Assembly: GCA_964624235.1 (NCBI GenBank)
Contig: CAZUXY010000001.1
Location: 3,016 to 67,015, forward strand
DNA length: 64,000 bases
Reading direction: 5' to 3'
Source of the DNA: an uncultured Leptospirales bacterium
Lineage (GTDB): Bacteria > Spirochaetota > UBA4802 > UBA5368
The translations under genes and the position numbers were made by a program. Below are positions 1 to 64,000 of the stretch, piece by piece. Below the pieces are notes generated by a model. The model saw nothing but the letters and a program-made list of their open reading frames with translations. It had not been told where the DNA came from and ran no database searches. Positions within the stretch are counted from its first letter, which is position 1; each line of letters begins with the position of its first letter.

Positions 1-795
1 GATTACCTCGAGAATGCTTTTTTCACCCTTGCGGTAAATCCGGCTTTCCCTCGCCAGAAACCCCAGCCAGCCCCGACGGACCTTTCCGTAACGTATCAGT
101 TCATAGCTCACCTGTTTTACTATGGAAGAAGGTATTGAAAAGCTGATTCCCTGGAACCCGCCTGAAAGGGTCCTGATCGCGGTATTGATCCCTACGACTT
201 CTCCCCGAAGGTTCACCAGGGGCCCCCCCGAATTCCCCGGATTAATGGATACATCGGTTTGAATGAAATCCTCGATGTCGGTAAAACCGATGTTGTTTCT
301 TCCCTTCGATGAGACGATCCCGCAGGTAATGGACTGTTTCAGTCCGAATGGATTTCCCACCGCCATCACCCATTCCCCCTCTTTAAGGGACTCGGAGTCG
401 CCGAAAACCACCGGCGTCAGCTTGCGTCCCTCCGGCCCGCTTATTTTAAGAACGGCAAGGTCTGTTTTCTGGTCACCGAGGTAAAACCCGCCGTTCGAAA
501 ACTTTTCAGCTTCGCACTCGGTCCCGTCTGAAAGCAGAATCTGGTAATAGTTCCCCTTTATTACGACATGATAGTTGGTAACCAGATGCCCGTCTGCCGA
601 AATTATCGTTCCCGATCCGTAACCGGTCTTTGTATAGACCTTTCTGCCGTTTTTCTCGTGTATTTTGAAAATAATAATGTTCACGACTGACGGTTTGATT
701 TTACCGGCGGCATCAATGAACTGGGAATTAATATCCGCATGGGCAGGGAATATATAAAGTACAAGCGCAGCAACGGCGATAAAGATTTTTCTCAT
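1..795 (-). CDS. HtrA/DegP-family trypsin-like serine protease (N-terminal 265 aa; the C-terminal part lies beyond the window start)
   Basis: Reverse-strand translation from the ATG at 795 gives MRKIFIAVAALVLYIFPAHA (signal peptide). It continues through TNYHVV (His), DLAVLKI (Asp) and GNSGGPLVNLRGEVVGINTAI (catalytic Ser), the chymotrypsin-fold triad order of the Do/HtrA family. Not in the ORF track because it has no stop in the window. Confidence 0.75.
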   Translation of the reverse strand, partial: MRKIFIAVAALVLYIFPAHADINSQFIDAAGKIKPSVVNIIIFKIHEKNGRKVYTKTGYGSGTIISADGHLVTNYHVVIKGNYYQILLSDGTECEAEKFSNGGFYLGDQKTDLAVLKISGPEGRKLTPVVFGDSESLKEGEWVMAVGNPFGLKQSITCGIVSSKGRNNIGFTDIEDFIQTDVSINPGNSGGPLVNLRGEVVGINTAIRTLSGGFQGISFSIPSSIVKQVSYELIRYGKVRRGWLGFLARESRIYRKGEKSILEVI

Positions 796-818
796 AACAA
801 TATCACAAGCTCTGTCTG

Positions 819-2171
819 TCAATCGTGGGCGACAACATCAAAATAACTCCTGTTATTTTTCAGCCGATATTTTTCAAGGTCAATTCTTTTTCCCTTCGGG
901 GCATATCTAAAATCCCTGCGCAGGGGACTGATTTCCGCGAAAAGGGAATATATACCGACCGCAATACCTTCAGCGATCTCATCCTGCTTCTGCGTCAGCA
1001 GATAACGGAAATGCCGTCTGCTGAGGTATCCCAGTTCCAGGAATGCGTTCACTGCGTTAACCAGAAGCGGAACATGCCATACCGAGATGAAAGGCGGTCC
1101 CAGCCGCTGGTCTGGATGCTTAAGCCCTCTCATATTCAGCGCAAGCAGAATGTACCTTATGATTTCCCTGGAGGCGTAAAGATTGTCTCCTCCATACCCT
1201 TCAATGCCGCCATCACGCCGGTACCGTTCGAACTCCGAACCCTCCCGCTGGAAAAAATTCCCCGATATTTTAAAATCCTTTATTGAAGATGCATATGCGG
1301 TTCCCGAAGGATGGTGCCGAGCCCTGGTTTCCCATCCTCTGAGATCGGCGTACTTCCAGTGAACCATGTTATACCGGTAGCCGCGGAAGTCTTTATGATT
1401 TATGGTTAGGTCCCGTTTCAAGGGGTAACCGGTGAAATACAGTGATGCGTCGCTCAGATACCAGAAAAATCCGGACCTGCCGTTTGATTCCACGAACCAG
1501 TCGCTGTAGGGGCTTTCATTAAAAAATTTCCTGTCTTTTATTTCACCTTTCAGGTATTCGAAGCCTTTATGCAGAAAGTCATAAGGTGGCGCTATAACCG
1601 GGTTCATCCCCCGGTAATACGATGAATCTTTAAACGTAATATGAAGGGACACAACCAGTTGCGGTCTGAGGGAATTTATGTAAGAGATCCTTCCTTTTTT
1701 AATACTGCCGAAACGGCCGGGATAATCAAAAATCCTGAATTCGGCATTCGGATCGGCGCGGTTTTTAATCTTCTCCCTGTCCCGTGAATCCTCACGGCTC
1801 ATGAAAGGTATTATGTAGATGCGCCTGGGGGTATTGTCGGCGTATCTGTCGAGGATCTTTTCGAATTTACCGTAGTCCCCGCCGGGGGAACATAATTCCA
1901 GCAATGCGAGGGTTTTCGCGGCGATTGAATAGACCAGCGCGTGTTCTTCCAGGTTCCGGTATGAAGCGCCTTCACGGAAATCCTGCAGATAAGTTTTTGA
2001 TATTCTGTCATACCGGTCGCCGTAACGTCGGCGGTCCTTGCCGGCGATGCCTCCATGACCGGGATCGATGACCACCCGGAATTCAGGAAACTCGCTTCTC
2101 TGCAGCGACAGAGGGGTAAAAAGAGTCAAAAGCGCGACCGCGGTTATCGCTACGATGCGAATCTTTTTCAT
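819..2171 (-). CDS. N-acetylmuramoyl-L-alanine amidase family 3-like protein with large insertions, secreted
   Basis: N-terminal signal peptide. VIDPGHGG matches the Amidase_3 zinc-binding start, VVSLHITF resembles the SIHADA region, and the C-terminal NAFLELGYLS resembles the VLVExGFLSN motif. At 450 aa it is much longer than the canonical domain. Confidence 0.45.
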   Translation of the reverse strand: MKKIRIVAITAVALLTLFTPLSLQRSEFPEFRVVIDPGHGGIAGKDRRRYGDRYDRISKTYLQDFREGASYRNLEEHALVYSIAAKTLALLELCSPGGDYGKFEKILDRYADNTPRRIYIIPFMSREDSRDREKIKNRADPNAEFRIFDYPGRFGSIKKGRISYINSLRPQLVVSLHITFKDSSYYRGMNPVIAPPYDFLHKGFEYLKGEIKDRKFFNESPYSDWFVESNGRSGFFWYLSDASLYFTGYPLKRDLTINHKDFRGYRYNMVHWKYADLRGWETRARHHPSGTAYASSIKDFKISGNFFQREGSEFERYRRDGGIEGYGGDNLYASREIIRYILLALNMRGLKHPDQRLGPPFISVWHVPLLVNAVNAFLELGYLSRRHFRYLLTQKQDEIAEGIAVGIYSLFAEISPLRRDFRYAPKGKRIDLEKYRLKNNRSYFDVVAHD

Positions 2172-2269
2172 TTTGTCTCATGCTGGTCCGGTATAATTTG
2201 CACCTGAATTTCAAAAAAAAAGGGGAAGTGCTTCCCCTTTTGTATTATTGGATTGTAAAGGTAATTCTG

Positions 2270-3022
2270 CTATTTGGCCGGAGTCGTAGTTTTAGGGGCC
2301 TCGGGATTAAGTATACGGTTAAGATTATCGGCCTTATGAACCTCGAATTTCCCTTTGGATTTTTCCGGATCCAGATCTTCCATTATTCTGATGCCATAGG
2401 CTTTGCATACACGATAGTGGTAGATTGAATTCGCGTAGAGACCGTCATCATAATTCCCCTGGCCATCATCAAGCTGTCCGTATGCGATTCTCAGGCGCAT
2501 CATGTTCTGAAAAACAACCTTTCCCTTATTCGGATCGGACCGGCTTCGCTCGTCTAGACTCAGGTTCAATATGGTGTCGGCGCAATCACTCAGCAGCTGT
2601 ACGCAGTGCTGCTTGTAATGATCAGAGATCTTTTTAAAAAGATCTTTAATGGTCTTTTTATTTTTCTCAAGTTCCACCCTGGCGTATATGACGTCCCTTT
2701 TGTAAAAAAAACCAACACCCTTTTTATAGCTGTCATATATAGACTGATAATCCTTATCCCATCCCTGGTCCTTGAAATTGGATGCGATAACCTTAAGCAT
2801 GTAAATCTGATCCAGGTTTTCCTTGATCAGCCTTTCAGACACCGCTATCGCCTGAAACCGCGCCAGATATCCTTCCTCGGGTCTTTCCGCTTCAGTATAT
2901 TCTTTTCTTGGATCCTTCGTCGCCTCATCCTTGGCCTTTTCCTGTGCAAGCACCCCCGTCGCCGCTATCAGGCACATGACCAGAAGCACAGCGTAAAGCT
3001 TTTTCACTAAAATGGATTTCAT
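2270..3022 (-). CDS. hypothetical secreted protein or lipoprotein
   Basis: Signal peptide MKSILVKKLYAVLLVMCLIAATGVLAQ followed by a charged Lys/Glu/Asp-rich region. No recognisable catalytic motif. Confidence 0.5.
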   Translation of the reverse strand: MKSILVKKLYAVLLVMCLIAATGVLAQEKAKDEATKDPRKEYTEAERPEEGYLARFQAIAVSERLIKENLDQIYMLKVIASNFKDQGWDKDYQSIYDSYKKGVGFFYKRDVIYARVELEKNKKTIKDLFKKISDHYKQHCVQLLSDCADTILNLSLDERSRSDPNKGKVVFQNMMRLRIAYGQLDDGQGNYDDGLYANSIYHYRVCKAYGIRIMEDLDPEKSKGKFEVHKADNLNRILNPEAPKTTTPAK

Positions 3023-3268
3023 AGATACACTCCTTTTTTTCAGCGATGCTGAATATTAACGGGCATCCTTTCCCTGATTTTCTTTAAAGGGGAATAAAAC
3101 AATCCCGCCTCTTACCCCACGGAAAAATCTGTATTTATCAGTCCATCATAAACCCAATTGGAAATAATAGGCGGTGTTTTCAATATTCGCAACTTTTTTT
3201 TTAAAAATTTTAAAAATTTTGATAAATACGGTTTCATGCTGCATATGACAGGGTCCGCGCCGTTCCTT

Positions 3269-4606
3269 TTACTTTTTAACAAGTATGATTCTGATATCCA
3301 TTACATTGGTGTTGGTGGGCCCGGTAATTATGAGATCATTCAGAATTTTAAAGAAATGATACGAATCACTGTTTTCAATATATTCATTGATATCCAGACC
3401 CAGCACCCGTGCCCGGTCCACCGTGGAGCCGTCGGCCATGGCGCCGGCCGCATCGGTGGGACCGTCGGTACCGTCGGTGCCGATACTTGCCGTTATTATC
3501 CCCTCAGTGCCCTTAAGCAGCAGTGCCGACTGGATGGCATATTCCATGTTGCGCCCGCCCAGCCCCTTGCCTTTGACCGTAACGGTGGTTTCCCCTCCGC
3601 TGATAACGCATGCCGGTATTTTAACGGGATTTCCCGTGGCGGATATTTCACGGGAGATCGCGTTATGAAAAAAGGCCACATCCCTGGTCTCCCCCTCGAA
3701 AAGCGAAGAGAGAATCATCGTATTGTACCCCCGTTTTTCCGCTTCTTCCGCCGCAGCTTTGAGCGCGATATAATTTGACGCCACGATCAGGTTAGTCACA
3801 TGCGTAAATACCCTGTCGTTTTCCTTTGGATTGTCTTCCCGTTTTCCTTCAACCCCCTCTTCTATATAACTCCGCACCGAGTCAGGGACCTTATTTAACA
3901 GCCCGTACTTTCCCAGAATGTTATGCGCATCTGAAAACGTGGAGCGGTCCGCTACAAACGGACCCGAAGCGATGACATCCATAGAGTCGCCCACCACGTC
4001 GGAGATCATAAGATTGATTACTGTTGCCGGATACGCGACCCTGGCGAGATTTCCTCCCTTCACCAGTGAGAGATGCTTTCGTATCGCGTTGATCTCATGA
4101 ATGGAGGCGCCGCTTCTCAGTAAAAGGTCCGTGGCCTGCCCCTTTTCAGCCAGGGACACCCTGTCGGGGGGGAGGGGCATAAGCGCCGATCCTCCTCCGG
4201 ATATAAGCGAAATCACCAGATCGTTTTCCCCCGCCTCTTCCAGCAGAGCACGGATTTCCGATGCCGCCTTCAGCCCGTTTTCATCAGGTATGGGATGCGA
4301 CGCCTCCCTGATCTGTATCAGTGAAAGAGGCTCTGTGTAGCCGTATTTGACCGATATACAACCCTTACTGATCCTGCTACCGAGCATTTCCTCTACAGCC
4401 AGCGCCATGGGAGAGGTTGCCTTGCCGCTCCCGACCACTATGATATTGCGGTAGTCGTCAAGGCTGTATTCTTTCAGAAGTACCCCTTCTTTATAAATCC
4501 CGATCTTATCGTTTTTCACCTTCAGGTGGTTTCTTACGGCATTGGCCGGATCAACAGCCCGGATGGCCGCACTGTATAGTGTCTTTATGTCTTCCCTCAT
4601 TTCCAT
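3269..4606 (-). CDS. glycerate kinase (MOFRL family; glycerate 2-kinase / hydroxypyruvate reductase TtuD-like)
   Basis: Full-length 445-aa match to the MOFRL/GckA architecture: VVGSGKATSPMA, LISGGGSALMP, SGPFVAD, ISGGETTVTVKGKGLGGRN and IGTDGTDGPTDAAGA are hallmark segments. Confidence 0.85.
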   Translation of the reverse strand: MEMREDIKTLYSAAIRAVDPANAVRNHLKVKNDKIGIYKEGVLLKEYSLDDYRNIIVVGSGKATSPMALAVEEMLGSRISKGCISVKYGYTEPLSLIQIREASHPIPDENGLKAASEIRALLEEAGENDLVISLISGGGSALMPLPPDRVSLAEKGQATDLLLRSGASIHEINAIRKHLSLVKGGNLARVAYPATVINLMISDVVGDSMDVIASGPFVADRSTFSDAHNILGKYGLLNKVPDSVRSYIEEGVEGKREDNPKENDRVFTHVTNLIVASNYIALKAAAEEAEKRGYNTMILSSLFEGETRDVAFFHNAISREISATGNPVKIPACVISGGETTVTVKGKGLGGRNMEYAIQSALLLKGTEGIITASIGTDGTDGPTDAAGAMADGSTVDRARVLGLDINEYIENSDSYHFFKILNDLIITGPTNTNVMDIRIILVKK

Positions 4607-5560
4607 AATGAACCAGCCTTCATTATTAAATATTCTCTCTCATCAAGACGCCAGGGTTCTTCCGCCAGCCGGTCACGGCATTTCGGCAACGCTATATTTC
4701 AGTCAGTATGCTCCCCGGTCTATCGGCGCCGTTTCATTTATTCAACTCAAATTTATACACTATAGACAGTAACAGGTCGAAATCAATAATTTTATTACAT
4801 TATAATCGTCCTTGTCTAAACATGTCCACCTGGCATTATGATTACATTTGCAGTATTAATTAACACTGAAAACAAGTTCGCTTGCCGTCAAACATATGTC
4901 AGCCGGTGCCCAATCCCATCTATAACGCCCTTGCGAACTTTCATTATATTTTCCTTTATGACCCGTGTAGCGGGACTGGGCAGTGGACCTTTAAATTACT
5001 TTGTATCAATGGATTTATTTGGTGCTGTTATAAAAACGCTTCCGGGAAAAACGTTTCGTCTAAGGATGATATTTCAGCGCGAGCTATGTCCAGTTCCTCT
5101 ACCTGCCTGCTTGCGGCGCAGCATACTCTGTGTACAGCCTTTCATGTAACACCGGAAAGATTGTTCCTGAGACACGGAGTGGCATCATTCTCCCCTTTTA
5201 CGAAGAAACCATTGGATGTCGCACCTTCGGCGACGTACCTCGCAGAATCGAGCAGGAGTACCATAGGGAATCAGCGCCGTACAGCTTCCTTTTGGGCTAT
5301 GTATGTGTACATAATTACTCACTTCCTATGCATGGACTGAAATTGACGACGGGTCCGGCTTTCGGCAAGCCGATACGGTAAACTACATCGGTGTGACCAT
5401 GGCCTCCCGGTCAACCTCCAGCACGGCAAAGTCAACACAAAAGACGACAATGTTTATCTACGAATTCAACGGAACACCTCACACGATGCCAACCGAAAAA
5501 TAAGTACCGATTTATATTATTGAATCCTAACTCGGTATGTAATGAAATTATAAATATATT

Positions 5561-5590
5561 TCTTGACAAGAATAAATTGTATGAATATAC
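5561..5590 (+). promoter_or_regulatory. putative sigma70 promoter with an overlapping small palindrome upstream of the TetR gene
   Basis: TTGACA, a 17-nt spacer, then TATACA about 30 nt upstream of the tetR ATG. The palindrome TGTAT-gaat-ATACA overlaps the -10 and is a candidate autoregulatory operator. Confidence 0.3.
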
Positions 5591-5620
5591 ATTTAATAAA
5601 AATTCATTTTTAAGGAAACC

Positions 5621-6214
5621 ATGGGAAGAAAAAGCAATCAGGATATCCGCCAAATGGAAATCCTCCTTCATTATTATGAAGTGTTAAAAACCGAAGGCGT
5701 CGAAGGAGCATCTCTCGCAAAAGTAGCTGAGCGCATGAAGTGCTACCCCAGCATACTGATTCATTATTTTAAAAATAAAGATAATATGACCGTCGCTCTC
5801 GTCGACAACGTAACAAAAAAGTATGAAGATAGTTTTATCCGACAAGCTGAAAGCATAACAGATCAAAAAAAACGTTTATTATTTATCATTAATTCAATGC
5901 TGAGTCCTCGCTGGACAGGCATACTGGATCCCGATGTATTCTACGCCCTTCTATACCTTGCCATGAGAAATAAAAAAATCAAAACAAGAATTCAAAGGAT
6001 GTACACCAGATTAAATGATTTTATTGTTAAACAGATTAGTTTATTTCGGGAATCAGGAGGCAATCCAAAACAAACCGCTGAACACATAGCAGACATGATA
6101 ATAATGCTTGTAGAGGGATATGATTTATACCGTCTGGTCAAGGATGACCAAAAGGCCGTTAAGGTGTTGGAAAACTCGATCAAAACAATAATCATATCAA
6201 TGCTTGGCCTATAA
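5621..6214 (+). CDS. TetR/AcrR-family transcriptional regulator
   Basis: N-terminal HTH ASLAKVAERMKCYPSILIHYFKNKDNM fits the TetR_N signature. 197 aa with an all-helical ligand-binding region. Low GC. Confidence 0.8.
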   Translation: MGRKSNQDIRQMEILLHYYEVLKTEGVEGASLAKVAERMKCYPSILIHYFKNKDNMTVALVDNVTKKYEDSFIRQAESITDQKKRLLFIINSMLSPRWTGILDPDVFYALLYLAMRNKKIKTRIQRMYTRLNDFIVKQISLFRESGGNPKQTAEHIADMIIMLVEGYDLYRLVKDDQKAVKVLENSIKTIIISMLGL

Positions 6215-6280
6215 TAATTGTGGTATTGTAATTTAATATAGTACGAATGTTCAAACAATATATTAAATCAGGAGTGATCC

Positions 6281-7534
6281 ATGGGATACTATGATGGAGC
6301 AAACAACACAACAAATTTACCTGACAGCATAATGACAATGCCGAAAACAGGGAAAAGCCGGGAAGAAATCGAGGATATGCTTGAAGCACTGAACCAAAAG
6401 GATGCGCGGTATAATGAAGGCCACGCGGTACTCTATACCTTTACCCTACCCTGGCATGAAGTATCTGAACTAAGCCAGATGGCTTTTACTAAATATATGA
6501 AAAAGAACGCACTCCTTGATGATCTGTTTCCCAGCATAAAAAAAATGGAAGATGATGTTAAGAATATCTGCGCAAGTATTTTACATGGAGGAACAGAAGC
6601 AAAGGTGAATCTCACGTCAGGCGGCAGCGAAAGTATCTATTCCGCTCTAAACGCAGCTCGCCAATGGGCCAAAGAACACCGGCCGGAAATTACAAGACCT
6701 GAAATTGTAGTTCCATATACAATACATGCCGCCTTCAGCAAATGGTGCAAATACACTGATATAACCATAAAAAGAATTAAAGTCGGCCCCGATTATCGGG
6801 CGGATATAAAGGCCATGGAAGAAGCCATTACATCAAATACATTCCTGATAGCCGGTTCTGCGCCGTGCTGGTCCTATGGTCTGTATGATCCTATCGACAG
6901 ACTCACAGAATTAGCGGGAAAGTACAATTTGTGGATGCACTCCGATTGCTGTTTGGGGGGATATCTTGCACCATTTGTCGAAAAGCTTGGTTACAAGCTG
7001 CCGCCATATGATTTCCGCGTGAAAGGCCTTCATTCGATTTCTGCAGACCTTCATAAATACGGATGGACTGCAAAGCCCTTATCAACGGTCTTATACAGGA
7101 ACGAGGAACTTCAGAAGTACCACTATTGCAATGTCGATGACTGGCCGTCGGGAATGTATCATTCAGAAGCGATACTGGGTTCCCGTTCGGCAGGACCCAT
7201 CGCGTCCGCATGGGCTGTAATCAACTATCTCGGCGAAGAAGGCTATCTGGAGCTCGCGCGCCGTATTATGGAAAACCGCGATAGATATATGAATGGTATA
7301 AACTCAATAGATGAACTTAAATGTTGGGATAATGATCTTTGTATCATAGTGTTTGAGACAGGCAGACTGGATACGTTCGAAGTGCTTGGATCCATGTATG
7401 CAAAAAAAGCCTATGTTTTCCCCATATTAGAGCCGCGGCTTATTCAAATCTGTCCAGATGCGGTTCAAAATCATCATATAGAATATTTCATCAATATTCT
7501 TCGCGATGTCGTCACCGAATTAAAAAAGAAGTGA
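6281..7534 (+). CDS. PLP-dependent group II decarboxylase-fold enzyme, sphingosine-1-phosphate lyase (SPL)-like, without a membrane anchor
   Basis: SISADLHKYGWTAKP closely matches the SPL PLP-lysine motif SISADTHKYG. Flanking segments LFPSIKKMEDDV, TSGGSESI, PEIVVPYTIHAAFSKW, SDCCLGGYLAPFVEKLGY and ILGSRSAGPIASAWAV resemble the SGPL1 core. At 417 aa it lacks the eukaryotic N-terminal TM/lumenal region. Confidence 0.75.
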   Translation: MGYYDGANNTTNLPDSIMTMPKTGKSREEIEDMLEALNQKDARYNEGHAVLYTFTLPWHEVSELSQMAFTKYMKKNALLDDLFPSIKKMEDDVKNICASILHGGTEAKVNLTSGGSESIYSALNAARQWAKEHRPEITRPEIVVPYTIHAAFSKWCKYTDITIKRIKVGPDYRADIKAMEEAITSNTFLIAGSAPCWSYGLYDPIDRLTELAGKYNLWMHSDCCLGGYLAPFVEKLGYKLPPYDFRVKGLHSISADLHKYGWTAKPLSTVLYRNEELQKYHYCNVDDWPSGMYHSEAILGSRSAGPIASAWAVINYLGEEGYLELARRIMENRDRYMNGINSIDELKCWDNDLCIIVFETGRLDTFEVLGSMYAKKAYVFPILEPRLIQICPDAVQNHHIEYFINILRDVVTELKKK

Positions 7535-7544
7535 GTAAAGTCTG

Positions 7545-8936
7545 ATGAATAACGACCACAGACTTCCCATACATGTGAAAATAGCCTACAGCAGCGCAGA
7601 GGGGGCACTTTCTATCGTGTATACCATAATTTACATGATCGGAATGTTTTTCTTTACCGACATCGCCGGACTATCGCCTTCAATTGCCGGCGCCATTATG
7701 ATGACCGGCACGATCTTCAACGCGATATTTGATCCCCTGGCAGGCATGCTTTCCGACAGAGTCACCACTCCACTGGGACGCAGACGGGCATTTCTGTTAT
7801 TTTCCGCGGTTCCTTACGGAATCACCGCAATTTTTCTCTTTACCGATTTCAACTTCGCTTCACCTTACCGTGAGATATACTATTTTATTATAATAACCGT
7901 ATTCTTCTGGTTTTTTTCAGCCATTAATGTTCCCTATTCATCGCTATCCGCGGAAATGACCTCTTCGTATGATGAAAGAACATCGCTGCTCGGTTGGCGT
8001 GCCGGGGTCAGTCAATTGGGGTCATTGATCGGTGCGGGATTGCCTCTTTTATTGGTTTCATTTTTCACCGCAAAACTTTTATCGAGAAACGCAGCATGGT
8101 CCGCAATGGGTACCTGTTTTGGTTTGCTCTGTATTCCTCTTATTCTCACAACCTGGCGATTTACCAGAGGATATGAGACTTATTTTCTTAAAAACGAATC
8201 TTCTTTTAGAAAATCACTTTCCGGAATTACTTCCAACACCAGTCTGCTTATGACCATCGGCATGTACACATTCGGGTTAATGGCCGTTACAGCAACCGGA
8301 TCTATTAGTATTTATTACATGACCTGTTATCTGGGATTTAACGATTTGCAGGTATCATTATATCTCGCAATCTTATTCGGGGGAAACGTCATATGGGTAC
8401 CTGCTATAGGAATAATCTCAAAAAAATTGAGCAAAAGACATGCGTATTTGATATTCGGAACAGTATGGGCGGTTTGCCAGATGTCTATTTATGCATTTAT
8501 AAATCCTGCTCATCACATATTTTTTCTCATCCTTTTACTAATCGGATCAAGCGGGCTTATCGCCGTGTTCATGATCGGCTGGGCGATGATTCCGGATTGC
8601 GTTGACGTGGATGAATATAGAACAGGAAAACGCCGGGAAGGTCTTTTTTTTGGAACCATGTTTTTTATCCAAAAGGCTTTCTGCGCCTTTTTGTTATTTC
8701 TGATCGGATTATTGTTATCCGGCATTGGATATGTCGCCAATTCCATTCAAACCGAGGAAACGATTGACGCAATCAGAATGATTATGGGTCCAGGCATTGT
8801 TTCATTGATCGTGATCAGCATCCTGTTTTGTTATCGTATTCCGCTGACACGAAAAAGACATCAGTTGATACGCAATGCCTTGATGCATGATAACAGCAAC
8901 AATTCATCGACGCGTGAAGAATTAAGTAAATTATAA
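7545..8936 (+). CDS. GPH-family (MelB/Mfsd2-like) major facilitator superfamily cation symporter
   Basis: About 12 predicted TM segments. DPLAGMLSDRVTTPLGRRRAF is the GPH-family loop 2-3 signature (D..G..SDR.....GRRRP-like). 463 aa. Immediately downstream of the SPL-like gene with an 8-nt gap. Confidence 0.8.
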   Translation: MNNDHRLPIHVKIAYSSAEGALSIVYTIIYMIGMFFFTDIAGLSPSIAGAIMMTGTIFNAIFDPLAGMLSDRVTTPLGRRRAFLLFSAVPYGITAIFLFTDFNFASPYREIYYFIIITVFFWFFSAINVPYSSLSAEMTSSYDERTSLLGWRAGVSQLGSLIGAGLPLLLVSFFTAKLLSRNAAWSAMGTCFGLLCIPLILTTWRFTRGYETYFLKNESSFRKSLSGITSNTSLLMTIGMYTFGLMAVTATGSISIYYMTCYLGFNDLQVSLYLAILFGGNVIWVPAIGIISKKLSKRHAYLIFGTVWAVCQMSIYAFINPAHHIFFLILLLIGSSGLIAVFMIGWAMIPDCVDVDEYRTGKRREGLFFGTMFFIQKAFCAFLLFLIGLLLSGIGYVANSIQTEETIDAIRMIMGPGIVSLIVISILFCYRIPLTRKRHQLIRNALMHDNSNNSSTREELSKL

Positions 8937-8999
8937 CAATATTTGAATTTTGTGAATTAAAAGGATCGAAGCGGCAATTTCAACAGGAGGTTTATTCAT

Positions 9000-10457
9000 A
9001 TGAACATAAGATTACTGTCTATATCAATCACCGGATTTGTTCTGGGTTTTTTAATCGCGGGACTGGCTATACCCTCGATTAAGAGAATCATAGTCCGGCA
9101 TGAACTGATAAAATACATTAATTGTGAATTTTCCGAATACCTGCCTCTACCCTATCACCTTATAACACCTAGTTCAATGCGGCATTTGGTCGGTGAAGCC
9201 CTGCCGGAAATATATACGTACCTGGATGATGAAATACTGGAACATGTATACTCTGCAATGGAAAAAAAGAATTCAATTCATATTGAATACGCGAAAAACA
9301 ATCCCGGTTCCGACGAAGCAATAGTCGGGTATATGGCGCAAACAAAGTTGATTTCTCAACTACATTTGTCCGATAAAGAAGCCCTGGAAAAAATCAGGGC
9401 ACTAGATGTCACCCTTCATGCCATGGTACCGGCACGATCGTTCACCGAATACTACTCCTCCCAATCGCCGAAAGGAGAGATCACGTTGCCCGCCGAATTT
9501 GAACCTTTAGAATCTGTCCTTGTCGCGTGGCCGATTTATTATCCCTATAACTGGATAATTCATACTGAATTTGTGAAATCCATCACCTCGGCTCACGCGG
9601 ATGTACATATAGTATTGCCCAATAAGTTCTGGCAGAAGGGAGTGGAGATGTTTCTTTCGATGAACAAGGTGCCGCTTGACCATGTACGATTCATCCATAC
9701 GCCGATTGATAATGTATGGATACGCGATTATGGTCCTACAACCGTGTTTCAAAAAAAAACCGGCAAAAAGTGCCTGATAGCAAATCCATATCTACCGAAC
9801 GGAGAGCCATTTCCGAAAAAGGATGGAGAAGTCCCGCTAGATATCGGCCGTTACTATGGCCTGCCAGTATACAGACTGCCTCTCGTAATTGAAGGAGGAA
9901 ACCTTATTTCAGACGGAAAGGGGACATCCATAATGTTCAACTCCCTGCTGAAGCGCAATCCCGACATCACCGAGGAAACAACAAAAAAGATATTAAAAGA
10001 CTATTTTGGAATCGACAGGATGATCCTGCTTGAATGTCTGAAAGGAGAAATTACCGGCCATATCGATATGGTGGTGCGCTTTATTGACTCTGATACGATC
10101 ATGGTGGCTGAAAGCGAGCCCGGTTATAAATGGTATAACGATTTTGAGAAAATCGCGACACACCTTTCAGGATTAACCTCGTCTAACGGCTGTAAATATA
10201 AAATAGTAAGAGTTCCAATCGCGGACAACGATAATAACTCGGTTAATTTCTGGAGCTACGTCAACAGCCTTATCGTAAATAACACGGTGATTGTTCCTGT
10301 GTTCGGCGTACCCCAGGATGAGAAATCACTTGATATATACCGTAAGACGATGCCGAAATATAAAATAATCGCTATTAATATGCGCAACTACCAAGTGGGA
10401 TCCGTACATTGCCAGAGTAAAGAGATCCCCATCAGTATGTACGCTAAAAAGCGATAA
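9000..10457 (+). CDS. agmatine deiminase / Porphyromonas-type peptidyl-arginine deiminase family enzyme with an N-terminal TM anchor and a roughly 160-aa extension
   Basis: EFEPLESVLVAWPIYYP matches EWEPHEATWLAWPH. VWIRDYGP matches SWFRDSGP. LVIEGGNLISDGKGT, ITGHIDMVVRF and the C-terminal catalytic-Cys motif GSVHCQS match GGNIHCITQ. An N-terminal hydrophobic helix spans residues 5-27. SD-like AGGAGG 8 nt upstream. Confidence 0.75.
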   Translation: MNIRLLSISITGFVLGFLIAGLAIPSIKRIIVRHELIKYINCEFSEYLPLPYHLITPSSMRHLVGEALPEIYTYLDDEILEHVYSAMEKKNSIHIEYAKNNPGSDEAIVGYMAQTKLISQLHLSDKEALEKIRALDVTLHAMVPARSFTEYYSSQSPKGEITLPAEFEPLESVLVAWPIYYPYNWIIHTEFVKSITSAHADVHIVLPNKFWQKGVEMFLSMNKVPLDHVRFIHTPIDNVWIRDYGPTTVFQKKTGKKCLIANPYLPNGEPFPKKDGEVPLDIGRYYGLPVYRLPLVIEGGNLISDGKGTSIMFNSLLKRNPDITEETTKKILKDYFGIDRMILLECLKGEITGHIDMVVRFIDSDTIMVAESEPGYKWYNDFEKIATHLSGLTSSNGCKYKIVRVPIADNDNNSVNFWSYVNSLIVNNTVIVPVFGVPQDEKSLDIYRKTMPKYKIIAINMRNYQVGSVHCQSKEIPISMYAKKR

Positions 10458-10645
10458 TCCTTTTTTCAGCACAAATTTCATAAAATATTTGCAGTAAGTG
10501 GCTGAAATCAATAACCTTATCTCATTACAAAAATCCTTGTCAAAGCATGTTCCTGTAATATAAATATTTAAGGTTTCGACCCCTGTCCGCGGTTTCCAGA
10601 GAGTGCGATATCGACGGGGACTATAAACACCCGCAGGAGCATCTA

Positions 10646-12028
10646 ATGATCACTTTTGAAAGTTACGACGACACCATAAAAAAGGTTTACACCCACGGGC
10701 AGCAACACGTTTTCACCTTCTGGGACGAACTGACCGACGGTGAGAAGAGGGAGCTGTTACAGGACCTTTCCGGAATAGACTTCGGCAAATTGAAACAGCT
10801 CTACGAAATCGCCGATAAGGACGGGACGATCAACCGTAAATTCGGTCCTCCCGATTATATCCCCCTGCCCATGTCCAAAGAAGATAAAAAGCTCCAGTCC
10901 GAAGCACGGGAAGCGGGTACAGGGCACATCTGTGCAGGCAAAACAGCGGCGTTCGTGGTGGCGGGCGGCCAGGGCACACGCCTGGGATTCGACGGTCCCA
11001 AGGGTATCTTTCCCGTAGGGCCGGTCTCGAACAAATCCCTGTTCCAGATCCATGCGGAAAAAATACTTAAAAGCTGCTGGAAATACGGGGTAGCCATCCC
11101 TTGGCTCATCATGACCTCAAGGGGTAACCATGAAGACACCGTGGATTTTTTCAATCGGCATAAAAACTTCGGACTCGACGCCAACAACGTGACCATCTTT
11201 CCACAGAACATGATCCCTTCCATAGATCTCGAAGGCCGGCTCATTCTGGAAAGCAGAAGCCGGGTATTCCGCAATCCCGACGGGCACGGGGGCAGTCTCA
11301 CCGCACTGGAATCCTCCGGCGCCCTGAAGGCGATGGAACTTAAGGGCATAGAAACAATTTCGTACTTCCAGGTGGACAATCCCCTGGTAAGGATAATTGA
11401 TCCGGTTTTCATCGGGTTTCACGTTATAAGAAACGCCGATGTCTCCAGCAAAGGGCTCCTCAAGGCCTATCCGGAGGAAAAGCTCGGCGTATTTGTACGC
11501 TTTGACGACGGCTCCACCGGCGTGGTGGAATACTCCGACCTGCCTGAAAAGCTTCAAAACCGGAAAGAACCCGACGGCAGGCTAACCTTCAGGATGGGCA
11601 GCATAGCCATCCACCTGTTCAGGCTGAAGTTTATAAAAACGATCACAGGGGAGACCACGGCGGCCCTTCCCTTTCACGTGGCGCGCAAGAAGATCCCCTC
11701 GCTGTCTAGTGACGGCATCAGGGAACTGGAGGGATATAAGTTCGAAAAATTCGTATTTGACGCCCTGCCGCTTACCGGAAACAACGTGGTTCTGGAAACC
11801 GTCAGGGAGGAGGAGTTCGCCCCGGTAAAGAACAGAAACGGTATCGATTCTGTGGACTCGTGCCGTGAGCTTATGAGTTCCCTTCACCACCGGTGGCTGA
11901 AGGAGCGCAGTATCACGGTCCCTGAAACGGTTAAAGTGGTAGAGATATCCCCCTTGCTGGCGGTAGAGGCTGATGATCTGGATAAGGACCAGCAGGTACC
12001 TTCGGCCGAAAAGGTGTACCTGGAGTGA
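10646..12028 (+). CDS. UDP-sugar pyrophosphorylase, eukaryotic-type UDPGP family (UAP1/USP-like)
   Basis: FVVAGGQGTRLGFDGPKG carries the nucleotide-binding loop. NPDGHGG, FQVDNPLV and a C-terminal left-handed-helix-like tail fit the pfam UDPGP architecture. GC about 58%, typical of the host backbone. Confidence 0.75.
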   Translation: MITFESYDDTIKKVYTHGQQHVFTFWDELTDGEKRELLQDLSGIDFGKLKQLYEIADKDGTINRKFGPPDYIPLPMSKEDKKLQSEAREAGTGHICAGKTAAFVVAGGQGTRLGFDGPKGIFPVGPVSNKSLFQIHAEKILKSCWKYGVAIPWLIMTSRGNHEDTVDFFNRHKNFGLDANNVTIFPQNMIPSIDLEGRLILESRSRVFRNPDGHGGSLTALESSGALKAMELKGIETISYFQVDNPLVRIIDPVFIGFHVIRNADVSSKGLLKAYPEEKLGVFVRFDDGSTGVVEYSDLPEKLQNRKEPDGRLTFRMGSIAIHLFRLKFIKTITGETTAALPFHVARKKIPSLSSDGIRELEGYKFEKFVFDALPLTGNNVVLETVREEEFAPVKNRNGIDSVDSCRELMSSLHHRWLKERSITVPETVKVVEISPLLAVEADDLDKDQQVPSAEKVYLE

Positions 12029-12247
12029 TTTTACGCTAATCTGCTTGACATAACCGCGAAAACGGCGCTACGTTCGCGGCAAAGGCGCCGTCATTCGTCG
12101 ATAAAAAGTTTCGCGCTTACATGGATTTCTAGGGAAAAGACCGTTGATAATAAACTCTGCGCCTTCGTGTCTCTGCGGCCGATGCACTTCAGTTCATTTA
12201 TCTATTATGGTGCTGTATTTTTATACCCGGCAGGAAAGGTTGGTTCC

Positions 12248-13111
12248 ATGAAAAAATACATCGAAAAGGTAAACACGCTCACCGAGTCGTTCCCCTACAT
12301 TCGCGAGTTTTACGGTAAAACCATCGTTATCAAGTACGGCGGGCACGCGATGGAAGAGGAATCCCTCAGAAAGTCCTTTGCGGCCGACATGGTACTGCTG
12401 AAACTGGTGGGAGTAAACCCCGTGATCGTCCACGGCGGCGGGCCCCAGATCGGAAGCCTGCTGAAACAGCTGGGGAAGAAGAGCGAGTTTGTGGACGGGC
12501 TCAGGGTTACCGACGGCGAAACCATGGAGGTGGTCGAGATGGTGCTGGTGGGGAAGGTAAACAAGGAGATAGTCAACAACATCAATATGGTAGGAGGCCA
12601 TGCAGTCGGCCTGAGCGGTAAGGACGGGGGACTCCTGGTGGCCGAAAAGGTCTACCATAACTCCAATGGGAAACCAATGGATATAGGCCAGGTGGGGACG
12701 GTCAAAAAAGTGAACCCGCGCATCATCGAAACTCTCGACCGGGAACGTTTTATCCCGGTGATCGCCCCCATAGGGTTCGACGAAACGGGAATGACCTACA
12801 ACATAAACGCCGACATCGCGGCGGGAAAGATCGCTGAAGCGTTGAAGGCCGAAAAGCTTATACTGCTTACCGACGTCGAGGGGGTGAAGATCGCAGACAA
12901 ACTCGCTTCTTCCCTTACCGACAGGGAGATCCCTGACCTGATTAAACGAAACGAGATCTCCGGCGGGATGATACCCAAGGTGCGGTGCTGTCTCGACGCC
13001 ATCGCGGCGGGAGTCAATAAGACCCACATCATCGACGGAAGGGTCGAGCATGCCGTGCTGCTCGAGATATTCACCGATGCCGGGATAGGCACCGAGATCG
13101 TAACCTCCTGA
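12248..13111 (+). CDS. argB: acetylglutamate kinase
   Basis: From the ATG at 12248: [62 protein letters not shown] is the canonical ArgB signature. The track ORF begins at an upstream GTG (12167) whose 27 extra residues are not ArgB-like. Confidence 0.9.
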
Positions 13112-13122
13112 TCACGGAAAAA

Positions 13123-13152
13123 TGTTTGACATAAACCCTTCGGTCAATAGAT
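13123..13152 (+). promoter_or_regulatory. putative sigma70 promoter for tRNA-Ser
   Basis: TTGACA at 13127, a 16-nt spacer, then TAGATT just upstream of the tRNA 5' end. A similar TTGACATAA motif occurs at about 12042 upstream of argB. Confidence 0.3.
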
Positions 13153-13159
13153 TAGCCCC

Positions 13160-13243
13160 GGAGGGTTGTCTGAGCGGTCTATAGAGGCGGTCTTGAAAAC
13201 CGTTGGGTTAACAGCCCCGGGGGTTCGAATCCCTCACCCTCCG
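13160..13243 (+). tRNA. tRNA-Ser (anticodon TGA)
   Basis: Acceptor stem GGAGGGT/ACCCTCC. D-arm GTCTGAGCGGTCTATAGA. Anticodon loop CT-TGA-AA. Long variable arm typical of class II Ser. T-arm GGTTCGAATCC. Discriminator G. Confidence 0.8.
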
Positions 13244-13263
13244 CAGATACCTCAATTAATCAA

Positions 13264-13348
13264 GGAGAGATGCCCGAGAGGCCGAAGGGGACGGTTTGCT
13301 AAACCGTTGTACCATTAGGTACCAAGGGTTCGAATCCCTTTCTCTCCG
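13264..13348 (+). tRNA. tRNA-Ser (anticodon GCT)
   Basis: Acceptor GGAGAGA/TCTCTCC. Anticodon loop TT-GCT-AA. Long variable arm. T-loop GGTTCGAATCC. Confidence 0.8.
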
Positions 13349-13368
13349 ATATTATCGTCAGGAACAGG

Positions 13369-13833
13369 ATGATCACACGCGAGAAATTCCAGTCTGCGGT
13401 CTCAACGATCGCGACGAAAGCCCTTTTTCTGAAAGAAAAAGCCGTATACATATGGAAGCACGCTCCTTCGTACTGGAACGCGGTTTTTGAGAAAAAAAAC
13501 GAAGGCTACCTTGCGGCCGCGGCGTATATCCCGTTCATCGGCTGGCTGTTGCCGCTCTACCTGAAAGAAGAGAGTGATTTCTGCCAGGAGAGCGGCAAGA
13601 CGGGATTCATTCTGGCCATTTTTTTCACGGGCCTGGTATTAGGTCTTTTTTTCATCAACTTGTTTTTCATTCCCAGGGACTGGAGGGTGGTCCGTCTTAT
13701 CATGGTACTGCTGGTGTATGCATGCTACGCAGTGTACTTTCCTCTCTGCGGGTACGGGATGTACCTTTCGGTGCACGGAAAAAAACTTGAAATCCCGTTC
13801 CTTTCGCAGTATAGGAACATTATTCCGCTGTAA
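13369..13833 (+). CDS. hypothetical small integral membrane protein
   Basis: 154 aa with three to four hydrophobic helices (IPFIGWLLPLYL, GFILAIFFTGLVLGLFFINLFFI, LIMVLLVYACYAVYFPL). Sits between the tRNA genes. No catalytic motifs. Confidence 0.5.
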   Translation: MITREKFQSAVSTIATKALFLKEKAVYIWKHAPSYWNAVFEKKNEGYLAAAAYIPFIGWLLPLYLKEESDFCQESGKTGFILAIFFTGLVLGLFFINLFFIPRDWRVVRLIMVLLVYACYAVYFPLCGYGMYLSVHGKKLEIPFLSQYRNIIPL

Positions 13834-13846
13834 CCAGTAAACAAAC

Positions 13847-13920
13847 GCGTCCATAGCTCAGTTGGATAGAGCGCCGGACTACGAATCCGTAGGTCAGAGG
13901 TTCGAATCCTCTTGGACGCA
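13847..13920 (+). tRNA. tRNA-Arg (anticodon ACG)
   Basis: Acceptor GCGTCCA/TGGACGC. D-arm AGCTCAGTTGGATAGAGC. Anticodon loop CT-ACG-AA. T-arm GGTTCGAATCC. Discriminator A. Confidence 0.8.
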
Positions 13921-13928
13921 AAGAACCC

Positions 13929-13956
13929 GAAAGCGCGGATACGTATCCGCGCTTTC
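13929..13956 (+). terminator. perfect 14+14 palindromic hairpin after tRNA-Arg, a putative intrinsic terminator or processing hairpin
   Basis: GAAAGCGCGGATAC/GTATCCGCGCTTTC followed by TTCTTACTAT, a weak U-tract. Lies between the tRNA-Arg(ACG) 3' end and the tadA ATG. Confidence 0.4.
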
Positions 13957-13990
13957 TTACTATATGCAACAGAGTATCGGTATCTTTACC

Positions 13991-14452
13991 ATGAACAGCG
14001 ACGAAATCTACATGCGGCTCGCGCTTGACGAAGCGCGCAAAGCGGCAGAAAGGGGCGAAGTGCCCGTCGGCGCTGTTATCGTGGACGGCGGTACGGTGAT
14101 CGTAAGGGCGTGCAACCGCAACCGGTCGCTGAACGACCCGGTACAGCATGCCGAGATAATCGCCATAAGGGAAGCCGCGCTGCTGCGCGCAAACGAAAGA
14201 CTGACGGGCTGCGATATCTACGTAACCAAGGAGCCGTGCGCCATGTGCGCGGGGGCCATAGTGCACGCGCGCATCCAAAGGGTATACATCGGCACAGAAG
14301 ATGAAAAATACGGCGCCTGCGGTACGGTGCTTTCAGTGTGCGGAAATCCCCGTCTTAATCATATACCGGAAGTCCGCTTCGGGATATTAAGGGAAGAATG
14401 CGCGCGGCTGCTTACCGACTTTTTCAAAAAACTCCGTCGAGGGAAGGAGTAA
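13991..14452 (+). CDS. tadA: tRNA-specific adenosine deaminase
   Basis: MNSDEIYMRLALDEARKAAERGEVPVGAVIV...HAEIIAIREA...TKEPCAMCAGAI is the CDA-fold HAE...PCxxC zinc motif of TadA. 153 aa. The track ORF (from 13862) runs back into the tRNA and is rejected as the start. Confidence 0.85.
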   Translation: MNSDEIYMRLALDEARKAAERGEVPVGAVIVDGGTVIVRACNRNRSLNDPVQHAEIIAIREAALLRANERLTGCDIYVTKEPCAMCAGAIVHARIQRVYIGTEDEKYGACGTVLSVCGNPRLNHIPEVRFGILREECARLLTDFFKKLRRGKE

Positions 14453-14474
14453 CGGCGAACCTTCAGTGCGGCGA

Positions 14475-15941
14475 TCACCTTTTACCCAGAAGCGAGCCCA
14501 GCACCCCGCGGATAAGGGAACGACCCAGCTGGCTGCCTACCGCCCGGGCGGCGCTCTTTACCATGGCGTCCACGACCGAATCCCCCCGTCGCCCCCGTTT
14601 GGCCTCACGCGGTTCCTCCTGTTCGACGGCGTCTTCTGTTTCTGCCGTCTTTTCGGCCTTTCCCTTCAGTATCTCGAACGCCGATTCCCGGTCGACCTCC
14701 TTCTCATAATGGCCGTAAAGGGCCGACCCTTTGATGATGCTTACCCGCTCATCCTTCGTTAACGGCCCTATGCGGCTTTCCGGCGGGCGTATATGGGCAC
14801 GCTGGACGATTCCCGGAGTCCCCTTCTCGTCAAGAAAACTCACCAGGGCCTCTCCCACCCCCAGTTCCATAATGGCCTTCTCGGTGTCTAGTTTCGGGTT
14901 TTCCCGAAAGGTCTGTGCGGCTGCCCTGACGGCCTTCTGGTCACGGGGGGTAAAGGCCCGCAGCGCGTGCTGAATGCGGTTTCCCATCTGGCCCAGCACC
15001 CTGTCGGGAACATCCAGGGGATTCTGGGTGATAAAATAGACTCCCACCCCCTTGGATCGGATCAACCGCACCACCTGTTCTATCTTCTCAAGCAGGGCGG
15101 CCGGCGCGTCGGTGAACAGGAGGTGCGCTTCATCAAAGAAGAAGACCAGCTTCGGTTTTTCCGGGTCCCCCGTTTCGGGGAGCTGTTCGAAGAGCTCCGA
15201 GAGCAGCCACAGGAGAAAGCTCGCATACACCCGCGGCACGTTGATGAGCCGGTCCGCGGCGAGAATGTTTATGATCCCCTGACCTTTCGTGTCGGTCTGC
15301 AGAAAGTCGTTCATGTCCAGCGCCGGCTCGCCGAAGATGCTGCCGGCCCCCTCCTCCTCCAGGGCGAGGAGCCCCCTTTGAATGGCGCCCACGCTGGCCG
15401 CCGACACTTTTCCGTACTCGGTGGTGATCTCCCGCGCATGGTCCCCTGTGTGCTGGAGCATGGCCCTCAGGTCTTTCAGATCGAGCAAAAGCAGCCCGTT
15501 GTCGTCGGCGAAGCGGAACACCAGGGAAAGCACGCCGCTCTGGGTTTCATTCAGGTTCAACAGCCGCGACAGCAGCAGCGGTCCCATTTCGGTGATGGTG
15601 GTGCGCACAGGATGTCCCTGCGCCCCGAAGAGGTCCCAGAAAACCACCGGGCACCCTGCCGGGGTGTAGTTACTTATGGACATATCTTTGATTCGTTCCT
15701 TTACCTTCGGATTGTCGCCGGCGGGTTTGCCGATGCCCGCGAGATCGCCCTTGACATCGGCCATGAAACAGGGGACGCCGATGCGGCTGAACTGTTCGGC
15801 AAGCACCTGCAGCGTCACGGTTTTGCCGGTACCGGTGGCGCCGGCGATCAGGCCGTGCCGGTTAGCCATCCTCGGCAGCAGAAAAAGTTCTTTATCAGAT
15901 TTCGCTATGAAAAGTCCGTTTTCTTTCATGATATTCCTCAC
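14475..15941 (-). CDS. DUF853/HerA-like P-loop NTPase (YjgR family)
   Basis: Walker A GATGTGKT near the N-terminus and Walker [10 protein letters not shown]. 488 aa with a basic/acidic C-terminal tail. Architecture of the HerA-like ATPase family. Confidence 0.7.
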
Positions 15942-16183
15942 GTCGATTCAGGCCCATCGGCCGTTTCCCGGTATCACCATCTGCTTTCATGGAGCATAAT
16001 CAAGAAAAAACCGTCCGTCAACCATATTTGGAACCGTCGGGTCATTGCACCTGAAACCGGAATTATTTGCCGTGTCAGTGTTCACACCAAAAAATGCAAC
16101 ATAACACTGTTATGAATTTATGGTTGAAAAAATCGTTTCACACCGTAAGTCTGGAATCACATCATCCTCGAAGGAGCGGCTTT

Positions 16184-17005
16184 ATGTCAAATTATGAGTT
16201 CTATATCGTCGATAAAAAACCTCCCATCGCGTGGGTCTACCTTAACAGGCCCGACAAGCTAAACGCGATGCACGCGCCCGCATGGAAGGAATCCATTCCC
16301 ATTTTCCAGGACCTGGACCGGGACGACGCGATCAAAGTGGTAATTATATCAGGGAAGGGAAGCTGCTTCACCGCCGGCATCGACCTTATCGGCATGGCGC
16401 CCGAGGTTCCCGAGATAATGCCCAAGGACCCCAGGGGCGCCGTCAAGATAAAGCTGGTACAGAAGATCCAGGCGCTGCAGGAAACCATGACCAGCATAGA
16501 GCGCTGCAAAAAACCGGTCATCGCGGCGGTGCATGGATACTGCATAGGCGCCGGCCTAGATATGATCACCGCCTGCGATATACGCCTGTGTTCCAGAGAC
16601 GCGGTTTTTTCGGTGCGGGAGGCCAAGGTCGCCATCGTCGCCGACGTGGGAACCCTGCAGCGGCTGCCCCACATCGTGGGCCAGGGCATCGCCCGGGAAA
16701 TGGCGTACACGGCGAAGGACATCGACGCACAGCGCGCCAGAGAGGTGAATCTGGTGAACCATGTCTACGAGGACTATGATTCCCTCATGAAAGGCGCCGA
16801 GGAGATGGCGAATGAAATCCTCACCAATTCGCCGCTGGCGGTACAGGCATCGAAGATGGTGCTGAACTACTGTATCGGCAAAACCATCGATGACGGACTG
16901 AAATACGTGTCCGCCGTCAGTTCGAACATTCTCCCCTCCGACGACCTGGTGGAGGCTATAACCGCACGGATGGAGAAAAGGAAACCCAATTTTACTGGGA
17001 AATAA
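16184..17005 (+). CDS. enoyl-CoA hydratase/isomerase (crotonase fold)
   Basis: From the ATG at 16184 (RBS AAGGAG): MSNYEFYIVDKKPPIAWVYLNRPDKLNAM..FTAGIDL..PVIAAVHGYCIGAGLDM are crotonase oxyanion-hole segments. The track ORF starts further upstream at 16067. Confidence 0.85.
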   Translation: MSNYEFYIVDKKPPIAWVYLNRPDKLNAMHAPAWKESIPIFQDLDRDDAIKVVIISGKGSCFTAGIDLIGMAPEVPEIMPKDPRGAVKIKLVQKIQALQETMTSIERCKKPVIAAVHGYCIGAGLDMITACDIRLCSRDAVFSVREAKVAIVADVGTLQRLPHIVGQGIAREMAYTAKDIDAQRAREVNLVNHVYEDYDSLMKGAEEMANEILTNSPLAVQASKMVLNYCIGKTIDDGLKYVSAVSSNILPSDDLVEAITARMEKRKPNFTGK

Positions 17006-17059
17006 TAAAACAAACCGATGTTACTTTAAGCACTGTGGTACATTTTATCAGCCACGGAG

Positions 17060-17216
17060 GCACAGAGGAAAAGCGTCGCAAAACCAGTTCATACTGCTAT
17101 CTTTTCAGGCAAAGCGGAAAGTCAATTTGTAAAAAGCATACATCCCGCTGCTTGATTCCCTGAAACAGCACGGGTTTGTTTTTCTTGTTCCCCAAAAACC
17201 TCTGTGCCTCTGTGGC
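17060..17216. repeat. 17-nt imperfect inverted repeat bracketing a 120-nt spacer in the convergent echA/asmA intergenic region
   Basis: CCACGGAGGCACAGAGG at about 17061 and CCTCTGTGCCTCTGTGG at about 17198 are 16/17 complementary. A related GGAGGCACAAAGG / CCTTTGTTGTGCC pair occurs on the other side of asmA (18850-19010). Confidence 0.35.
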
Positions 17217-17239
17217 AATATTTATTGATCTTTTGTTTC

Positions 17240-18724
17240 TTAAAACAGTTTCTTCTTGAGCTTCTTCAAATCCTTCCCGGCTTTTTTTCCCGCGTCCTTG
17301 CCGATGTCTTTTGCCTTGTCCTTCGCGGCCTCCTCGGCCTTTTTTTTCGCGATATCGCCCACGTCTTTCGCCGCGTCTTTCACCACCTCTTCAATGGTGG
17401 GGAGCTTGGGCTTTACCAGGGCAGCTTTCGGTTTGCTCATGGTGCCGGTTACCTTGTAGCCCAGATCGATACGGCCGTCCTTGTCCAGCAGGGGCTTCAT
17501 GGCGGCGTCGGCCACCTTGTCGGGCTTGAGGTACTTGTCGAGCTTGGCTGTTTTAAGGGCTTTCCCCGCGTTTTTCTCGACGCCCGAACGCACCGATCTG
17601 GCGTGCTTCTGGTCCACCAGCATCTCCATGTCCATGTCGACGGCCTTGCTGCTGGTGTTGACGGTGCCGCCGAACTTCAGCAGAAAATCACCGGCGTTGA
17701 TGCGTCCGTCTGAAATTTTGGCGACGCCGCCCTTGTACCAGAGGTTGAGAAACCCGTCTTTCCATTTAACCTTGTCTTTAAGAAAATCGAACTTTCCGCA
17801 GTACTTCTGCAGTTTCTCCACCGAGTTGAGCTTGTCGAAAATCTGCAGCCCAGTCATGGTCCCGTAGGGCGAGCCCGCTTTGACGGCGATCTCGGGGTTC
17901 ACCAGCCTGCTTTTAAGGTCGAAGGGCTTCACCGTGCCGTTCACCGAAAGGCCTATGTCGAAGGAATCCACGCTGCCGGTGGTCATCTTTCCCACGGTCC
18001 TGACACCCGTCTCGACCTTGAGCTTGGCCAGGTTCGCGTTCGCCAGGTTCTTCGGATCTATGGAGATGTCATAGACCAGGGCGGTAAGGTTATACACCTG
18101 CAGCGTCTGCTTGCTCCCCTGGTCGACGAAGGTGAGGGTGCCCTTCTGCGTACCCACCTTGCCGATGCTTACTGCCACCGGCAGGTCGTCGGCGGTGAAG
18201 GGTTTGACCGGTTTCTTCGCCTCCGCGGCCTTTTTCTTCGCCTCTTCCCGCTGCTTCTTCATGAGTTCCGCCTTCTCCTGGGGCGTCATCTTTTTGGGCG
18301 CCACCAGGTCAGAAAAGTTGAACAGACCGCTCTTGTAGCGCACCACGTTGATGACCGGCTCGTACAGCACCAGTTCGCGCAGTTCCACCTTTCCGCTGAT
18401 GAGGGGCAGTATGCGCACCTTGAAATTGAACGACTTCATGCCCGCGAAGAGATCGCTTTTCGCCACGGGTTTCCCCTTGAGCGCGTTGAGCTCTTCGGGG
18501 GTCTTGAAGTTCGAAACCGCCACCTCTTTCACCTCGATGCCCGAGAGCACCGAGAATATGCTCACGTCTATCGCGCCGATGGTGACCTGGCGGTTCAGGG
18601 CCTTCTGCATCTGGGCCGCGATCATCTCTTTGTCGACGATCATTATGAGGACCGCCCCGGCGATCACCACAAGAAGCACGAGCCCCCCGATTACAATACC
18701 TAGCCATTTTAAAATCTTTTTCAT
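17240..18724 (-). CDS. AsmA-family outer-membrane assembly protein with a lysine-rich C-terminal tail
   Basis: N-terminal TM anchor MKKILKWLGIVIGGLVLLVVIAGAVL followed by the QVTIGAIDVSIFSVLSGIEVKEVAVSN AsmA-type motif and repetitive beta-rich segments. 494 aa. C-terminus KKAGKDLKKLKKKLF. Confidence 0.6.
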   Translation of the reverse strand: MKKILKWLGIVIGGLVLLVVIAGAVLIMIVDKEMIAAQMQKALNRQVTIGAIDVSIFSVLSGIEVKEVAVSNFKTPEELNALKGKPVAKSDLFAGMKSFNFKVRILPLISGKVELRELVLYEPVINVVRYKSGLFNFSDLVAPKKMTPQEKAELMKKQREEAKKKAAEAKKPVKPFTADDLPVAVSIGKVGTQKGTLTFVDQGSKQTLQVYNLTALVYDISIDPKNLANANLAKLKVETGVRTVGKMTTGSVDSFDIGLSVNGTVKPFDLKSRLVNPEIAVKAGSPYGTMTGLQIFDKLNSVEKLQKYCGKFDFLKDKVKWKDGFLNLWYKGGVAKISDGRINAGDFLLKFGGTVNTSSKAVDMDMEMLVDQKHARSVRSGVEKNAGKALKTAKLDKYLKPDKVADAAMKPLLDKDGRIDLGYKVTGTMSKPKAALVKPKLPTIEEVVKDAAKDVGDIAKKKAEEAAKDKAKDIGKDAGKKAGKDLKKLKKKLF

Positions 18725-19066
18725 GCACTACCTCCGCGTATGCCGTAAAAACTATGGAATATAAAATGAAAATCTATAGATGGGTACATTCATATGTTCG
18801 CATGATACAGAGAATTTCAACATGATGCAACCTATTTTCGTGTAAAGAAAAAGCCGCCACGGAAACGCGGAGGCACAAAGGTTTTGTAGGATTTACGGAC
18901 AATACTGTAAGCTCTTATGCGGGGAATCGCGCCGCGGCTCGAACAAAACCTTTACCTGCCCTGCTACCATGTTCTTCCGCGGCACTTTGTTATGTGTTAT
19001 ACATCTCGCATACAAAAAAGACGCGGCCTGCGCCGCGCCTTTGTTGTGCCGTGATGAACGGTTTTT

Positions 19067-20152
19067 CTACCACACCACCCCGGCGGTAAGGCCGACAGCG
19101 GCACCGGTTGCGGGATAGTAAATCACGGGGATGTCGATCTTCACCATCCAAAGGTTGAAGCCGATACCCGCCATAACACGCGGCCGTATAAATGAGGGGG
19201 CCACGTCCCTGGTGGAACCATCGATAAGAAGAGAACCCACGGGATAATTTGTTATTCCATTACTTACCCGCAGACCACCGGCCGACATGATTATAATGTC
19301 TGAATTACCAAAAGAGAAATCTACCCCGGCACCCAGTGTTACATTAAGAAACCAGAGCAACCTGACCGACGTGGTAATGTCGAAGGGAATGGTATAAGTG
19401 GTTGTTTCTACACCCAGAGTGATCGATGGATCAGCATAAAGGAAATACCCACCCAGTCCAATGCCTGATAAGTCAGTTGATGACCGGTAGGAATCCAACT
19501 CAATAGTAACATCCACTTCACTTTTATGATACAAAAACCCCGTCCCTATCGAAAGACCCCGCCACTTTAAAAATCCCCAGCCGATGTCGCCGCCTTTAAT
19601 GAGGCCATAGTTGGCACCAATTCCAATCAGTGTATTCTTTATTTCCACTTCATCAGCGGGTTTAAACTTTATCGAACCGAACTTCAGGTTCAGATAGAGG
19701 TCTTTCATAATGAATCCAGCGTTGATGCCCAGATTGAAGAACGAGACGCCGGCCCCCACACCCGCGTCTATGTCGCCCTTTTCTTCTAGATCGTCACCGA
19801 TCTCGTCGTAGTACGAGGGTTTTATAGAAGGAGCCTGCACCCCCACCATAACCCCGGCGGTGATGGCGAAGAGGGAGTAGTTCTGGTAGCCCTGAAAGGT
19901 GGCTGCCTGGGCCGAATAGATGTTGGCGTTGGCAAAGCCTTTTGCCAGATCCTTTTGATCCTGATATTTACTGAGTTCGGCATTTACATCACTTCCTATC
20001 TCAGTATTATATAGCGTGAGTAAGGTTGCTGCTGATCCTGGGAAACCTGGAATATCCTGAAAAGATGGTGTTATTGTAATCGCCTGAACATTCCCTGTAA
20101 CAAAAAAGAGCGCCGTTACTCCTATAACAAAAGACAGCAGAATTTTTTTCAT
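19067..20152 (-). CDS. hypothetical outer-membrane beta-barrel protein
   Basis: Signal peptide MKKILLSFVIGVTALFFVTGNVQA. Alternating amphipathic Gly/aromatic-rich strands. Aromatic C-terminal residue (..GVVW). 361 aa. Confidence 0.5.
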   Translation of the reverse strand: MKKILLSFVIGVTALFFVTGNVQAITITPSFQDIPGFPGSAATLLTLYNTEIGSDVNAELSKYQDQKDLAKGFANANIYSAQAATFQGYQNYSLFAITAGVMVGVQAPSIKPSYYDEIGDDLEEKGDIDAGVGAGVSFFNLGINAGFIMKDLYLNLKFGSIKFKPADEVEIKNTLIGIGANYGLIKGGDIGWGFLKWRGLSIGTGFLYHKSEVDVTIELDSYRSSTDLSGIGLGGYFLYADPSITLGVETTTYTIPFDITTSVRLLWFLNVTLGAGVDFSFGNSDIIIMSAGGLRVSNGITNYPVGSLLIDGSTRDVAPSFIRPRVMAGIGFNLWMVKIDIPVIYYPATGAAVGLTAGVVW

Positions 20153-20410
20153 AAATCCTCCAATACGCAGCCTGAGATGTGAGTTTTCACCGTGTACTGC
20201 CGCCCCCCTTCCCGGGGGCGGCAGTAAACTATACCCGCATCACCACGGGGCATGCAAGTATTTTTTAAGTGCGGTGAGGGTTGCATTTCATCAGCAGGAA
20301 AGCCCCTTTAGTTCGCATGTGCTTCCGCATATACTCACCCATCGACACTATCGTATCATTTTTCTGTACGCCGCGTTCAGGTGAGGGTATAAGGCATCAG
20401 GCGGGGAGAA

Positions 20411-20432
20411 CCGGGCGCCTCCTGGCGCCCGG
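20411..20432 (-). terminator. GC-rich hairpin 16 nt downstream of the OMP gene, a putative terminator
   Basis: CCGGGCGCC-tcct-GGCGCCCGG is a perfect 9-bp stem. The following tract on the minus strand is only weakly U-rich. Confidence 0.3.
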
Positions 20433-20447
20433 CTTGCAACGCGGTTA

Positions 20448-21098
20448 TCAGAGGTAGAAAATCACGCCCAGTATTCCCCGGGAAAGGGCAAAGGAGCCGG
20501 TACGGGTCTCGTTTTCGGAGGTTTTTACCCCAGCCGTGTTATACGATTCGTTCTTTTCGTTGCTGCTGAAATATCCGAACCCCATATCGGCGAAAAGGAC
20601 CAGGTGCCTGCCGATCATGTATTTAAACCCGACCACGGCCGAAATCGACATGTCCTCTTCCTTCTCTTCACTTTTACTGCCGTCGCCGTTTTTCGTGTCG
20701 CGTTCATACCTGCCATAGTCGCAGCGGGGCCCAAGGTATAGATACAGTCCCCCCGAAATATTTCTGTTGTAATAAAGGCCCAGAGTGCCGCCTGCATAAA
20801 GGTAATCGTTTTTGTCGGTTACACCGGTCATTTTATTTTCATATTCCCGGTTTCTGCTCATAATAAAAATACCAGGCTCGATTGAAAACGCCGCCACCGG
20901 ATGGTACACTGCACCTATGCCGTAAAAGCGGCTTATGGTATCCAGTCCGCCAAGGTAAAACTCATCGTTGATGGGGGTACCTATGAAGAAGCTTAAACCT
21001 ATGTCGCCCGACTGGATTTTCGCTTCTTCCTGGCCATACAGCGGGGACGACGCATGGCACACCGCACAGCAGAACAGAATGATCGCAAGCTTACGCAT
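20448..21098 (-). CDS. small outer-membrane beta-barrel protein (OmpA-like or OmpW-like barrel)
   Basis: Signal peptide MRKLAIILFCCAVCHASSPLYGQ. About 8 amphipathic strands rich in G/Y/F. A charged loop SKSEEKEEDM. C-terminal GVIFYL. 216 aa. Confidence 0.5.
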   Translation of the reverse strand: MRKLAIILFCCAVCHASSPLYGQEEAKIQSGDIGLSFFIGTPINDEFYLGGLDTISRFYGIGAVYHPVAAFSIEPGIFIMSRNREYENKMTGVTDKNDYLYAGGTLGLYYNRNISGGLYLYLGPRCDYGRYERDTKNGDGSKSEEKEEDMSISAVVGFKYMIGRHLVLFADMGFGYFSSNEKNESYNTAGVKTSENETRTGSFALSRGILGVIFYL

Positions 21099-21154
21099 AC
21101 CGCATCACCTCTCTCGTTTTTTCTGATTACACCCCGCCGCGTAAGGGCGAAGTT

Positions 21155-21781
21155 TTACAGAAAAATACCATAGATTCTGCCGGTGTCAATACAGCGTAAG
21201 CTTAAACCATATGCTGTGCATCGGTCATCGGGCAGGGATTCCCCGGGTACCCGGTATGCGTCGACAATGCCGAAATACCGGTAGAGCCGAAGTAACGCGC
21301 TGGCCCGTGTTGCGGTCTTCGCGTTTTCCATTCTCGCGATAGTGCTGCGATGGATGCCGATGCGGTCTGAAAGCGTTTCCCTGGAAATACCGTGTTCCCC
21401 GCGCAAAGATTCTATGAACGACCCAAGGCTTTCATATACCATCGCTTCAGGGAAAAGCGGGTGAGAGGGGCCTGTTTTATTACAGTGCAGCGATTTGTTG
21501 AAGTAATCTATCGCGATGTGTTCCACTCCCAGGGAGAGGCAGAGGTTGGTCATTGTCCCGCAGGTAAGATCAATACAGCCCCTTTCAACGGCATTAATGG
21601 TATTGCGATGCACTCCCGCGATTTCCGCGCAGTATTCCTGCGAAAAACCCAGTTCCTTTCGTAGCCTGAGTACTATCGCGCCGAAGCTGTGTAAATAATT
21701 TTCAGGATTGAAAACGGCCGCGGTCCTTGCCATAGTGTTCTCGACATTATTGTCAGGAATTTCACCGGCCCTGTGGAGCAT
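21155..21781 (-). CDS. transcriptional regulator with two tandem XRE-type helix-turn-helix domains
   Basis: First HTH RKELGFSQEYCAEIAGVHRNTINAVERG. Second HTH GISRETLSDRIGIHRSTIARMEN. Both fit the Cro/C1 family pattern. 208 aa. Confidence 0.7.
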   Translation of the reverse strand: MLHRAGEIPDNNVENTMARTAAVFNPENYLHSFGAIVLRLRKELGFSQEYCAEIAGVHRNTINAVERGCIDLTCGTMTNLCLSLGVEHIAIDYFNKSLHCNKTGPSHPLFPEAMVYESLGSFIESLRGEHGISRETLSDRIGIHRSTIARMENAKTATRASALLRLYRYFGIVDAYRVPGESLPDDRCTAYGLSLRCIDTGRIYGIFL

Positions 21782-21802
21782 ACGCGGATTTGCATCCGCG
21801 TA

Positions 21803-22588
21803 TTATTTCTCGAACTGGTTGAAGAACACCCCCAGTATCAGGTTGATCTCTTTTTCTGAAAGCGACAGCTTTTCCTTGTCCAGCGTCTGCTGGATCTCCT
21901 TGACGCTGATCTTCGAATTTCCTTTCCGCAGTTCCACCACACGCCGTACCGCCTTCTCTTCTAAGGGTTTCAGTGCCGAGCCGAACACTCCCTTGTTCCC
22001 CAGCGCCATGGCGGCGTTCTGCAGCTTGATCAGCGCATCGTGCAGATCGTTCACCCTGGTCAACAGGTATTCGGGATCGCGCTTTCTGCTGTAGGCCAGG
22101 GGGTTCTTGTAGGCGTCGAGCAGCTTTTCGAGCAGTTCGGCCTCGTCTTTGTATTCACCGCTGATCCTTACCAGTACGTTGAACCGGGTGATGCGGAAAT
22201 TATAGAGCAGTGCGTCGGTATAAGAGAACCACATGCCCGCCGGCATGGATTCCAGTATGTTTTCTCCCTTATAGGTAAGCTCCGAAGGGGTCACGGTGAT
22301 GTCGACCACCTCGTTGTTTTCCTCGAATGCGATGCGCTGCACCTTTATCTGCTGCCACTCGTCAAAGGCCTTTTTCGCCGCGATGATCCTCTCGGCGACG
22401 GCGTCGCTCATGGCACGGTTGCCTATAACGGTGAACGCCTTTCCCCCGGCGTCCTTGAGGTTCAGCGTGGCCCTCTCGCCGTCAACGGTCTCTGATTCCA
22501 CCGTATACCCTTTCTTCGCCCAGTCATAGGCCGCGAGATACCCCGGGGCAAGCATCATAATGCATACTGCAATTATGGTTCGTTTCAT
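21803..22588 (-). CDS. hypothetical secreted protein
   Basis: Signal peptide MKRTIIAVCIMMLAPGYLAA. 261 aa with no recognisable motif. Its start overlaps the stop of the upstream coiled-coil gene (ATGA at 22585-22588). Confidence 0.5.
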   Translation of the reverse strand: MKRTIIAVCIMMLAPGYLAAYDWAKKGYTVESETVDGERATLNLKDAGGKAFTVIGNRAMSDAVAERIIAAKKAFDEWQQIKVQRIAFEENNEVVDITVTPSELTYKGENILESMPAGMWFSYTDALLYNFRITRFNVLVRISGEYKDEAELLEKLLDAYKNPLAYSRKRDPEYLLTRVNDLHDALIKLQNAAMALGNKGVFGSALKPLEEKAVRRVVELRKGNSKISVKEIQQTLDKEKLSLSEKEINLILGVFFNQFEK

Positions 22589-23736
22589 GGCTGCTCCTGT
22601 GTCACCCTGATAAGAATTTTATCAAACGGTTGTATCGTCTTTTTCTCTTTGAGCTCAATCACCCTGGCTCGGATGCCGTCGGGTACCGTAAAAAAACTGA
22701 TCTTTCCTATCAACTCGTCGTCCTGCCTGAAGACCAGGCCCTCGGTCCCCTCTTTAACCGATCGCGGGGATTTCAGGTACACGTACATGTTGTTCTTGTC
22801 GCGCGGGTCCACAATGTACCCGCTTTCAGGCTGGGTGCGGGAAAGAAAATCAAAGGCATGGCGGTACTTTTTAAAGGCGATCCACAGGGCCTCATGATGG
22901 TTGCGAATCGCCGTATAATTACTTTCCATTTTATCCAGCGCGGGCGATACCGAATTGCGGTAGGGTATCTTCTGCATCCGTTTCATGAGGAGCTCGTAGT
23001 CTTTTTCGTACTTTTTCACGCCGGCATATCCGCCGTCGGTGAGCGTAGGGTTCTTCGCCGGATCGGGTGCGCCCAGTACCCTCTTGAGGTCTTTCTCGGT
23101 GAACCAGGGGTTGTATTTGAGAACCAGGTCCCTCATGCGGGCTTCATACTTGTCGCGCTGGCGGTCCAGTTCCATCCGGTGCAGCTTACGGTAATTGCTT
23201 ACCATGTCTTCCGCTTTCTTGATGTTCTCCTGCAGGCGGGCGTCGTAAGAATCGATCTGCTTCTGCAGTTCCCTGACCTCTTTTTGTTTTTTCTGCATAC
23301 GCGCCCGGTAGCGCATCTCAACCGCCTTTTTTGCCCCGGGACTTTTAGCCTGCAGCATGGCTTCGTCCATGGCCGTGCGCAGGTTCTTCAGCTCCTCCCT
23401 CGCCCGGTTCAGGTCTCCTTCCATCTTTTTCGACTTATCAAGGATTTCTATGAGCCTGAGGTCTTCGAAAGCGGTTATGGCCACGGTTGAATCCCTGAAT
23501 TTTTTCTGAATAAAGCCTGTCAAAAGCAGCGTGCCCGTCACCAGGGCCCCTATGAACGCCAGTATGGCAAGATAGATAAAAGGGGTCCTGTTCCTTTTGG
23601 TCTTCGCGAATTCATCGCTCAGCGAATAGGTGACCGGTTTCTCGTCCTTGTCCTCTATTACCTCGGGGAGGAACGCCGATTTGCTCTCGGTGAGATAACG
23701 GTTGTCTTCGCCGTTTATTTTGTTTTCATTTCCCAT
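22585..23736 (-). CDS. hypothetical single-pass membrane protein with a long coiled-coil region
   Basis: TM helix FIYLAILAFIGALVTGTLLLTGF. Heptad-rich charged segment (residues about 100-230). C-terminal globular domain. Overlaps the adenylate cyclase gene by 22 nt. Confidence 0.5.
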   Translation of the reverse strand: MGNENKINGEDNRYLTESKSAFLPEVIEDKDEKPVTYSLSDEFAKTKRNRTPFIYLAILAFIGALVTGTLLLTGFIQKKFRDSTVAITAFEDLRLIEILDKSKKMEGDLNRAREELKNLRTAMDEAMLQAKSPGAKKAVEMRYRARMQKKQKEVRELQKQIDSYDARLQENIKKAEDMVSNYRKLHRMELDRQRDKYEARMRDLVLKYNPWFTEKDLKRVLGAPDPAKNPTLTDGGYAGVKKYEKDYELLMKRMQKIPYRNSVSPALDKMESNYTAIRNHHEALWIAFKKYRHAFDFLSRTQPESGYIVDPRDKNNMYVYLKSPRSVKEGTEGLVFRQDDELIGKISFFTVPDGIRARVIELKEKKTIQPFDKILIRVTQEQP

Positions 23737-25433
23737 ATGCCGTTCCAGTTCTTTGGAGCTTTATTGTCTTTTGTCCTTTCTTTAAAAACCGCGGCCACCG
23801 GCAGTTTGCACTTGCTGAACTGCAGATATGCCTTGCGCCAGTCGCCGTTGTAATAATGTTCCAGCCCTGCAGAAAACAGCTTGAAGTTCTGGGACATGAC
23901 CTTGGTCATATACCCCTTGGGCACGGGCCAGTAGACTCTTCTTCCTTCTGTTTTCCCCTTAACCTTCACCATGTCCAGTTCCATGAAGGTAACACCGTGA
24001 TTCGGCACGTTGTTTTCAATGTCGTCCTTAATATATTCCGAGCAGATGACGGGCGCCTTGTAGATACGGGTAAGACCTTCAAGCCGGGATGCCGCGTTCA
24101 CGTTATCACCGATAACAGTGTTGGTCATTCTCACGTAGGAACCTATGTTCCCGTAAAAGACCTGGCCTCCGTCGATACCCACGCCGATCTCGAGCAGGCA
24201 CGCCTGGTAGACCTTCTCCTCATCGCCGGTAAGCTTGCCCTTTTTGCGCTCTATCTGGTCCTTCCTTTTTATCATGTCCTGCCGCAGGCTCTGGGCAAGG
24301 TCCTGCAGTTTATAGGCCACGACAATCGACTGCATCGACTTGTTCTTGTGTACCCCTTCGAACACATCCAGGGCGCCGAAAACCGCCAGCAGCGCGTCGC
24401 CGATTATGGAACCGATGATGCCGTCGTGTTCCACGATCTCGCGGATCGCGTTGTCGTAATGGAGGTTCAGCAGCTTGATGATGTCGGCGCCCAGGGTCTC
24501 GGTAATGAAAGTGAAACTCTTGATGTCTGAAAACAGCACCGCGAGTTCACGCTGGGTCCCTTCGAGGCGCACCTCTCTTTCTTCATACGCCTTTAACACC
24601 ACGTCCTTGTTGGCGAACTTGCGGAAGATATTGAGAAGGTTGTTGATCGTGGAGGAAAGTGAGTTGAAGGCGATACCCAGGAAAGTGATATCATCATTGG
24701 GAGCGCCTTTCAGATCGAGCATCTTGAGTTCCTGCGTATCAATCATCTCGCGTATCTCGCTGGTGATGATCTGTATGTAGCGCAGAATGAAACGCAGCAC
24801 CCAGACCCCGACGATACCTGATATAATCGTGATTAACAGGATAACGACACTCACGTTTCTGAACACTTCCCTGGATTCAGACAGGAACTCGTTTTCCTCT
24901 TCCGCCCTTACAATGTACACCTCCCATTTGGGATTGTACTTGTAGATTCCGAAGTAGGATTCACCGTTGAACGTGAAGTGTATCACCCCCTCGTTCACGT
25001 TCTTTTCCATATCCGCGTTCAGCTTTGCCAGGGTTTTTTTGTCGTTAAAGGTTTCGAACCGCTTGATCTTTGACGACTGGAACACAAAGCCCGCATCGGG
25101 TTTTATACCCAGCAAGACCGATTTCTTGTTGGTAAACTCACTCACCCCTTTTTTCTCGATGATATCTACCGAGCCCTTAAGGTCGTTGTTGAATTTATAG
25201 ATTTCGTACTGATTGTTGCAGAATACATACATCTCTTTAAGGTCTTTGGCCAGCAGTTCCCGGGTGAGGCTGATCATCTTCGTTCGGGTATACACCAGGC
25301 TGATATAGTTGGTGGTGAGGTTCGATACCAGGATAAAAACGGCGAAAACCATCACTATCTTGAGCACAACCGGAACAACTCTGGTCCCACCGATCTTCCT
25401 GCCGAAGAGAGGTTCTTTAACTTTTTGTACCAT
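23715..25433 (-). CDS. membrane-bound class III adenylate/guanylate cyclase with a periplasmic sensor domain and HAMP-like linker
   Basis: Two TM helices flank a roughly 150-aa extracytoplasmic domain. C-terminal cyclase homology domain with LFSDIKSFTFITE, IGDALLAVFG, NVNAASRLEGLT and MVKVKGK motifs. Confidence 0.8.
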   Translation of the reverse strand: MVQKVKEPLFGRKIGGTRVVPVVLKIVMVFAVFILVSNLTTNYISLVYTRTKMISLTRELLAKDLKEMYVFCNNQYEIYKFNNDLKGSVDIIEKKGVSEFTNKKSVLLGIKPDAGFVFQSSKIKRFETFNDKKTLAKLNADMEKNVNEGVIHFTFNGESYFGIYKYNPKWEVYIVRAEEENEFLSESREVFRNVSVVILLITIISGIVGVWVLRFILRYIQIITSEIREMIDTQELKMLDLKGAPNDDITFLGIAFNSLSSTINNLLNIFRKFANKDVVLKAYEEREVRLEGTQRELAVLFSDIKSFTFITETLGADIIKLLNLHYDNAIREIVEHDGIIGSIIGDALLAVFGALDVFEGVHKNKSMQSIVVAYKLQDLAQSLRQDMIKRKDQIERKKGKLTGDEEKVYQACLLEIGVGIDGGQVFYGNIGSYVRMTNTVIGDNVNAASRLEGLTRIYKAPVICSEYIKDDIENNVPNHGVTFMELDMVKVKGKTEGRRVYWPVPKGYMTKVMSQNFKLFSAGLEHYYNGDWRKAYLQFSKCKLPVAAVFKERTKDNKAPKNWNGIWEMKTK

Positions 25434-25637
25434 ACCGTTTACTTTTTTTTAATCTGTTTATAGTCCCGCTGGAAACCAGCTCGGGTGTGGCGCGTAGCAT
25501 TGATCTTTTAATATTATACAATTTACATGAAACACAGTTCAACAAAAAAAGCAACAAGAAAAATAAATTTACCTTTTCTTCATTTTAGGCGGTGTCCCGG
25601 CGCGGGCGGGACCGGCCGGGACATTATACGACAGACG

Positions 25638-28214
25638 TTATTTGAAAATAACTGTTTTGCCGTTGCTGTCTATCTTGACATTCTGTTCGGCGGCGAGTTC
25701 ACCGCCCAGCAGCCGTACCGACAGCGGGTTCAGAAGGTGTTTCTGTATGGCCCGTTTCAGGGGACGGGCCCCGAATTGAGGGTCGAACCCCGCTTCCACC
25801 AGAAAATCCAGGGCTTTCTGGGTGAGTTCCAGATGAACGCCCCTTTCACGCAGGCGCCTGCCGACCTCGTTCATCTGCAGTTTCACGATTTCCCTGATAT
25901 GCGTCTTCTCCAGGGGGTTGAAGATAATTACCTCGTCCACACGGTTCAGAAATTCTGGCTTGAAGTGGAGTTTCAGTTCCTGTTCCACGCCCTTACGCCG
26001 GTCTCCAATGGGGATGGAGGGGTCGGCGATGTAGGCGGTGCCGATGTTGGAAGTCATTATGATCAGGGTGTTCCTGAAATCGACGGTACGCCCCTTGGAG
26101 TCGGTGAGCCTGCCCTCGTCCAGTATCTGCAGAAAAATGTTGAACACGTCATGATGCGCCTTTTCTATCTCATCGAAGAGCAGCACCGAATAGGGACGGC
26201 GCCGTATGGCCTCGGTAAGCTGCCCGCCTTCATCGTATCCCACGTATCCCGGGGGAGCCCCGATGAGGCGCGCCACCGAATGCTTTTCCATATATTCAGA
26301 CATGTCTATACGCACGATGGCCTTTTCGTCATTGAAGAGAAACTCCGCCACCGCTTTGGCGGTCTCGGTTTTCCCCACACCGGTCGGTCCCAGAAATATA
26401 AATGAACCCATGGGACGGTTGGGATCCTGCATGCCCGAACGCGACCGCCTTACCGCATCCGATATTGCGATGATGGCCTCCTGCTGGCCCACCACACGCT
26501 GTTCGATGATCTTTTCCATTTTCAGGAGTTTTTCCTTTTCCCCTTCGAGCATCTTGCTCACCGGGACCCCGGTCCACCGGGACACCACCTCGGCGATTTC
26601 CTGTTCGGTCACCTCTTCCTTGAGCAGGCTTTTTTCCTTCTGGATTTCGCCCAGCCGCGCGTTAAGTTCTGTGAGCTTTTTCTCGAGTTCAATGATCTTT
26701 CCGTAGCGTATCTCGGCAACCCGGTTCAAGTTGCCCTCCCGCTCGGCTTTCTGCTCTTCGGTGCGCAGCATTTCTATCTGTTCCTTGATCTCGCGGCTCT
26801 GCCCTATCACCTCTTTCTCGGCCTTCCAGTGGCCCACCAGGTCGTTTTTCCTCTCATTGAGGTTGGCCAGTTCTTCCTCGATTCCCGAGAGTCTTTCCTT
26901 TGAAGCCTTGTCCTTTTCTTTCTTCACGGCCTCTTTTTCCACCGTCAGCTGGCGTATCTTTCGTTCTATCTCGTCGATCTCGGTGGGCATGGAGTCTATC
27001 TCCATTTTGATCCTCGAGGCCGATTCATCTATAAGGTCCACCGCCTTGTCGGGCAGAAAACGGTCTGTGATGTAGCGGTCCGAGAGCACCGCCGCCGCCA
27101 CCACCGCTGAATCTGAAATCCTCACCCCGTGATGCACCTCGTATTTTTCCTTCAGACCCCGTAGAATCGAAATGGTGTCCTCGACACCGGGTTCTGAGGT
27201 ATAGACCGGTTGAAAGCGCCGTTCCAGCGCCTTGTCTTTTTCTATGTATTTCTGGTATTCGTTAAGGGTGGTGGCGCCGATGCAACGCAACTCGCCCCGC
27301 GCCAGGGCCGGCTTCAGCATGTTCGAGGCGTCCATAGAACCTTCTGCCGCGCCGGCGCCCACCAGGGTATGGAGCTCATCGATAAAGAGTACCACCTCGC
27401 CCTCGGACTCCTCGATCTCCTGGATGACGGCCTTAAGCCGTTCCTCGAACTCACCGCGGTATTTCGCACCGGCGATGAGCGCCCCCATGTCCAGCGCGAC
27501 CAGCCGTTTGCCTTTTAAATTTTCAGGAACGTCTCCCGCGATGATCCGCTGGGCGAGTCCTTCCACGATGGCGGTCTTGCCCACGCCGGGTTCGCCTATA
27601 AGTACTGGATTGTTCTTGGTGCGGCGGGTAAGCACCTGCATCACCCGGCGGATTTCCTCGTCGCGGCCTATTACCGGATCAAGCTTGCCCACCCTGGCAA
27701 GCCGGGTGAGGTCCCTGCTGTAGCGCTCGAGCGCGTTGTATTTTTCTTCGGCCGAGGGATCGGTGACTCGCTTGCTACCCCGGATATCCATAAGCACTTT
27801 CAGTATGTTTTCGCGTGAAAGTCCATGGGCCTTGAGGATTTTCCCGGCTGAACCGCTGCTGCCGGCGAGCGCCAGTATCATATGCTCTGTGCTCATATAC
27901 AGGTCTTTGAGCTTTACCGCTTCGTTCCATGCTTCGTTCAGCACGTCGCGCAGTGCGGCGGCCATGGCCCCTCCGCCGGGACCGCCGCCTATCTGCTTGG
28001 GCAGTTCCTTAATGGCGCGGTCCACCTCGTTCTTTATTTCATACGGAGACACTCCGGCCTTCATGGCAATAGTGTGGAATATCCCCTCCTCCTGATTCAC
28101 CAGGGCCTTAAGAAGGTGCTCAGTCTGTATTTCGTAATGATTATTGCTCGTGGCTTCGTTCTGCGCCCCTGCGATGGCGTCCTGCGCCTTGAGCGTTAAT
28201 TTATCCATACGCAT
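25638..28214 (-). CDS. clpB: ATP-dependent chaperone ClpB
   Basis: 858 aa. N-domain, two AAA+ modules (GEPGVGKT and GPTGVGKT Walker A motifs) and a long middle coiled-coil. Full-length collinear ClpB architecture. Confidence 0.95.
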
Positions 28215-28530
28215 AATGCGTCCTCCAGTAGTAACGGGTTTTCGGGCAGGAAAAACCTTCAGTTAAAAACTTCGGGGGTTCGGACAGTCTGAATTACACA
28301 CAAACCCTCACCCATGAGGGCCACTCTCCCTTTCACAAAACGATACTGGATCAGGGATCGTTTTATCTCTCTTTTACATTAAAATCTACAACAAAATCAT
28401 CCATCCGTCAACAACGAACTCGGGTTTTAGTGATTCTGATCTGCAAACCGAATATCCACCCGTTAGGTGATGTCGAAGGTTTGTATTACAGGATTCCGGT
28501 TACCTTGCACCGAATAGCACGACACGGAAC

Positions 28531-29099
28531 TCAGGTAATGGGGAAAGACCGTATACCTTCAATCCACGCGGCGGCATGTTGCACGGTCTTGAGATGTATC
28601 GTACCATCGTAGAGATTCCCTGCGCTGCCGACTATACCGTCATAATCCTTCCGCAGACACTGGAAAAACGCAGGCCAATATACGTAACCGGGGACTAAAA
28701 AGTGTACCTTCAGGTGCCGGTACAGCTGGTATATCATTGCACATTCCTTGCGGGGACTGCGGTTTCCATGCTCAGGTAAATTGCATTTTTTAAACTGCTG
28801 GAGAAAACCCGCGTGATCGTCGAAACCATCCGGAAACCCGTCACACTTTTTTTGAAAGAGGGATCCCCGTATTCGACTGGATTCTGACGGCCTTTCAGGT
28901 TACAGATATGACCATTCTTTACCACGGTATAATGAATACACGCGACCGGTGATGACAGGCAGTAAGAATGCACAGGATAAATACATGAATTGGCATCAGA
29001 ATTATAAAAAGAGAGTGCAGGGCATAGATCCTGCACTCTCTCCCGGAGAAACTCCGGATTGGTGAAACGGTTTTGCATAAACCCCGTATAAAACGGCAA
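28531..29099 (-). pseudogene. hypothetical Cys-rich protein split across two overlapping frames (121 aa + 68 aa), a possible frameshifted gene
   Basis: Minus-strand ORFs 28734-29099 and 28531-28737 are in tandem and overlap by ATGA. No family recognised. The arrangement could be translational coupling of two small genes or a +1/-1 disruption. Confidence 0.3.
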
Positions 29100-29120
29100 A
29101 TTCGTAATTACACTTTCATA

Positions 29121-29474
29121 TTATAGCCTGTTCGCCATCTGATCGCTGCGACCGGCCCTACCCCAGACGGACGTGGAGTCGGGAACGCGCCTGATGGACC
29201 TGACCACCAGATCTTTTCTGCCTCCCAGCATGTTCATTACCGCGGCGCTTATAACCGCCACAATCTCATTGTTGTCTGAAACGACGGCTTTCGTTTCTAC
29301 ATATGACTGTTCCTTTACCTCCGCAACCCCCGCCGCGTTATTTTTCTTTCCCGAAAAAAAGAACTCCAATGTCTTGATAAAAAACGCCAGAAATATGAGC
29401 ACGGTAAAAGTAGTACCCATTCCCAATAGCGTCAGCAAAAGACCCAGCGTCAATTTTTCTAAACTGTCCATCAT
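29121..29474 (-). CDS. OadG/MmdD-family small subunit (Na+-translocating decarboxylase gamma/delta-like), orphan paralogue
   Basis: 117 aa. N-terminal TM LGLLLTLLGMGTTFTVLIFLAF. Shares roughly 55% identity with the in-operon copy at 32014-32364, including the C-terminal tail VVRSIRR..VWGR.GR.DQMA.RL. Confidence 0.65.
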   Translation of the reverse strand: MMDSLEKLTLGLLLTLLGMGTTFTVLIFLAFFIKTLEFFFSGKKNNAAGVAEVKEQSYVETKAVVSDNNEIVAVISAAVMNMLGGRKDLVVRSIRRVPDSTSVWGRAGRSDQMANRL

Positions 29475-29759
29475 AAACCTCCGATTAACTGAATTGTTGT
29501 TTTACTTCAGCACTTGAATCGCTGTACCTGAAACCCGCATGATGGACCATTTGGCACCGCGAGTTATAAGAATAAAATATTTCCCTTTTTCTACCCGCAC
29601 AACCATTCAGGTTTTAAGCACCAGACAGTGATACTTCATTCCCAGGTTTCGTCTTGTAGTTGAGGCAGTCCCCGCTTTTTGCAGGATAAACCATGTTCCT
29701 TCTTCTATTACGCTCCGGTCAGGCGCTATCGTTTCCTTATGAGGGCCCATAAACGCAAT

Positions 29760-29930
29760 AGATAAATAAACACAGTAAAATGTATAGTATATAATATACT
29801 ACTTAAAAATATTATTTAAAGAAAATATTTATTATAATATAATAAATAAATATATAAATATATTTTATGCTATTATGTTTATTTGTATTTGGCTATATTT
29901 ATAGACATTATTTTACTCAATTTACATGAC
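29760..29930. other. extreme AT-rich tract (about 170 bp, more than 85% A+T) upstream of the orphan oadG-like gene
   Basis: TAAATAAACACAGTAAAATGTATAGTATATAATATACTACTTAAAAATATTATTTAAAGAAAATATTTATTATAATATAATAAATAAATATATAAATATATTTTATGC... The flanks are about 50% GC. Confidence 0.6.
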
Positions 29931-30274
29931 AATGGACACTCGATCCCGGTATTTCTTATATGACGACATTGTCGAAAAACCCCATGACCGCCAGGACATA
30001 CGTTTTCAGCCGTATTTGCTTGTTCATTAAAACAGTACGATGATACTACCGAAACAATATCTGCTCACTTTCAATTAATGTTATCCCGATTAATGCGATG
30101 AGCATGCAACAACGGTGACACGCATACTGCATCAAAAACATATTCAATCGGCAGGTTAAAGAATAAATCCTGAATGGGGTTTATCGATTCAAATACATCA
30201 ACTGTCCGTATATTTCAGTTGCGCGGTGAATACATCAGGGCAGTTCTAAAAAGAAACGCTGCGGGGATAGCGTA

Positions 30275-30312
30275 ATAAAAAACCCTCCCCCGCCGGCGGC
30301 GAAGGAGGGTTT
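30275..30312 (-). terminator. intrinsic terminator of the mmd operon
   Basis: On the minus strand: AACCCTCC-loop-GGAGGGTT followed by TTTTTT, 28 nt past the mmdB stop. Confidence 0.6.
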
Positions 30313-30339
30313 TCGTGGTTTATCAAATTTGAACCGGAA

Positions 30340-31563
30340 TTACATTCCGCTGCACATCGCCAGCAGAACACCGGCTGCAACCGCGGAACCGATAACACCG
30401 GCGACGTTGGGCCCCATGGCGTGCATCAGCAGAAAGTTTGCGGGATTATACTCCTGTCCCACCTTCTGCGAAACACGGGCGGCCATGGGAACGGCCGATA
30501 CGCCGGCAGAACCGATGAGAGGATTAACCTTGCCTCCGGAAACGATATACATGACTTTTCCAAAAATCACCCCGGCAGCGGTCCCGACCGAAAATGCCGC
30601 AAGTCCAAGAAATACTATACCGAGGGTCTTGGGCTGCAGAAAGAGCGCTCCATTCGCCGTTGCGCCGACCGTCGTCCCCAGGAAGATGGTGACAATGTTG
30701 ATCAGCTCGTTCTCGGCGGTCTTGGAAAGCCTGCTGAGTATCGGCTGAAACTTGATCGCTTCCCTGAAAAGATTACCCAGCATCAGCATTCCGATCAGAG
30801 GTGCGGCGGGCGGCAGTATGAGAGAAACCACCACCGTAACCAGCACCGGAAAAATGATCTTTTCAGTCGGCGATACGGGACGCAGCTGTTCCATCACCAC
30901 CTCGCGCTCTTTTTTGGTCGTGAGCGCTTTCATGATGGGAGGCTGAATCAGTGGCACCAGGGCCATGTACGAGTAGGCCGCGACGGCGATGGGGCCAAGC
31001 ATATGCGGCGCCAGTCGCGCGGTAAGGTATATGGCGGTTGGGCCGTCGGCGCCGCCGATGATCCCTATGGATGCCGCCTCCCTGATCGTATACGTCAGAC
31101 CGGGGATAAAATCCAGCAACAGGGCGCCGAGCAGCGTGGTGAAAATGCCGAACTGGGCGGCAGCACCGAGCAATATACTCTTGGGGTTGGCGATCAGGGG
31201 ACCGAAATCGGTCATGGCGCCGACGCCGAAGAAGATCAGCGGCGGGTATATTCCCATTTTAACACCCTGGTACAGGTAATACAACAGACCGCCGATCTCT
31301 TTCATCTTCTGTGTCGCGACACCTGTCGCCGGGTCGACCACCGTTTCATATATCGGCGCCGACATGAGGCCGGCCATGGGAAGGTTCGCCAGCAGCATGC
31401 CAAAGGCAATGGGAAGCAGCAGCAGCGGCTCGAATCCTTTTTTCAATGCCAGGTATATCAGCACGAACGATATTACTAGCATAACCCCTTCCTGCCAGGT
31501 AAAGGCGACAAAGCCTGTAGTCTGCAGGAATTTTACTATAGAATCAGTCAAAGACAATGACAT
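30340..31563 (-). CDS. mmdB: Na+-translocating methylmalonyl-CoA/oxaloacetate decarboxylase beta subunit (membrane pump subunit)
   Basis: 407 aa polytopic protein. N-terminal [18 protein letters not shown]..., conserved [11 protein letters not shown] and an aspartate-containing core match OadB/MmdB/GcdB. Confidence 0.9.
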
Positions 31564-31603
31564 GTGGATACCTCCAATTTTTAATCAGAACCCAGGGCCT
31601 GTC

Positions 31604-31972
31604 TTAACTGATTTCGATGAGCACTTGACCGGTATTGACCGAATCGCCCTGCTTTACCGCGATGGACGCGACGACTCCGTCTACTCCGGACTTGATCTCA
31701 TTTTCCATCTTCATGGCCTCGAGCATCAACAGAAGCTGACCTTTCTTGACCGTATCCCCCTGTTTCACTTTGATACTAAGTATCGTTCCGGGCATGGGAG
31801 CGGTTATGGTCTTGCTTCCGGCGGCGACAGCGGGTGCTGCCTTGGGTGCGGCTTTTGGTGCCGCGGCTGGCGCAGACGCGGACCGCGAAACCGGTGCTGA
31901 TACCGCGCCGCCCATCTCTTCCACTTCTACTTCATAGCTGGTACCGTTGACGGTTATATTGAATTTCCTCAT
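31604..31972 (-). CDS. mmdC: biotin carboxyl-carrier subunit of the decarboxylase (biotinyl domain)
   Basis: 122 aa. Ala/Pro-rich linker then GDTVKKGQLLLMLEAMKMENEI with the biotinyl-lysine AMKM motif. Confidence 0.85.
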   Translation of the reverse strand: MRKFNITVNGTSYEVEVEEMGGAVSAPVSRSASAPAAAPKAAPKAAPAVAAGSKTITAPMPGTILSIKVKQGDTVKKGQLLLMLEAMKMENEIKSGVDGVVASIAVKQGDSVNTGQVLIEIS

Positions 31973-32013
31973 GATATGATGTTCCTCCTGAAATTGTTCT
32001 TACTCATTTGTTG

Positions 32014-32364
32014 TTACAGCCGTGAGGCCATCTGGTCCTGACGCCCCATGCGTCCCCAGACCGGCGTGCCGTCCGCAGAGCGGCGTATGGACCGCACTAC
32101 CAACTGTGTGGCGCCGGCGGCACAGGCTGCTATCGCAGCCGATATAACGGCGGCGATATCGTTCCCGCTTGCCGATACAGCGCTTTGCATGCCGGTTACC
32201 GGCCCCTCGGTCACTACCGCATCAGTTTTTACTTTTTTTTTACCACCAAAAAGATATTCCATCAATTTGAACGTATATGCCAGGAATATCAACACCACAA
32301 AGGTGGTTCCCATTCCAAGCACGGTCAGAATCAATCCAATCCAAAGCTTATCGACTGTTTCCAT
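32014..32364 (-). CDS. mmdD: decarboxylase small membrane subunit (OadG/MmdD family)
   Basis: 116 aa. TM LILTVLGMGTTFVVLIFLAY. Located between the carboxyltransferase and biotin-carrier genes as in mmdADCB operons. Confidence 0.7.
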   Translation of the reverse strand: METVDKLWIGLILTVLGMGTTFVVLIFLAYTFKLMEYLFGGKKKVKTDAVVTEGPVTGMQSAVSASGNDIAAVISAAIAACAAGATQLVVRSIRRSADGTPVWGRMGRQDQMASRL

Positions 32365-32382
32365 ACTTTACCTCGTATACCG

Positions 32383-33930
32383 TTACACCGGCAGATTGCC
32401 GTGTTTCTTGGCCGGCAGGGTTTCGCGCTTGCTCACCAGCATCTCGAAAGCGCTGATGACCATCTTCCTTGAAGCCGCCGGTTCTATTACATCATCCACA
32501 TAACCGCGGGATGCGGCGATATAAGGAGTGGCGAATCTTCCACGGTATTCCGTAATTTTATCCGCTCTGGCCTTTACCTTGTCCTGCGCCGCGTCGATTT
32601 CATTCTTGAATATGATGTTCGCCGCTCCGTCGGGGCCCATAACCGCGATCTCCGCCGAAGGCCATGCGTACACCACATCAGCTCCAAGGTCCTTGCTGCA
32701 CATTGCGAGATACGCCCCGCCATATGCTTTCCGAACAATCAGCGTTACCTTGGGAACGGTGGCCTCGGAGTATGCGTACAGCATCTTCGCACCGTGCCGT
32801 ATGATGCCGCCGTATTCCTGCGTGGTTCCAGGCAGAAATCCAGGAACATCAACGATATTGAGTATCGGGATATTAAACGCATCACACGTTCTGATAAAAC
32901 GCCCCGCCTTGTCTGAAGCGTTGATGTCAAGACATCCCGCAAGCTGCATAGGCTGATTGGCGATGATTCCTATGCTCTGACCGTTCATCCTGGCGTAACC
33001 GGTGATGATGTTCGCGGCATAGTAGGGCTGTACTTCCAAGAAATCACCGTTGTCGACGATGGCGGTGATGATGTCCTTCATGTCATAGGCCTTGTTGGGG
33101 CTGTCGGGCATGATGGTGTTAAGGCTAAGCTCCATCCTGTTAAGGTCATCGTTACACTCGAATACCGGCGCCGATTCCATGTTGTTCGAAGGAAGAAAGC
33201 TCAGCAGCCTTCTGATCTCTTCAATACAATGCTTGTCGTCATTAGCGAAAAAGTGCGCGACACCGCTAATGCTGTTATGCGTCATCGCTCCGCCCAGGTC
33301 TTCCGATGAAACCTCTTCTCCGGTGACGGTCTTGATTACCTGGGGACCGGTGATGAACATCTGACTCGTCTTATCTACCATAAATATAAAGTCGGTAATG
33401 GCAGGCGAGTATACCGCTCCACCGGCACTCGGTCCCATAATTGCGGATATCTGAGGAATAACACCTGACGCCCTGGTGTTCCTGAAAAATATGTTGCCGT
33501 ACCCTGAAAGGGCATCCACCCCTTCCTGTATACGCGCGCCGCCCGAGTCGTTTATTCCGACCACGGGGGCTCCCATTTTTACTCCAAGGTCCAGGACCTT
33601 GCAGATTTTCTTCGCGTGCATTTCACCAAGAGATCCGCCTATGACGGTAAAATCCTGGGCATACGTATACACCAGCCTGCCGTCGACCGTACCGTACCCG
33701 GTTACCACACCTTCCGCGGGGGCTTCAGTCTTCTCAAAACCGAACTCGGTGCATCGATGCTTCACAAAGGCATCGATCTCTACAAAACTCCCTTCGTCCA
33801 TGAGCAGATTGATTCTTTCACGCGCGGTAAGCTTTCCGGTTTCGTGCTGCTTGGCAATTCTCTTTTCGCCGCCACCCTTTTCGATGGCTTCTCTCAGTTT
33901 ATGCAACTCATTGATCTTGTCAGTTGCCAT
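32383..33930 (-). CDS. mmdA: methylmalonyl-CoA decarboxylase alpha subunit / carboxyltransferase (acyl-CoA carboxylase beta-chain family)
   Basis: 515 aa. GKLTARERI, INDSGGARIQEG and GPSAGGAVYSPA motifs, plus a duplicated crotonase-like carboxyltransferase fold. Confidence 0.9.
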   Translation of the reverse strand: MATDKINELHKLREAIEKGGGEKRIAKQHETGKLTARERINLLMDEGSFVEIDAFVKHRCTEFGFEKTEAPAEGVVTGYGTVDGRLVYTYAQDFTVIGGSLGEMHAKKICKVLDLGVKMGAPVVGINDSGGARIQEGVDALSGYGNIFFRNTRASGVIPQISAIMGPSAGGAVYSPAITDFIFMVDKTSQMFITGPQVIKTVTGEEVSSEDLGGAMTHNSISGVAHFFANDDKHCIEEIRRLLSFLPSNNMESAPVFECNDDLNRMELSLNTIMPDSPNKAYDMKDIITAIVDNGDFLEVQPYYAANIITGYARMNGQSIGIIANQPMQLAGCLDINASDKAGRFIRTCDAFNIPILNIVDVPGFLPGTTQEYGGIIRHGAKMLYAYSEATVPKVTLIVRKAYGGAYLAMCSKDLGADVVYAWPSAEIAVMGPDGAANIIFKNEIDAAQDKVKARADKITEYRGRFATPYIAASRGYVDDVIEPAASRKMVISAFEMLVSKRETLPAKKHGNLPV

Positions 33931-33948
33931 GTACTAACGCCTCCTACC

Positions 33949-34347
33949 TTATTTTCTTTCACAGAGCTCTATCAACACACCGTTGGTGCTCTTTGGATGC
34001 AGAAAGGCGATCCTCGCACCTCCAGCACCATATCTCGGCTTTTCATCGATAAGTCTGACGCCCTGCCCCTTTAAATTCGCAAGCGCTTCCTCGATGTTCT
34101 GCACACGAAAAGCCATGTGCTGAATACCCTGTCCGTTCTTCTCGATAAACTTCGCGATAGGGCCGTCAGGCGAAGTGGATTCGAGCAGTTCGACCTCTGA
34201 ATCGCCTATCGGGAAAAACACCACTTTGACCTTCTGTTCTTCCACAACTTCCTCACCGGTAGCCTTGAGTCCCAAAGCCTCATATATCTTTTTCGACTCT
34301 TCCAGGTTGGATACTGCAATTCCGATGTGGTCCACTTTTACTACCAT
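33949..34347 (-). CDS. methylmalonyl-CoA epimerase (VOC/glyoxalase fold)
   Basis: 132 aa. [17 protein letters not shown] and GVLIEL motifs. Confidence 0.85.
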
Positions 34348-34477
34348 CTTTTACCTCCTCTCCGTTGAAGTCATATATTAGATCTGCAGCAGACCCGAGA
34401 CAGCACGGGCTTTTCCTACCTCCGACAGTAGAGACGGGAAAAGCCCGCAGGTTCCTCCGGTTATGCGGCAATTCTAT

Positions 34478-35977
34478 TTACTTCATACTTCCCGTCTCAA
34501 CAAACTTCGCGTGCCACGACAACGCTTCTCTCAGCATGTGCGGCGTGTGTTTGAACTTGCCCGCCTCAGCCCGTTTAAAATAATCGTTGAGCATGGGACG
34601 GTAGTCCGGATGAGCACAGTTGTTGATGACCAGCTTCGCCCTCTCCTTGGGACTCAGTCCTCTCATATCCGCCACACCCTGGTCGGTAATAATGACCATA
34701 ACTTCATGCTCGGTATGGTCTATATGGGCGCACATGGGGACTATGGAAGAAATGGCGCCTTTTCTCGCGATCGATTCAGTGGTGAATATGGTGATATAGC
34801 CGTTGCGGGTGAAGTCGCCCGAGCCGCCGATACCGTTCATCATGCGCGAACCCATTATGTGGGTTGAATTCACATGCCCATAGATGTCGCATTCGATGGC
34901 GGTATTCATGGTGATAACACCGAGTCTGCGGGCTATCTCGGGATGGTTACTGATTTCCTGCGGCCTCATAAGTATAACCTTGCGGTATTTCTGTTCAAGA
35001 TTATCGTAAAAGGGTTTGAGACCGTTCTTGGACAGCGTTATGGATGTGCATGACACCGCCTTGGCTTTTCCGGAATCGATGAGTTCCAGCATGGAATCCT
35101 GTAAAACTTCAGTGTAGCAGGTAAGGTTTTCAAACTTGGAATGCGCAAGACCGCCCAGCACCGCGTTGGCGACGCTTCCCACACCCGACTGCAGGGGCAG
35201 CAGGTTCTTGGGCAGTCTTCCCTGCTTTACTTCGTTTTCAAAAAAATCGATCAGATGACCAGAAATGGCCTTGGAAGCATCATCCACAGGCGCAAGATCC
35301 CTGGTGGTGTCTTTAATGTCGCATATCACCACCGCGGCGATTTTTTCGGGCCCGCAGGGGATATAGGGTGTCCCGATCCTGTCATCGGTGCGATAAATCG
35401 GGATTTCTCTTCTGTTGGGCGGATCCGCAGGCATGTAGATATCATGCATACCCTCCAGCGCCAGCGGCTGGGTGGTATTAACTTCTACTATGACTTTCTC
35501 CGCCATTTTTACATAACTCGGCGTGTTGCCTACCGACGTGGAGGGGACGATATGCCCGTCCTCGGTAATGGCGACCGCTTCGACTATAGCATAATCAAAC
35601 TTCCCAAGAAAACCATACCGTGTGTACTGGGCAACCTGGCTCAGATGTATATCGAGGTACTCTGTAACACCATCATTGATGTTGTTCCGCATATCGTTCG
35701 TGGTTTGATACGGCAGACGTTTGGTTACCATCTTCGCCCTGGCAAGATGACCGTCCAGTTCGTCACCAACCGATGCGCCGGTGCAAAGCTTTACCTTGAT
35801 TTTCTCGCCGCCTTCGGTGACGCGCTTAGCGAGGGCAATGGGAACGCACTTGGGATATCCCGCAGGGGTAAACCCGCTGCAACCCAGGGTCATTCCGTCC
35901 TTGATCATCGCCGCGGCCTGTTCGGCAGTCATGATTTTTTTCATACATTCTTTACTGCGAATTCTGTCCTCGTGCAT
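34478..35977 (-). CDS. succinyl-CoA:acetate/propionate CoA-transferase (acetyl-CoA hydrolase/transferase family, Cat1/ScpC-like)
   Basis: 499 aa. GCSGFTPAGYP near the N-terminus and EVNSTHIMGSRMMNGIGGSGDF near the C-terminus fit the AcetylCoA_hydro/CoA-transferase family. The likely true start is the internal MKKIMTAEQ at about 35944. Confidence 0.85.
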   Translation of the reverse strand: MHEDRIRSKECMKKIMTAEQAAAMIKDGMTLGCSGFTPAGYPKCVPIALAKRVTEGGEKIKVKLCTGASVGDELDGHLARAKMVTKRLPYQTTNDMRNNINDGVTEYLDIHLSQVAQYTRYGFLGKFDYAIVEAVAITEDGHIVPSTSVGNTPSYVKMAEKVIVEVNTTQPLALEGMHDIYMPADPPNRREIPIYRTDDRIGTPYIPCGPEKIAAVVICDIKDTTRDLAPVDDASKAISGHLIDFFENEVKQGRLPKNLLPLQSGVGSVANAVLGGLAHSKFENLTCYTEVLQDSMLELIDSGKAKAVSCTSITLSKNGLKPFYDNLEQKYRKVILMRPQEISNHPEIARRLGVITMNTAIECDIYGHVNSTHIMGSRMMNGIGGSGDFTRNGYITIFTTESIARKGAISSIVPMCAHIDHTEHEVMVIITDQGVADMRGLSPKERAKLVINNCAHPDYRPMLNDYFKRAEAGKFKHTPHMLREALSWHAKFVETGSMK

Positions 35978-36102
35978 TGCTCTTTCTCCTTTGTAATTAT
36001 TGTTTCAAACTTTCCCTTTAACCTTTAAAACCCGGCTTTAAAACATCACTGCTTACCACTATTCAAATCCGGCGTAAACCGGACTCATTTGCCGTAATTG
36101 TA

Positions 36103-36630
36103 TTAATTCTCTATACCCGTGCGGGCGTTCACTCCCGCGTTGTAGTAATGCTTGATTTCTTTCATCTCGGTTACGAGATCACAGGCTTCAATCAGCTCAG
36201 GCGTCGCCCCTCTCCCGGTGATGACCAGTTCCTTATCAGCCGGTTTTATGCGAATCAACTCAAGTATTTCATCTATGGTGATCAGTTTGAAAAGACTTGC
36301 GGTGACAATTTCATCGAGAACAACGAGGGAGAAGGACGGGTCTGAAAGAGCTTCTTTAGCCCTGGACATCCCCTTCCGTGCAAGGCGGTAATGCTCTTCC
36401 ATGTTCTCGTCATCGGGACGGCAGAACGCAGGGCTTCCGTACTGCTCAATTACCACCAGGCCGCCGAAGAACCTGACGGAATCGAGTTCACTGTACCGCT
36501 GCCCTTTCATGAACTGAACGATAATAGTCCTCAGTTCTGCGCCTGCGGCGCGGAAGGCCAGTCCGAGAGCGGCGGTGGTTTTGCCTTTACCGTTTCCGGT
36601 ATAAAGCTGTACGTAGCCTTTTTTCAGCAT
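36103..36630 (-). CDS. cobO: cob(I)yrinic acid a,c-diamide / corrinoid adenosyltransferase
   Basis: 175 aa. P-loop YTGNGKGKTTAALG, FMKG and VVLDEI match BtuR/CobO. Would supply adenosylcobalamin to the adjacent mutase. Confidence 0.85.
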   Translation of the reverse strand: MLKKGYVQLYTGNGKGKTTAALGLAFRAAGAELRTIIVQFMKGQRYSELDSVRFFGGLVVIEQYGSPAFCRPDDENMEEHYRLARKGMSRAKEALSDPSFSLVVLDEIVTASLFKLITIDEILELIRIKPADKELVITGRGATPELIEACDLVTEMKEIKHYYNAGVNARTGIEN

Positions 36631-36761
36631 ACCTCACTCCAAGGTGATGTTAGTTATAACCATAGCTGTTACGGGAAAAAATTCTAAAAAAAGAGATATT
36701 CAGCAAAAAAAAAATATAAAAATATAATTATTTGTCGTTTCTTTGCTGATCCCGCCTCTGC

Positions 36762-37193
36762 TCACTTTCCCGTGGTAATCAACATAATCCCGGCAACCGT
36801 AAGAACCATGCCGATCCCGGTCTGCCAGGTAAGCTTATCGCCTCCCAAAGCGACAGCCATAAGGGCGCCGAACAGCGGCGAGGTGAACGCGATAGGCATA
36901 ACCTGGTTGAGGGAGGCGGCCCCTTTGAGCGCCGCGTAGAAGGCGAGCATACCGACCGAACCCGCGACCACACCCCCTCCTACAACCATCATGGTGAGGG
37001 CCCTGGGACCGGCGTTCAGTACTGTTTTCCACTGCGGAAAGCTTACGGCGCCAAGAATGGCCAGCGCAACGGCGGTCCGTATGGTAATCCCTATCTGTGG
37101 AGAAAGGTTGCCCATATGCAGACCTTTCTTTTCAAAATATCCCCCTATACCCCAGGCCATGGCGGTCAGAAGCGCAAATAACTGCGGTTTCAT
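36762..37193 (-). CDS. small EamA-like (DMT superfamily) membrane protein with 4 TM helices
   Basis: 143 aa. Four hydrophobic helices rich in G/A (ALLTAMAWGIGGY, MMVVGGGVVAGSVGMLAFYAALK). Length of a half-EamA unit. Confidence 0.55.
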   Translation of the reverse strand: MKPQLFALLTAMAWGIGGYFEKKGLHMGNLSPQIGITIRTAVALAILGAVSFPQWKTVLNAGPRALTMMVVGGGVVAGSVGMLAFYAALKGAASLNQVMPIAFTSPLFGALMAVALGGDKLTWQTGIGMVLTVAGIMLITTGK

Positions 37194-37330
37194 ATACTTT
37201 TCTCCTTGTTCACACAGTGATCATATCTGTTATTTCCAATTGATTTCCACCAAAGAGGAACATCGAGGGCACGTTACAATCAACGCGGTACCGCTTTAAC
37301 AGCCTTGCGTCTGTATATACGTTTTCCTTA

Positions 37331-38464
37331 CTACTTTTTCTCTTCAAAGGCGTTGATGAGAGTATGCACCGCCGCGGTGGGGGGCATGGTACCGCTGGTG
37401 ACGGCTCTTTCAATGTCCGGCAGTATATCAGCGACATTCCGGTTCTTGAAAAAAAGCGCACTCAGGTGCTCTTCCAGCATTGAATGCACCCAGTTGAGGG
37501 CCTGTGACTTTCTTCTTTCCAGAAATATCCCTGATTCCCTGGTGGTGGTAATAAAATCCTCTATGACCGACCAGATATTATCAATACCCTCTCCCTTTAT
37601 CGATGAACAGGTATACACATGGGTCTGCCACCCCTTAGTGGCCTGCTGCAGGTAATGCAGCGCCCGTTCGTATTCGTTACGCGCAATTTCGGCGAGCACC
37701 TTGTTGTCGCCGTCGGCCTTGTTGATGATGAGGGCATCCGCAATCTCCACGATGCCTTTTTTTATTCCCTGCAACTCATCGCCGGCACCCGCGATCATCA
37801 CCAGAAGGAAAAAGTCCACCATGGACCGCACGGTGATCTCACTTTGCCCAACCCCGACTGTCTCAACCAGTATCACATCGTAACCCGCCGCTTCACATAC
37901 CAGCATGGTCTCCCTGGTCTTTCGTGCAACGCCCCCCAGAGTTCCCCCTGAAGGGGACGGACGTATAAAGCACCGCGTATCGCGCGCGAGTTTTTCCATT
38001 CGCGTTTTGTCGCCGAGGATGCTGCCGCCGGTAATACTGCTTGAGGGGTCCACCGCAAGTACGGCAAGCCTTTTGTTTTTTTCCGCGAGATAGCAACCCA
38101 GGGATTCGATGAAGGTGCTTTTGCCCGCGCCCGGAACACCGGTAATGCCGACCCTTACCGAATTGCCTGTCTGGGGCAGTATACGACGAAGTACCTCCTG
38201 GGCCGTTTCCAGGTGGGCTGGGGAATTGCTCTCCACCAGGGTGATGGCCCTGCCGAGTATCATCCGATCCCGGCCGAGTATCCCGTCCACGTAATCATCA
38301 ACACTGAGTTTTACCCGCTTGATGGAGGGACCATTGCCGGAATTTGCGGCAGGAGCGGCGGGCATGCCGTCATGCCCGCCTTTTACCCCTCCCACCACAC
38401 GGATCGCGAATTCTTTTCCAGCGTTTTCAGGTGCCCAATCCGGCATCTTTTCATCTCTGGACAT
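37331..38464 (-). CDS. meaB: methylmalonyl-CoA mutase-associated G-protein chaperone (MeaB/ArgK)
   Basis: GITGVPGAGKSTFIESLG P-loop. VDPSSSITGGSILGDKTRM. NKADGD. An unusual Gly/Pro-rich N-terminal extension of about 60 aa. Confidence 0.85.
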   Translation of the reverse strand: MSRDEKMPDWAPENAGKEFAIRVVGGVKGGHDGMPAAPAANSGNGPSIKRVKLSVDDYVDGILGRDRMILGRAITLVESNSPAHLETAQEVLRRILPQTGNSVRVGITGVPGAGKSTFIESLGCYLAEKNKRLAVLAVDPSSSITGGSILGDKTRMEKLARDTRCFIRPSPSGGTLGGVARKTRETMLVCEAAGYDVILVETVGVGQSEITVRSMVDFFLLVMIAGAGDELQGIKKGIVEIADALIINKADGDNKVLAEIARNEYERALHYLQQATKGWQTHVYTCSSIKGEGIDNIWSVIEDFITTTRESGIFLERRKSQALNWVHSMLEEHLSALFFKNRNVADILPDIERAVTSGTMPPTAAVHTLINAFEEKK

Positions 38465-38489
38465 GGCGTATCCTTAAATGGTTGTGGTG

Positions 38490-40663
<2,174 letters not shown>

Positions 40664-40664
<1 letters not shown>

Positions 40665-42775
40665 TACTCCACCCCCAGTGTTTTCTGAAGTTTAACTAGT
40701 GTCTCATAGAGGTTGGCCTTGACATGGATGAACTCGTCGACCCCCGCAGCCTTAAAGGCCTCAACCTGTTCGGTCGGGTATCCGGCAAGTATCACGAACA
40801 TGTCAGCTTTTGCCGCTTTGACTTTCTTGGTGAGTTCTGGAACTATATCAGGATACGTAGCGTCGGTAGAGCATATAATCATCGCCCTTGCACCTGACTT
40901 GATCGCTGCGTCTGCGGCCTCGTCGACAGTTTTGAACCCGTTGTTGCCGATCATCTCAAAAGCGCCCACACTGAAAAAACCGGTAGAGAAGTCGGCCCTT
41001 GCTTTATGCTGGGGAATGGGGCCCATGTTCGCCATGAAGATTTTAGGAGCGGAACCCTTCTTCTTTGTGTAGGCTTCGGTTTTCCTGCGCAGTTCCTCGA
41101 ATTTAGCGGCACCCCGATGGATATTAAGCGCCTTTACACCGCTGACGGCGCCTCCTTTGGCGCGAAGAGCTTTACTGATATCACCCAGCGTAGCGCCGGA
41201 TTCGACGGCGGCGATAGCGCCTTCGAATTTTCCTGACGCCAGTGCCTCGAGCCCGCTCTTAACCTTGGAAGCATCGGCACCCGATGCGGCTTTTTTGACT
41301 TTTTCAGACCTGGTTTTGAACAGTGACCCGAAATCCGGAGTCACCGCCTTTACCGGTTCTTCCTTGAGATTCGGGTACTGGTTGGTGCCTACATAGATAT
41401 CTTTACGCAACGCAACGGCCTTTTGCCGATCTGCGGCTATCTTGGCCACCGCTTCCTGGGGGAACCCCTCCTGCAGTGCCTTCAGCATGCCGCCTTTTTT
41501 CTCAATTTCCTTGAAAAGGTCCCACGCCTTCTTTGCAAGCTGATCGGTAATGGTTTCAACATACCAGCTTCCACCGGCGGGATCGACGATTTTATTAAGG
41601 TTCCACTCCTCTCTAAGCATAATCTGGACGTTCCGGGCCACACGGCGCGAGAACTCGGAGGGAAGCCCTATGGCCTCGTCAAACGGACTCACATGCATGC
41701 TGTTGCAGCCTCCCAGAACTCCCGAGAACGCCTCGGTGGTCACCCTGAGCAAATTTACATAGGGATCAATGACGGTCTTGTTGAATTTAGAGGTGCGGAC
41801 ATTGAGATAGACTTTTTTCGCTTCGCTGCTCCCGCCGAAGGCATCAACTACCTTCGCCCATACCAGCCGGACGGCCCGCAGCTTCGCAATTTCCATGAAA
41901 AAATCACCGCCCAGCGAAAAACCGAACGCGATCTTTGAAGCGATATCGTCCACCGAGAGTCCTCTTTCCTGCAGAGCCGCCATGTATTCGACCGCCGTGG
42001 CGATCGCAAAGGCGATATCCTGTACCGCGTTGCCGCCGCTGTGATTGTAGGCATAGGCATTGGCGGCTATAGTGCGCAGTCCGGGGGCGTTGTCTTTTGC
42101 CCATTTTGTCAGCGTAGCCATTTCATTATAGGCTTCATCCGGCGAAACGGGAAGTTCACCGTTAACCGCGAGGTACTCGATCGGGTCCATGCCGATACAC
42201 CCCTGCATCTTGCCCAGCGATTTACCCTGGGCCTTCGCACAGGCCGCAAGTAACGCCGCAACGGCAACTCCCGAAGGCCCGGAATTCACATACACGGCGG
42301 TCTTTTCCAGATCCACACCGTCAAACGCGGTTTTTGCGTCTTCCATTGTGGCCAGTGATAGGCCGCCGTCGCCCACAACACCGCTCTTTGAATCCCCCGG
42401 ATTCAATCCGGCGATGGTTGCCCTGTCCAGAGCCACAGTAACCGCGTTCTGACCTCTCGCAAGATCGTTTTTCAGAGCCGCATTGAACTCTTTCGGATCC
42501 GCATAGGGTAACTCCTGGGCAATTTTCCAGGAATCGGTTACAAACTGTAAGGCTTTTTCACCACGGACAAAAGGAGCCTGACCAGGCAACGCATCGGTAT
42601 GAGGCAAATCCTTCATGACCTCTTTCATGTAGATGGGCTGAATGTCGATTCCCTCATAGGTTTTCTTGATCAGAGTTTCAAAGGGTCTCCCTTTAAGCAG
42701 CTTGAGAGCTGCTTCCTTCCACTGCTCAAACGATGCGGCAGGAAAGGATTCACGTAAGTTCAGATTCTCACTCAT
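40664..42775 (-). CDS. mutA: methylmalonyl-CoA mutase small subunit (MutA-like, with degenerate B12-binding domain)
   Basis: 703 aa, collinear with mutase large subunits but lacking the DxHxxG His. Start/stop abuts mutB (coordinates 40664 shared). Confidence 0.85.
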
Positions 42776-43208
42776 CTCAAACTCCCCTATTCACAAATAG
42801 TTTTGCATATTTATAGTGCTATTTAGCAATAAACCTCGCAAATATCCCGAAATCAAAAAAAAGCAAAGAATTATAAAAATTTTGATATAACATTTTTAAC
42901 CCGGATGAGCGGTGATTCGATGGAACGAACGAGAAAACCGGGCCTGTACGATACAATTCCGCCGTGTTATCTGGAGGAATGCCAGGGGGGAAGATTAAAA
43001 ACCCACGGTCCCCCTGCCGCGGTATCGTATTATTAAGTTTAGCAACAAGGTGGGAAAATTGCCTTAAAAAATTCTTTAATGTAATAAATTTTCTCGGTAC
43101 GCGGGGGCCTGGATCAGTACCCTCAGCAACGCAATATCATGACCGGTTGATGCACACGAAGTTCAACACGGGTAAAGGTATAAGTACTCCACGGATATAT
43201 CTACGCAC

Positions 43209-44015
43209 TTATTTTTCGGATTCCACCGCGTTGTGTAATTCGCCGATTTTTTCTATACTGACCGTTACCCTGTCGCCTTTCTTCAAAAACAGCGCGGGCT
43301 GACGCGTAAAGCCCACCCCCTCCGGCGTACCTGTCAGTATAAGGGTTCCCGGCAGCAGGGTAATGGAACGGCTCAGATCGCATATTATCCTCTGCACGGT
43401 GAAAATCATATCCGCGGTCGACGAGTTCTGCACGACCTTCCCGTTCAGCCGGGTCTCTATCCTCAAACGGTTGGGATCGCCCACCTCGTCGCCGGTTACG
43501 ATACAGGGTCCTATGGGACAGAAGGTGTCGAAGCTTTTCCCCCGTGCCCACTGTTTTTTCTGCAACCGGTTCTGCCAGTCCCTTGCGGTGATGTCGTTGG
43601 CGCAGGTATATCCCAGAACATGTTCCAGCGCGGCGCTTTCAGCGATGTTTTTACCTTTTCGCCCTATAACCACCGCCAGTTCCCCCTCATAATCAACCTC
43701 GTCGGGTCCCGCGTTGGGCAGAACGATTGCCCCGTCGGGTCCGTTCAGACTGGTTGACGCCTTGATGAATACCACGGGAACCTCGGGATAGGAAATCCCG
43801 GTTTCGTCGGCGTGTTTGCGGTAATTGAGACCCAGGGCGTAGATGTTGGGCGGCGTCACCGGCGGCAACAGTTTGCTGATGACCGACTCTTTGCGCGAAA
43901 CCGAAAAATCGGCGTATATATCACCCTCGATAACGGCCGCCCTGTCGAAAGAGCTTCCAAGCGGTACTCCCTGGTATATCTTCCCGTCCTCCGCAACAAA
44001 ACGAACAATCCTCAT
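43209..44015 (-). CDS. fumarylacetoacetate hydrolase (FAH)-family protein, FAHD1/oxaloacetate-decarboxylase-like
   Basis: From the internal ATG: MRIVRFVAEDGKIYQG... Conserved GLNYRKHADE and metal-site GDEVGDPN/ETRLNG segments. The track ORF starts 14 codons upstream at an alternative start. Confidence 0.8.
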   Translation of the reverse strand: MRIVRFVAEDGKIYQGVPLGSSFDRAAVIEGDIYADFSVSRKESVISKLLPPVTPPNIYALGLNYRKHADETGISYPEVPVVFIKASTSLNGPDGAIVLPNAGPDEVDYEGELAVVIGRKGKNIAESAALEHVLGYTCANDITARDWQNRLQKKQWARGKSFDTFCPIGPCIVTGDEVGDPNRLRIETRLNGKVVQNSSTADMIFTVQRIICDLSRSITLLPGTLILTGTPEGVGFTRQPALFLKKGDRVTVSIEKIGELHNAVESEK

Positions 44016-44115
44016 AATAACTCTTCCTTGTAAAAACGTGATGTAAACTGCCTGCACAAGACTTGGGAGATAACAACCTTATCCCTGTGGAAAAGCCGCG
44101 GTTTCACTTAATCGC

Positions 44116-45723
44116 TTATTGCGTTCCCCTGGCGCGCCTGATAGGAGGCGTTCCATCCGATCGGGGATAATCCAGGGAATAATGCAGCCCGCGGCTCTCT
44201 TTCCTGTCAATGGCCATTTTAATGATGAGATAGGCCACGTTTATCAGGTTCCTCAACTCGCAGAGTTTGACCGAGAGTTTGGATTTTGTGTACAGTTCTT
44301 CGGTCTCACGGTAAAGGATCGCAAGGCGGTCCAGCGCGCGTTGCAGCCTCAGGTTGGAACGTACTATACCCACGTAACTCGACATTATGGTCTGCAGCTC
44401 TTTCAGGGATTGGGTGATCAGAATCATCTCCTCGTTCAATACGGTGCCTTCATCTTCCCATTGCGGCACTTTTTCATTGAAAGAGATCTTTTTAAAGACG
44501 TCACATGCATCAAGGTACGCTCTGTGTGCGAACACCAGGGATTCCAGAAGTGAGTTCGACGCCAGCCGGTTGGCCCCATGCAGCCCGGAACAGGCGCACT
44601 CACCCGCCGCGTACAGGTTCTTTATCGAGGTACGTCCATTCTCGTCGATCCTGATACCGCCGCAGCAGTAGTGTGCGGCCGGCACTACGGGGATCATTTC
44701 TTTTGTTATATTGATTCCGATGCTGAGGCACTTCGCATATATGGTGGGAAAGCGTTTGATCAGCTCGTTCTTGTCCAGATGCCGGCAGTCCAGGCATACA
44801 TGGTCATCCCCGCGCAGTTTCATTTCATTGTCGATCGCCCTTGATACTATATCTCTTGGAGCAAGGGACCCGCGCTCGTCGTAATTCCGCATGAATTCCT
44901 CTCCATCGATGGTTTTGAGTATTCCGCCGAAACCCCGCAGCGCTTCGGTGATGAGAAAAGAAGGTTTTTCCGCCGGGTTATACAGCGAGGTGGGATGGAA
45001 TTGAAAAAACTCCATGTTGTCCACCCTGCCTTTCGCGCGGTACACCATGGCGATACCGTCACCGGTGGCGATGACTGGATTGGTGGTGGTGTTATACACA
45101 TTGCCGGCCCCGCCTGAGGCCATCAGGGTCGTCTTTGAAAGTACGGTGTACACCTGTTGCGCCGACGGGTCCAGCACATAGGCGCCGTAACAGGCTATGT
45201 CAGGCGTACGGCGGTTCACCTCGACCCCGAGGTGATGCTGCGTGATTATATCCACCACAAAATGATTCTGCACCATGGTGATGTGGGGGTGTGCACACGC
45301 CTGTGCCAGTAATGCGCGTTCGATCTCATACCCGGTTTGGTCCTTGTGGTGCAACACCCGGAATTCCGAATGTCCGCCCTCCTTCGAGAGGTGAAACCTC
45401 CCGTTCTCCGCCTTGTCGAACATCGCACCCCATTTTACCAGGTCGTGTATTCGATCGGTTGATTCGGTAATGGTGATGCGCACCATTTTTTCATCACAGA
45501 GCCCGTCGCCGGCCTTCATGGTATCGGAGATATGTTTTTCATAGGTATCGGGAGTATACATAACCGCGGCGATACCCCCCTGGGCGTATTTGGTGGCGGT
45601 TTCATCGGATTGCGACTTGGTGATTACATATACCCGTCCGTTTTCGGCCGCTTTCAACGCGAAACCCAGTCCCGCGATACCGCTGCCGATTACCAGAAAA
45701 TCCGTTGTTATTCGATTCTCCAT
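44116..45723 (-). CDS. nadB: L-aspartate oxidase (or fumarate-reductase-flavoprotein-like FAD oxidoreductase)
   Basis: 535 aa. FAD-binding DFLVIGSGIAGL. YAQGGIAAV. Capping domain and C-terminal helical domain typical of NadB. No nadA/nadC nearby. Confidence 0.85.
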   Translation of the reverse strand: MENRITTDFLVIGSGIAGLGFALKAAENGRVYVITKSQSDETATKYAQGGIAAVMYTPDTYEKHISDTMKAGDGLCDEKMVRITITESTDRIHDLVKWGAMFDKAENGRFHLSKEGGHSEFRVLHHKDQTGYEIERALLAQACAHPHITMVQNHFVVDIITQHHLGVEVNRRTPDIACYGAYVLDPSAQQVYTVLSKTTLMASGGAGNVYNTTTNPVIATGDGIAMVYRAKGRVDNMEFFQFHPTSLYNPAEKPSFLITEALRGFGGILKTIDGEEFMRNYDERGSLAPRDIVSRAIDNEMKLRGDDHVCLDCRHLDKNELIKRFPTIYAKCLSIGINITKEMIPVVPAAHYCCGGIRIDENGRTSIKNLYAAGECACSGLHGANRLASNSLLESLVFAHRAYLDACDVFKKISFNEKVPQWEDEGTVLNEEMILITQSLKELQTIMSSYVGIVRSNLRLQRALDRLAILYRETEELYTKSKLSVKLCELRNLINVAYLIIKMAIDRKESRGLHYSLDYPRSDGTPPIRRARGTQ

Positions 45724-45988
45724 TTTTTAGCCATCCTCACACTTCAGGGTTCGCTTTGTACCGCAAAGGCGGCCGTTACGTATTTCCGCATGATATGCCG
45801 GAGGGGAATTTCGCTCGATGCACAATTCCCCAAGCGTCTTCCGATATCGTCAGGGCATTCCACCGGCATTATGGCCGCATCCCGTCAGTTATTATCACAC
45901 GGCGTGTGTATTACAAATAAAAAATGATCAGGGGACGCGGTAACCGCCGCCCTGATCATTTTCTTAACCTGCCCGATATACCCGACAA

Positions 45989-47161
45989 TTACAGACGGGC
46001 TACACCCGTTTTCTTCGCCGCTTCGGCCACCGCTTTCGCTACCGTCTCGACCACCCTTTTATCAAAAGCGTTGGGGATGATATTTGTATCGCTGACCTCG
46101 CTGTCACTGATAAGCCCGGCTATGGCATAGGCAGCCGCGATCTTCATCTCCTCATTGATATCGCTGGCCCTGACCGTGAGCGTTCCCTTGAAAATGCCGG
46201 GGAAACCGAGACAGTTGTTCACCTGGTTCGGGAAATCCGACCTCCCGGTCGCGACGATACGCGCGCCTGCCTCTTTCGCCAGGTCGGGCATTATCTCCGG
46301 CGTCGGGTTCGCCATGGCGAACACGATGGCGCCCTTAGCCATGGACTGCACCATCTCTTTGCTGACGATTCCGGCGGCTGAAACGCCGATGAACACATTG
46401 GCTCCTTTCATGGCGTCAGCGAGCTTGCCTTTCATACCTTCCTTGTTCGTCATTCCTGCAAGCTCTTCCAGCGCCCAGTCGTTTTCTTTTCTGCCCTTGT
46501 ACACGATACCGTTGATATCGCAACATATCATGTTCTTCACTCCCGCGTTCAAGAGCATCTTCGCTATTGCCGTACCGGCGGCGCCCGCGCCGCTCATGAC
46601 TACTTTAATGTCGCCTATCTTCTGTTTCGTAACCTTGAGCGCATTGATTAGTCCCGAAAGTACCACCACCGCGGTTCCGTGCTGGTCATCGTGCATCACT
46701 GGAATGTCGAGCATCTTTTTCAGACGTTTTTCGATCTCGAAGCACCGTGGGGCGCTGATGTCTTCCAGGTTGATGCCGCCGAAACCGGGAGCAATGAGGG
46801 CGACGGTTTCTACTATCTTATCAGGGTCTTTGCTGTTGATACAGATGGGAAAAGAGTCTATCCCGGCGAATTCCTTGAAGAGTATGGACTTCCCTTCCAT
46901 TACCGGCAGCGACGCCTCGGGCCCTATGTCGCCCAGCCCCAGCACCGCCGTACCATCGGTCACCACCGCCACTATGTTTCCCTTGGAGGTGTATTCATAC
47001 ACCAGGTTCTTGTCCTCTTTGATTTTACGGCAGGGCTCCGCTACCCCGGGGGTATAGGCAACGGAAAGCTCGGCCATATTGGTCACCGGGACTTTGCTCT
47101 TCAGGGCGATTTTTCCCTTGTTCTCTTTATGAAGCAGCAACGCTTTTTCTTTAACGTCCAT
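45989..47161 (-). CDS. NAD(P)-dependent malic enzyme (short, malate dehydrogenase (decarboxylating) type)
   Basis: 390 aa. AYTPGVA, VVTDGTAVLGLGDIG, DDQHGTA and GAGAAG motifs. Confidence 0.9.
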   Translation of the reverse strand: MDVKEKALLLHKENKGKIALKSKVPVTNMAELSVAYTPGVAEPCRKIKEDKNLVYEYTSKGNIVAVVTDGTAVLGLGDIGPEASLPVMEGKSILFKEFAGIDSFPICINSKDPDKIVETVALIAPGFGGINLEDISAPRCFEIEKRLKKMLDIPVMHDDQHGTAVVVLSGLINALKVTKQKIGDIKVVMSGAGAAGTAIAKMLLNAGVKNMICCDINGIVYKGRKENDWALEELAGMTNKEGMKGKLADAMKGANVFIGVSAAGIVSKEMVQSMAKGAIVFAMANPTPEIMPDLAKEAGARIVATGRSDFPNQVNNCLGFPGIFKGTLTVRASDINEEMKIAAAYAIAGLISDSEVSDTNIIPNAFDKRVVETVAKAVAEAAKKTGVARL

Positions 47162-47267
47162 GGGGTTCCTCCAATCTTTTTTTATGTTGTGATTATACCG
47201 TTCCTTTCTTAAACAAGGCTTATAAAAGTCTTTCCAGCACGGGAACGGCCTTTATCGCTCCGATTGT

Positions 47268-47828
47268 TTATGCCTGTTTCGCGTATTTCTTCGGCGCCGT
47301 CTTGTAGAGGTCGTTCCCCTCCGCGTCGATCACGACTATGGCCGGGAAATCCTCCACCTCGTAACGGTATATAGCTTCCGCACCGAGGTCCTCATACGCC
47401 ATCACCACGGATTTCTTTATGCTGCGGGCAATGAGCGCGGCGGCCCCTCCGACAGCGGCGAAATATACGGCTTTGTTCTTTACCATGCTCTGTATTACGG
47501 CATCATTGCGTAATCCCTTGCCGATCATGCCCTTGAGTCCGCGGTCCAGCAGCGGCGGCGTATACGGATCCACACGCCCGCTGGTGGTAGGGCCCGCCGA
47601 TCCGCTCGCATAACCCGGTTTTGCGGGCGCTGGCCCCACATAATAGATTATCTGCCCCTTGAGATCCACCGGCAGGTCCTTGCCCTGATTGATAAGTTCA
47701 ATAAGCCGCTTGTGGGCGGCGTCACGTCCGGTGTATATCGATCCGGTGATTAATACCGAATCCCCGGCCTTCAGACCGGCGACAGTTTTGTCCGAGAGAG
47801 GTGTGGTTATCTTTTTCGCTTCGCTCAT
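47268..47828 (-). CDS. class I fumarate hydratase, beta (C-terminal) subunit
   Basis: From MSEAKKITTPL...: SVLITGSIYTGRDAAHKRL and GPAPAKPGYASGSAGPTTSGR match the Fe-S hydro-lyase beta subunit. The track ORF has a 39-codon upstream extension. Confidence 0.85.
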   Translation of the reverse strand: MSEAKKITTPLSDKTVAGLKAGDSVLITGSIYTGRDAAHKRLIELINQGKDLPVDLKGQIIYYVGPAPAKPGYASGSAGPTTSGRVDPYTPPLLDRGLKGMIGKGLRNDAVIQSMVKNKAVYFAAVGGAAALIARSIKKSVVMAYEDLGAEAIYRYEVEDFPAIVVIDAEGNDLYKTAPKKYAKQA

Positions 47829-47845
47829 TGCTTTTCTCCTTGGGA

Positions 47846-48691
47846 TTATATAGTACCTTCCGCGTGGCGGGAGGCGTGACAGCAGATATTTACCGCCACC
47901 GGCATGCCGGCGATATGAGTGGGCAGGTATTCCACATTCACCCACAGAACGGTGATGTTGCCGCCGAGGCCCGCCGGACCGATGCCGAGATTGTTGGCCT
48001 TTTCCAGTATTTCCTTTTCAATCGCGGAGAATTTCGCATTGGGATTATATGAGCCTATCTTCCTGGCCGTGGCCTTTTTCGCCGTCACCATCGCCATATC
48101 GGCGGTGCCTCCTATACCCACCCCCACCACCGTGGGCGGACAGGGATTGGGACCGGCTTTACGGACGGTTTCGACCACAAAATCCACGATTCCCTTCGCA
48201 CCGGCCGCGGGGGTGAGCATTCCAAGGGCGCTCATGTTTTCGCTGCCGAAGCCCTTGGCCATGGCCATAATCTTTATTTTATCACCCGGTACTATATCGG
48301 TGTAGATTATCGCGGGTGTATTGTCTTTCGTGTTCTTTCTTTCAAATACCGGATCATCCACGGAGGATTTTCGAAGATAGCCCTTATCGTAGGCAATTCG
48401 CACTCCTTCGTTCACCGCCTCTCTGAATCCACCGCCGGTTATATGCACGTCCTGCCCCATTTCCACGAAAAGAATCGCCAGTCCTGTGTCCTGACAGATG
48501 GCTATCTCTTCCTCCGAGGCGATCTTGTTGTTTTGCAGTATCATATCAAGTACCGACCGCCCGGTTTCCGATGATTCCTGATCGCGGGCTTCTTTCAGCC
48601 GCGCCATCAGATCATCGGTGGCATGGTAATTCGCTTTCAGGTACAGTTCCTTTACTTTTTCAGTGATCTGAGATACATGCACCTCTCTCAT
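47846..48691 (-). CDS. class I fumarate hydratase, alpha (N-terminal) subunit
   Basis: From MREVHVSQITEKV...: CQDTG. Conserved Cys ligands ..ICCHAS.. Pairs with the beta subunit 17 nt downstream. Confidence 0.85.
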   Translation of the reverse strand: MREVHVSQITEKVKELYLKANYHATDDLMARLKEARDQESSETGRSVLDMILQNNKIASEEEIAICQDTGLAILFVEMGQDVHITGGGFREAVNEGVRIAYDKGYLRKSSVDDPVFERKNTKDNTPAIIYTDIVPGDKIKIMAMAKGFGSENMSALGMLTPAAGAKGIVDFVVETVRKAGPNPCPPTVVGVGIGGTADMAMVTAKKATARKIGSYNPNAKFSAIEKEILEKANNLGIGPAGLGGNITVLWVNVEYLPTHIAGMPVAVNICCHASRHAEGTI

Positions 48692-49033
48692 CGTATCTTC
48701 CTCCTGGTGTGCGTGGTTTTGATATATTAAGAAGCTCACACGGCGTCCCCTGCCTTGCGGCGGGAAATTATTTTCTTGCGGGGTTCATTGGTATGAACGC
48801 AGGCAATCCTCGCGCCGAACGACACTGCGGCGGGTAATCCTTATAAGCTTGCGGTCGCAAGGCTATATAAGTTTGTATAAAAAATCAAGTAAATACCCGG
48901 TCGCGGGCTCATATTAATAAAAAATTTTTTACACTTTCTTTGAAATGCACAACAATCATTCTCCGGTTGTTCAGTCAATGAACAGTACAGCAACCAATAA
49001 AGCCATGACAAATGCGGGGAGGGATAGGGGGAC

Positions 49034-49061
49034 GGGAGTCCCCCTTGAAGAGGGGACTCCC
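49034..49061. terminator. GC hairpin at the 3' end of DASS transporter copy 1
   Basis: GGGAGTCCCCC-ttgaaga-GGGGGACTCCC about 20 nt past the stop. The T-rich tract lies on the plus side, so its orientation as a terminator for the minus-strand gene is ambiguous. Confidence 0.3.
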
Positions 49062-49081
49062 TTTAATAATGCTTTTAAAGA

Positions 49082-50476
49082 TTAAAGGGGCCAGATTATC
49101 GGCACCAGGATTATCACCAGAATCATGGTGACAACCTGGGGAATAAAACCGGCCTTTGCGTAATCGACGAACTTCAACTGTCCCGGCCCGAGCACGATGG
49201 TGTTCGGCGGGGTTGCGATGGGAGACATGAAACAGAGGCTGGCCGCCATGGCGACACCCATAACGATGGGAACAGGGTTTACCCCCATACCCTGTGCGGA
49301 CGCCATCGCGATCGGCGCGACGATAAGGGTCGTCGCCGTGTTCGATGCGAACTGGGTCAGCACCGCGGTCACCACCACCATGCCGATGAGGAGGCCGATG
49401 GGAGATCCGGCAACCAGGTCGTTCATGGTATTGGCGACCATGAGCACGCCACCGGTCTTCTCGAGGGCGGTGCTCACCGGGAACATACAGGCAAACAGAA
49501 AGATGGTCTGCCATGACACCGACTCGGTGGCTTCTTTCCAGGTGATACACTTGGTCGCGATGACCAGCGCGGCACCCAGAGCGGCGGCTACAAGAAGATT
49601 GATATGCAGACCCTTTTTTATAAAGGGAATAAAATCCCCTGCGGCCATGATGAAGATGACGAAGGCGAAAATACCCACCGCCAGGGCCATCTTGCCGGTA
49701 CGATACTTGAAGCTAGCGTCCACCTTCGGCCCGGAATAATCCTCTGCCGAGGTATCGATCTTCCCCTTCGGCAGAAACTTTACGCCGAACATGAGGAAGG
49801 TGATGATGCCTATAATGGCTATCGGAACACCGATGAGACCGAACTCGAAGAAACCGAAGGTCGGCAGGTTCGCCTTGCCGAGCACTCCGTTGGCCACACC
49901 GTTGGGCGGGGTCCCGATCAGGGTGATGGTGCCGCCGAACGAGGTCGCGAAGGCCAGCGCCATCATGAAGCTCTTGGTGTTGAAGCCCGCCAGGGCCACC
50001 ACGCCCAGTACGATGGGCAGAAAACACACCGTGGTGCCGGTGTTGGAAAGCACCGATGAAAGGATGGCGGCAACTATCATGATGTTGGCCATAACCAGCT
50101 TTTCACGGCCCTTGCCTTTTTCCACGGCCCAGCGGCCCACCTTGTCGGCGAAGCCGGTACGGAACAGCGCCTCACCCATCATGAACATGAACATGAAGAT
50201 AAGGGTCCACTGGTTCGCGAAGTCCTTGAAGGCCTCCTTCGCGGGGAGTACGCCGGTGATGACCAGGGCCACGGGCACCATGATCGCGGTCGCCTCGAGC
50301 TTGACCCATTCGGTCATCATGAGAATAAACGCCACTGCCAGGATACCTATGCTTATCCAGGCTTTGGTATAATCGATTGCCGGTTTTGCTGCCGGCGCAG
50401 CTTCTGCCGCAAAGAGCAGTACCGCTCCTCCGAGTACGAAGAGCAGCGTTAAGAACAGCTTACGCAAACCGTTCAT
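49082..50476 (-). CDS. DASS/SLC13-family Na+-coupled dicarboxylate symporter, copy 1
   Basis: 464 aa from MNGLRKLFLTLL... Two SNTGT/SNTAT hairpin-tip motifs, GTPPN repeats and about 13 TM segments, characteristic of VcINDY-type transporters. An N-terminal signal-anchor. Confidence 0.8.
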   Translation of the reverse strand: MNGLRKLFLTLLFVLGGAVLLFAAEAAPAAKPAIDYTKAWISIGILAVAFILMMTEWVKLEATAIMVPVALVITGVLPAKEAFKDFANQWTLIFMFMFMMGEALFRTGFADKVGRWAVEKGKGREKLVMANIMIVAAILSSVLSNTGTTVCFLPIVLGVVALAGFNTKSFMMALAFATSFGGTITLIGTPPNGVANGVLGKANLPTFGFFEFGLIGVPIAIIGIITFLMFGVKFLPKGKIDTSAEDYSGPKVDASFKYRTGKMALAVGIFAFVIFIMAAGDFIPFIKKGLHINLLVAAALGAALVIATKCITWKEATESVSWQTIFLFACMFPVSTALEKTGGVLMVANTMNDLVAGSPIGLLIGMVVVTAVLTQFASNTATTLIVAPIAMASAQGMGVNPVPIVMGVAMAASLCFMSPIATPPNTIVLGPGQLKFVDYAKAGFIPQVVTMILVIILVPIIWPL

Positions 50477-51120
50477 AAAACCTCCCTGCACCCTGTGTGC
50501 ATAAATTTTATTATGGGAAAACGTACGACTTAATCCTTCATGGTACCTGTTTTGATTAAACCGCTTGCCATGAGGTCTTATGAAATTCCTGGGAAAACCG
50601 CAGGAGGTGACATCCCCCTAGCCCATTACGGGCTGAGTATGATTGTAACTCATTTTTAGAAAAATTCTAATAAAAGTATGAAAATATTAGCAGACGAGTC
50701 CCATTTATTCCCTATTAAATAATTTAATATAATGATGAAATAACAGTGGTCACATGTGTGGATATGTTGAAGTGAAGTAATAGAAAACTATATCGCTGTT
50801 TCTGGAATAAATCAAGCACGACATCATTGTTATTAACGTAGAATTGATGATAGTACTGGCTTTTCCTTTCAGCGCAACCTTTTTATACATGCTGAGGCAA
50901 AAAGATTTCAGCACATATCTGCTTATTTAAACAATTGATATTTATTTTCCGTCCGTCAAATGCCTGAAATTTTCTACAGGTAAAGGTTTTCCTATATTAT
51001 TTCGGCGGTTTTTCACCACCAGTAATATGGTTTTTTCTATTCAAGCAGTGTTTTATTTCAGAAGACAGGGTGTTGAACTCAAAGAGATGATACGTAGTAA
51101 TGGTGAGAGGGGGGGTCGGG

Positions 51121-51144
51121 AGTCCCCGAAAGGGACTCCCCTTA
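51121..51144. terminator. GC hairpin at the 3' end of DASS transporter copy 2
   Basis: GGGAGTCCCC-gaaa-GGGACTCCCC about 15 nt past the stop. Paralogous to the hairpin at 49034. Confidence 0.3.
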
Positions 51145-51159
51145 CCCTTATTTTTCTGA

Positions 51160-52557
51160 TTACAGCGGCCAGATTATCGGCACCAGGATTATCACCAGAA
51201 CCATGGTGATAATCTGGGGAATCAAACCGGCCTTTACATAATCGATAAACTTCAACTGTCCCGGTCCGAGCACGATGGTGTTCGGTGGGGTGGCGATGGG
51301 GGTCATGAAGCAGAGACTTGCCGCCATGGCCACACCCATGACGATGGGCAGCGGGTTGACGCCCATACCCTGCGCGGACGCCATCGCTATCGGCGCGACG
51401 ATAAGGGTCGTCGCCGTGTTCGACGCGAACTGGGTCAGCACCGCGGTCACCACCACCATGCCGATAAGGAGGCCTATGGGAGACCCGGCCACCACTTCAT
51501 TCATCGCGTTGGCGATCATGAGCACGCCGCCGGTCTTGGCCAGGGCGGTACTCACCGGGAACATACAGGCAAACAGAAAGATGGTCTGCCATGACACCGA
51601 CTCGGTGGCTTCTTTCCAGGTGATACACTTGGTCGCGATGACCAGCGCGGCACCCAGAGCGGCGGCTACAAGAAGATTGATATGCAGACCCTTTTTTATA
51701 AAGGGAATAAAATCCCCTGCGGCCATGATGAAGATGACGAAGGCGAAAATACCCACCGCCAGGGCCATCTTGCCGGTACGATACTTGAAGCTAGCGTCCA
51801 CCTTCGGCCCGGAATAATCCTCTGCCGAGGTATCGATCTTCCCCTTCGGCAGAAACTTAGTGCCTATTGCCAGGAAGCTGATAATCCCTACTATGGCGAT
51901 CGGTATACCCACCAGGGCGAACTCAAAAAATCCGAAAGTCGGAAGACCGGCCTTGCCGAGCACCCCGTTGGCCACGCCATTGGGCGGGGTCCCGATCAGG
52001 GTGATGGTGCCACCGAACGAGGTCGCGAAGGCCAGCGCCATCATGAAGCTCTTGGTGCTGAAGCCCGCCAGGGCCACCACGCCCAGCACGATGGGCAGAA
52101 AACACACCGTGGTGCCGGTGTTGGAAAGCACCGACGAAAGTAGGGCGGCCACGATCATGATGTTGGCCATAACCAGCTTCTCGCGGCCCTTGCCTTTTTC
52201 CACGGCCCAGCGGCCCACCTTGTCGGCGAAACCGGTACGGAACAGCGCCTCACCCATCATGAACATGAACATGAAGATGAGGGTCCACTGGTTCGCGAAG
52301 TCCTTGAAGGCCTCCTTCGCGGGGAGTACGCCGCTGACGACCAGGGCCACGGGCACCAGAATAGCGGTCGCTTCAAGGCGTATCCATTCGGTCATGAAGA
52401 AAAGGAAAGCGACTGCCAGGATTGCGATGGTCACCCATGCGTTGGTATAGTCGATGGCCGGCTTTGCCGCTTCCTTGGCGGCTTCAGCCGCGAAAAGTAC
52501 GACAGCTCCTCCTACAACGAAGAGCAGTGTGAGGAAAAGTTTGCGTAAACCGTTCAT
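51160..52557 (-). CDS. DASS/SLC13-family Na+-coupled dicarboxylate symporter, copy 2
   Basis: 465 aa. About 90% identical to copy 1, with a central stretch of about 100 aa that is 100% identical. Same SNTGT/SNTAT motifs. Confidence 0.8.
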   Translation of the reverse strand: MNGLRKLFLTLLFVVGGAVVLFAAEAAKEAAKPAIDYTNAWVTIAILAVAFLFFMTEWIRLEATAILVPVALVVSGVLPAKEAFKDFANQWTLIFMFMFMMGEALFRTGFADKVGRWAVEKGKGREKLVMANIMIVAALLSSVLSNTGTTVCFLPIVLGVVALAGFSTKSFMMALAFATSFGGTITLIGTPPNGVANGVLGKAGLPTFGFFEFALVGIPIAIVGIISFLAIGTKFLPKGKIDTSAEDYSGPKVDASFKYRTGKMALAVGIFAFVIFIMAAGDFIPFIKKGLHINLLVAAALGAALVIATKCITWKEATESVSWQTIFLFACMFPVSTALAKTGGVLMIANAMNEVVAGSPIGLLIGMVVVTAVLTQFASNTATTLIVAPIAMASAQGMGVNPLPIVMGVAMAASLCFMTPIATPPNTIVLGPGQLKFIDYVKAGLIPQIITMVLVIILVPIIWPL

Positions 52558-52995
52558 AAAACCTCCACACCTAGATTGCTTTAATACTAAATGTTTTTAA
52601 ACTACATAATCCGTTATGGCAACTATTGATTGAATCGTATACCATAAGGTGTTGTGAAAAATACGAGGTAAGTCTCCCCCAATCCTCTCTATAGCATTCG
52701 GATAAAAAAAGAATATCCCCAAAAAACCATAAATTCCAATAAAATGTATAATAATAATAAAAATTGTTAAATTGTAATTATTTTACAGGATGAATAAATG
52801 GAATATCTGATGGAAAATAATGGGATTATTTATACATATTTTTCAGCAATTATAAATATCCCGATAATATTATACATTATTTATTATAATGCATAGAAAT
52901 AACACATTGAAACACGGCGAATCCCCCATATCCGCCCGTAATCCTGAGAGATAATGCGTTAAATACGTAAACCCCAGAAGAAATTACCGTAGATT

Positions 52996-54720
52996 CTAAG
53001 GCTCTTCCCTGATGTCCTTCCTGGCCCTGTAGGGTTCTATCTCTTCGACCTTAACCGACACAAACCAGACCGGCGGCCTGAAAAGACCGGTGGTGATATA
53101 TCGTGCTGGTTTCTGCAGCAGGCTTTTAAGACCCACCGACATGCTTTCAGGAATATATTCGGGGTTCAGGTGGGTGATATACCTCGAAGGATTGAAGGTG
53201 ACGCCGTAGGGTTCGCTGTGCTTTTGTACAATTGTTACGCCCAGGGGGAAAATCCTCCCCATGGATTTTTGCTTTGAAAAAAAATCCAGATCCTTTTCCG
53301 AGTTCACCCTTACCCACAGAGAAATGCCTTCATTTGAAAGCAGCACCTTGGCGGCGGGTCTGCCCGCCGTCCGTGGCCCTGTATTTCTGAAATAGCGTTC
53401 CGCGATGTTCGTCATGACCGCATCCATGTTGTTTTCAAGAGAACCGGTGTTGATTATCCTGATGTCCGCCAGATCCGGACATGTTTTTGCCAGTGTATAG
53501 GGTGTGACGTTATGCTTTCGGGGATTGTACACGATCTCCGAAAGGTATTCACGGGGAGCCTGCATCCTTGAATCAGCCCTCTCCATCGGTCGGTAAAGGC
53601 CCTCTTTCCATCGTTCACCCGGGTCGCGGGAATAGAATATCCTCCCCCCCTCCATGAAAAAATCAATGCCCTGCCCGTTGATATCGTACATTTTCTGCCG
53701 GTACGCACTCTCCCGGTACGCTCCTTTACCGATTACGGCGATCTGTCTCATAACGGCGCGGTCGTCGGGACCCTGTCTGCCCATGGAGACCGTGTACAAC
53801 CTGATCCCCCGCTTCCCCGCCGTCAGCGCCAGACGCTCTGCGGCACGGGAATCCGTTACCGGCGAATTGACCATAACCACCATAAGCCGCGCACTCCCTT
53901 CACGCCAGGCCATGTTCCTCACGGCATAATCCATTGCCCGGTCCAGTCCCTTTCCGTCATTACCGCCTTTGGGAGTGAGGCTATTCAGGCCTTCTTTCAA
54001 TCCCACCGGGTTGGTTATAACTGTTTTTTTTACCTGAGTGATCGTAGTGGAAAAGGGAACCAGGTACAGCGTCAGGGGGTTCTCCCACGAATCGCTTAAC
54101 GCGTCGGCAAGGTTATGTATCCCCTTTTTAACGCCGTTCCATTCGCGGGAAATATTATACGAAAGATCAACGACGAGCGCCGCCTCTACCGCCGGACTTC
54201 CGGTAATTCCCCTGGCGGCATCGGGGAAACCGAAAAAGAGTTCCTCAATATCGCGGCTGACGCAGTCGAACATGTTGCCGGCCTTTACCCTGCTTTTGGA
54301 AACCACACGGTCTTCGCGTACGGAGTAGAGCCTGCTTTCCGCTATGAAATTTTCCCCTGACCGGGAAAGGGTACCGGCTACAATGAGGTCCAGATACCTG
54401 GCTTTCCCCAGCGCGGAGAGATTTTCCCTGGTTATTATTTCACCCGGCGACAGTGTAAATCCCCTGAGGTCTCCCTCGAGGTCGCGGGGCGAATAGATCT
54501 CCATCCCCTTGCGCAGCGATACCGCCACTCCCATAAGTTTCGCGTATTCCTGACCGTTACTCTCGGGAAATCCGGCGGAGGGGTTATTGACCCTGTAGGG
54601 CAGGACCGCCACCTCGGCGGCTGCGTGGACCGCATGAAACACCATGACCAGCAGCAATGCCGTACGCAGATACCGCAGGGGACTCTTCACGAACTGTCGC
54701 ACTATCATATGGTTCATCAT
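52996..54720 (-). CDS. hypothetical secreted protein with a VWA-like segment
   Basis: Signal peptide. ALVVDLSYNIS resembles a degenerate MIDAS/VWA start. 574 aa. No other recognisable motifs. Confidence 0.4.
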   Translation of the reverse strand: MMNHMIVRQFVKSPLRYLRTALLLVMVFHAVHAAAEVAVLPYRVNNPSAGFPESNGQEYAKLMGVAVSLRKGMEIYSPRDLEGDLRGFTLSPGEIITRENLSALGKARYLDLIVAGTLSRSGENFIAESRLYSVREDRVVSKSRVKAGNMFDCVSRDIEELFFGFPDAARGITGSPAVEAALVVDLSYNISREWNGVKKGIHNLADALSDSWENPLTLYLVPFSTTITQVKKTVITNPVGLKEGLNSLTPKGGNDGKGLDRAMDYAVRNMAWREGSARLMVVMVNSPVTDSRAAERLALTAGKRGIRLYTVSMGRQGPDDRAVMRQIAVIGKGAYRESAYRQKMYDINGQGIDFFMEGGRIFYSRDPGERWKEGLYRPMERADSRMQAPREYLSEIVYNPRKHNVTPYTLAKTCPDLADIRIINTGSLENNMDAVMTNIAERYFRNTGPRTAGRPAAKVLLSNEGISLWVRVNSEKDLDFFSKQKSMGRIFPLGVTIVQKHSEPYGVTFNPSRYITHLNPEYIPESMSVGLKSLLQKPARYITTGLFRPPVWFVSVKVEEIEPYRARKDIREEP

Positions 54721-54881
54721 GACCGGTGTTGCATCGGCACTACATGCCTGTGATTCCGTTAATCAGTCAGGATCCCGGTTCAGTCTTTCATGCCGTCACC
54801 CGGATTCATACCAGCGCCGACAGCCGCTGTCAAACAAAATGCTGAAAGGGGAATACCGGGTGTGTTCAGGACAAATACCCT

Positions 54882-55562
54882 TCAGGCGGTTCCGCCGGCG
54901 GCGGGTCTCCTGGTTATGAAGAGCCGGTGCAGAAGAATCCCCGCAACGAAACCGGCGATATGACTTATCCAGGCGACATTGTCCGCGTTACCCGCATTCT
55001 GACCCGCCAGCCCCGACAGCTGCATGACAAACCAGAAAGGCAGGAATAACAGCGCCGGCACCCTGAATACAAATATAATCATCCATACATGGATGCGCGC
55101 AAAAGGGAACAGGAACAGGTATGCTCCCAGCACGCCCGAAATCGCGCCTGAAGCTCCTATCAGAGGGGTTTCCAGGCGCGGGTATGTATACACAAAAGCA
55201 AGCGCGCTGACTACGCCCATCAGGACATAGAACACCAGAAAACCACCGCGGCTCATACGGTCCTCCACGTTGTTTCCGAAGATCCACAGAAACAGCATAT
55301 TGAACAGCAGGTGGGAAACGCCGCCGTGACAGAACATGTTGCTGAAAAGGGTCGCCACCGGAGAGACAAGGGCCGAACCGGGGAGATTGCCGCCGGAGGT
55401 GATCTCGGCGGGAATCAGTCCGTACTCCAGGGCAACCCGGTCGAATCCCCGCACATCGGTGATCTGGAGCAGAAACACCGCCGTATTGACCAGGATAAGC
55501 AGTATGGTAACAACCGCCGTTCTTCGGGTAGGATTATCATCACGATAGGGAAGAAGCATCAA
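54882..55562 (-). CDS. rhomboid-family intramembrane serine protease
   Basis: Six TM helices. GASGAISGVLGAY (catalytic Ser) and HIAGFVAGILLH (catalytic His). Confidence 0.8.
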   Translation of the reverse strand: MMLLPYRDDNPTRRTAVVTILLILVNTAVFLLQITDVRGFDRVALEYGLIPAEITSGGNLPGSALVSPVATLFSNMFCHGGVSHLLFNMLFLWIFGNNVEDRMSRGGFLVFYVLMGVVSALAFVYTYPRLETPLIGASGAISGVLGAYLFLFPFARIHVWMIIFVFRVPALLFLPFWFVMQLSGLAGQNAGNADNVAWISHIAGFVAGILLHRLFITRRPAAGGTA

Positions 55563-56725
55563 TTCACCAGGGAGAGGCCGTCATAGAGGTACTTCTTTTT
55601 CGAAAAGAAATCTTTACCCAGGCCCGAGGAAATATAACAGGCAGCCCCCACATGAGAACCGTCGGGTATTTCACAACTTTTCCCGATCAGGGTAATACTG
55701 CGGTGCAGGGACCTGGGGAAATCGTTGTTTTTCACCTGCGCCTGCTCGGAACCTATATGGCATTTGTTGCCGATGTTCAAGGGATTCGGCGTGCCTTCTT
55801 CCCCCAGGGGGATGTGCTCATCAATAACCGATCTGGTCACCCGGGATCCGTCACCAATACGCACGAACGGGAGTATTATTGAATCCTTGATCACCGCGCG
55901 CTCACCTATTTCGACGCCGGGAAATACGATGGAATTCTGTATGCTTCCGTTTACGGCGCAGCCGTCGGAAATAAAAGAGTTCACTATTTTGCCGTACCTC
56001 CCCACACTGGCGACGCCATCAGCCCCGATGTGGCTCTTTATCAACGAATCGCCGAATATGCTGTTAAAAACCTTACGGTTTCTCATGAGTTCCATATTAT
56101 AGTGATAATAGTCGGGAACGCTCTTCAGCGGCCAGTAATACAGGCTGAGTGACTCTTTGCCAATCCCGGTGTTGATCAGGATGTTGATGATCATTTCGAA
56201 GAGGTTGGGCGATTCCCGGTTTTCATCAATGGCCTGGTTGATGACCGATAGGAGGCTTTTCTGATTGGTGATAAGTATGGGGTAGGCCATTGAGGCCTTA
56301 CCGGTGAGCTTGATAGTGAACAGCAGCGAATTTGCCCGGCGCTTACGATAACGGGAAACCAGTTCGTTGAAATCGATAATGGAGGGATTGTCGCCATTGT
56401 AAATGATATAATAATCGGTGTTACTGTCCATTATAAGATTATAACAGAGTTTTATATCGGAAAAGTTTCTGGATACCACCTTGACCGCGGGGAAACTTTT
56501 ACCCTTGAAGGGGCCGTAATGGTCTACATACTCATCCAGGTCATCTTCAACATTGCTGTAAATGATGGTGCGTGACGCGCCTGCCGCGCTGGAATTCCTG
56601 ATGGTAAAATCCACGATCCGGTACCGCCCGCCGAATGGGAGCATGTAGCGGGAACGTTCGTCGGCCAGTGACAGCAGGCTTCCGTCACGGGCGCTGGGGT
56701 AGGATATAATGGAAAAATCGTTCAT
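55559..56725 (-). CDS. GlgD-like nucleotidyltransferase-fold protein with a left-handed beta-helix (apparently non-catalytic ADP-glucose pyrophosphorylase homologue)
   Basis: LPFGGRYRIVDFTIRNS matches the GlgC/GlgD second motif (FGGKFRIIDF), but the N-terminal GGxGxRL nucleotide loop is absent. C-terminal hexapeptide-repeat region. Stop overlaps the rhomboid start by 4 nt. Confidence 0.55.
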   Translation of the reverse strand: MNDFSIISYPSARDGSLLSLADERSRYMLPFGGRYRIVDFTIRNSSAAGASRTIIYSNVEDDLDEYVDHYGPFKGKSFPAVKVVSRNFSDIKLCYNLIMDSNTDYYIIYNGDNPSIIDFNELVSRYRKRRANSLLFTIKLTGKASMAYPILITNQKSLLSVINQAIDENRESPNLFEMIINILINTGIGKESLSLYYWPLKSVPDYYHYNMELMRNRKVFNSIFGDSLIKSHIGADGVASVGRYGKIVNSFISDGCAVNGSIQNSIVFPGVEIGERAVIKDSIILPFVRIGDGSRVTRSVIDEHIPLGEEGTPNPLNIGNKCHIGSEQAQVKNNDFPRSLHRSITLIGKSCEIPDGSHVGAACYISSGLGKDFFSKKKYLYDGLSLVN

Positions 56726-57019
56726 AGGATCACAGCACAGCGAACCTTAATAACGACGGCGGAAGTCTCTGATCGCATCGCTTTCAACGGTCTATACACG
56801 TTTTTTCGCCGTCCGAACACGGACATGTAGCATTTTTTCATTGCCTTTTAAAGTTACCACACTCTAATAAGCAAATGGTAAAAATCAATAAAAAAAGGAG
56901 ACGAATACCCGATCCGCACCATCCGCCGCAGACAGGAATCATGGTGCAATCCCGTGTAAAACTCCAGCCCGGTCATGATACAATAAATAAAAATACCGTA
57001 CGGGACGGGTAGCCCCGGC

Positions 57020-58564
57020 ATGGCTGAAAAGGTAACCATATCCGTGCTTCCGGATGGAAAGTCCATAGAATGCGACAGGGGGACGCTTCTCCTGGACGCA
57101 CTGTATGATCTGGGGGTTATAGTACGCACCCCCTGCGGAGGTAAAGGCCTCTGCGGTAAATGCGGCATTATTGCCGAAGGATGCCTTTCAGCACGCACAC
57201 CGCGGGAAACAGAGCTTTTCCCCGATAATCCGCTGATGAGGCTGTCCTGTCAGACCACACTCCTTTCCGACACCGTGGTAACACGTGAAATCCCGGAACA
57301 AAGAGTTCAGGCGAAACACGCCGGTCCCGCCGTCACCGGTTATTACGGTTTTGCCGTGGATTTAGGTACCACCACCATACAGGTTTCGCTGGTGGACCTT
57401 TCGAACGGCTCTTTTCACCAGATCCTGTCACTGTTGAATCCCCAACGCCGTTATGGACACGATATAATATCAAGGATAGCCGCGGCCGCCCACCGGCAGA
57501 CATACGCCTCTCTGGTCAGTCTGGTCAGAACGACCTTAACGACGGCACTATCTGAAAGCCGGCAATCCCTGAATCTTCCCCCTGAACGGCTTAAATGCAT
57601 TACTTTTTCCGGCAATACCACGATGAGTTACTTCCTAATGGGTCTTGACGTCGCTCCCATCGGTGTCTACCCTTACACCGCCGCACAGAAAGATTTTTCG
57701 GTATCCGCCGCCGATATCGGCATCGAACACACTGAAACGGTAAGGGTCATGCCCGTTGCCTCATCCTTTCTGGGCGGCGACCTGGTAGGCGGTCTTGCCG
57801 TCAGCGACGGGATGGGTTACACCAGAAACACGCTTTTTATCGATCTAGGCACCAACGGTGAAATTTTTCTCAGAAACAGCGATGGAGAGATATACGCTAC
57901 CTCCTGCGCCATGGGGCCTGCCCTTGAGGGCATGAACATCTCCCACGGAATGACGGCCGACGAGGGCGCCATTACCCATGTGGAGGCGGGACCAGGCGGG
58001 CTGAACCTGCAGGTTGAGGGAGGCGGAGCGCCCCTGGGGATCTGCGGCACCGGCATCATCGACGCCGTCGCCCTTCTGTTGAACGAGGGAATCATCCGGG
58101 GGGGAGGAAGCTTCAACAACATCACGGCGGGCACTCACCGGTTTTTCCCCGACGGGGTGGTAAGCCGAAACGGTGTAAAAGGAATATCCCTGCACGACGA
58201 CATCATAATCGACCAGCGGGACATACGGAACATTCAGCTGGCCAGGGGCGCGGCGCTCTCGGCCGCACGAATACTGTTACAGAAATCAGGTATGGAACCC
58301 GGAGATATTGAACATGTACTCATCGCCGGCGCCTTCGGTGCAAACCTTAACACCGACAGTTTCAAGCGGCTCGGTTTCATTCCCGGGTTTCCCGGCGCCC
58401 GCTATGTGTTTCTCGGCAACACCAGTCTCAGGGCCGCCGAAGAGTGCTGTCTGTCGGCCGGATTCATGGACCGCGCGCGGTCGCTTCGGGACCGAATCCG
58501 CATAATAGAACTTTCCGAGCACCCGGGATTCAACGACGAATTCATCCGCAGCCTGGATTTTTAA
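57020..58564 (+). CDS. RACo-like protein: N-terminal [2Fe-2S] ferredoxin domain fused to an ASKHA-fold ATPase (DUF4445)
   Basis: Cys cluster CGGKGLCGKCG....C in the first 60 aa (plant-type 2Fe-2S). Then a 450-aa acetate/sugar-kinase-like domain with DLGTTT, DLGTNGEI and GAFG motifs, as in reductive activators of corrinoid proteins. Confidence 0.7.
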   Translation: MAEKVTISVLPDGKSIECDRGTLLLDALYDLGVIVRTPCGGKGLCGKCGIIAEGCLSARTPRETELFPDNPLMRLSCQTTLLSDTVVTREIPEQRVQAKHAGPAVTGYYGFAVDLGTTTIQVSLVDLSNGSFHQILSLLNPQRRYGHDIISRIAAAAHRQTYASLVSLVRTTLTTALSESRQSLNLPPERLKCITFSGNTTMSYFLMGLDVAPIGVYPYTAAQKDFSVSAADIGIEHTETVRVMPVASSFLGGDLVGGLAVSDGMGYTRNTLFIDLGTNGEIFLRNSDGEIYATSCAMGPALEGMNISHGMTADEGAITHVEAGPGGLNLQVEGGGAPLGICGTGIIDAVALLLNEGIIRGGGSFNNITAGTHRFFPDGVVSRNGVKGISLHDDIIIDQRDIRNIQLARGAALSAARILLQKSGMEPGDIEHVLIAGAFGANLNTDSFKRLGFIPGFPGARYVFLGNTSLRAAEECCLSAGFMDRARSLRDRIRIIELSEHPGFNDEFIRSLDF

Positions 58565-59223
58565 CCTTTTCTGTGCGACACGTATTCCCCGAGCCAGGCG
58601 GCCAGAGTCCCTTCCCCGCGGGCTTTTACCATTCCCTCGATGGCAGCATCATCGTTTACCAGTTCCTTCAGCACTTCACCGCGAGCCGAAACCGAAAGGT
58701 GTGTAAAAGCCTGATCATTCTGTAGAATACTCCGCCCTTCCTTGAGCGCATCCAGTATCAGGTCGATGCGTTCAGGTACCGCACGTTCGATCATCCGTCG
58801 CAGCCTTGCCGCCATGGCGGGGGATGCCCCGCCGGTGGATACCGCCATTATGAAGTCACCCCGCCGCGTGACAGAAGGAACTATGAAAGTGCAGTTGGGA
58901 GGATCGTCCACCGCATTGACGAAGGTGCCGCGGCGCCGCGCTTCTTCGAACACCTGTTTATTGACCCCGGGATCGTTCGTTGCCGAGAAGGCCAAAACGG
59001 CGCCGGCGAGGTCGCCGTCTTCATAGGCCCGGCGCACCAGATTTATGCTTCCCGGATTATTCTTGGCCAGGTGTTCAATCTCTTCATGGAATGCCGGCGA
59101 AACCGTTGTGACAATCGCCCCGGACTCCAGCAGGTCGTGTACTTTGCGCAGCGCGACTTCTCCGCCGCCGATTACGGTCACGGGGCGGCCTTCAAGGTTC
59201 AGGATGATGGGATAGAAAGCCAT
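58561..59223 (-). CDS. sirC: precorrin-2 dehydrogenase / sirohydrochlorin ferrochelatase (SirC/Met8/CysG-N-like)
   Basis: 220 aa. Rossmann VTVIGGGEVALRKV at the N-terminus. Abuts ahbC (59224). Confidence 0.8.
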   Translation of the reverse strand: MAFYPIILNLEGRPVTVIGGGEVALRKVHDLLESGAIVTTVSPAFHEEIEHLAKNNPGSINLVRRAYEDGDLAGAVLAFSATNDPGVNKQVFEEARRRGTFVNAVDDPPNCTFIVPSVTRRGDFIMAVSTGGASPAMAARLRRMIERAVPERIDLILDALKEGRSILQNDQAFTHLSVSARGEVLKELVNDDAAIEGMVKARGEGTLAAWLGEYVSHRKG

Positions 59224-60495
59224 CTATTTCACCAGTTCCTTCGGCACGGGAAACTCCTCGCCGCTTTCCCTAAGTTCCCGTTTTTTTTCATCATCCAGCC
59301 CTATTTCATCATCGGTCAGATAACACTGGGGATCCGGGGCCCATGGATCGCCGAAGGTACGAAAGGCGCGTACCCGCATCGAACCGGTGCAGAGTTCCCG
59401 GTATCGGCAGAGCCGGCATCGTCCCTTGATATAGTGGGCCTTGTTTTTCAGGCCCTTCATCAATGGATCGCTCAGGTCCATCCAGATGTCCTCGAAAGAA
59501 CGCTCCCGTACATTGCCGAAACTGTAGTCCTGCCAGAATTGGTCGGGGTGCACGTTGCCGATAAAATCAATGTTGCCGATACCGACTCCCGTGGAATGGG
59601 CGCCCCCGCCGTTCCACTTCAGCAGTTCACGTACCTCCCCGGCGCGGGGGTCGCCTTTCTCCGTCATCCTGAGATAGATATACACACCGTCGGCATGATT
59701 GTCCACCGTAAGGATATTGATATCGAGTCCCCGCGAGTAATAGTCCGCCGTTCTATCGAGTATGATGTCCATGGCCTCCCTGGACTCAGCATGGGTGAGA
59801 TCGCCTGTAAACATTTCACCCCCGCGTCCCGAATACACCAGATGGTAAAAACAGGCCCTGTTTATGCGCTCTTTTTCTATGAAATCGAAAATTCCGTTCA
59901 GATCGGTGTAGTTCTGCCGGGTGAGCGTGAGACGCAGTCCCACCCGCTGCCCCGCGGCCACGCAGTGTTCAAAGCCCTTCATTGCCCGCGCAAAAGCCCC
60001 CTTTACACCCCGGAAAACATCATTCGTTTCTTCCATGCCGTCGAGGCTTATGCCCACATATACCACGCCGGCGTTTCTCAGGTTTCGCGCGGTTTCCCTG
60101 TCGATGAGCGTCCCGTTGGTTGAAAGCACCGGCCGTATGTTGAGCTTCGCCGCGCGCTCGACAAGGAACATCAGGTCCTTCCTCATGAGGGGCTCTCCCC
60201 CTGAAAAGAGCAGCGAGGGTACGCGGAACGAAGCGAGGTCGTCGATCAGCCTGTTCCCTTCCCCGGTATCAAGCTCACCCGGATAAGCGCGGTTTTCGGA
60301 GTCGGTATAGCAGTGCACGCATTTAAGGTTGCAGCTGCGGGTGGTGCTCCACACGATGATAGGCCGTCGTTCACCGGCCAGCGGTTCACGGCGGTGCGGC
60401 GCGTTGCCGTGGGAGTCTATCCCTCCTTCCGCTCCGTACCTGAGCCCGTCGCCGGTGGAAGTTCCCCCGCAATAGAGTTTTCCTATATCGATCAT
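59224..60495 (-). CDS. ahbC: radical-SAM haem-pathway enzyme of the NirJ/AhbC type (tentatively Fe-coproporphyrin III synthase AhbC)
   Basis: CNLKCVHCY radical-SAM cluster motif. Glycine-rich SAM site LLFSGGEPL. SPASM-like C-terminal Cys motifs (CRLCRYRELCTGSMRVRA). Start set at the internal MIDIGKLYCGG; the track ORF extends to 60582 and would overlap ahbAB by 29 nt. The C versus D assignment is tentative. Confidence 0.7.
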   Translation of the reverse strand: MIDIGKLYCGGTSTGDGLRYGAEGGIDSHGNAPHRREPLAGERRPIIVWSTTRSCNLKCVHCYTDSENRAYPGELDTGEGNRLIDDLASFRVPSLLFSGGEPLMRKDLMFLVERAAKLNIRPVLSTNGTLIDRETARNLRNAGVVYVGISLDGMEETNDVFRGVKGAFARAMKGFEHCVAAGQRVGLRLTLTRQNYTDLNGIFDFIEKERINRACFYHLVYSGRGGEMFTGDLTHAESREAMDIILDRTADYYSRGLDINILTVDNHADGVYIYLRMTEKGDPRAGEVRELLKWNGGGAHSTGVGIGNIDFIGNVHPDQFWQDYSFGNVRERSFEDIWMDLSDPLMKGLKNKAHYIKGRCRLCRYRELCTGSMRVRAFRTFGDPWAPDPQCYLTDDEIGLDDEKKRELRESGEEFPVPKELVK

Positions 60496-60553
60496 GTCGC
60501 CGCTCTCCCCGTAACCAGTAACCTGGACCATCGCATGTCCGTACCGGAGCGTT

Positions 60554-61609
60554 TCACAGGTTTTCCCTGTTCCATTTGTCAAAGTCGGGTGAAAAATAAG
60601 TGACCCGCTTTTTTTTATACTCCTTAAGACTTTTTAACACCAGAAAATCACCGATCCCCGAACGATCTTTCAGGGAGCGTATTATTTCATCGAGCTCTTC
60701 ATCGCTTCTCGCGTGTATCATCGCGAATAGAGGGTACTCCCATTTCCCGGGGTGCACCGTTCGATAATACAGATGGGAAATGTGACGGCTGCCTTTGAAT
60801 ACGCTAAGCGCGTGCTCCTCTTCCGACTTACCGGGCTTCCATGCGGTCATGGCATTGGCCCTGTAACCCGCGTTGTAGTGCTTCAGAACCGCGGCGTATC
60901 GCCGCATGATCCCTCCCTGTTTAAGGTCCGCGCCGACCGCGAGGATTTCATCTTCACCCATTTCGGAACCCGCGCCCTCAGCCACTTTATAGAAAGGCCT
61001 CAACACGATGGGGAGATCGGTCTGGAGCATCAGGATCGCCTGCTGCACACGACGGGGGATTTCCCGGAATTCCGGGTGCGGTGCGGCAGCCCCCGGGCCA
61101 TGAGGCACTTCGTCGTCCTCCTCATCCTCACCTATTTTAAGCATAAAGCCTATCTTCACCAGCCTTTCATTAACCAGTATCAGGTGATCATACGCATCGC
61201 AACGCGCGGCCAGTATCTCCGCGGTTTTTTCCAGAGAGACCGTACGCTCGACCGCCAGGGTGAACCAGAGATTGTACCGGTGGTCCCTCAGGTAATTATG
61301 GCTCACTCCCGGATGTTCATTGATACGAAGAGCCGCTTTTTCCACCTTCTCTTGCGGTACCGCAAAAGCAACCAGGCTGGTGCGGTATCCAAGGCGGTCG
61401 GCGTTGAAAATGGCCGAGATGTTCCTGACGATCCTTTTCCGCTTCAGCGAGGAAAGCGTCTCCAGAAAATCAGTTACGGGCAGGGACAGTTCTTCTGCGA
61501 TAACGCGAAAAGGCTCCCTCACCAGGGGGATATCCTCCTGTATCCGGTTTATAATGCGTTCCTCGACGCGGGTGAAGTTCATCGCGGTTTCGACCGGTTT
61601 TTTATTCAT
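60554..61609 (-). CDS. sirohaem decarboxylase, fused AhbA-AhbB (two tandem Lrp/AsnC-like NirD/L/G/H-type domains)
   Basis: 351 aa. Two homologous halves (about 1-165 and 185-351) joined by an acidic linker EDEEDDEVPHGPGAAAP. Each half has an N-terminal HTH-like segment plus a ligand-binding domain typical of the NirDL/AhbAB family. Confidence 0.7.
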   Translation of the reverse strand: MNKKPVETAMNFTRVEERIINRIQEDIPLVREPFRVIAEELSLPVTDFLETLSSLKRKRIVRNISAIFNADRLGYRTSLVAFAVPQEKVEKAALRINEHPGVSHNYLRDHRYNLWFTLAVERTVSLEKTAEILAARCDAYDHLILVNERLVKIGFMLKIGEDEEDDEVPHGPGAAAPHPEFREIPRRVQQAILMLQTDLPIVLRPFYKVAEGAGSEMGEDEILAVGADLKQGGIMRRYAAVLKHYNAGYRANAMTAWKPGKSEEEHALSVFKGSRHISHLYYRTVHPGKWEYPLFAMIHARSDEELDEIIRSLKDRSGIGDFLVLKSLKEYKKKRVTYFSPDFDKWNRENL

Positions 61610-62681
61610 GCGGCTTTACCGATTCAACCCTCCGGGGAACATACATGCAGTAAGGCTCCTCTTCCATGTAGTCCCCCGTGGCGTAAAACGCCCGGGCGCG
61701 GCAGCCCGCGCAGTAGCTGCGGTATTCGCACAGACCGCATTTCCCCTTAAGCGCGTCAAGGTTCCTGAGATCGTTGAAAAGCCCGGCATTGTGCCATATT
61801 TCCCTGAAAGGCGTCTGCATCACATTGCCGGCCGTCAGGGGCAGGTATCCGCAGGGCTGCACATCACCCCGGTGAGAGATGAAGCATACACCGGTTCCCG
61901 CCAGGCATCCCCTGGTCATAGCCGACATCCCGTGGGTTTGAAAGGTTATCTCCCTGCCGTCCTTCCGGGCTTCCTGGCGTATAATACGGTAATAATGGGG
62001 GGCACAGGTGGCCTTGAGCTCCATGTCCGTCTGCATGGACCGCCGGTAAAACCACCGTAGTATTTCTTCGTACCGCTCCTTGGAGATCATATCGCTTTCG
62101 GCGATCTGAACCCCGCATCCCACCGGTACGAGCATGAAAATATGCAGGGCCTTCGCCCCGCACCGTTCGGCCAGTGTCATTATCTCATCGATTTCATCCG
62201 CGTTGCGGCGGGTTATAGTGGTGTTGAACTGGAACTCCACCCCTGCGTTTTTCAGCAACCGCGCCCCCTCAAGCGCGCGGTCGAACGAACCTTCAATACC
62301 GCGAAAACCGTCATGTGAAGCCGCGTCTTTCCCATCTATGGAGATGCTGACCCTGCTGATCCCGCTCGATCTGATCCTCAGGGCCGTCGATTCATCGATC
62401 ATGGTTCCGTTGGTGGCCAGTGCGGTGCGAAGACCTCGGCCGTGCGCATACGCGGCGATATCGAACACATCAGCGCGGTAGAGGGGCTCTCCCCCGGTGA
62501 GCACCAGTATAGGCGAGGCGAACCCGGCGATCTGGTCAACAACGCCGAAAGCCTGGTCGGTGGTGAGTTCGTTCTCAAAAACCGATTCATCGGCCTCCGC
62601 ACGGCAGTGCAGACACCTGAGATTGCAGCGTTTGGTCAGTTCCCAGAACACCAGGCGGACGGTATTTTGTTCATGCTTCAT
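61602..62681 (-). CDS. ahbD: radical-SAM haem synthase of the NirJ2/AhbD type (tentative)
   Basis: CNLRCLHC cluster motif. LTGGEPL. C-terminal SPASM-like Cys-rich region (CGLCEYRSYCAGCRARA). 359 aa. Overlaps ahbAB by 8 nt and hemA by 4 nt. Confidence 0.7.
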   Translation of the reverse strand: MKHEQNTVRLVFWELTKRCNLRCLHCRAEADESVFENELTTDQAFGVVDQIAGFASPILVLTGGEPLYRADVFDIAAYAHGRGLRTALATNGTMIDESTALRIRSSGISRVSISIDGKDAASHDGFRGIEGSFDRALEGARLLKNAGVEFQFNTTITRRNADEIDEIMTLAERCGAKALHIFMLVPVGCGVQIAESDMISKERYEEILRWFYRRSMQTDMELKATCAPHYYRIIRQEARKDGREITFQTHGMSAMTRGCLAGTGVCFISHRGDVQPCGYLPLTAGNVMQTPFREIWHNAGLFNDLRNLDALKGKCGLCEYRSYCAGCRARAFYATGDYMEEEPYCMYVPRRVESVKPHE

Positions 62682-63976
62682 TCCAGAAACAGGTCCTCTA
62701 CAATTTTAGCGGTGTCAGCGGATGTTTCCTTTTTTCTTGGGCCACCGCGGTTTTTCTTTAAAAACTCTATGGGATTATGCAGGGTTTTGGTCATTATCTG
62801 TCGTGTGAGTTCCTCGACCAGTCGGTAATCCTCTTCGGAAAAGTGCTTCATCTTCCTGCGGCGGTATTTTTCAAGCTCCTGCCGGCGGATTTCGTCGAGT
62901 TTTCCCCGAATCTTTGTGATCGCGGGGGTGATTACAAGTCCATCGTACCAGCGCATGTAGTCATCGGCGTCCGATTCCACCAGTCCCAGCGCGATGTCCA
63001 CCTCCTTGAGACGGTACTTCAGGTTTTCATCGGCTATGGACTTGAGATCATCGATATTATAAAGAAACACATTGTTGATTTTCCCGCAGGCGGGATCGAT
63101 ATTTCTGGGTACGGCGATATCGATCATGAAAAGAGGCCGGTTCCCGCGTTTTTTCTCAAGTCCTCTGATCATTTCACCGTCGATGATGTAACGTGCGGCA
63201 GAAGCCGAGGAGATGATGATGTCGGCCTCAGAAGCCGTGAGTGCTATGTCTTCTAGGGGCATTATACGCGCCTTTCTGTTGATATCGGCGGCGACCCTCT
63301 GGGCATTATGCAGCGACCGGTTCGCTATGGTGATATCGCCTATCCCGAACTTGGTGAAATATTTCAGGATGAGCTCTCCCATCTCTCCCGCGCCGACAAG
63401 CAGCGCCCTGCGCTGCGACAGATCTTCGAAAATCTTCCGCGCCAGCTCGGTGGCGATATAGGCGATGGAGAGCGGGTTGCGGGAAATTTCCGTCTCGGTG
63501 CGCACCCGTTTCCCGCAGCGGAATGCCTGGTGAAACAGCTTGTTCAGTACAGGGCCTGTTTTTTCAGCATGTACGGATTTCGCGTAGCAGTTTTTTATCT
63601 GGTAAAATATCTCATTTTCACCCACTACCATTGAATCCAGGGAAGAAACCACGGTCATCAGGTGTAACACGGCCTCACGGGAATACTTTTTGTAAAGCAT
63701 GGGGATAAACCGGTCACGCGCAAGTCCCGACAGGTCCTCGAGCATGGCAATCACCGATTCAGTCGCCTCGTTCATGTCCCTGGTCGTGAAATAAACCTCT
63801 ACCCGGTTGCAGGTTGATAGATACACAATCTCCTCGACACCGGACGCACAGGTCCTGTCGAAAAAAACCGGCAGGGTATCATCACCCAGGACCAGCCGTT
63901 CACGCACTTCAACCGGGGCGGTCTTATGGCTGAACCCCAGCATGCATATATCTGGTAAAGTTTCCTTTTTTTTCAT
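62678..63976 (-). CDS. hemA: glutamyl-tRNA reductase
   Basis: LGFSHKTAPVEVRE. Catalytic Cys in LSTCNRVEVY. NADPH Rossmann VGAGEMGEL. C-terminal dimerisation helix. 432 aa. Confidence 0.9.
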   Translation of the reverse strand: MKKKETLPDICMLGFSHKTAPVEVRERLVLGDDTLPVFFDRTCASGVEEIVYLSTCNRVEVYFTTRDMNEATESVIAMLEDLSGLARDRFIPMLYKKYSREAVLHLMTVVSSLDSMVVGENEIFYQIKNCYAKSVHAEKTGPVLNKLFHQAFRCGKRVRTETEISRNPLSIAYIATELARKIFEDLSQRRALLVGAGEMGELILKYFTKFGIGDITIANRSLHNAQRVAADINRKARIMPLEDIALTASEADIIISSASAARYIIDGEMIRGLEKKRGNRPLFMIDIAVPRNIDPACGKINNVFLYNIDDLKSIADENLKYRLKEVDIALGLVESDADDYMRWYDGLVITPAITKIRGKLDEIRRQELEKYRRRKMKHFSEEDYRLVEELTRQIMTKTLHNPIEFLKKNRGGPRKKETSADTAKIVEDLFLE

Positions 63977-64000
63977 CTGAAACTATGAAAACCGCTTTTC

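Follow-up and report, generated by a model that had tools for sequence, protein, structure and literature searches.

The window, i.e. the whole stretch of 64,000 nucleotides (64 kb) analysed here, comes from an uncultured Leptospirales bacterium. Between two of its housekeeping genes, glycerate kinase (GlyK) and UDPGP, it carries an insert of ~5.6–5.7 kb with four genes. The features of the insert and its borders are the following:

4734–4844, no strand assigned: left copy of a flanking repeat (~110 nt), containing a promoter-like site that points to the glycerate kinase gene
4845–5564, no strand assigned: non-coding stretch with which the insert begins on the left; its ORFs had no Pfam match, and there was no Rfam match
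5565–5597, + strand: promoter-like -35 element (TTGACA, 5565–5570), then the operator-like palindrome O1 (5577–5597), TTGTATGAATATACATTTAAT
5621–6214, + strand: TetR-family regulator, 197 aa; PF18665 (TetR_C_37) 52 bits vs. cut-off 27
6239–6259, + strand: operator-like palindrome O2 within the TetR–PLP intergenic gap, TAGTACGAATGTTCAAACAAT; exact motif match
6281–7534, + strand: fold-type I, group II PLP enzyme of the SPL/MfnA clade, 417 aa; PF00282 55.8 vs. 27
7545–8936, + strand: GPH/MFS_2-family cation symporter, 463 aa; PF13347 247.9 vs. 27
9000–10457, + strand: predicted membrane-tethered guanidino-group deiminase (PAD protein), 485 aa; PF04371 (PAD_porph) 187.8, residues 163–477
10458–10566, no strand assigned: right copy of the repeat, beginning directly past the PAD stop codon and ending 80 nt short of the UDPGP start codon

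The four ORFs are co-oriented on the + strand in the order TetR, PLP enzyme, GPH transporter and PAD protein, with gaps of 66, 10 and 63 nt. This agrees with the initial annotation, which had described four co-oriented genes led by TetR and separated by 8–70 nt. No terminator-like site was found in any of the three inter-gene gaps. The 5565–5597 block was kept 5' of the TetR gene in the window and in two other genomes with the same quartet (L007 and L042), and O2 did not vary when the three quartet loci were aligned. The operator motif, TWGTAYGAA-NN-TTCAWACAAT, occurred at just two sites in the 64 kb (0.07 expected by chance). L007 carries it at both corresponding positions. In L042 it precedes the PLP gene, and the site ahead of TetR is conserved yet degenerate. 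We regard the palindromes as putative operators conserved across three genomes. A single operon, as proposed earlier, fits the data because both the gene order and the two operator-like palindromes are conserved.

The GC content of positions 4846–10457 was 42.0% (0.4195), compared with 52.2% (0.5224) in the remainder of the window. This was the lowest value among all 5.6-kb windows of the 64 kb (mean: 0.514, sd: 0.032), so the low-GC block noticed by eye was borne out by computation, and GC was not uniform across the region. The flank values given by eye were roughly right for glycerate kinase (~50%, computed 0.518) but too high for UDPGP (~58%, computed 0.531). GC also dipped to 0.41–0.45 at 2.3–3.5 kb and at 28–30 kb of the window. 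At third codon positions (GC3), the island genes were the bottom four among 46 ORFs (0.386–0.474 vs. 0.629 ± 0.086). The tetranucleotide distance to the whole window, a check suggested with the initial annotation, peaked at the island (0.324 vs. 0.161 ± 0.044).

Four close relatives (L047, L048, L050 and L074) had an empty site, with a GlyK–UDPGP spacing of 170–395 nt. As in the window, ArgB lies downstream of GlyK–UDPGP in L047, L048 and L050; the L074 contig stops inside UDPGP, and the ArgB comparison covers these three genomes. The insert is bracketed by the ~110-nt imperfect direct repeat, whose local alignment score was 45 (12.9 ± 2.3 in 500 shuffles, maximum 24). In L047, the closest relative, the repeat is present in one copy in the GlyK–UDPGP intergenic region. 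The promoter-like site in the left copy lies on the minus strand (TGGACA-18-TATAAT, 4828–4799, 11/12 match). The adjoining stretch 4845–5564 was not conserved 5' of the quartet in L007 or L042.

No mobility or RNA element was recognised in the 1-kb gap 4607–5620 by Pfam (ORFs), Rfam or tRNA matches. No integrase or transposase was found, and the nearest tRNA is 2.7 kb off, past two genes. The earlier statement that a mobility gene is missing thus held. The GlyK–UDPGP site was also considered as an insertion hot spot and rejected: L059 and L062 just have CstA and acyl-CoA synthetase genes there. With its deviant composition, empty site and flanking repeats, the insert is a genomic island. Horizontal acquisition, previously suggested from composition, is supported by the empty site in four relatives, the flanking repeats and the presence of the quartet in other genomic contexts. 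The empty site and the repeats make this a clean case of a small metabolic island gained without a recognisable mobility gene.

A neighbourhood search, also proposed with the initial annotation, found the quartet again in L007 and L042, at 64–80% identity and with different flanks. It was low in GC in L007 too (0.407 vs. 0.533). Among the 31 loci from the genome scan, the full quartet occurred only in L007 and a variant in L012 and L016; L042 and L043 (a variant) came from separate contig look-ups. Conservation of the quartet across the whole PAD family was rejected, as other partners were MFS_1, SMR or DUF998 proteins. The commonest neighbour of the family was a transporter: of the 29 genome loci with a called PAD gene, 21 had a GPH, MFS_1 or SMR gene beside or near it. 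A TetR gene was nearby in several lineages. Since neighbours vary widely between phyla, a single substrate for the whole PAD family is not assured.

The variant clusters were informative about the pathway. In L016 (Bacteriovoracaceae), the PAD gene is directly followed by AguB (N-carbamoylputrescine amidase; TIGR03381 440.7 vs. cut-off 410.25) and a group II PLP decarboxylase, with a GABA transaminase (TIGR00700 549.6 vs. 506.65) three genes further on. L012 showed homologs in the same order (the NCBIfam scan there covered the C45 protein only). The PLP partner of the variant clusters is a different group II enzyme, 29–30% identical to that of the window, and in the PDB search its MfnA score almost equalled its SPL scores. 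This speaks for a common role and not for SPL chemistry. A gene of the PLP decarboxylase fold accompanied PAD in all five loci with a GPH-type transporter (L001, L007, L042, L043 and L016) and in L012. Neither AguB or another enzyme using an N-carbamoyl amine nor putrescine carbamoyltransferase was found in the island or in the rest of the 64 kb.

The family assignments of TetR, GPH and PAD with a membrane anchor in the initial annotation were correct. For the regulator, TetR_N matched residues 20–59 at 20.5 bits, slightly below the cut-off of 24. The protein is weakly BetI-like (NCBIfam BetI models, E 7e-12, far under their cut-offs), and its identity was 80% in L007 and 64% in L042. Because the operon brings along a candidate repressor and a defined operator-like site, a simple reporter or gel-shift screen could reveal the ligand that induces it and, from that, the substrate.

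The PLP enzyme was more similar to S1P lyases (SPL; StSPL, 3MAD; human SGPL1) than to any other solved structure. 3MAD was matched with E 2e-79 over residues 19–375 and MfnA with E 1e-26; the MfnA equivalog TIGR03812 reached 209.9 against a cut-off of 299.4. The cofactor set is intact: K259, K265, D222, H149, H258 and S301 are identical to StSPL K311, K317, D274, H201, H310 and S353. These PLP-binding residues were kept in 119–120 of 120 homologs, with S or T at the S353 position.

The phosphate head group is bound in StSPL by Tyr105, Asn126 and His129, and Tyr105 and His129 bind both phosphate and phosphoethanolamine (PMC10243590). Asn126 is retained in the window enzyme. His129 is replaced by Leu (V, Y, F or L across its ~427-aa family), and Tyr105 by Phe or Leu, according to the alignment; the SGAVYxG motif is absent. 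Both positions are hydrophobic in the window enzyme and throughout the family. Moreover, the SPL N-terminal segment (the first ~50–70 residues) is missing: the alignment begins at StSPL ~70 and window residue 19, and the protein has 417 aa compared with at least 507. S1P lyase function was rejected because the phosphate-binding Tyr105 and His129 are replaced. Of the earlier name, an SPL-like lyase, the similarity stands but the lyase does not.

The two nearest PLP homologs outside the quartets (57–58% identity) each follow an APC amino-acid permease gene; their neighbours are not sphingolipid genes. AdoMet decarboxylase and ornithine/arginine decarboxylase genes are found near the closest homolog, P0076. 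Neighbourhoods in the broad short SPL-like family were heterogeneous, and those of P0098 and P0115 were uninformative on function. Judged by its residues and relatives, the enzyme is a probable amino-acid decarboxylase, and bacterial 'S1P lyase' homologs of ~427 aa should not be annotated as lyases. A role in anti-phage defence was also rejected, as the enzyme gave only weak cross-matches to the cysteine desulfurases SspA and DndA.

For the transporter, PF13347 and TIGR00792 matched the full length, as in the GPH symporters MelB, GusB, YagG and Mfsd2a; TIGR00792 was passed marginally (232.2 vs. 231.35). Its sole structural relatives by sequence were Mfsd2a (E 7e-22) and MelB (E 8e-19), with about equal scores, so the earlier Mfsd2 reading was not favoured over MelB-type relatives. 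Copies at 41–43% identity occur in the variant PAD clusters L016 and L043. There was no glycosidase in any quartet or variant locus, which argues against a glycoside, pentoside or hexuronide as substrate, and no lipid gene near the transporter of the island. This differs from known GPH symporters. Outside the quartets, its nearest relatives (37% identity) are surrounded by genes for FAD amine oxidases, aminotransferases and TetR proteins, which suggests a nitrogenous substrate; this would be new for the GPH family. To our knowledge, GPH transporters act on glycosides and lysolipids, not on amino acids or amines, and this counts against the reading preferred below.

The PAD protein consists of a membrane helix (~6–24, within a long helix 3–40), a helical domain (57–134) and the PAD_porph catalytic domain (163–477). 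The membrane helix is conserved across the family. The catalytic set of the guanidino-modifying fold (D243, H354, D356 and C471) is present, and D243, H354, D356, H470 and C471 were invariant in 31 family members. The AlphaFold2 model had a pLDDT of 90.5 and a pTM of 0.89. Its best fold match was PPAD of Porphyromonas gingivalis (Foldseek E 1.4e-28, TM-score 0.69 on target), and agmatine deiminases matched with E 1e-22 to 1e-26. AguA equivalogs scored far under their cut-offs (TIGR03380 115 vs. 381.8; NF010070 120.7 vs. 483). The N-terminal domain (helical, family-specific, ~130 aa) had only 11 matches among 1.84 billion representatives. The protein is thus a member of a rare family with an anchor helix, a unique helical domain and an intact Cys/His/Asp set. 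A literature search found nothing on membrane-anchored PF04371 proteins or on the TetR-PLP-GPH-PAD gene combination.

PPAD is an extracytoplasmic enzyme. Unlike PPAD, the island protein has the N-terminal anchor and the helical domain, the fold match spans only ~330–340 columns, the sole Pfam match is that at residues 163–477, and no counterpart of the PPAD C-terminal domains was seen. The PPAD segment NRPRPN, which we take to hold Arg152 and Arg154 as binders of the α-carboxylate (C-terminal carboxylate) of the substrate, aligns to NPYLPN, with both of these Arg positions replaced. The positive-inside rule did not clearly favour one topology: 16 family sequences pointed to one side of the membrane, 9 to the other and 6 to neither. 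The lipobox-like N-terminus of the family member P0036 suggests an extracytoplasmic enzyme. For a cytosolic agmatine deiminase, neither an anchor nor an additional domain would be anticipated. This again counts against the preferred reading, as do the low AguA scores, the divided topology signal, the absence of AguB from the 64 kb and the varied neighbourhoods of the PAD and short SPL-like families.

The initial annotation held that the mix of enzymes matches no known pathway. This went too far: with its candidate decarboxylase and deiminase, its transporter and its TetR regulator, the island mirrors the logic of the arginine decarboxylase/agmatine deiminase route, and an AguB passing the curated equivalog cut-off adjoins relatives of the PAD gene, as in aguBA. 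The deiminase is of PF04371 with the same catalytic Cys/His/Asp, and decarboxylation could come before or after it. The island differs in that its candidate decarboxylase is a group II enzyme of the SPL clade instead of SpeA, AdiA or a pyruvoyl enzyme, in that a GPH protein takes the place of an APC antiporter, and in that its deiminase, unlike AguA, carries the membrane helix and a domain found nowhere else. In Pseudomonas aeruginosa, the binding site of the TetR repressor AguR lies between the -35 and -10 elements of aguBA, and agmatine releases the protein from it (PMC4287709); the island shares the TetR regulator and a putative operator at the promoter. P. aeruginosa also has a second agmatine deiminase system, agu2ABCA', which is accessory, strain-variable and said to detect environmental agmatine (PMC4211729, PMC4287709). 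Compared by description only, that operon includes AguB and lacks both an SPL-clade enzyme and a GPH transporter. An export or lipoprotein signal is present on one of its deiminases.

The reading that we prefer, as a plausible but still tentative one, is a horizontally acquired, self-regulated operon in the divergent promoter region of GlyK and UDPGP that takes up, decarboxylates and deiminates a guanidino amino compound. TetR would bind the two palindromic operators, one over its own promoter and one before the PLP gene, and would be released by the pathway substrate or an intermediate. The regulation is suggested by the operator motif at conserved sites and by the AguR precedent. The symporter would carry the compound across the membrane, presumably inwards, and the PLP enzyme would remove the α-carboxyl group from a guanidino (arginine-like) amino acid. 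The tethered PAD enzyme would hydrolyse the guanidino to a ureido group with release of ammonia, so that the product may be N-carbamoylputrescine or another N-carbamoyl amine. Whether decarboxylation or deimination comes first would depend on the membrane side of the deiminase; if it faces outward, deimination would precede import and decarboxylation.

Somewhat doubtful, in our view, is a further reading: that the helical domain of the PAD family places a guanidino deiminase at the membrane for a substrate other than free agmatine (perhaps an extracellular or amphiphilic guanidino compound), that the short SPL-clade enzymes are a new class of amino-acid decarboxylases and that the solute carried by this GPH subfamily is nitrogenous and not a glycoside. 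If true, this would be a new route of guanidino use or neutralisation, spreading horizontally across at least 10 phyla, and the PAD proteins would be an undescribed enzyme family. The locus holds three uncharacterised protein types: a tethered PF04371 deiminase whose extra domain is unique, an enzyme of the SPL clade that has lost the S1P-binding residues and a GPH transporter not linked to sugars.

An unlikely alternative to uptake and utilisation is detoxification or resistance, in which a toxic guanidino compound, for instance a biocide, a natural product or a metabolite of cyanobacteria, would have its positive charge neutralised by the deiminase at the membrane. The transporter would expel this compound or its product, and TetR would sense the compound. 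In other phyla, the PAD gene does lie beside SMR (PF00893) or MFS_1 and TetR genes, as is typical of efflux loci, and in small-genome Patescibacteria it adjoins only a DUF998 membrane protein. Many host MAGs seem to come from lakes or Microcystis-associated communities, judging by isolate names, and the lipobox of P0036 would also fit. However, a resistance enzyme needs no PLP partner, yet one is present in all six loci named above; AguB and GABA transaminase as neighbours indicate nutrient catabolism, and GPH members are importers as a rule. Biosynthesis of a polyamine precursor or carbamoylated amine for the cell itself, with export of the product, is less probable still. The arginine-to-putrescine route does start with decarboxylation and then deimination, which make up its first half, and the surroundings of P0076 are in line with this. 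However, a TetR repressor with operators, a symporter of its own and a patchy horizontal distribution typify inducible utilisation and not core biosynthesis, and the amidase that would complete the route is absent from the island and the remainder of the window.

We consider it very improbable that the operon degrades or remodels an amphiphilic amino lipid (for example a sphingoid base phosphate or a guanidino-headed lipid), with the PLP enzyme acting like an S1P lyase, the transporter moving lysolipids like Mfsd2 and the anchored protein serving as a hydrolase. The top PDB matches of the PLP enzyme and the transporter, S1P lyases and Mfsd2a, as well as the tether and extra helical domain of the deiminase, agree with such a role. 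It is opposed by the hydrophobic residues at the Tyr105 and His129 positions, the missing SPL N-terminal segment, the nearly as good match of MelB, the amino-acid permeases paired with close PLP homologs, and the related clusters, whose PLP partner is near-equal between MfnA and SPL and which have AguB and GABA transaminase instead of lipid enzymes as neighbours. That there is no island at all, with low GC as ordinary local variation and the genes ancestral at the site, is extremely improbable. Other GC dips exist in the window, and an integrase, a transposase and an adjacent tRNA are missing, but this reading is already contradicted by the empty site between conserved flanking genes in four relatives, the single copy of the bracketing repeat in L047 and the different contexts of the quartet in L007 and L042. 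Furthermore, the GC3 and tetranucleotide deviations of the island are the most extreme of the window.

Four co-oriented genes (the quartet) were called in the low-GC island between the glycerate kinase and UDP-sugar pyrophosphorylase (UDPGP) genes, bracketed by an imperfect direct repeat of ~110 nt:

4734–4844, left repeat copy
5621–6214, plus strand, TetR regulator
6281–7534, plus strand, PLP enzyme
7545–8936, plus strand, GPH/MFS_2 transporter
9000–10457, plus strand, PAD_porph (PF04371) protein
10458–10566, right repeat copy

The intergenic gaps within the quartet were, in order, 66, 10 and 63 nt; all three lacked terminator-like sites. Pfam and NCBIfam assignments agreed with the families given to the four proteins in the initial annotation. 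The deviant base composition reported there was confirmed by computation: 4846–10457 had a GC content of 0.4195 vs 0.5224 for the rest and was the lowest 5.6-kb window within the 64 kb. The GC3 values of the four genes (0.386–0.474) were the four lowest among 46 ORFs (mean 0.629 ± 0.086), and the tetranucleotide distance from the whole window was maximal at the island (0.324 vs 0.161 ± 0.044). The glycerate kinase gene had a GC content of 0.518 and the UDPGP gene 0.531, for which the earlier estimate of ~58% was too high.

By sequence comparison, the island is an insertion between these two genes. With UDPGP as the query protein, a metagenome scan yielded 80 loci, which were compared with the window proteins by tblastn. 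In the four closest relatives (L047, L048, L050 and L074), glycerate kinase was 59–73% and UDPGP 62–68% identical to the window's. The two genes were divergent and 170–395 nt apart in all four; the spacing in the window is 6,039 nt. ArgB followed UDPGP in L047, L048 and L050, as in the window, and the L074 contig stopped inside UDPGP. None of the four had the quartet in tblastn.

The local alignment score of the two repeat copies was 45 (500 shuffles: 12.9 ± 2.3, a maximum of 24), and the right copy starts immediately 3' of the PAD stop codon. A single copy, resembling both window copies (scores of 30 and 33 vs ~10 ± 1.6), was found in the intergenic region of L047. As the copies flank the insert and L047 has only one, the target stretch was evidently duplicated on insertion. 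Such a duplication resembles the integration of a circular intermediate via a short homologous or attachment segment. The claim that no mobility gene accompanies the island held: integrase, transposase and adjacent tRNA were all absent. The tRNA genes Ser(TGA), Ser(GCT) and Arg(ACG) lie after argB (13160–13920); they were ruled out as the insertion site because they are 2.7 kb away, beyond two genes.

The repeat element holds a promoter-like site for glycerate kinase on the minus strand (TGGACA-18-TATAAT, an 11/12 match). On the same strand, the right copy retains a perfect TTGACA −35 hexamer ahead of a degraded −10. If still active, this promoter would direct antisense transcripts into the PAD gene from its 3' end. 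At its left end, the insert comprises ~0.7 kb of non-coding DNA (4845–5564) that matched nothing in Pfam or Rfam and no tRNA, and that has no counterpart at the two further loci with the quartet. This stretch may represent either a decayed gene, perhaps one for mobility, or intergenic DNA of the donor. Genes for CstA and an ADP-forming acyl-CoA synthetase or CoA-transferase lay between glycerate kinase and UDPGP in L059 (5233–9004) and L062 (3322–8742). These were rejected as another island and represent an ordinary gene-order difference in more distant host relatives.

A genome scan with the PAD-family alignment as query gave 31 loci. The quartet does recur elsewhere, as had been considered: the order TetR-PLP-GPH-PAD was also found in L007, a MAG labelled Leptospirales (71–80% identical to the window's), and in L042, a Logan contig (64–78%). 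The flanking genes differed at each of the three loci. The GC content of the quartet was again low in L007 (0.407 vs 0.533 in the flank); in L042 it was 0.506 vs 0.574 and 0.519. On sequence grounds, we regard the quartet as a travelling module.

Between the three loci, the non-coding DNA had diverged apart from two conserved blocks, one just 3' of a TTGACA hexamer ahead of the TetR gene and the other in the TetR-PLP gap. The palindrome TWGTAYGAA-NN-TTCAWACAAT was present in both. With up to three mismatches, it occurred in the 64 kb only at 5577–5597 and 6239–6259 (0.07 sites expected by chance), matching on both strands each time. L007 had exact copies at both positions, and L042 had one before the PLP gene. 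Such conserved palindromes are what would be expected of a TetR operator, to which the regulator would bind, and they argue for the quartet as one self-regulated, presumably co-transcribed unit. The repressor and its operators offer a clear experimental handle.

The PLP enzyme had been called an SPL-like lyase. S1P lyases were indeed its best solved relatives (StSPL, 3MAD, E 2e-79; human SGPL1, E 7e-67), with MfnA at E 1e-26. According to a review of the StSPL structures, PLP is bound by K311, D274, H201, H310, G168/T169 and S353, and phosphate/phosphoethanolamine by Y105, N126, H129 and S353, plus A103 and K317 (PMC10243590). These residues were mapped onto the window enzyme and 120 homologs. 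All PLP-binding residues were conserved throughout. His129 was replaced by Leu in the window enzyme (across the family by V, Y, F or L). The SGAVYxG segment with Tyr105 was replaced too (HMMER aligned Phe54 with Tyr105, MAFFT a Leu), and the first ~50–70 SPL residues were missing; the lyase part of the call was therefore not sustained.

The family is large (>1,500 matches at E ≤ 1e-20) and consists of soluble bacterial proteins of ~427 aa. The genes for the nearest homologs outside the quartets, P0074 (58%) and P0076 (57%), each come directly after one for an APC amino-acid permease, as is usual for amino-acid decarboxylases. Neighbourhoods of more distant members were uninformative. From the retained PLP residues, the replaced phosphate residues and the permease neighbours, we conclude that this is an active SPL/MfnA-clade enzyme that most likely decarboxylates an amino acid; it is not an S1P lyase.

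Searching 5.8 billion proteins with the PAD protein gave ~58 near-full-length relatives (roughly 440–510 aa, 32–69% identical). In an alignment of 31 sequences, all shared the hydrophobic helix at the N-terminus and a linker region of ~130 aa. Invariant residues were E166, W240, R242, D243, H354, D356, H470 and C471, including the catalytic Cys, His and Asp of the guanidino-modifying fold. A confident AlphaFold2 model (pLDDT 90.5, pTM 0.89) had a long helix (3–40), a helical domain (57–134) and then the catalytic domain. Foldseek matches were confined to the catalytic part (PPAD, E 1.4e-28; agmatine deiminases, E 1e-22 to 1e-26). Residues 1–160 matched 11 proteins among 1.84 billion representatives. 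Ten were about the size of the family or shorter and one, P0030, was a known member; all 11 can be read as family members or fragments.

The NRPRPN segment of PPAD, whose Arg152 and Arg154 bind the substrate carboxylate, aligned to NPYLPN in the window protein. Scores were far under the AguA equivalog cut-offs. The positive-inside rule gave no clear side for the protein, and the lipobox-like N-terminus of one family member hints at an outward-facing enzyme.

ORFs around PAD family members were clustered, and representatives were scanned against Pfam and NCBIfam. Of the 29 genome loci in which the PAD gene was called, 21 had a transporter gene beside it or close by, of a type that varied by lineage:

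GPH: quartets, L016 and L043 (the latter two 41–43% identical to the window's)
MFS_1: Alphaproteobacteria, Gemmatimonas, Burkholderiales; Nostoc (a few kb away)
SMR: Flavobacterium, a Sphingobacteriaceae MAG, Anaerolineaceae, Cytophagales, two Alphaproteobacteria
DUF998 membrane protein in place of a transporter: Patescibacteria

TetR genes were frequent as well. In the small-genome Patescibacteria MAGs L015, L018, L019 and L020, the DUF998 gene always followed a membrane-tethered PAD gene, which is unexpected for a catabolic enzyme.

Three loci had variant clusters, listed here in gene order:

L016 (Bacteriovoracaceae): TetR, small ORF, GPH, URO-D-like, PAD, AguB, PLP decarboxylase, Amidohydro_2, GPH, GABA transaminase
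L012: CoA-transferase, PAD, CN-hydrolase, PLP decarboxylase, C45 hydrolase, class-III aminotransferase
L043: C45, MFS, TetR_C_37, C45, PLP decarboxylase, aminotransferase, PAD, Amidohydro_2, SDR

In L016, AguB (TIGR03381, 440.7 vs a cut-off of 410.25) and GABA transaminase (TIGR00700, 549.6 vs 506.65) scored above the cut-offs, and the L012 CN-hydrolase clustered with this AguB. The L043 PAD protein was 62% identical to the window's. The PLP partner in the variant clusters was just 29–30% identical to the window's and intermediate between SPL and MfnA in PDB searches. Two different group II enzymes thus take what appears to be one role. In Alphaproteobacteria and Nostoc (L027, L031, L032, L029, L030), the PAD gene lay in or beside a larger conserved cluster comprising, not all per locus, Rieske oxygenase, alpha/beta hydrolase, metallo-beta-lactamase-fold protein, BetI-type TetR, MFS_1, M20 peptidase, class-III aminotransferase and flavin monooxygenase. 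Here the same deiminase seems to be part of another catabolic pathway, and a more elaborate one.

Relatives of the GPH transporter were very few: quartet copies were 68–72% identical, and the next matches in the protein-database search were at 37%. The loci of the latter held FAD amine oxidases, class-III or class-V aminotransferases, TetR genes and a URO-D-like gene, and no glycosidase genes. At two unrelated loci, L016 (5112–6284, PAD gene present) and L128 (11114–12301, PAD gene absent), a URO-D/MtaA-like methyltransferase-fold gene occurs together with this GPH subfamily, a hint that methylated amines are among the substrates of the subfamily.

The simplest reading, to which we give a little less than an even chance, is a TetR-controlled module in which a guanidino amino compound would be imported, decarboxylated and deiminated to an N-carbamoyl amine. 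The arginine decarboxylase/agmatine deiminase route follows the same logic. Its regulator in P. aeruginosa, AguR, is likewise a TetR repressor; it sits between −35 and −10 until agmatine releases it (PMC4287709). The module would thus combine a known pathway logic with non-canonical parts. If the deiminase faces outward, deimination would occur externally, followed by import of the neutral ureido amino acid and decarboxylation; this order would also give N-carbamoylputrescine from arginine. A citrulline decarboxylase route of this kind is mentioned in plant reviews (PMC8955586). Uptake, decarboxylation and deimination leave the anchor and extra domain of the PAD protein unaccounted for, and the reading is further weakened by the heterogeneous neighbours of the family. 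An amidase to use the N-carbamoyl product was absent from the island and the 64-kb window, and we know of no GPH carriers moving such solutes.

A rival role, detoxification of a cationic guanidino compound, is supported by the SMR, MFS_1 and TetR contexts of PAD genes and by the Patescibacteria members; a biosynthetic role is a further rival. The lipid-directed role to which the SPL and Mfsd2 family calls of the initial annotation could lead is contradicted by the active-site and neighbourhood data. A defence system was rejected, as the genes fit no PADLOC model. We found no literature on membrane-anchored PF04371 proteins or the TetR-PLP-GPH-PAD combination, and database names for the four proteins were generic automated labels, e.g. 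'agmatine deiminase' or 'GPH symporter'.

Elsewhere in the window, an ORF-poor, low-GC stretch (28215–30339, GC 0.34–0.48) starts beside a ClpB-like gene (25638–28214, minus strand). It had no Rfam match at the gathering score and no tandem repeats. On its other side, two ORFs (29121–29474 and 30340–31563) look, by translation reading only, like small gamma and beta subunits of an oxaloacetate-decarboxylase-type pump.

Follow-up and report, generated by a model that had tools for sequence, protein, structure and literature searches.

A sphingosine-1-phosphate lyase-like enzyme encoded in a cassette with a TetR-family repressor, a GPH-family transporter and a PAD_porph-family deiminase in an uncultured Leptospirales bacterium

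Introduction

Does a gene for a sphingosine-1-phosphate (S1P) lyase-like enzyme, situated next to a gene for a GPH-family transporter in an uncultured Leptospirales bacterium, represent a bacterial version of the eukaryotic pairing of S1P transport and S1P cleavage? An earlier note on this DNA had proposed such a relationship for the two genes (positions 6281–8936), with an MfnA-like amino-acid decarboxylase and an exporter of its product as the alternative. The window analysed here is the whole 64-kb stretch of DNA that contains them.

It is apparent that the two genes are the middle of a four-gene cassette, in the order tetR, SPL-like gene, GPH transporter gene and PAD_porph deiminase gene. 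The outer two, tetR (5621–6214) and the deiminase gene (9000–10457), were omitted from the span considered previously. The intergenic gaps are 66, 10 and 63 nt; the second of these (7535–7544), between enzyme and transporter, had been given as 8 nt. Terminator and promoter scans produced counts no better than those for shuffled sequences, and no convincing terminator was found between the four genes. The cassette has been uncharacterised so far, and we know of no characterised member either of this SPL subclade or of this PAD subfamily.

Homology of the SPL-like enzyme

The SPL-like gene (6281–7534, + strand) encodes a 417-aa group II PLP-dependent enzyme containing the sequence SISADLHKYG. 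In phmmer searches of the PDB, its best matches were S1P lyases: StSPL (3mad, E value 2e–79, residues 19–375), followed by those of human (4q6r, 8e–67), yeast (3mc6, 2e–63), Burkholderia (5k1r, 3e–54) and Legionella (4w8i, 5e–43). The E values for the decarboxylases MfnA and GadB were 1e–26 and 1e–14. An AF2 model (pLDDT 83.5) gave Foldseek TM scores of 0.77–0.79 to SPL structures and 0.74 to MfnA; in this monomer model the substrate loop (residues 46–55) and the 285–301 loop are of low confidence. Judged by sequence, the protein really is a close relative of S1P lyase, as the earlier note had held. Its claim that the membrane anchor is missing was also borne out, as a hydrophobic N-terminal segment was looked for and none was found, only about 46 residues preceding the core.

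The protein exceeds the gathering score of Pyridoxal_deC (PF00282; 55.8 bits vs 27), a match that does not discriminate between lyase and decarboxylase chemistries, because S1P lyases share PF00282. The MfnA equivalog model (TIGR03812) aligns with it end to end (residues 26–410), at a score below the cut-off (209.9 bits vs 299.4).

A neighbour-joining tree was constructed from 156 sequences, in which the S1P lyases were represented by StSPL (residues 69–427) and by database representatives with the canonical signature; the yeast, Burkholderia, Legionella and MfnA proteins were left out. The canonical [A/T/S/V]-Y-H clade, which has long N- and C-terminal extensions and includes StSPL, was separate from the short-form clade of the query. 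This topology is indicative only, because the tree has no bootstrap values and a single-sequence outgroup. It places the SPL-like enzyme outside the characterised S1P lyase clade, and by the MfnA model score the enzyme does not belong to any characterised decarboxylase clade.

The neighbours of SPL-like relatives elsewhere are varied, and no GPH gene lies within 10 kb in any of the 55 other genomic loci that encode such relatives. Genes for APC amino-acid permeases lie immediately upstream of homologues that are 57–58% identical to the query; typing of these permeases gave generic 'amino acid transporter' matches only, far under the cut-offs, so they name no substrate. The operon of a 41%-identical clade includes an arginase-family ureohydrolase gene. 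A 115–135-aa protein encoded after the sister-clade enzymes in 14 loci was considered, by eye, to resemble SCP2, an idea that gained no support from Pfam or from a profile search of the PDB (best E value 1.3).

Active-site residues

The ligands of the substrate phosphate in S1P lyases are A103 (or T), Y105, H129 (Q in Burkholderia), N126 and K317. Two are retained in the SPL-like enzyme, as N76 (=N126) and K265 (=K317). The other three are replaced in the query and in all 116 of its closest homologues: A103 by Y, Y105 by L or F, and H129 by L, V, Y or F. The A103/Y105/H129 triad was found in none of the 116. In the query the replacements are Y52, L56 (F54 in the HMMER alignment, the loop having a 2-residue insertion) and L79. 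Also absent from the query and its clade is the C-terminal A-x-x-Y-G motif, which holds the substrate-entry/tunnel tyrosine of StSPL (Y482); these proteins stop approximately 40 residues short, and the motif was present in every canonical-type representative aligned. Four of six substrate-binding or entry residues of S1P lyase (A103, Y105, H129 and Y482) are thus gone.

The PLP site of S1P lyases consists of the Schiff-base lysine K311, D274, H201 and C276, with a phosphate cup formed by G168/T169/H310/S353 (Table 3 of PMC6148460). This site is complete in the SPL-like enzyme, as K259 (=K311), H258, D222, C224, H149, G115/S116 and S301, and its residues are invariant or conservatively substituted across 117 homologues. 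With the PLP site intact and the S1P phosphate site not conserved, the protein is proposed to be an amino-acid decarboxylase. Automatic labels on such bacterial proteins read sphinganine-1-phosphate aldolase or glutamate/tyrosine decarboxylase-like. Because this large, short-form branch of the SPL superfamily is without the S1P phosphate site, its members should not inherit the name S1P lyase.

The transporter and the deiminase

The transporter gene (7545–8936, + strand) encodes a 463-aa protein of the GPH/MFS_2 cation symporter type. It scored 247.9 bits with PF13347 and passed TIGR00792 over its full length (232.2 bits vs a cut-off of 231.35), which upholds the assignment, made previously, to the family that includes MFSD2A. 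Its PDB matches were MFSD2A (7e–22, 81 bits), mainly in the N-terminal half (best stretch residues 12–167), and MelB (8e–19, 71 bits), over the full length; the YagG, GusB and MelB models gave 137–177 bits. These sequence scores bring the transporter no nearer to MFSD2A than to MelB. The classical cargo of GPH transporters is glycosides, not amino acids, and the members of the family are symporters rather than precursor/product antiporters.

The last gene of the cassette (9000–10457, + strand) encodes a 485-aa protein of the PAD_porph family (PF04371, 187.8 bits), the established chemistry of which is the hydrolysis of a guanidino group to a ureido group. An N-terminal transmembrane helix (approximately residues 5–27) is followed by a helical domain (57–134) and the catalytic domain (160–477), and the protein is predicted from the helix to be cytoplasmic, not secreted. 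The catalytic residues D243, H354, D356 and C471 do not vary among 24 family members. Its PDB matches were 1xkn, Porphyromonas gingivalis PAD (PPAD) and agmatine deiminases, and the AF2 model (pLDDT 89.6) superimposed on PPAD and agmatine deiminase with rmsd values of 2.4–3.3 Å. The protein is under the cut-off of the agmatine deiminase AguA equivalog (TIGR03380; 115 bits vs 381.8).

Recurrence of the cassette

Two other lineages, L007/L016 (a Leptospirales MAG) and L073, have these four genes in unchanged order and at 64–80% identity, with flanks that differ, so that the cassette occurs in three different genomic contexts. A trio of TetR, GPH and PAD genes was found again in L076, at 39–41% identity. 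The transporter is 39–40% identical to the GPH proteins encoded beside PAD homologues in L076 and L080; in L080 and L108 the PAD and GPH genes overlap and the PLP enzyme is absent. An arrangement of GPH, PAD, AguB and decarboxylase genes is repeated in the more distant L076, L092, L095, L109 and L115. The recurring partner of the GPH transporter is the PAD_porph deiminase, not the SPL-like enzyme. In approximately 77 PAD loci, GPH genes were found in 11 and group II decarboxylase genes in 7, most loci having neither, and SMR SugE-like genes adjoin PAD in 9.

The gene sets around the homologous GPH-PAD pairs comprise AguB, aminotransferase, Fe-ADH and CoA-transferase. In L076, one neighbour scores as an N-carbamoylputrescine amidase, AguB, above the NCBIfam equivalog cut-off (437 bits vs 410), and is followed by a putrescine-aminotransferase-like gene (579 bits vs a cut-off of 612). 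Three kinds of MfnA/SPL-superfamily enzyme occupy the decarboxylase slot beside PAD, i.e. the window, L076 and L139 types. The L076 type is 28% identical to that of the window, has SISADLHKNG, and scored 219 bits with the MfnA model and 141 and 112 bits with StSPL and MfnA in the PDB. An EG.H...TLPW substrate loop is common to the window and L076 types and was found in no other of approximately 270 compared sequences. None of the AguB/CN_hydrolase, aminotransferase, URO-D or other L076-operon genes was found in the 64-kb window, where the only trace was a weak CoA-transferase match at 34.6–35.9 kb.

The repressor and its putative operators

The first gene of the cassette (5621–6214, + strand) encodes a 197-aa TetR-family repressor (TetR_N and TetR_C_37; PF18665, 52 bits) that is weakly BetI-like, the BetI models giving 45 bits, far under their cut-offs. 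In L073 and L007 a tetR gene with 64–80% identity stands at the corresponding place; that of the L076 operon is 39% identical.

A putative tetR promoter, with TTGACA at 5563–5568, was read from the sequence (5563–5597, + strand). It is overlapped by a putative operator, GTATGAATATACATTTAAT (5579–5597, + strand), with the core pseudo-palindrome TGAATATACA; L007 and L073 keep this motif ahead of their tetR genes. A second putative copy, GTACGAATGTTCAAACAAT (6241–6259, + strand), precedes the start codon of the SPL-like gene by 22 nt; the intergenic alignment around it has a mean identity of 80% over the three lineages, with the motif nearly invariant. In each of the three lineages the 19-nt motif is kept at the two promoter positions. 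Within the 64-kb window it matched at exactly two places, and shuffled sequences gave no match, the search pattern having been derived from the same two sites. An Rfam search of positions 4000–11000, at E values up to 1, gave no match, e.g. to a guanidine riboswitch.

Possible functions of the cassette

The explanation to which we give about an even chance is that the cassette serves to take up an arginine-like guanidino compound on induction, and to decarboxylate and deiminate it. Such a compound is favoured over a sphingolipid because the lipid-phosphate residues are lost and the cassette, under repressor control, also encodes a transporter of the sugar type and a deiminase of the arginine/agmatine type tethered to the membrane. 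It also accords with the AguB and putrescine-aminotransferase-like genes of the L076 operon and with the MfnA/SPL members that occupy the slot beside PAD; the arginase-family ureohydrolase, the APC permeases and the SMR SugE-like genes are further ties of the enzyme superfamily or of this PAD family to guanidino or amino-acid metabolism. TetR would occupy the two copies of the conserved pseudo-palindrome, one at the tetR promoter and the other just before the PLP-enzyme gene, until released by the substrate or an intermediate. The GPH transporter would import the guanidino compound. The SPL-family enzyme, its PLP machinery whole and its phosphate pocket and C-terminal tunnel motif lost, would act as an α-decarboxylase at the amino-acid end, and the PAD_porph enzyme, anchored by its N-terminal helix at the cytoplasmic face of the membrane, would convert the guanidino to a ureido group. 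If L-arginine were the substrate, the product would be N-carbamoylputrescine, via agmatine (decarboxylation first) or citrulline (deimination first). Neither an AguB nor an aminotransferase gene was found in the 64-kb window, so the pathway encoded here would stop at the ureido amine. It is possible, though we rate it clearly lower, that the SPL family is the source of a previously unrecognised class of arginine/citrulline decarboxylases feeding N-carbamoylputrescine formation; literature searches gave nothing relevant on an SPL-like or MfnA-like arginine decarboxylase or on a link between SPL and agmatine deiminase.

Several observations count against an arginine-like substrate. The one-time phosphate pocket is now hydrophobic (Y, L/F, L), with K265 kept, and would not be an evident place for a cationic guanidinium. 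The glycoside cargo typical of GPH transporters, and the majority of PAD loci that have neither a GPH nor a decarboxylase gene, also speak against it. The deiminase has neither the NAWGGK region of agmatine deiminases nor the R152/R154 carboxylate clamp of PPAD. In overall similarity, the proven lyases are much nearer to the SPL-like enzyme than is any proven decarboxylase, and the L076 decarboxylase could alternatively serve a downstream GABA/4-hydroxybutyrate branch.

A decarboxylase paired with an exporter is an unlikely alternative, in which a cytoplasmic amino acid is decarboxylated and the amine exported or exchanged by the GPH protein, for pH or energy homeostasis or to secrete an amine or ureido compound. 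Decarboxylase-transporter pairs such as AdiA/AdiC and GadB/GadC are a common design, the enzyme lies within the group II decarboxylases (PF00282), and the downstream amidase is missing from the window. GPH proteins, however, are not antiporters of the AdiC kind, and the GPH-PAD pair occurs without any decarboxylase. TetR control with putative operators at both promoters, and the catabolic genes by the homologous GPH-PAD pairs, fit inducible uptake and catabolism better. The decarboxylase part of the earlier note's alternative is nearer to the genomic context; the MfnA model score, however, puts the enzyme outside the characterised decarboxylase clades, and nothing points to export of the product.

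More doubtful still is a C–C lyase acting on a non-phosphorylated amphipathic substrate, with an MFSD2-like transporter moving a membrane-associated guanidino amine or lipid, the deiminase altering the head group and the SPL-like enzyme cutting the chain. The hydrophobic pocket (Y52, F54/L56, L79), the membrane helix of the PAD enzyme, the lysolipid carrier MFSD2A within the transporter family, and an enzyme nearest in fold and sequence to lipid lyases are consistent with it. Against these stand the occurrence of the PAD family with AguB and a putrescine-aminotransferase-like gene, the MfnA-like decarboxylases that can hold the same slot, and the APC permeases adjoining the nearest homologues. 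Moreover, the enzyme has neither membrane anchor nor C-terminal tunnel motif, and the cassette contains no lipid-metabolism gene. A broader membrane-centred pathway for an undescribed amphipathic guanidino amine or lipid, in which an MFSD2-related GPH carrier and a tethered head-group deiminase would serve an SPL-family enzyme that cleaves or decarboxylates the backbone in its hydrophobic pocket, is in our estimation improbable.

The proposal that a phosphorylated long-chain base or amino-alcohol phosphate is imported and then split by retro-aldol cleavage, as MFSD2B and SGPL1 do for eukaryotic S1P, seems very improbable. It could draw on the proven S1P lyases that make up all the best PDB relatives of the enzyme, on the retained N126 and K317, and on MFSD2A among the top matches of the transporter. 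The long-chain-base module is nevertheless unsupported, because the other phosphate ligands are replaced clade-wide, the enzyme (which also lacks the Y482 motif) is in a separate clade, no GPH gene adjoins its relatives in the 55 other loci, and the transporter tracks the deiminase and is as similar to MelB as to MFSD2A. The co-regulated guanidino deiminase would also be left without a role. Incidental adjacency of unrelated genes, which the many different neighbours of SPL-like relatives elsewhere might suggest, is scarcely credible given a four-gene order held at 64–80% identity in three genomic contexts, an operator motif common to both promoter positions, and the recurrence of the TetR/GPH/PAD trio in L076.

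Should the proposed uptake, decarboxylation and deimination prove correct, basic-amino-acid decarboxylases serving polyamine-type metabolism would have one more independent origin, in the SPL/MfnA group. This decarboxylase would work with an uncharacterised, membrane-tethered, agmatine-deiminase-like subfamily of approximately 60 sequence clusters, and the GPH transporter would carry a non-glycoside substrate. The hypothesis is directly testable by heterologous expression, because the cassette is small and self-contained, with an identifiable repressor and putative operator.

Comparison with known systems

The SPL-like enzyme shares its fold and PLP site with S1P lyases (EC 4.1.2.27; StSPL 3MAD, human SGPL1 4Q6R, yeast Dpl1p 3MC6 and Burkholderia S1PL2021 5K1R), including the lysine of S-x-S-A-D-x-H-K-Y-G, the equivalents of Asp274, His201 and Cys276, the phosphate cup and the N126/K317 equivalents, and it is approximately 39% identical to StSPL over 352 aligned positions. 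It differs from them in having Y, L/F and L for A103, Y105 and H129 with a 2-residue loop insertion, in the lack of the C-terminal segment of about 40 residues (with Y482) and of an anchor, in its short N-terminus and in forming a clade of its own. It is encoded beside a deiminase and a transporter, not beside sphingolipid genes. With MfnA, the archaeal L-tyrosine/L-aspartate decarboxylase (TIGR03812; 3F9T, 6LDS), it has in common the superfamily, a length of approximately 400 aa without long extensions and the proposed decarboxylation chemistry. The MfnA score is nonetheless only 209.9 bits (cut-off 299.4), the PDB E value is 1e–26 compared with 2e–79 for SPL, and there is no methanofuran/CoA context.

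The SpeA/AguA/AguB route (arginine decarboxylase, agmatine deiminase and N-carbamoylputrescine amidase) likewise involves a co-encoded decarboxylase and PAD_porph-family deiminase, and the related L076-type operons add a bona fide AguB and a putrescine-aminotransferase-like gene. The decarboxylase of the cassette is, however, of the SPL/MfnA group rather than an alanine-racemase-fold, AAT-fold or pyruvoyl arginine decarboxylase; the window has no AguB, and the transporter is a GPH protein, not an APC antiporter. The deiminase scores far under the AguA equivalog cut-off, has an extra transmembrane helix and helical domain, and is without the NAWGGK region. PPAD (4YT9) is, together with 1xkn, the joint best structural match of the deiminase domain (rmsd 2.4–2.9 Å), and the catalytic Asp/His/Asp/Cys residues align. 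PPAD clamps the peptide by its C-terminal carboxylate with R152 and R154; the cassette protein has P and L at these positions and is also without an Ig-like or secretion domain. Finally, the transporter shares the full-length MFS_2 architecture of the GPH family (TC 2.A.2), to which MelB and MFSD2A belong, and passes TIGR00792, but its scores show no particular leaning towards the MFSD2 branch (81 bits, mainly in the N-terminal half, compared with 71 bits over the full length for MelB).

Layout, conservation and regulation of the cassette

The functional unit extends past the enzyme–transporter pair singled out in the earlier note and comprises four genes: a TetR-family gene (TetR_C_37; 5621–6214), the SPL-family PLP enzyme (6281–7534, plus strand; 417 aa, motif SISADLHKYG), a GPH/MFS_2 transporter (7545–8936; PF13347, 248 bits; TIGR00792, 232.2 vs 231.35) and, downstream, a PAD_porph-family deiminase gene, here PAD (9000–10457; 188 bits). 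The intergenic gaps are 66, 10 and 63 nt; the GPH symporter claimed downstream of the enzyme is therefore present, at a distance of 10 nt and not 8.

Ten metagenome contigs bear identical copies of the cassette, and the four genes, with order kept and 64–80% identity, were also found in an uncultured Leptospirales MAG (loci L007/L016) and on contig L073. The flanks differ between the window, L007/L016 and L073, and the G+C content of the cassette region (4001–10000) is 42–45%, vs approximately 52% elsewhere in the window. The occurrence of the cassette in three unrelated contexts (window, L007, L073), together with its deviant G+C content, suggests that it was moved horizontally. No transposase or integrase was seen beside it.

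A 19-nt motif, GTAYGAAYRTWCAWWYAAT (core TGAAYRTWCA), has exactly two copies within the window, both putative operators. The first (5579–5597) lies upstream of tetR, just past a TTGACA at 5563–5568, and the second (6241–6259) lies 22 nt ahead of the PLP-enzyme start; both are kept in the two other lineages (L007, L073). Such a placement would be expected if the TetR repressor were autoregulated and also controlled the three downstream genes.

Between a glycerate-kinase-like gene (3269–4606, minus strand) and the tetR promoter, approximately 1 kb (4607–5560) contains just short ORFs with weak starts and has no Rfam match; a decayed gene and a long regulatory region are both conceivable. A UDPGP-family nucleotidyltransferase (10646–12028), without an NCBIfam match, follows 188 nt past the cassette on the same strand, and then ArgB. 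Upstream, a 250-aa protein (2270–3022) weakly matches OmpL37, a Leptospira adhesin, in agreement with the closest genome match, which is of Leptospirales affinity.

The PLP enzyme lacks the S1P-specific residues

The PLP enzyme matches Pyridoxal_deC in Pfam (55.8 bits); MfnA, the highest-scoring model in NCBIfam, stays under its cut-off (209.9 vs 299.4 bits). Its best ten matches among PDB sequences are all S1P lyases (StSPL, PDB 3mad, 2e–79; human, 8e–67; yeast, 2e–63; Aspergillus, 7e–61; Burkholderia, 3e–54; Legionella, 5e–43), followed by MfnA (1e–26) and then glutamate decarboxylases (1e–14). The AlphaFold2 model (pLDDT 83.5) gave TM scores of 0.77–0.79 to SPL structures and 0.74 to MfnA. 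The ORF and these E values bear out the earlier identification of an SPL-type enzyme with the SISADLHKYG motif, and the absence of a membrane anchor was likewise correctly noted, as no hydrophobic N-terminal segment was found in the protein.

In S1P lyases (StSPL numbering) the PLP site is formed by K311, D274, H201, C276 and G168/T169/H310/S353, the substrate phosphate is bound by Y105, H129, A103, N126 and K317, and Y482 lies at the substrate entry (PMC6148460 Table 3; PMC10243590 agrees). The window enzyme was aligned to 116 homologues from the database, together with the segment of StSPL covered in the PDB search. It is apparent that all of the PLP-site residues are kept in that alignment, as are N126 (N76) and K317 (K265). 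A103 is replaced by Y52, H129 by L79 and Y105 by L56 (F54 in the HMMER alignment), with a 2-residue insertion within the loop, and the A/Y/H triad occurs in none of the closest 116 homologues. The query's clade also stops approximately 40 residues short of the conserved C-terminal A-x-x-Y-G motif, in which Y482 lies in the canonical proteins.

Searching 1.84 billion cluster representatives with phmmer (E up to 1e–30) returned 902 relatives, among which the query's clade is a single representative (48% identity); the next is at 42%. In a neighbour-joining tree of 156 sequences, constructed without support values, canonical-signature sequences group together with StSPL and have extensions of 80–260 aa at the N-terminus and approximately 80 aa at the C-terminus. 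The query falls in a separate short-form group (410–430 aa), whose clades differ in their pocket residues. The enzyme is an SPL superfamily member lacking four of the substrate-specific S1P lyase features (A103, Y105, H129 and the Y482 motif), in a clade with no characterised protein. Short-form bacterial homologues should be annotated as S1P lyases only with caution.

Cluster representatives P0201–P0333 form big, apparently uncharacterised SPL-superfamily clades with other pocket signatures, such as [Y/L]-Y-N-N with approximately 120 extra residues at the C-terminus, or G-Y-N-Y with long N-termini. This variety indicates many substrate classes besides S1P.

Neighbours of the PLP-enzyme relatives

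Scanning 185,579 species genomes yielded 57 loci with relatives of the PLP enzyme, and a GPH or PAD gene was located at most 10 kb away in the Leptospirales MAG only. Homologues 57–58% identical to the enzyme have APC amino-acid permeases immediately upstream, and TetR_C_37 regulators also adjoin its relatives. A clade of 41% identity (pocket N-L-N-F; L052, L061, L062, L064, L065, L067 and L070, in Marinobacterium, Amphritea and Halopseudomonas-type genomes) has a conserved operon that also encodes LuxR, Ldh_2, a class-III aminotransferase, two SDRs, an arginase-family ureohydrolase and an MFS_1 transporter, which is a second, independent tie of the SPL superfamily to guanidino-group hydrolysis. 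In 14 loci, 427-aa sister-clade SPL-like genes are followed after 40–150 nt by a conserved 115–135 aa protein with a hydrophobic N-terminus (L013, 9314–9664; L015, 9284–9691; 12 others). Neither Pfam nor PDB yielded a match for this protein, which probably serves as a dedicated partner.

The transporter is partnered by a deiminase

Among PDB sequences the transporter matched MFSD2A at 7e–22, with the best stretch at residues 12–167, and MelB at 8e–19 over its full length; the YagG, GusB and MelB models of NCBIfam scored 137–177 bits, all under their cut-offs. It would seem to be an ordinary GPH member without specific MFSD2 affinity.

GPH was found in 11 of approximately 77 clustered PAD loci and group II decarboxylase in seven. 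In L080/L108, GPH and PAD overlap by 4 nt in the absence of a PLP enzyme. L076 encodes TetR_C_37, GPH, URO-D, Fe-ADH, CoA-transferase, PAD, CN_hydrolase, group II decarboxylase, C45 and class-III aminotransferase; its TetR, GPH and PAD proteins are 39, 40 and 41% identical to those of the window. The order GPH-PAD-AguB-decarboxylase recurs in L092, L095, L109 and L115. These recurring GPH–PAD pairs identify a guanidino-group deiminase as the transporter's conserved partner.

The CN_hydrolase of L076 scores above the equivalog cut-off for the N-carbamoylputrescine amidase AguB (437 vs 410 bits), and the aminotransferase slightly below that for putrescine aminotransferase (579 vs 612). The L076 decarboxylase (motif SISADLHKNG) is 28% identical to the window enzyme and scored 219 bits with the MfnA model; its PDB matches are StSPL (141 bits) and MfnA (112 bits). 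A decarboxylase of this type stands immediately ahead of PAD in L105, and a third SPL-family subtype follows PAD in L139. The PLP-enzyme slot is thus occupied interchangeably by different MfnA/SPL-group proteins. The window and L076 types have in common a substrate loop, EG.H...TLPW, found in no other of approximately 270 sequences compared; this would fit a common substrate, but could be coincidence.

On the short contig L139 (700–1562) the SPL-family gene beside PAD shifts reading frame once, through either a sequencing error or pseudogene formation. The L076 operon (2702–17285; also L077 and L109) includes two URO-D/MtaA-like methyltransferases, a B12-binding protein, Fe-ADH and a butyryl/4-hydroxybutyrate-type CoA-transferase, a combination suggestive of an anaerobic pathway that would demethylate a methylated substrate and ferment its carbon skeleton via GABA and 4-hydroxybutyrate.

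SugE-type SMR proteins are guanidinium exporters. A gene of SugE/Smr type, scoring below cut-offs, lies 31–450 nt from PAD in nine loci (105 aa in L093, 3508–3825; also L096, L097, L098, L100, L101, L111, L134 and L135), frequently together with a TetR gene and a GNAT acetyltransferase. These neighbours hint at a PAD subfamily acting on small guanidinium-type compounds.

Function of the cassette

We would give roughly an even chance to the cassette being an inducible system by which an arginine-like guanidino amino compound is taken up and converted. The GPH protein would import the compound, the SPL-family enzyme would alpha-decarboxylate it, the tethered deiminase would hydrolyse its guanidino group to a ureido group, and the TetR repressor would act via the 19-nt motif. 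With arginine, the product would be N-carbamoylputrescine, reached in either step order, via agmatine or via citrulline. Against this stand the highest overall similarity of the PLP enzyme, which is to lyases, its altered pocket, which is hydrophobic with the lysine still there, the glycosides that are the usual cargo of GPH carriers, the failure to find AguB within the 64-kb window, and the many PAD loci from which both partners are missing.

A decarboxylase–exporter design, pairing an MfnA-like activity with export of its product by the GPH protein, is rather unlikely. The similarity to lyases and the hydrophobic pocket could also accommodate a lyase whose substrate is amphipathic and not phosphorylated, to which we assign a still smaller chance. 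The uptake and cleavage of a phosphorylated long-chain base, as the earlier note proposed, is very improbable: three of the five phosphate ligands are replaced and the Y482 motif is missing, the tree (no support values) places the enzyme outside the canonical StSPL group, and the transporter partners a deiminase. Chance adjacency of the genes, given their conserved order, is scarcely credible. Taken together, these five readings leave part of the probability unallotted.

Comparison with known deiminases

Searches of full-text literature (subscription journals excluded) for SPL-like or MfnA-like enzymes tied to agmatine deiminase or arginine decarboxylation found none. On the favoured reading, the cassette would be a decarboxylase/deiminase route assembled from non-canonical family members. 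All members of the PAD family (approximately 60 clusters) have a transmembrane helix at the N-terminus, then a helical domain of approximately 100 residues and then the catalytic domain; the first two mark an uncharacterised PAD_porph subfamily, with no characterised protein inside it. Residues 1–160 (9000–9480) were modelled confidently (pLDDT 72–98). Basic residues past the helix in the window protein and most family members suggest, by the positive-inside rule, a cytoplasmic, membrane-tethered catalytic domain. The catalytic D243, H354, D356 and C471 are invariant in the family alignment, and the catalytic domain superposes on the Porphyromonas gingivalis peptidylarginine deiminase (PPAD) and on agmatine deiminases at 2.4–3.3 Å. 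The protein nevertheless falls well short of the AguA equivalog (115 vs 382 bits) and lacks the NAWGGK region of that agmatine deiminase, and the carboxylate-binding R152 and R154 of PPAD are P and L in the window protein.
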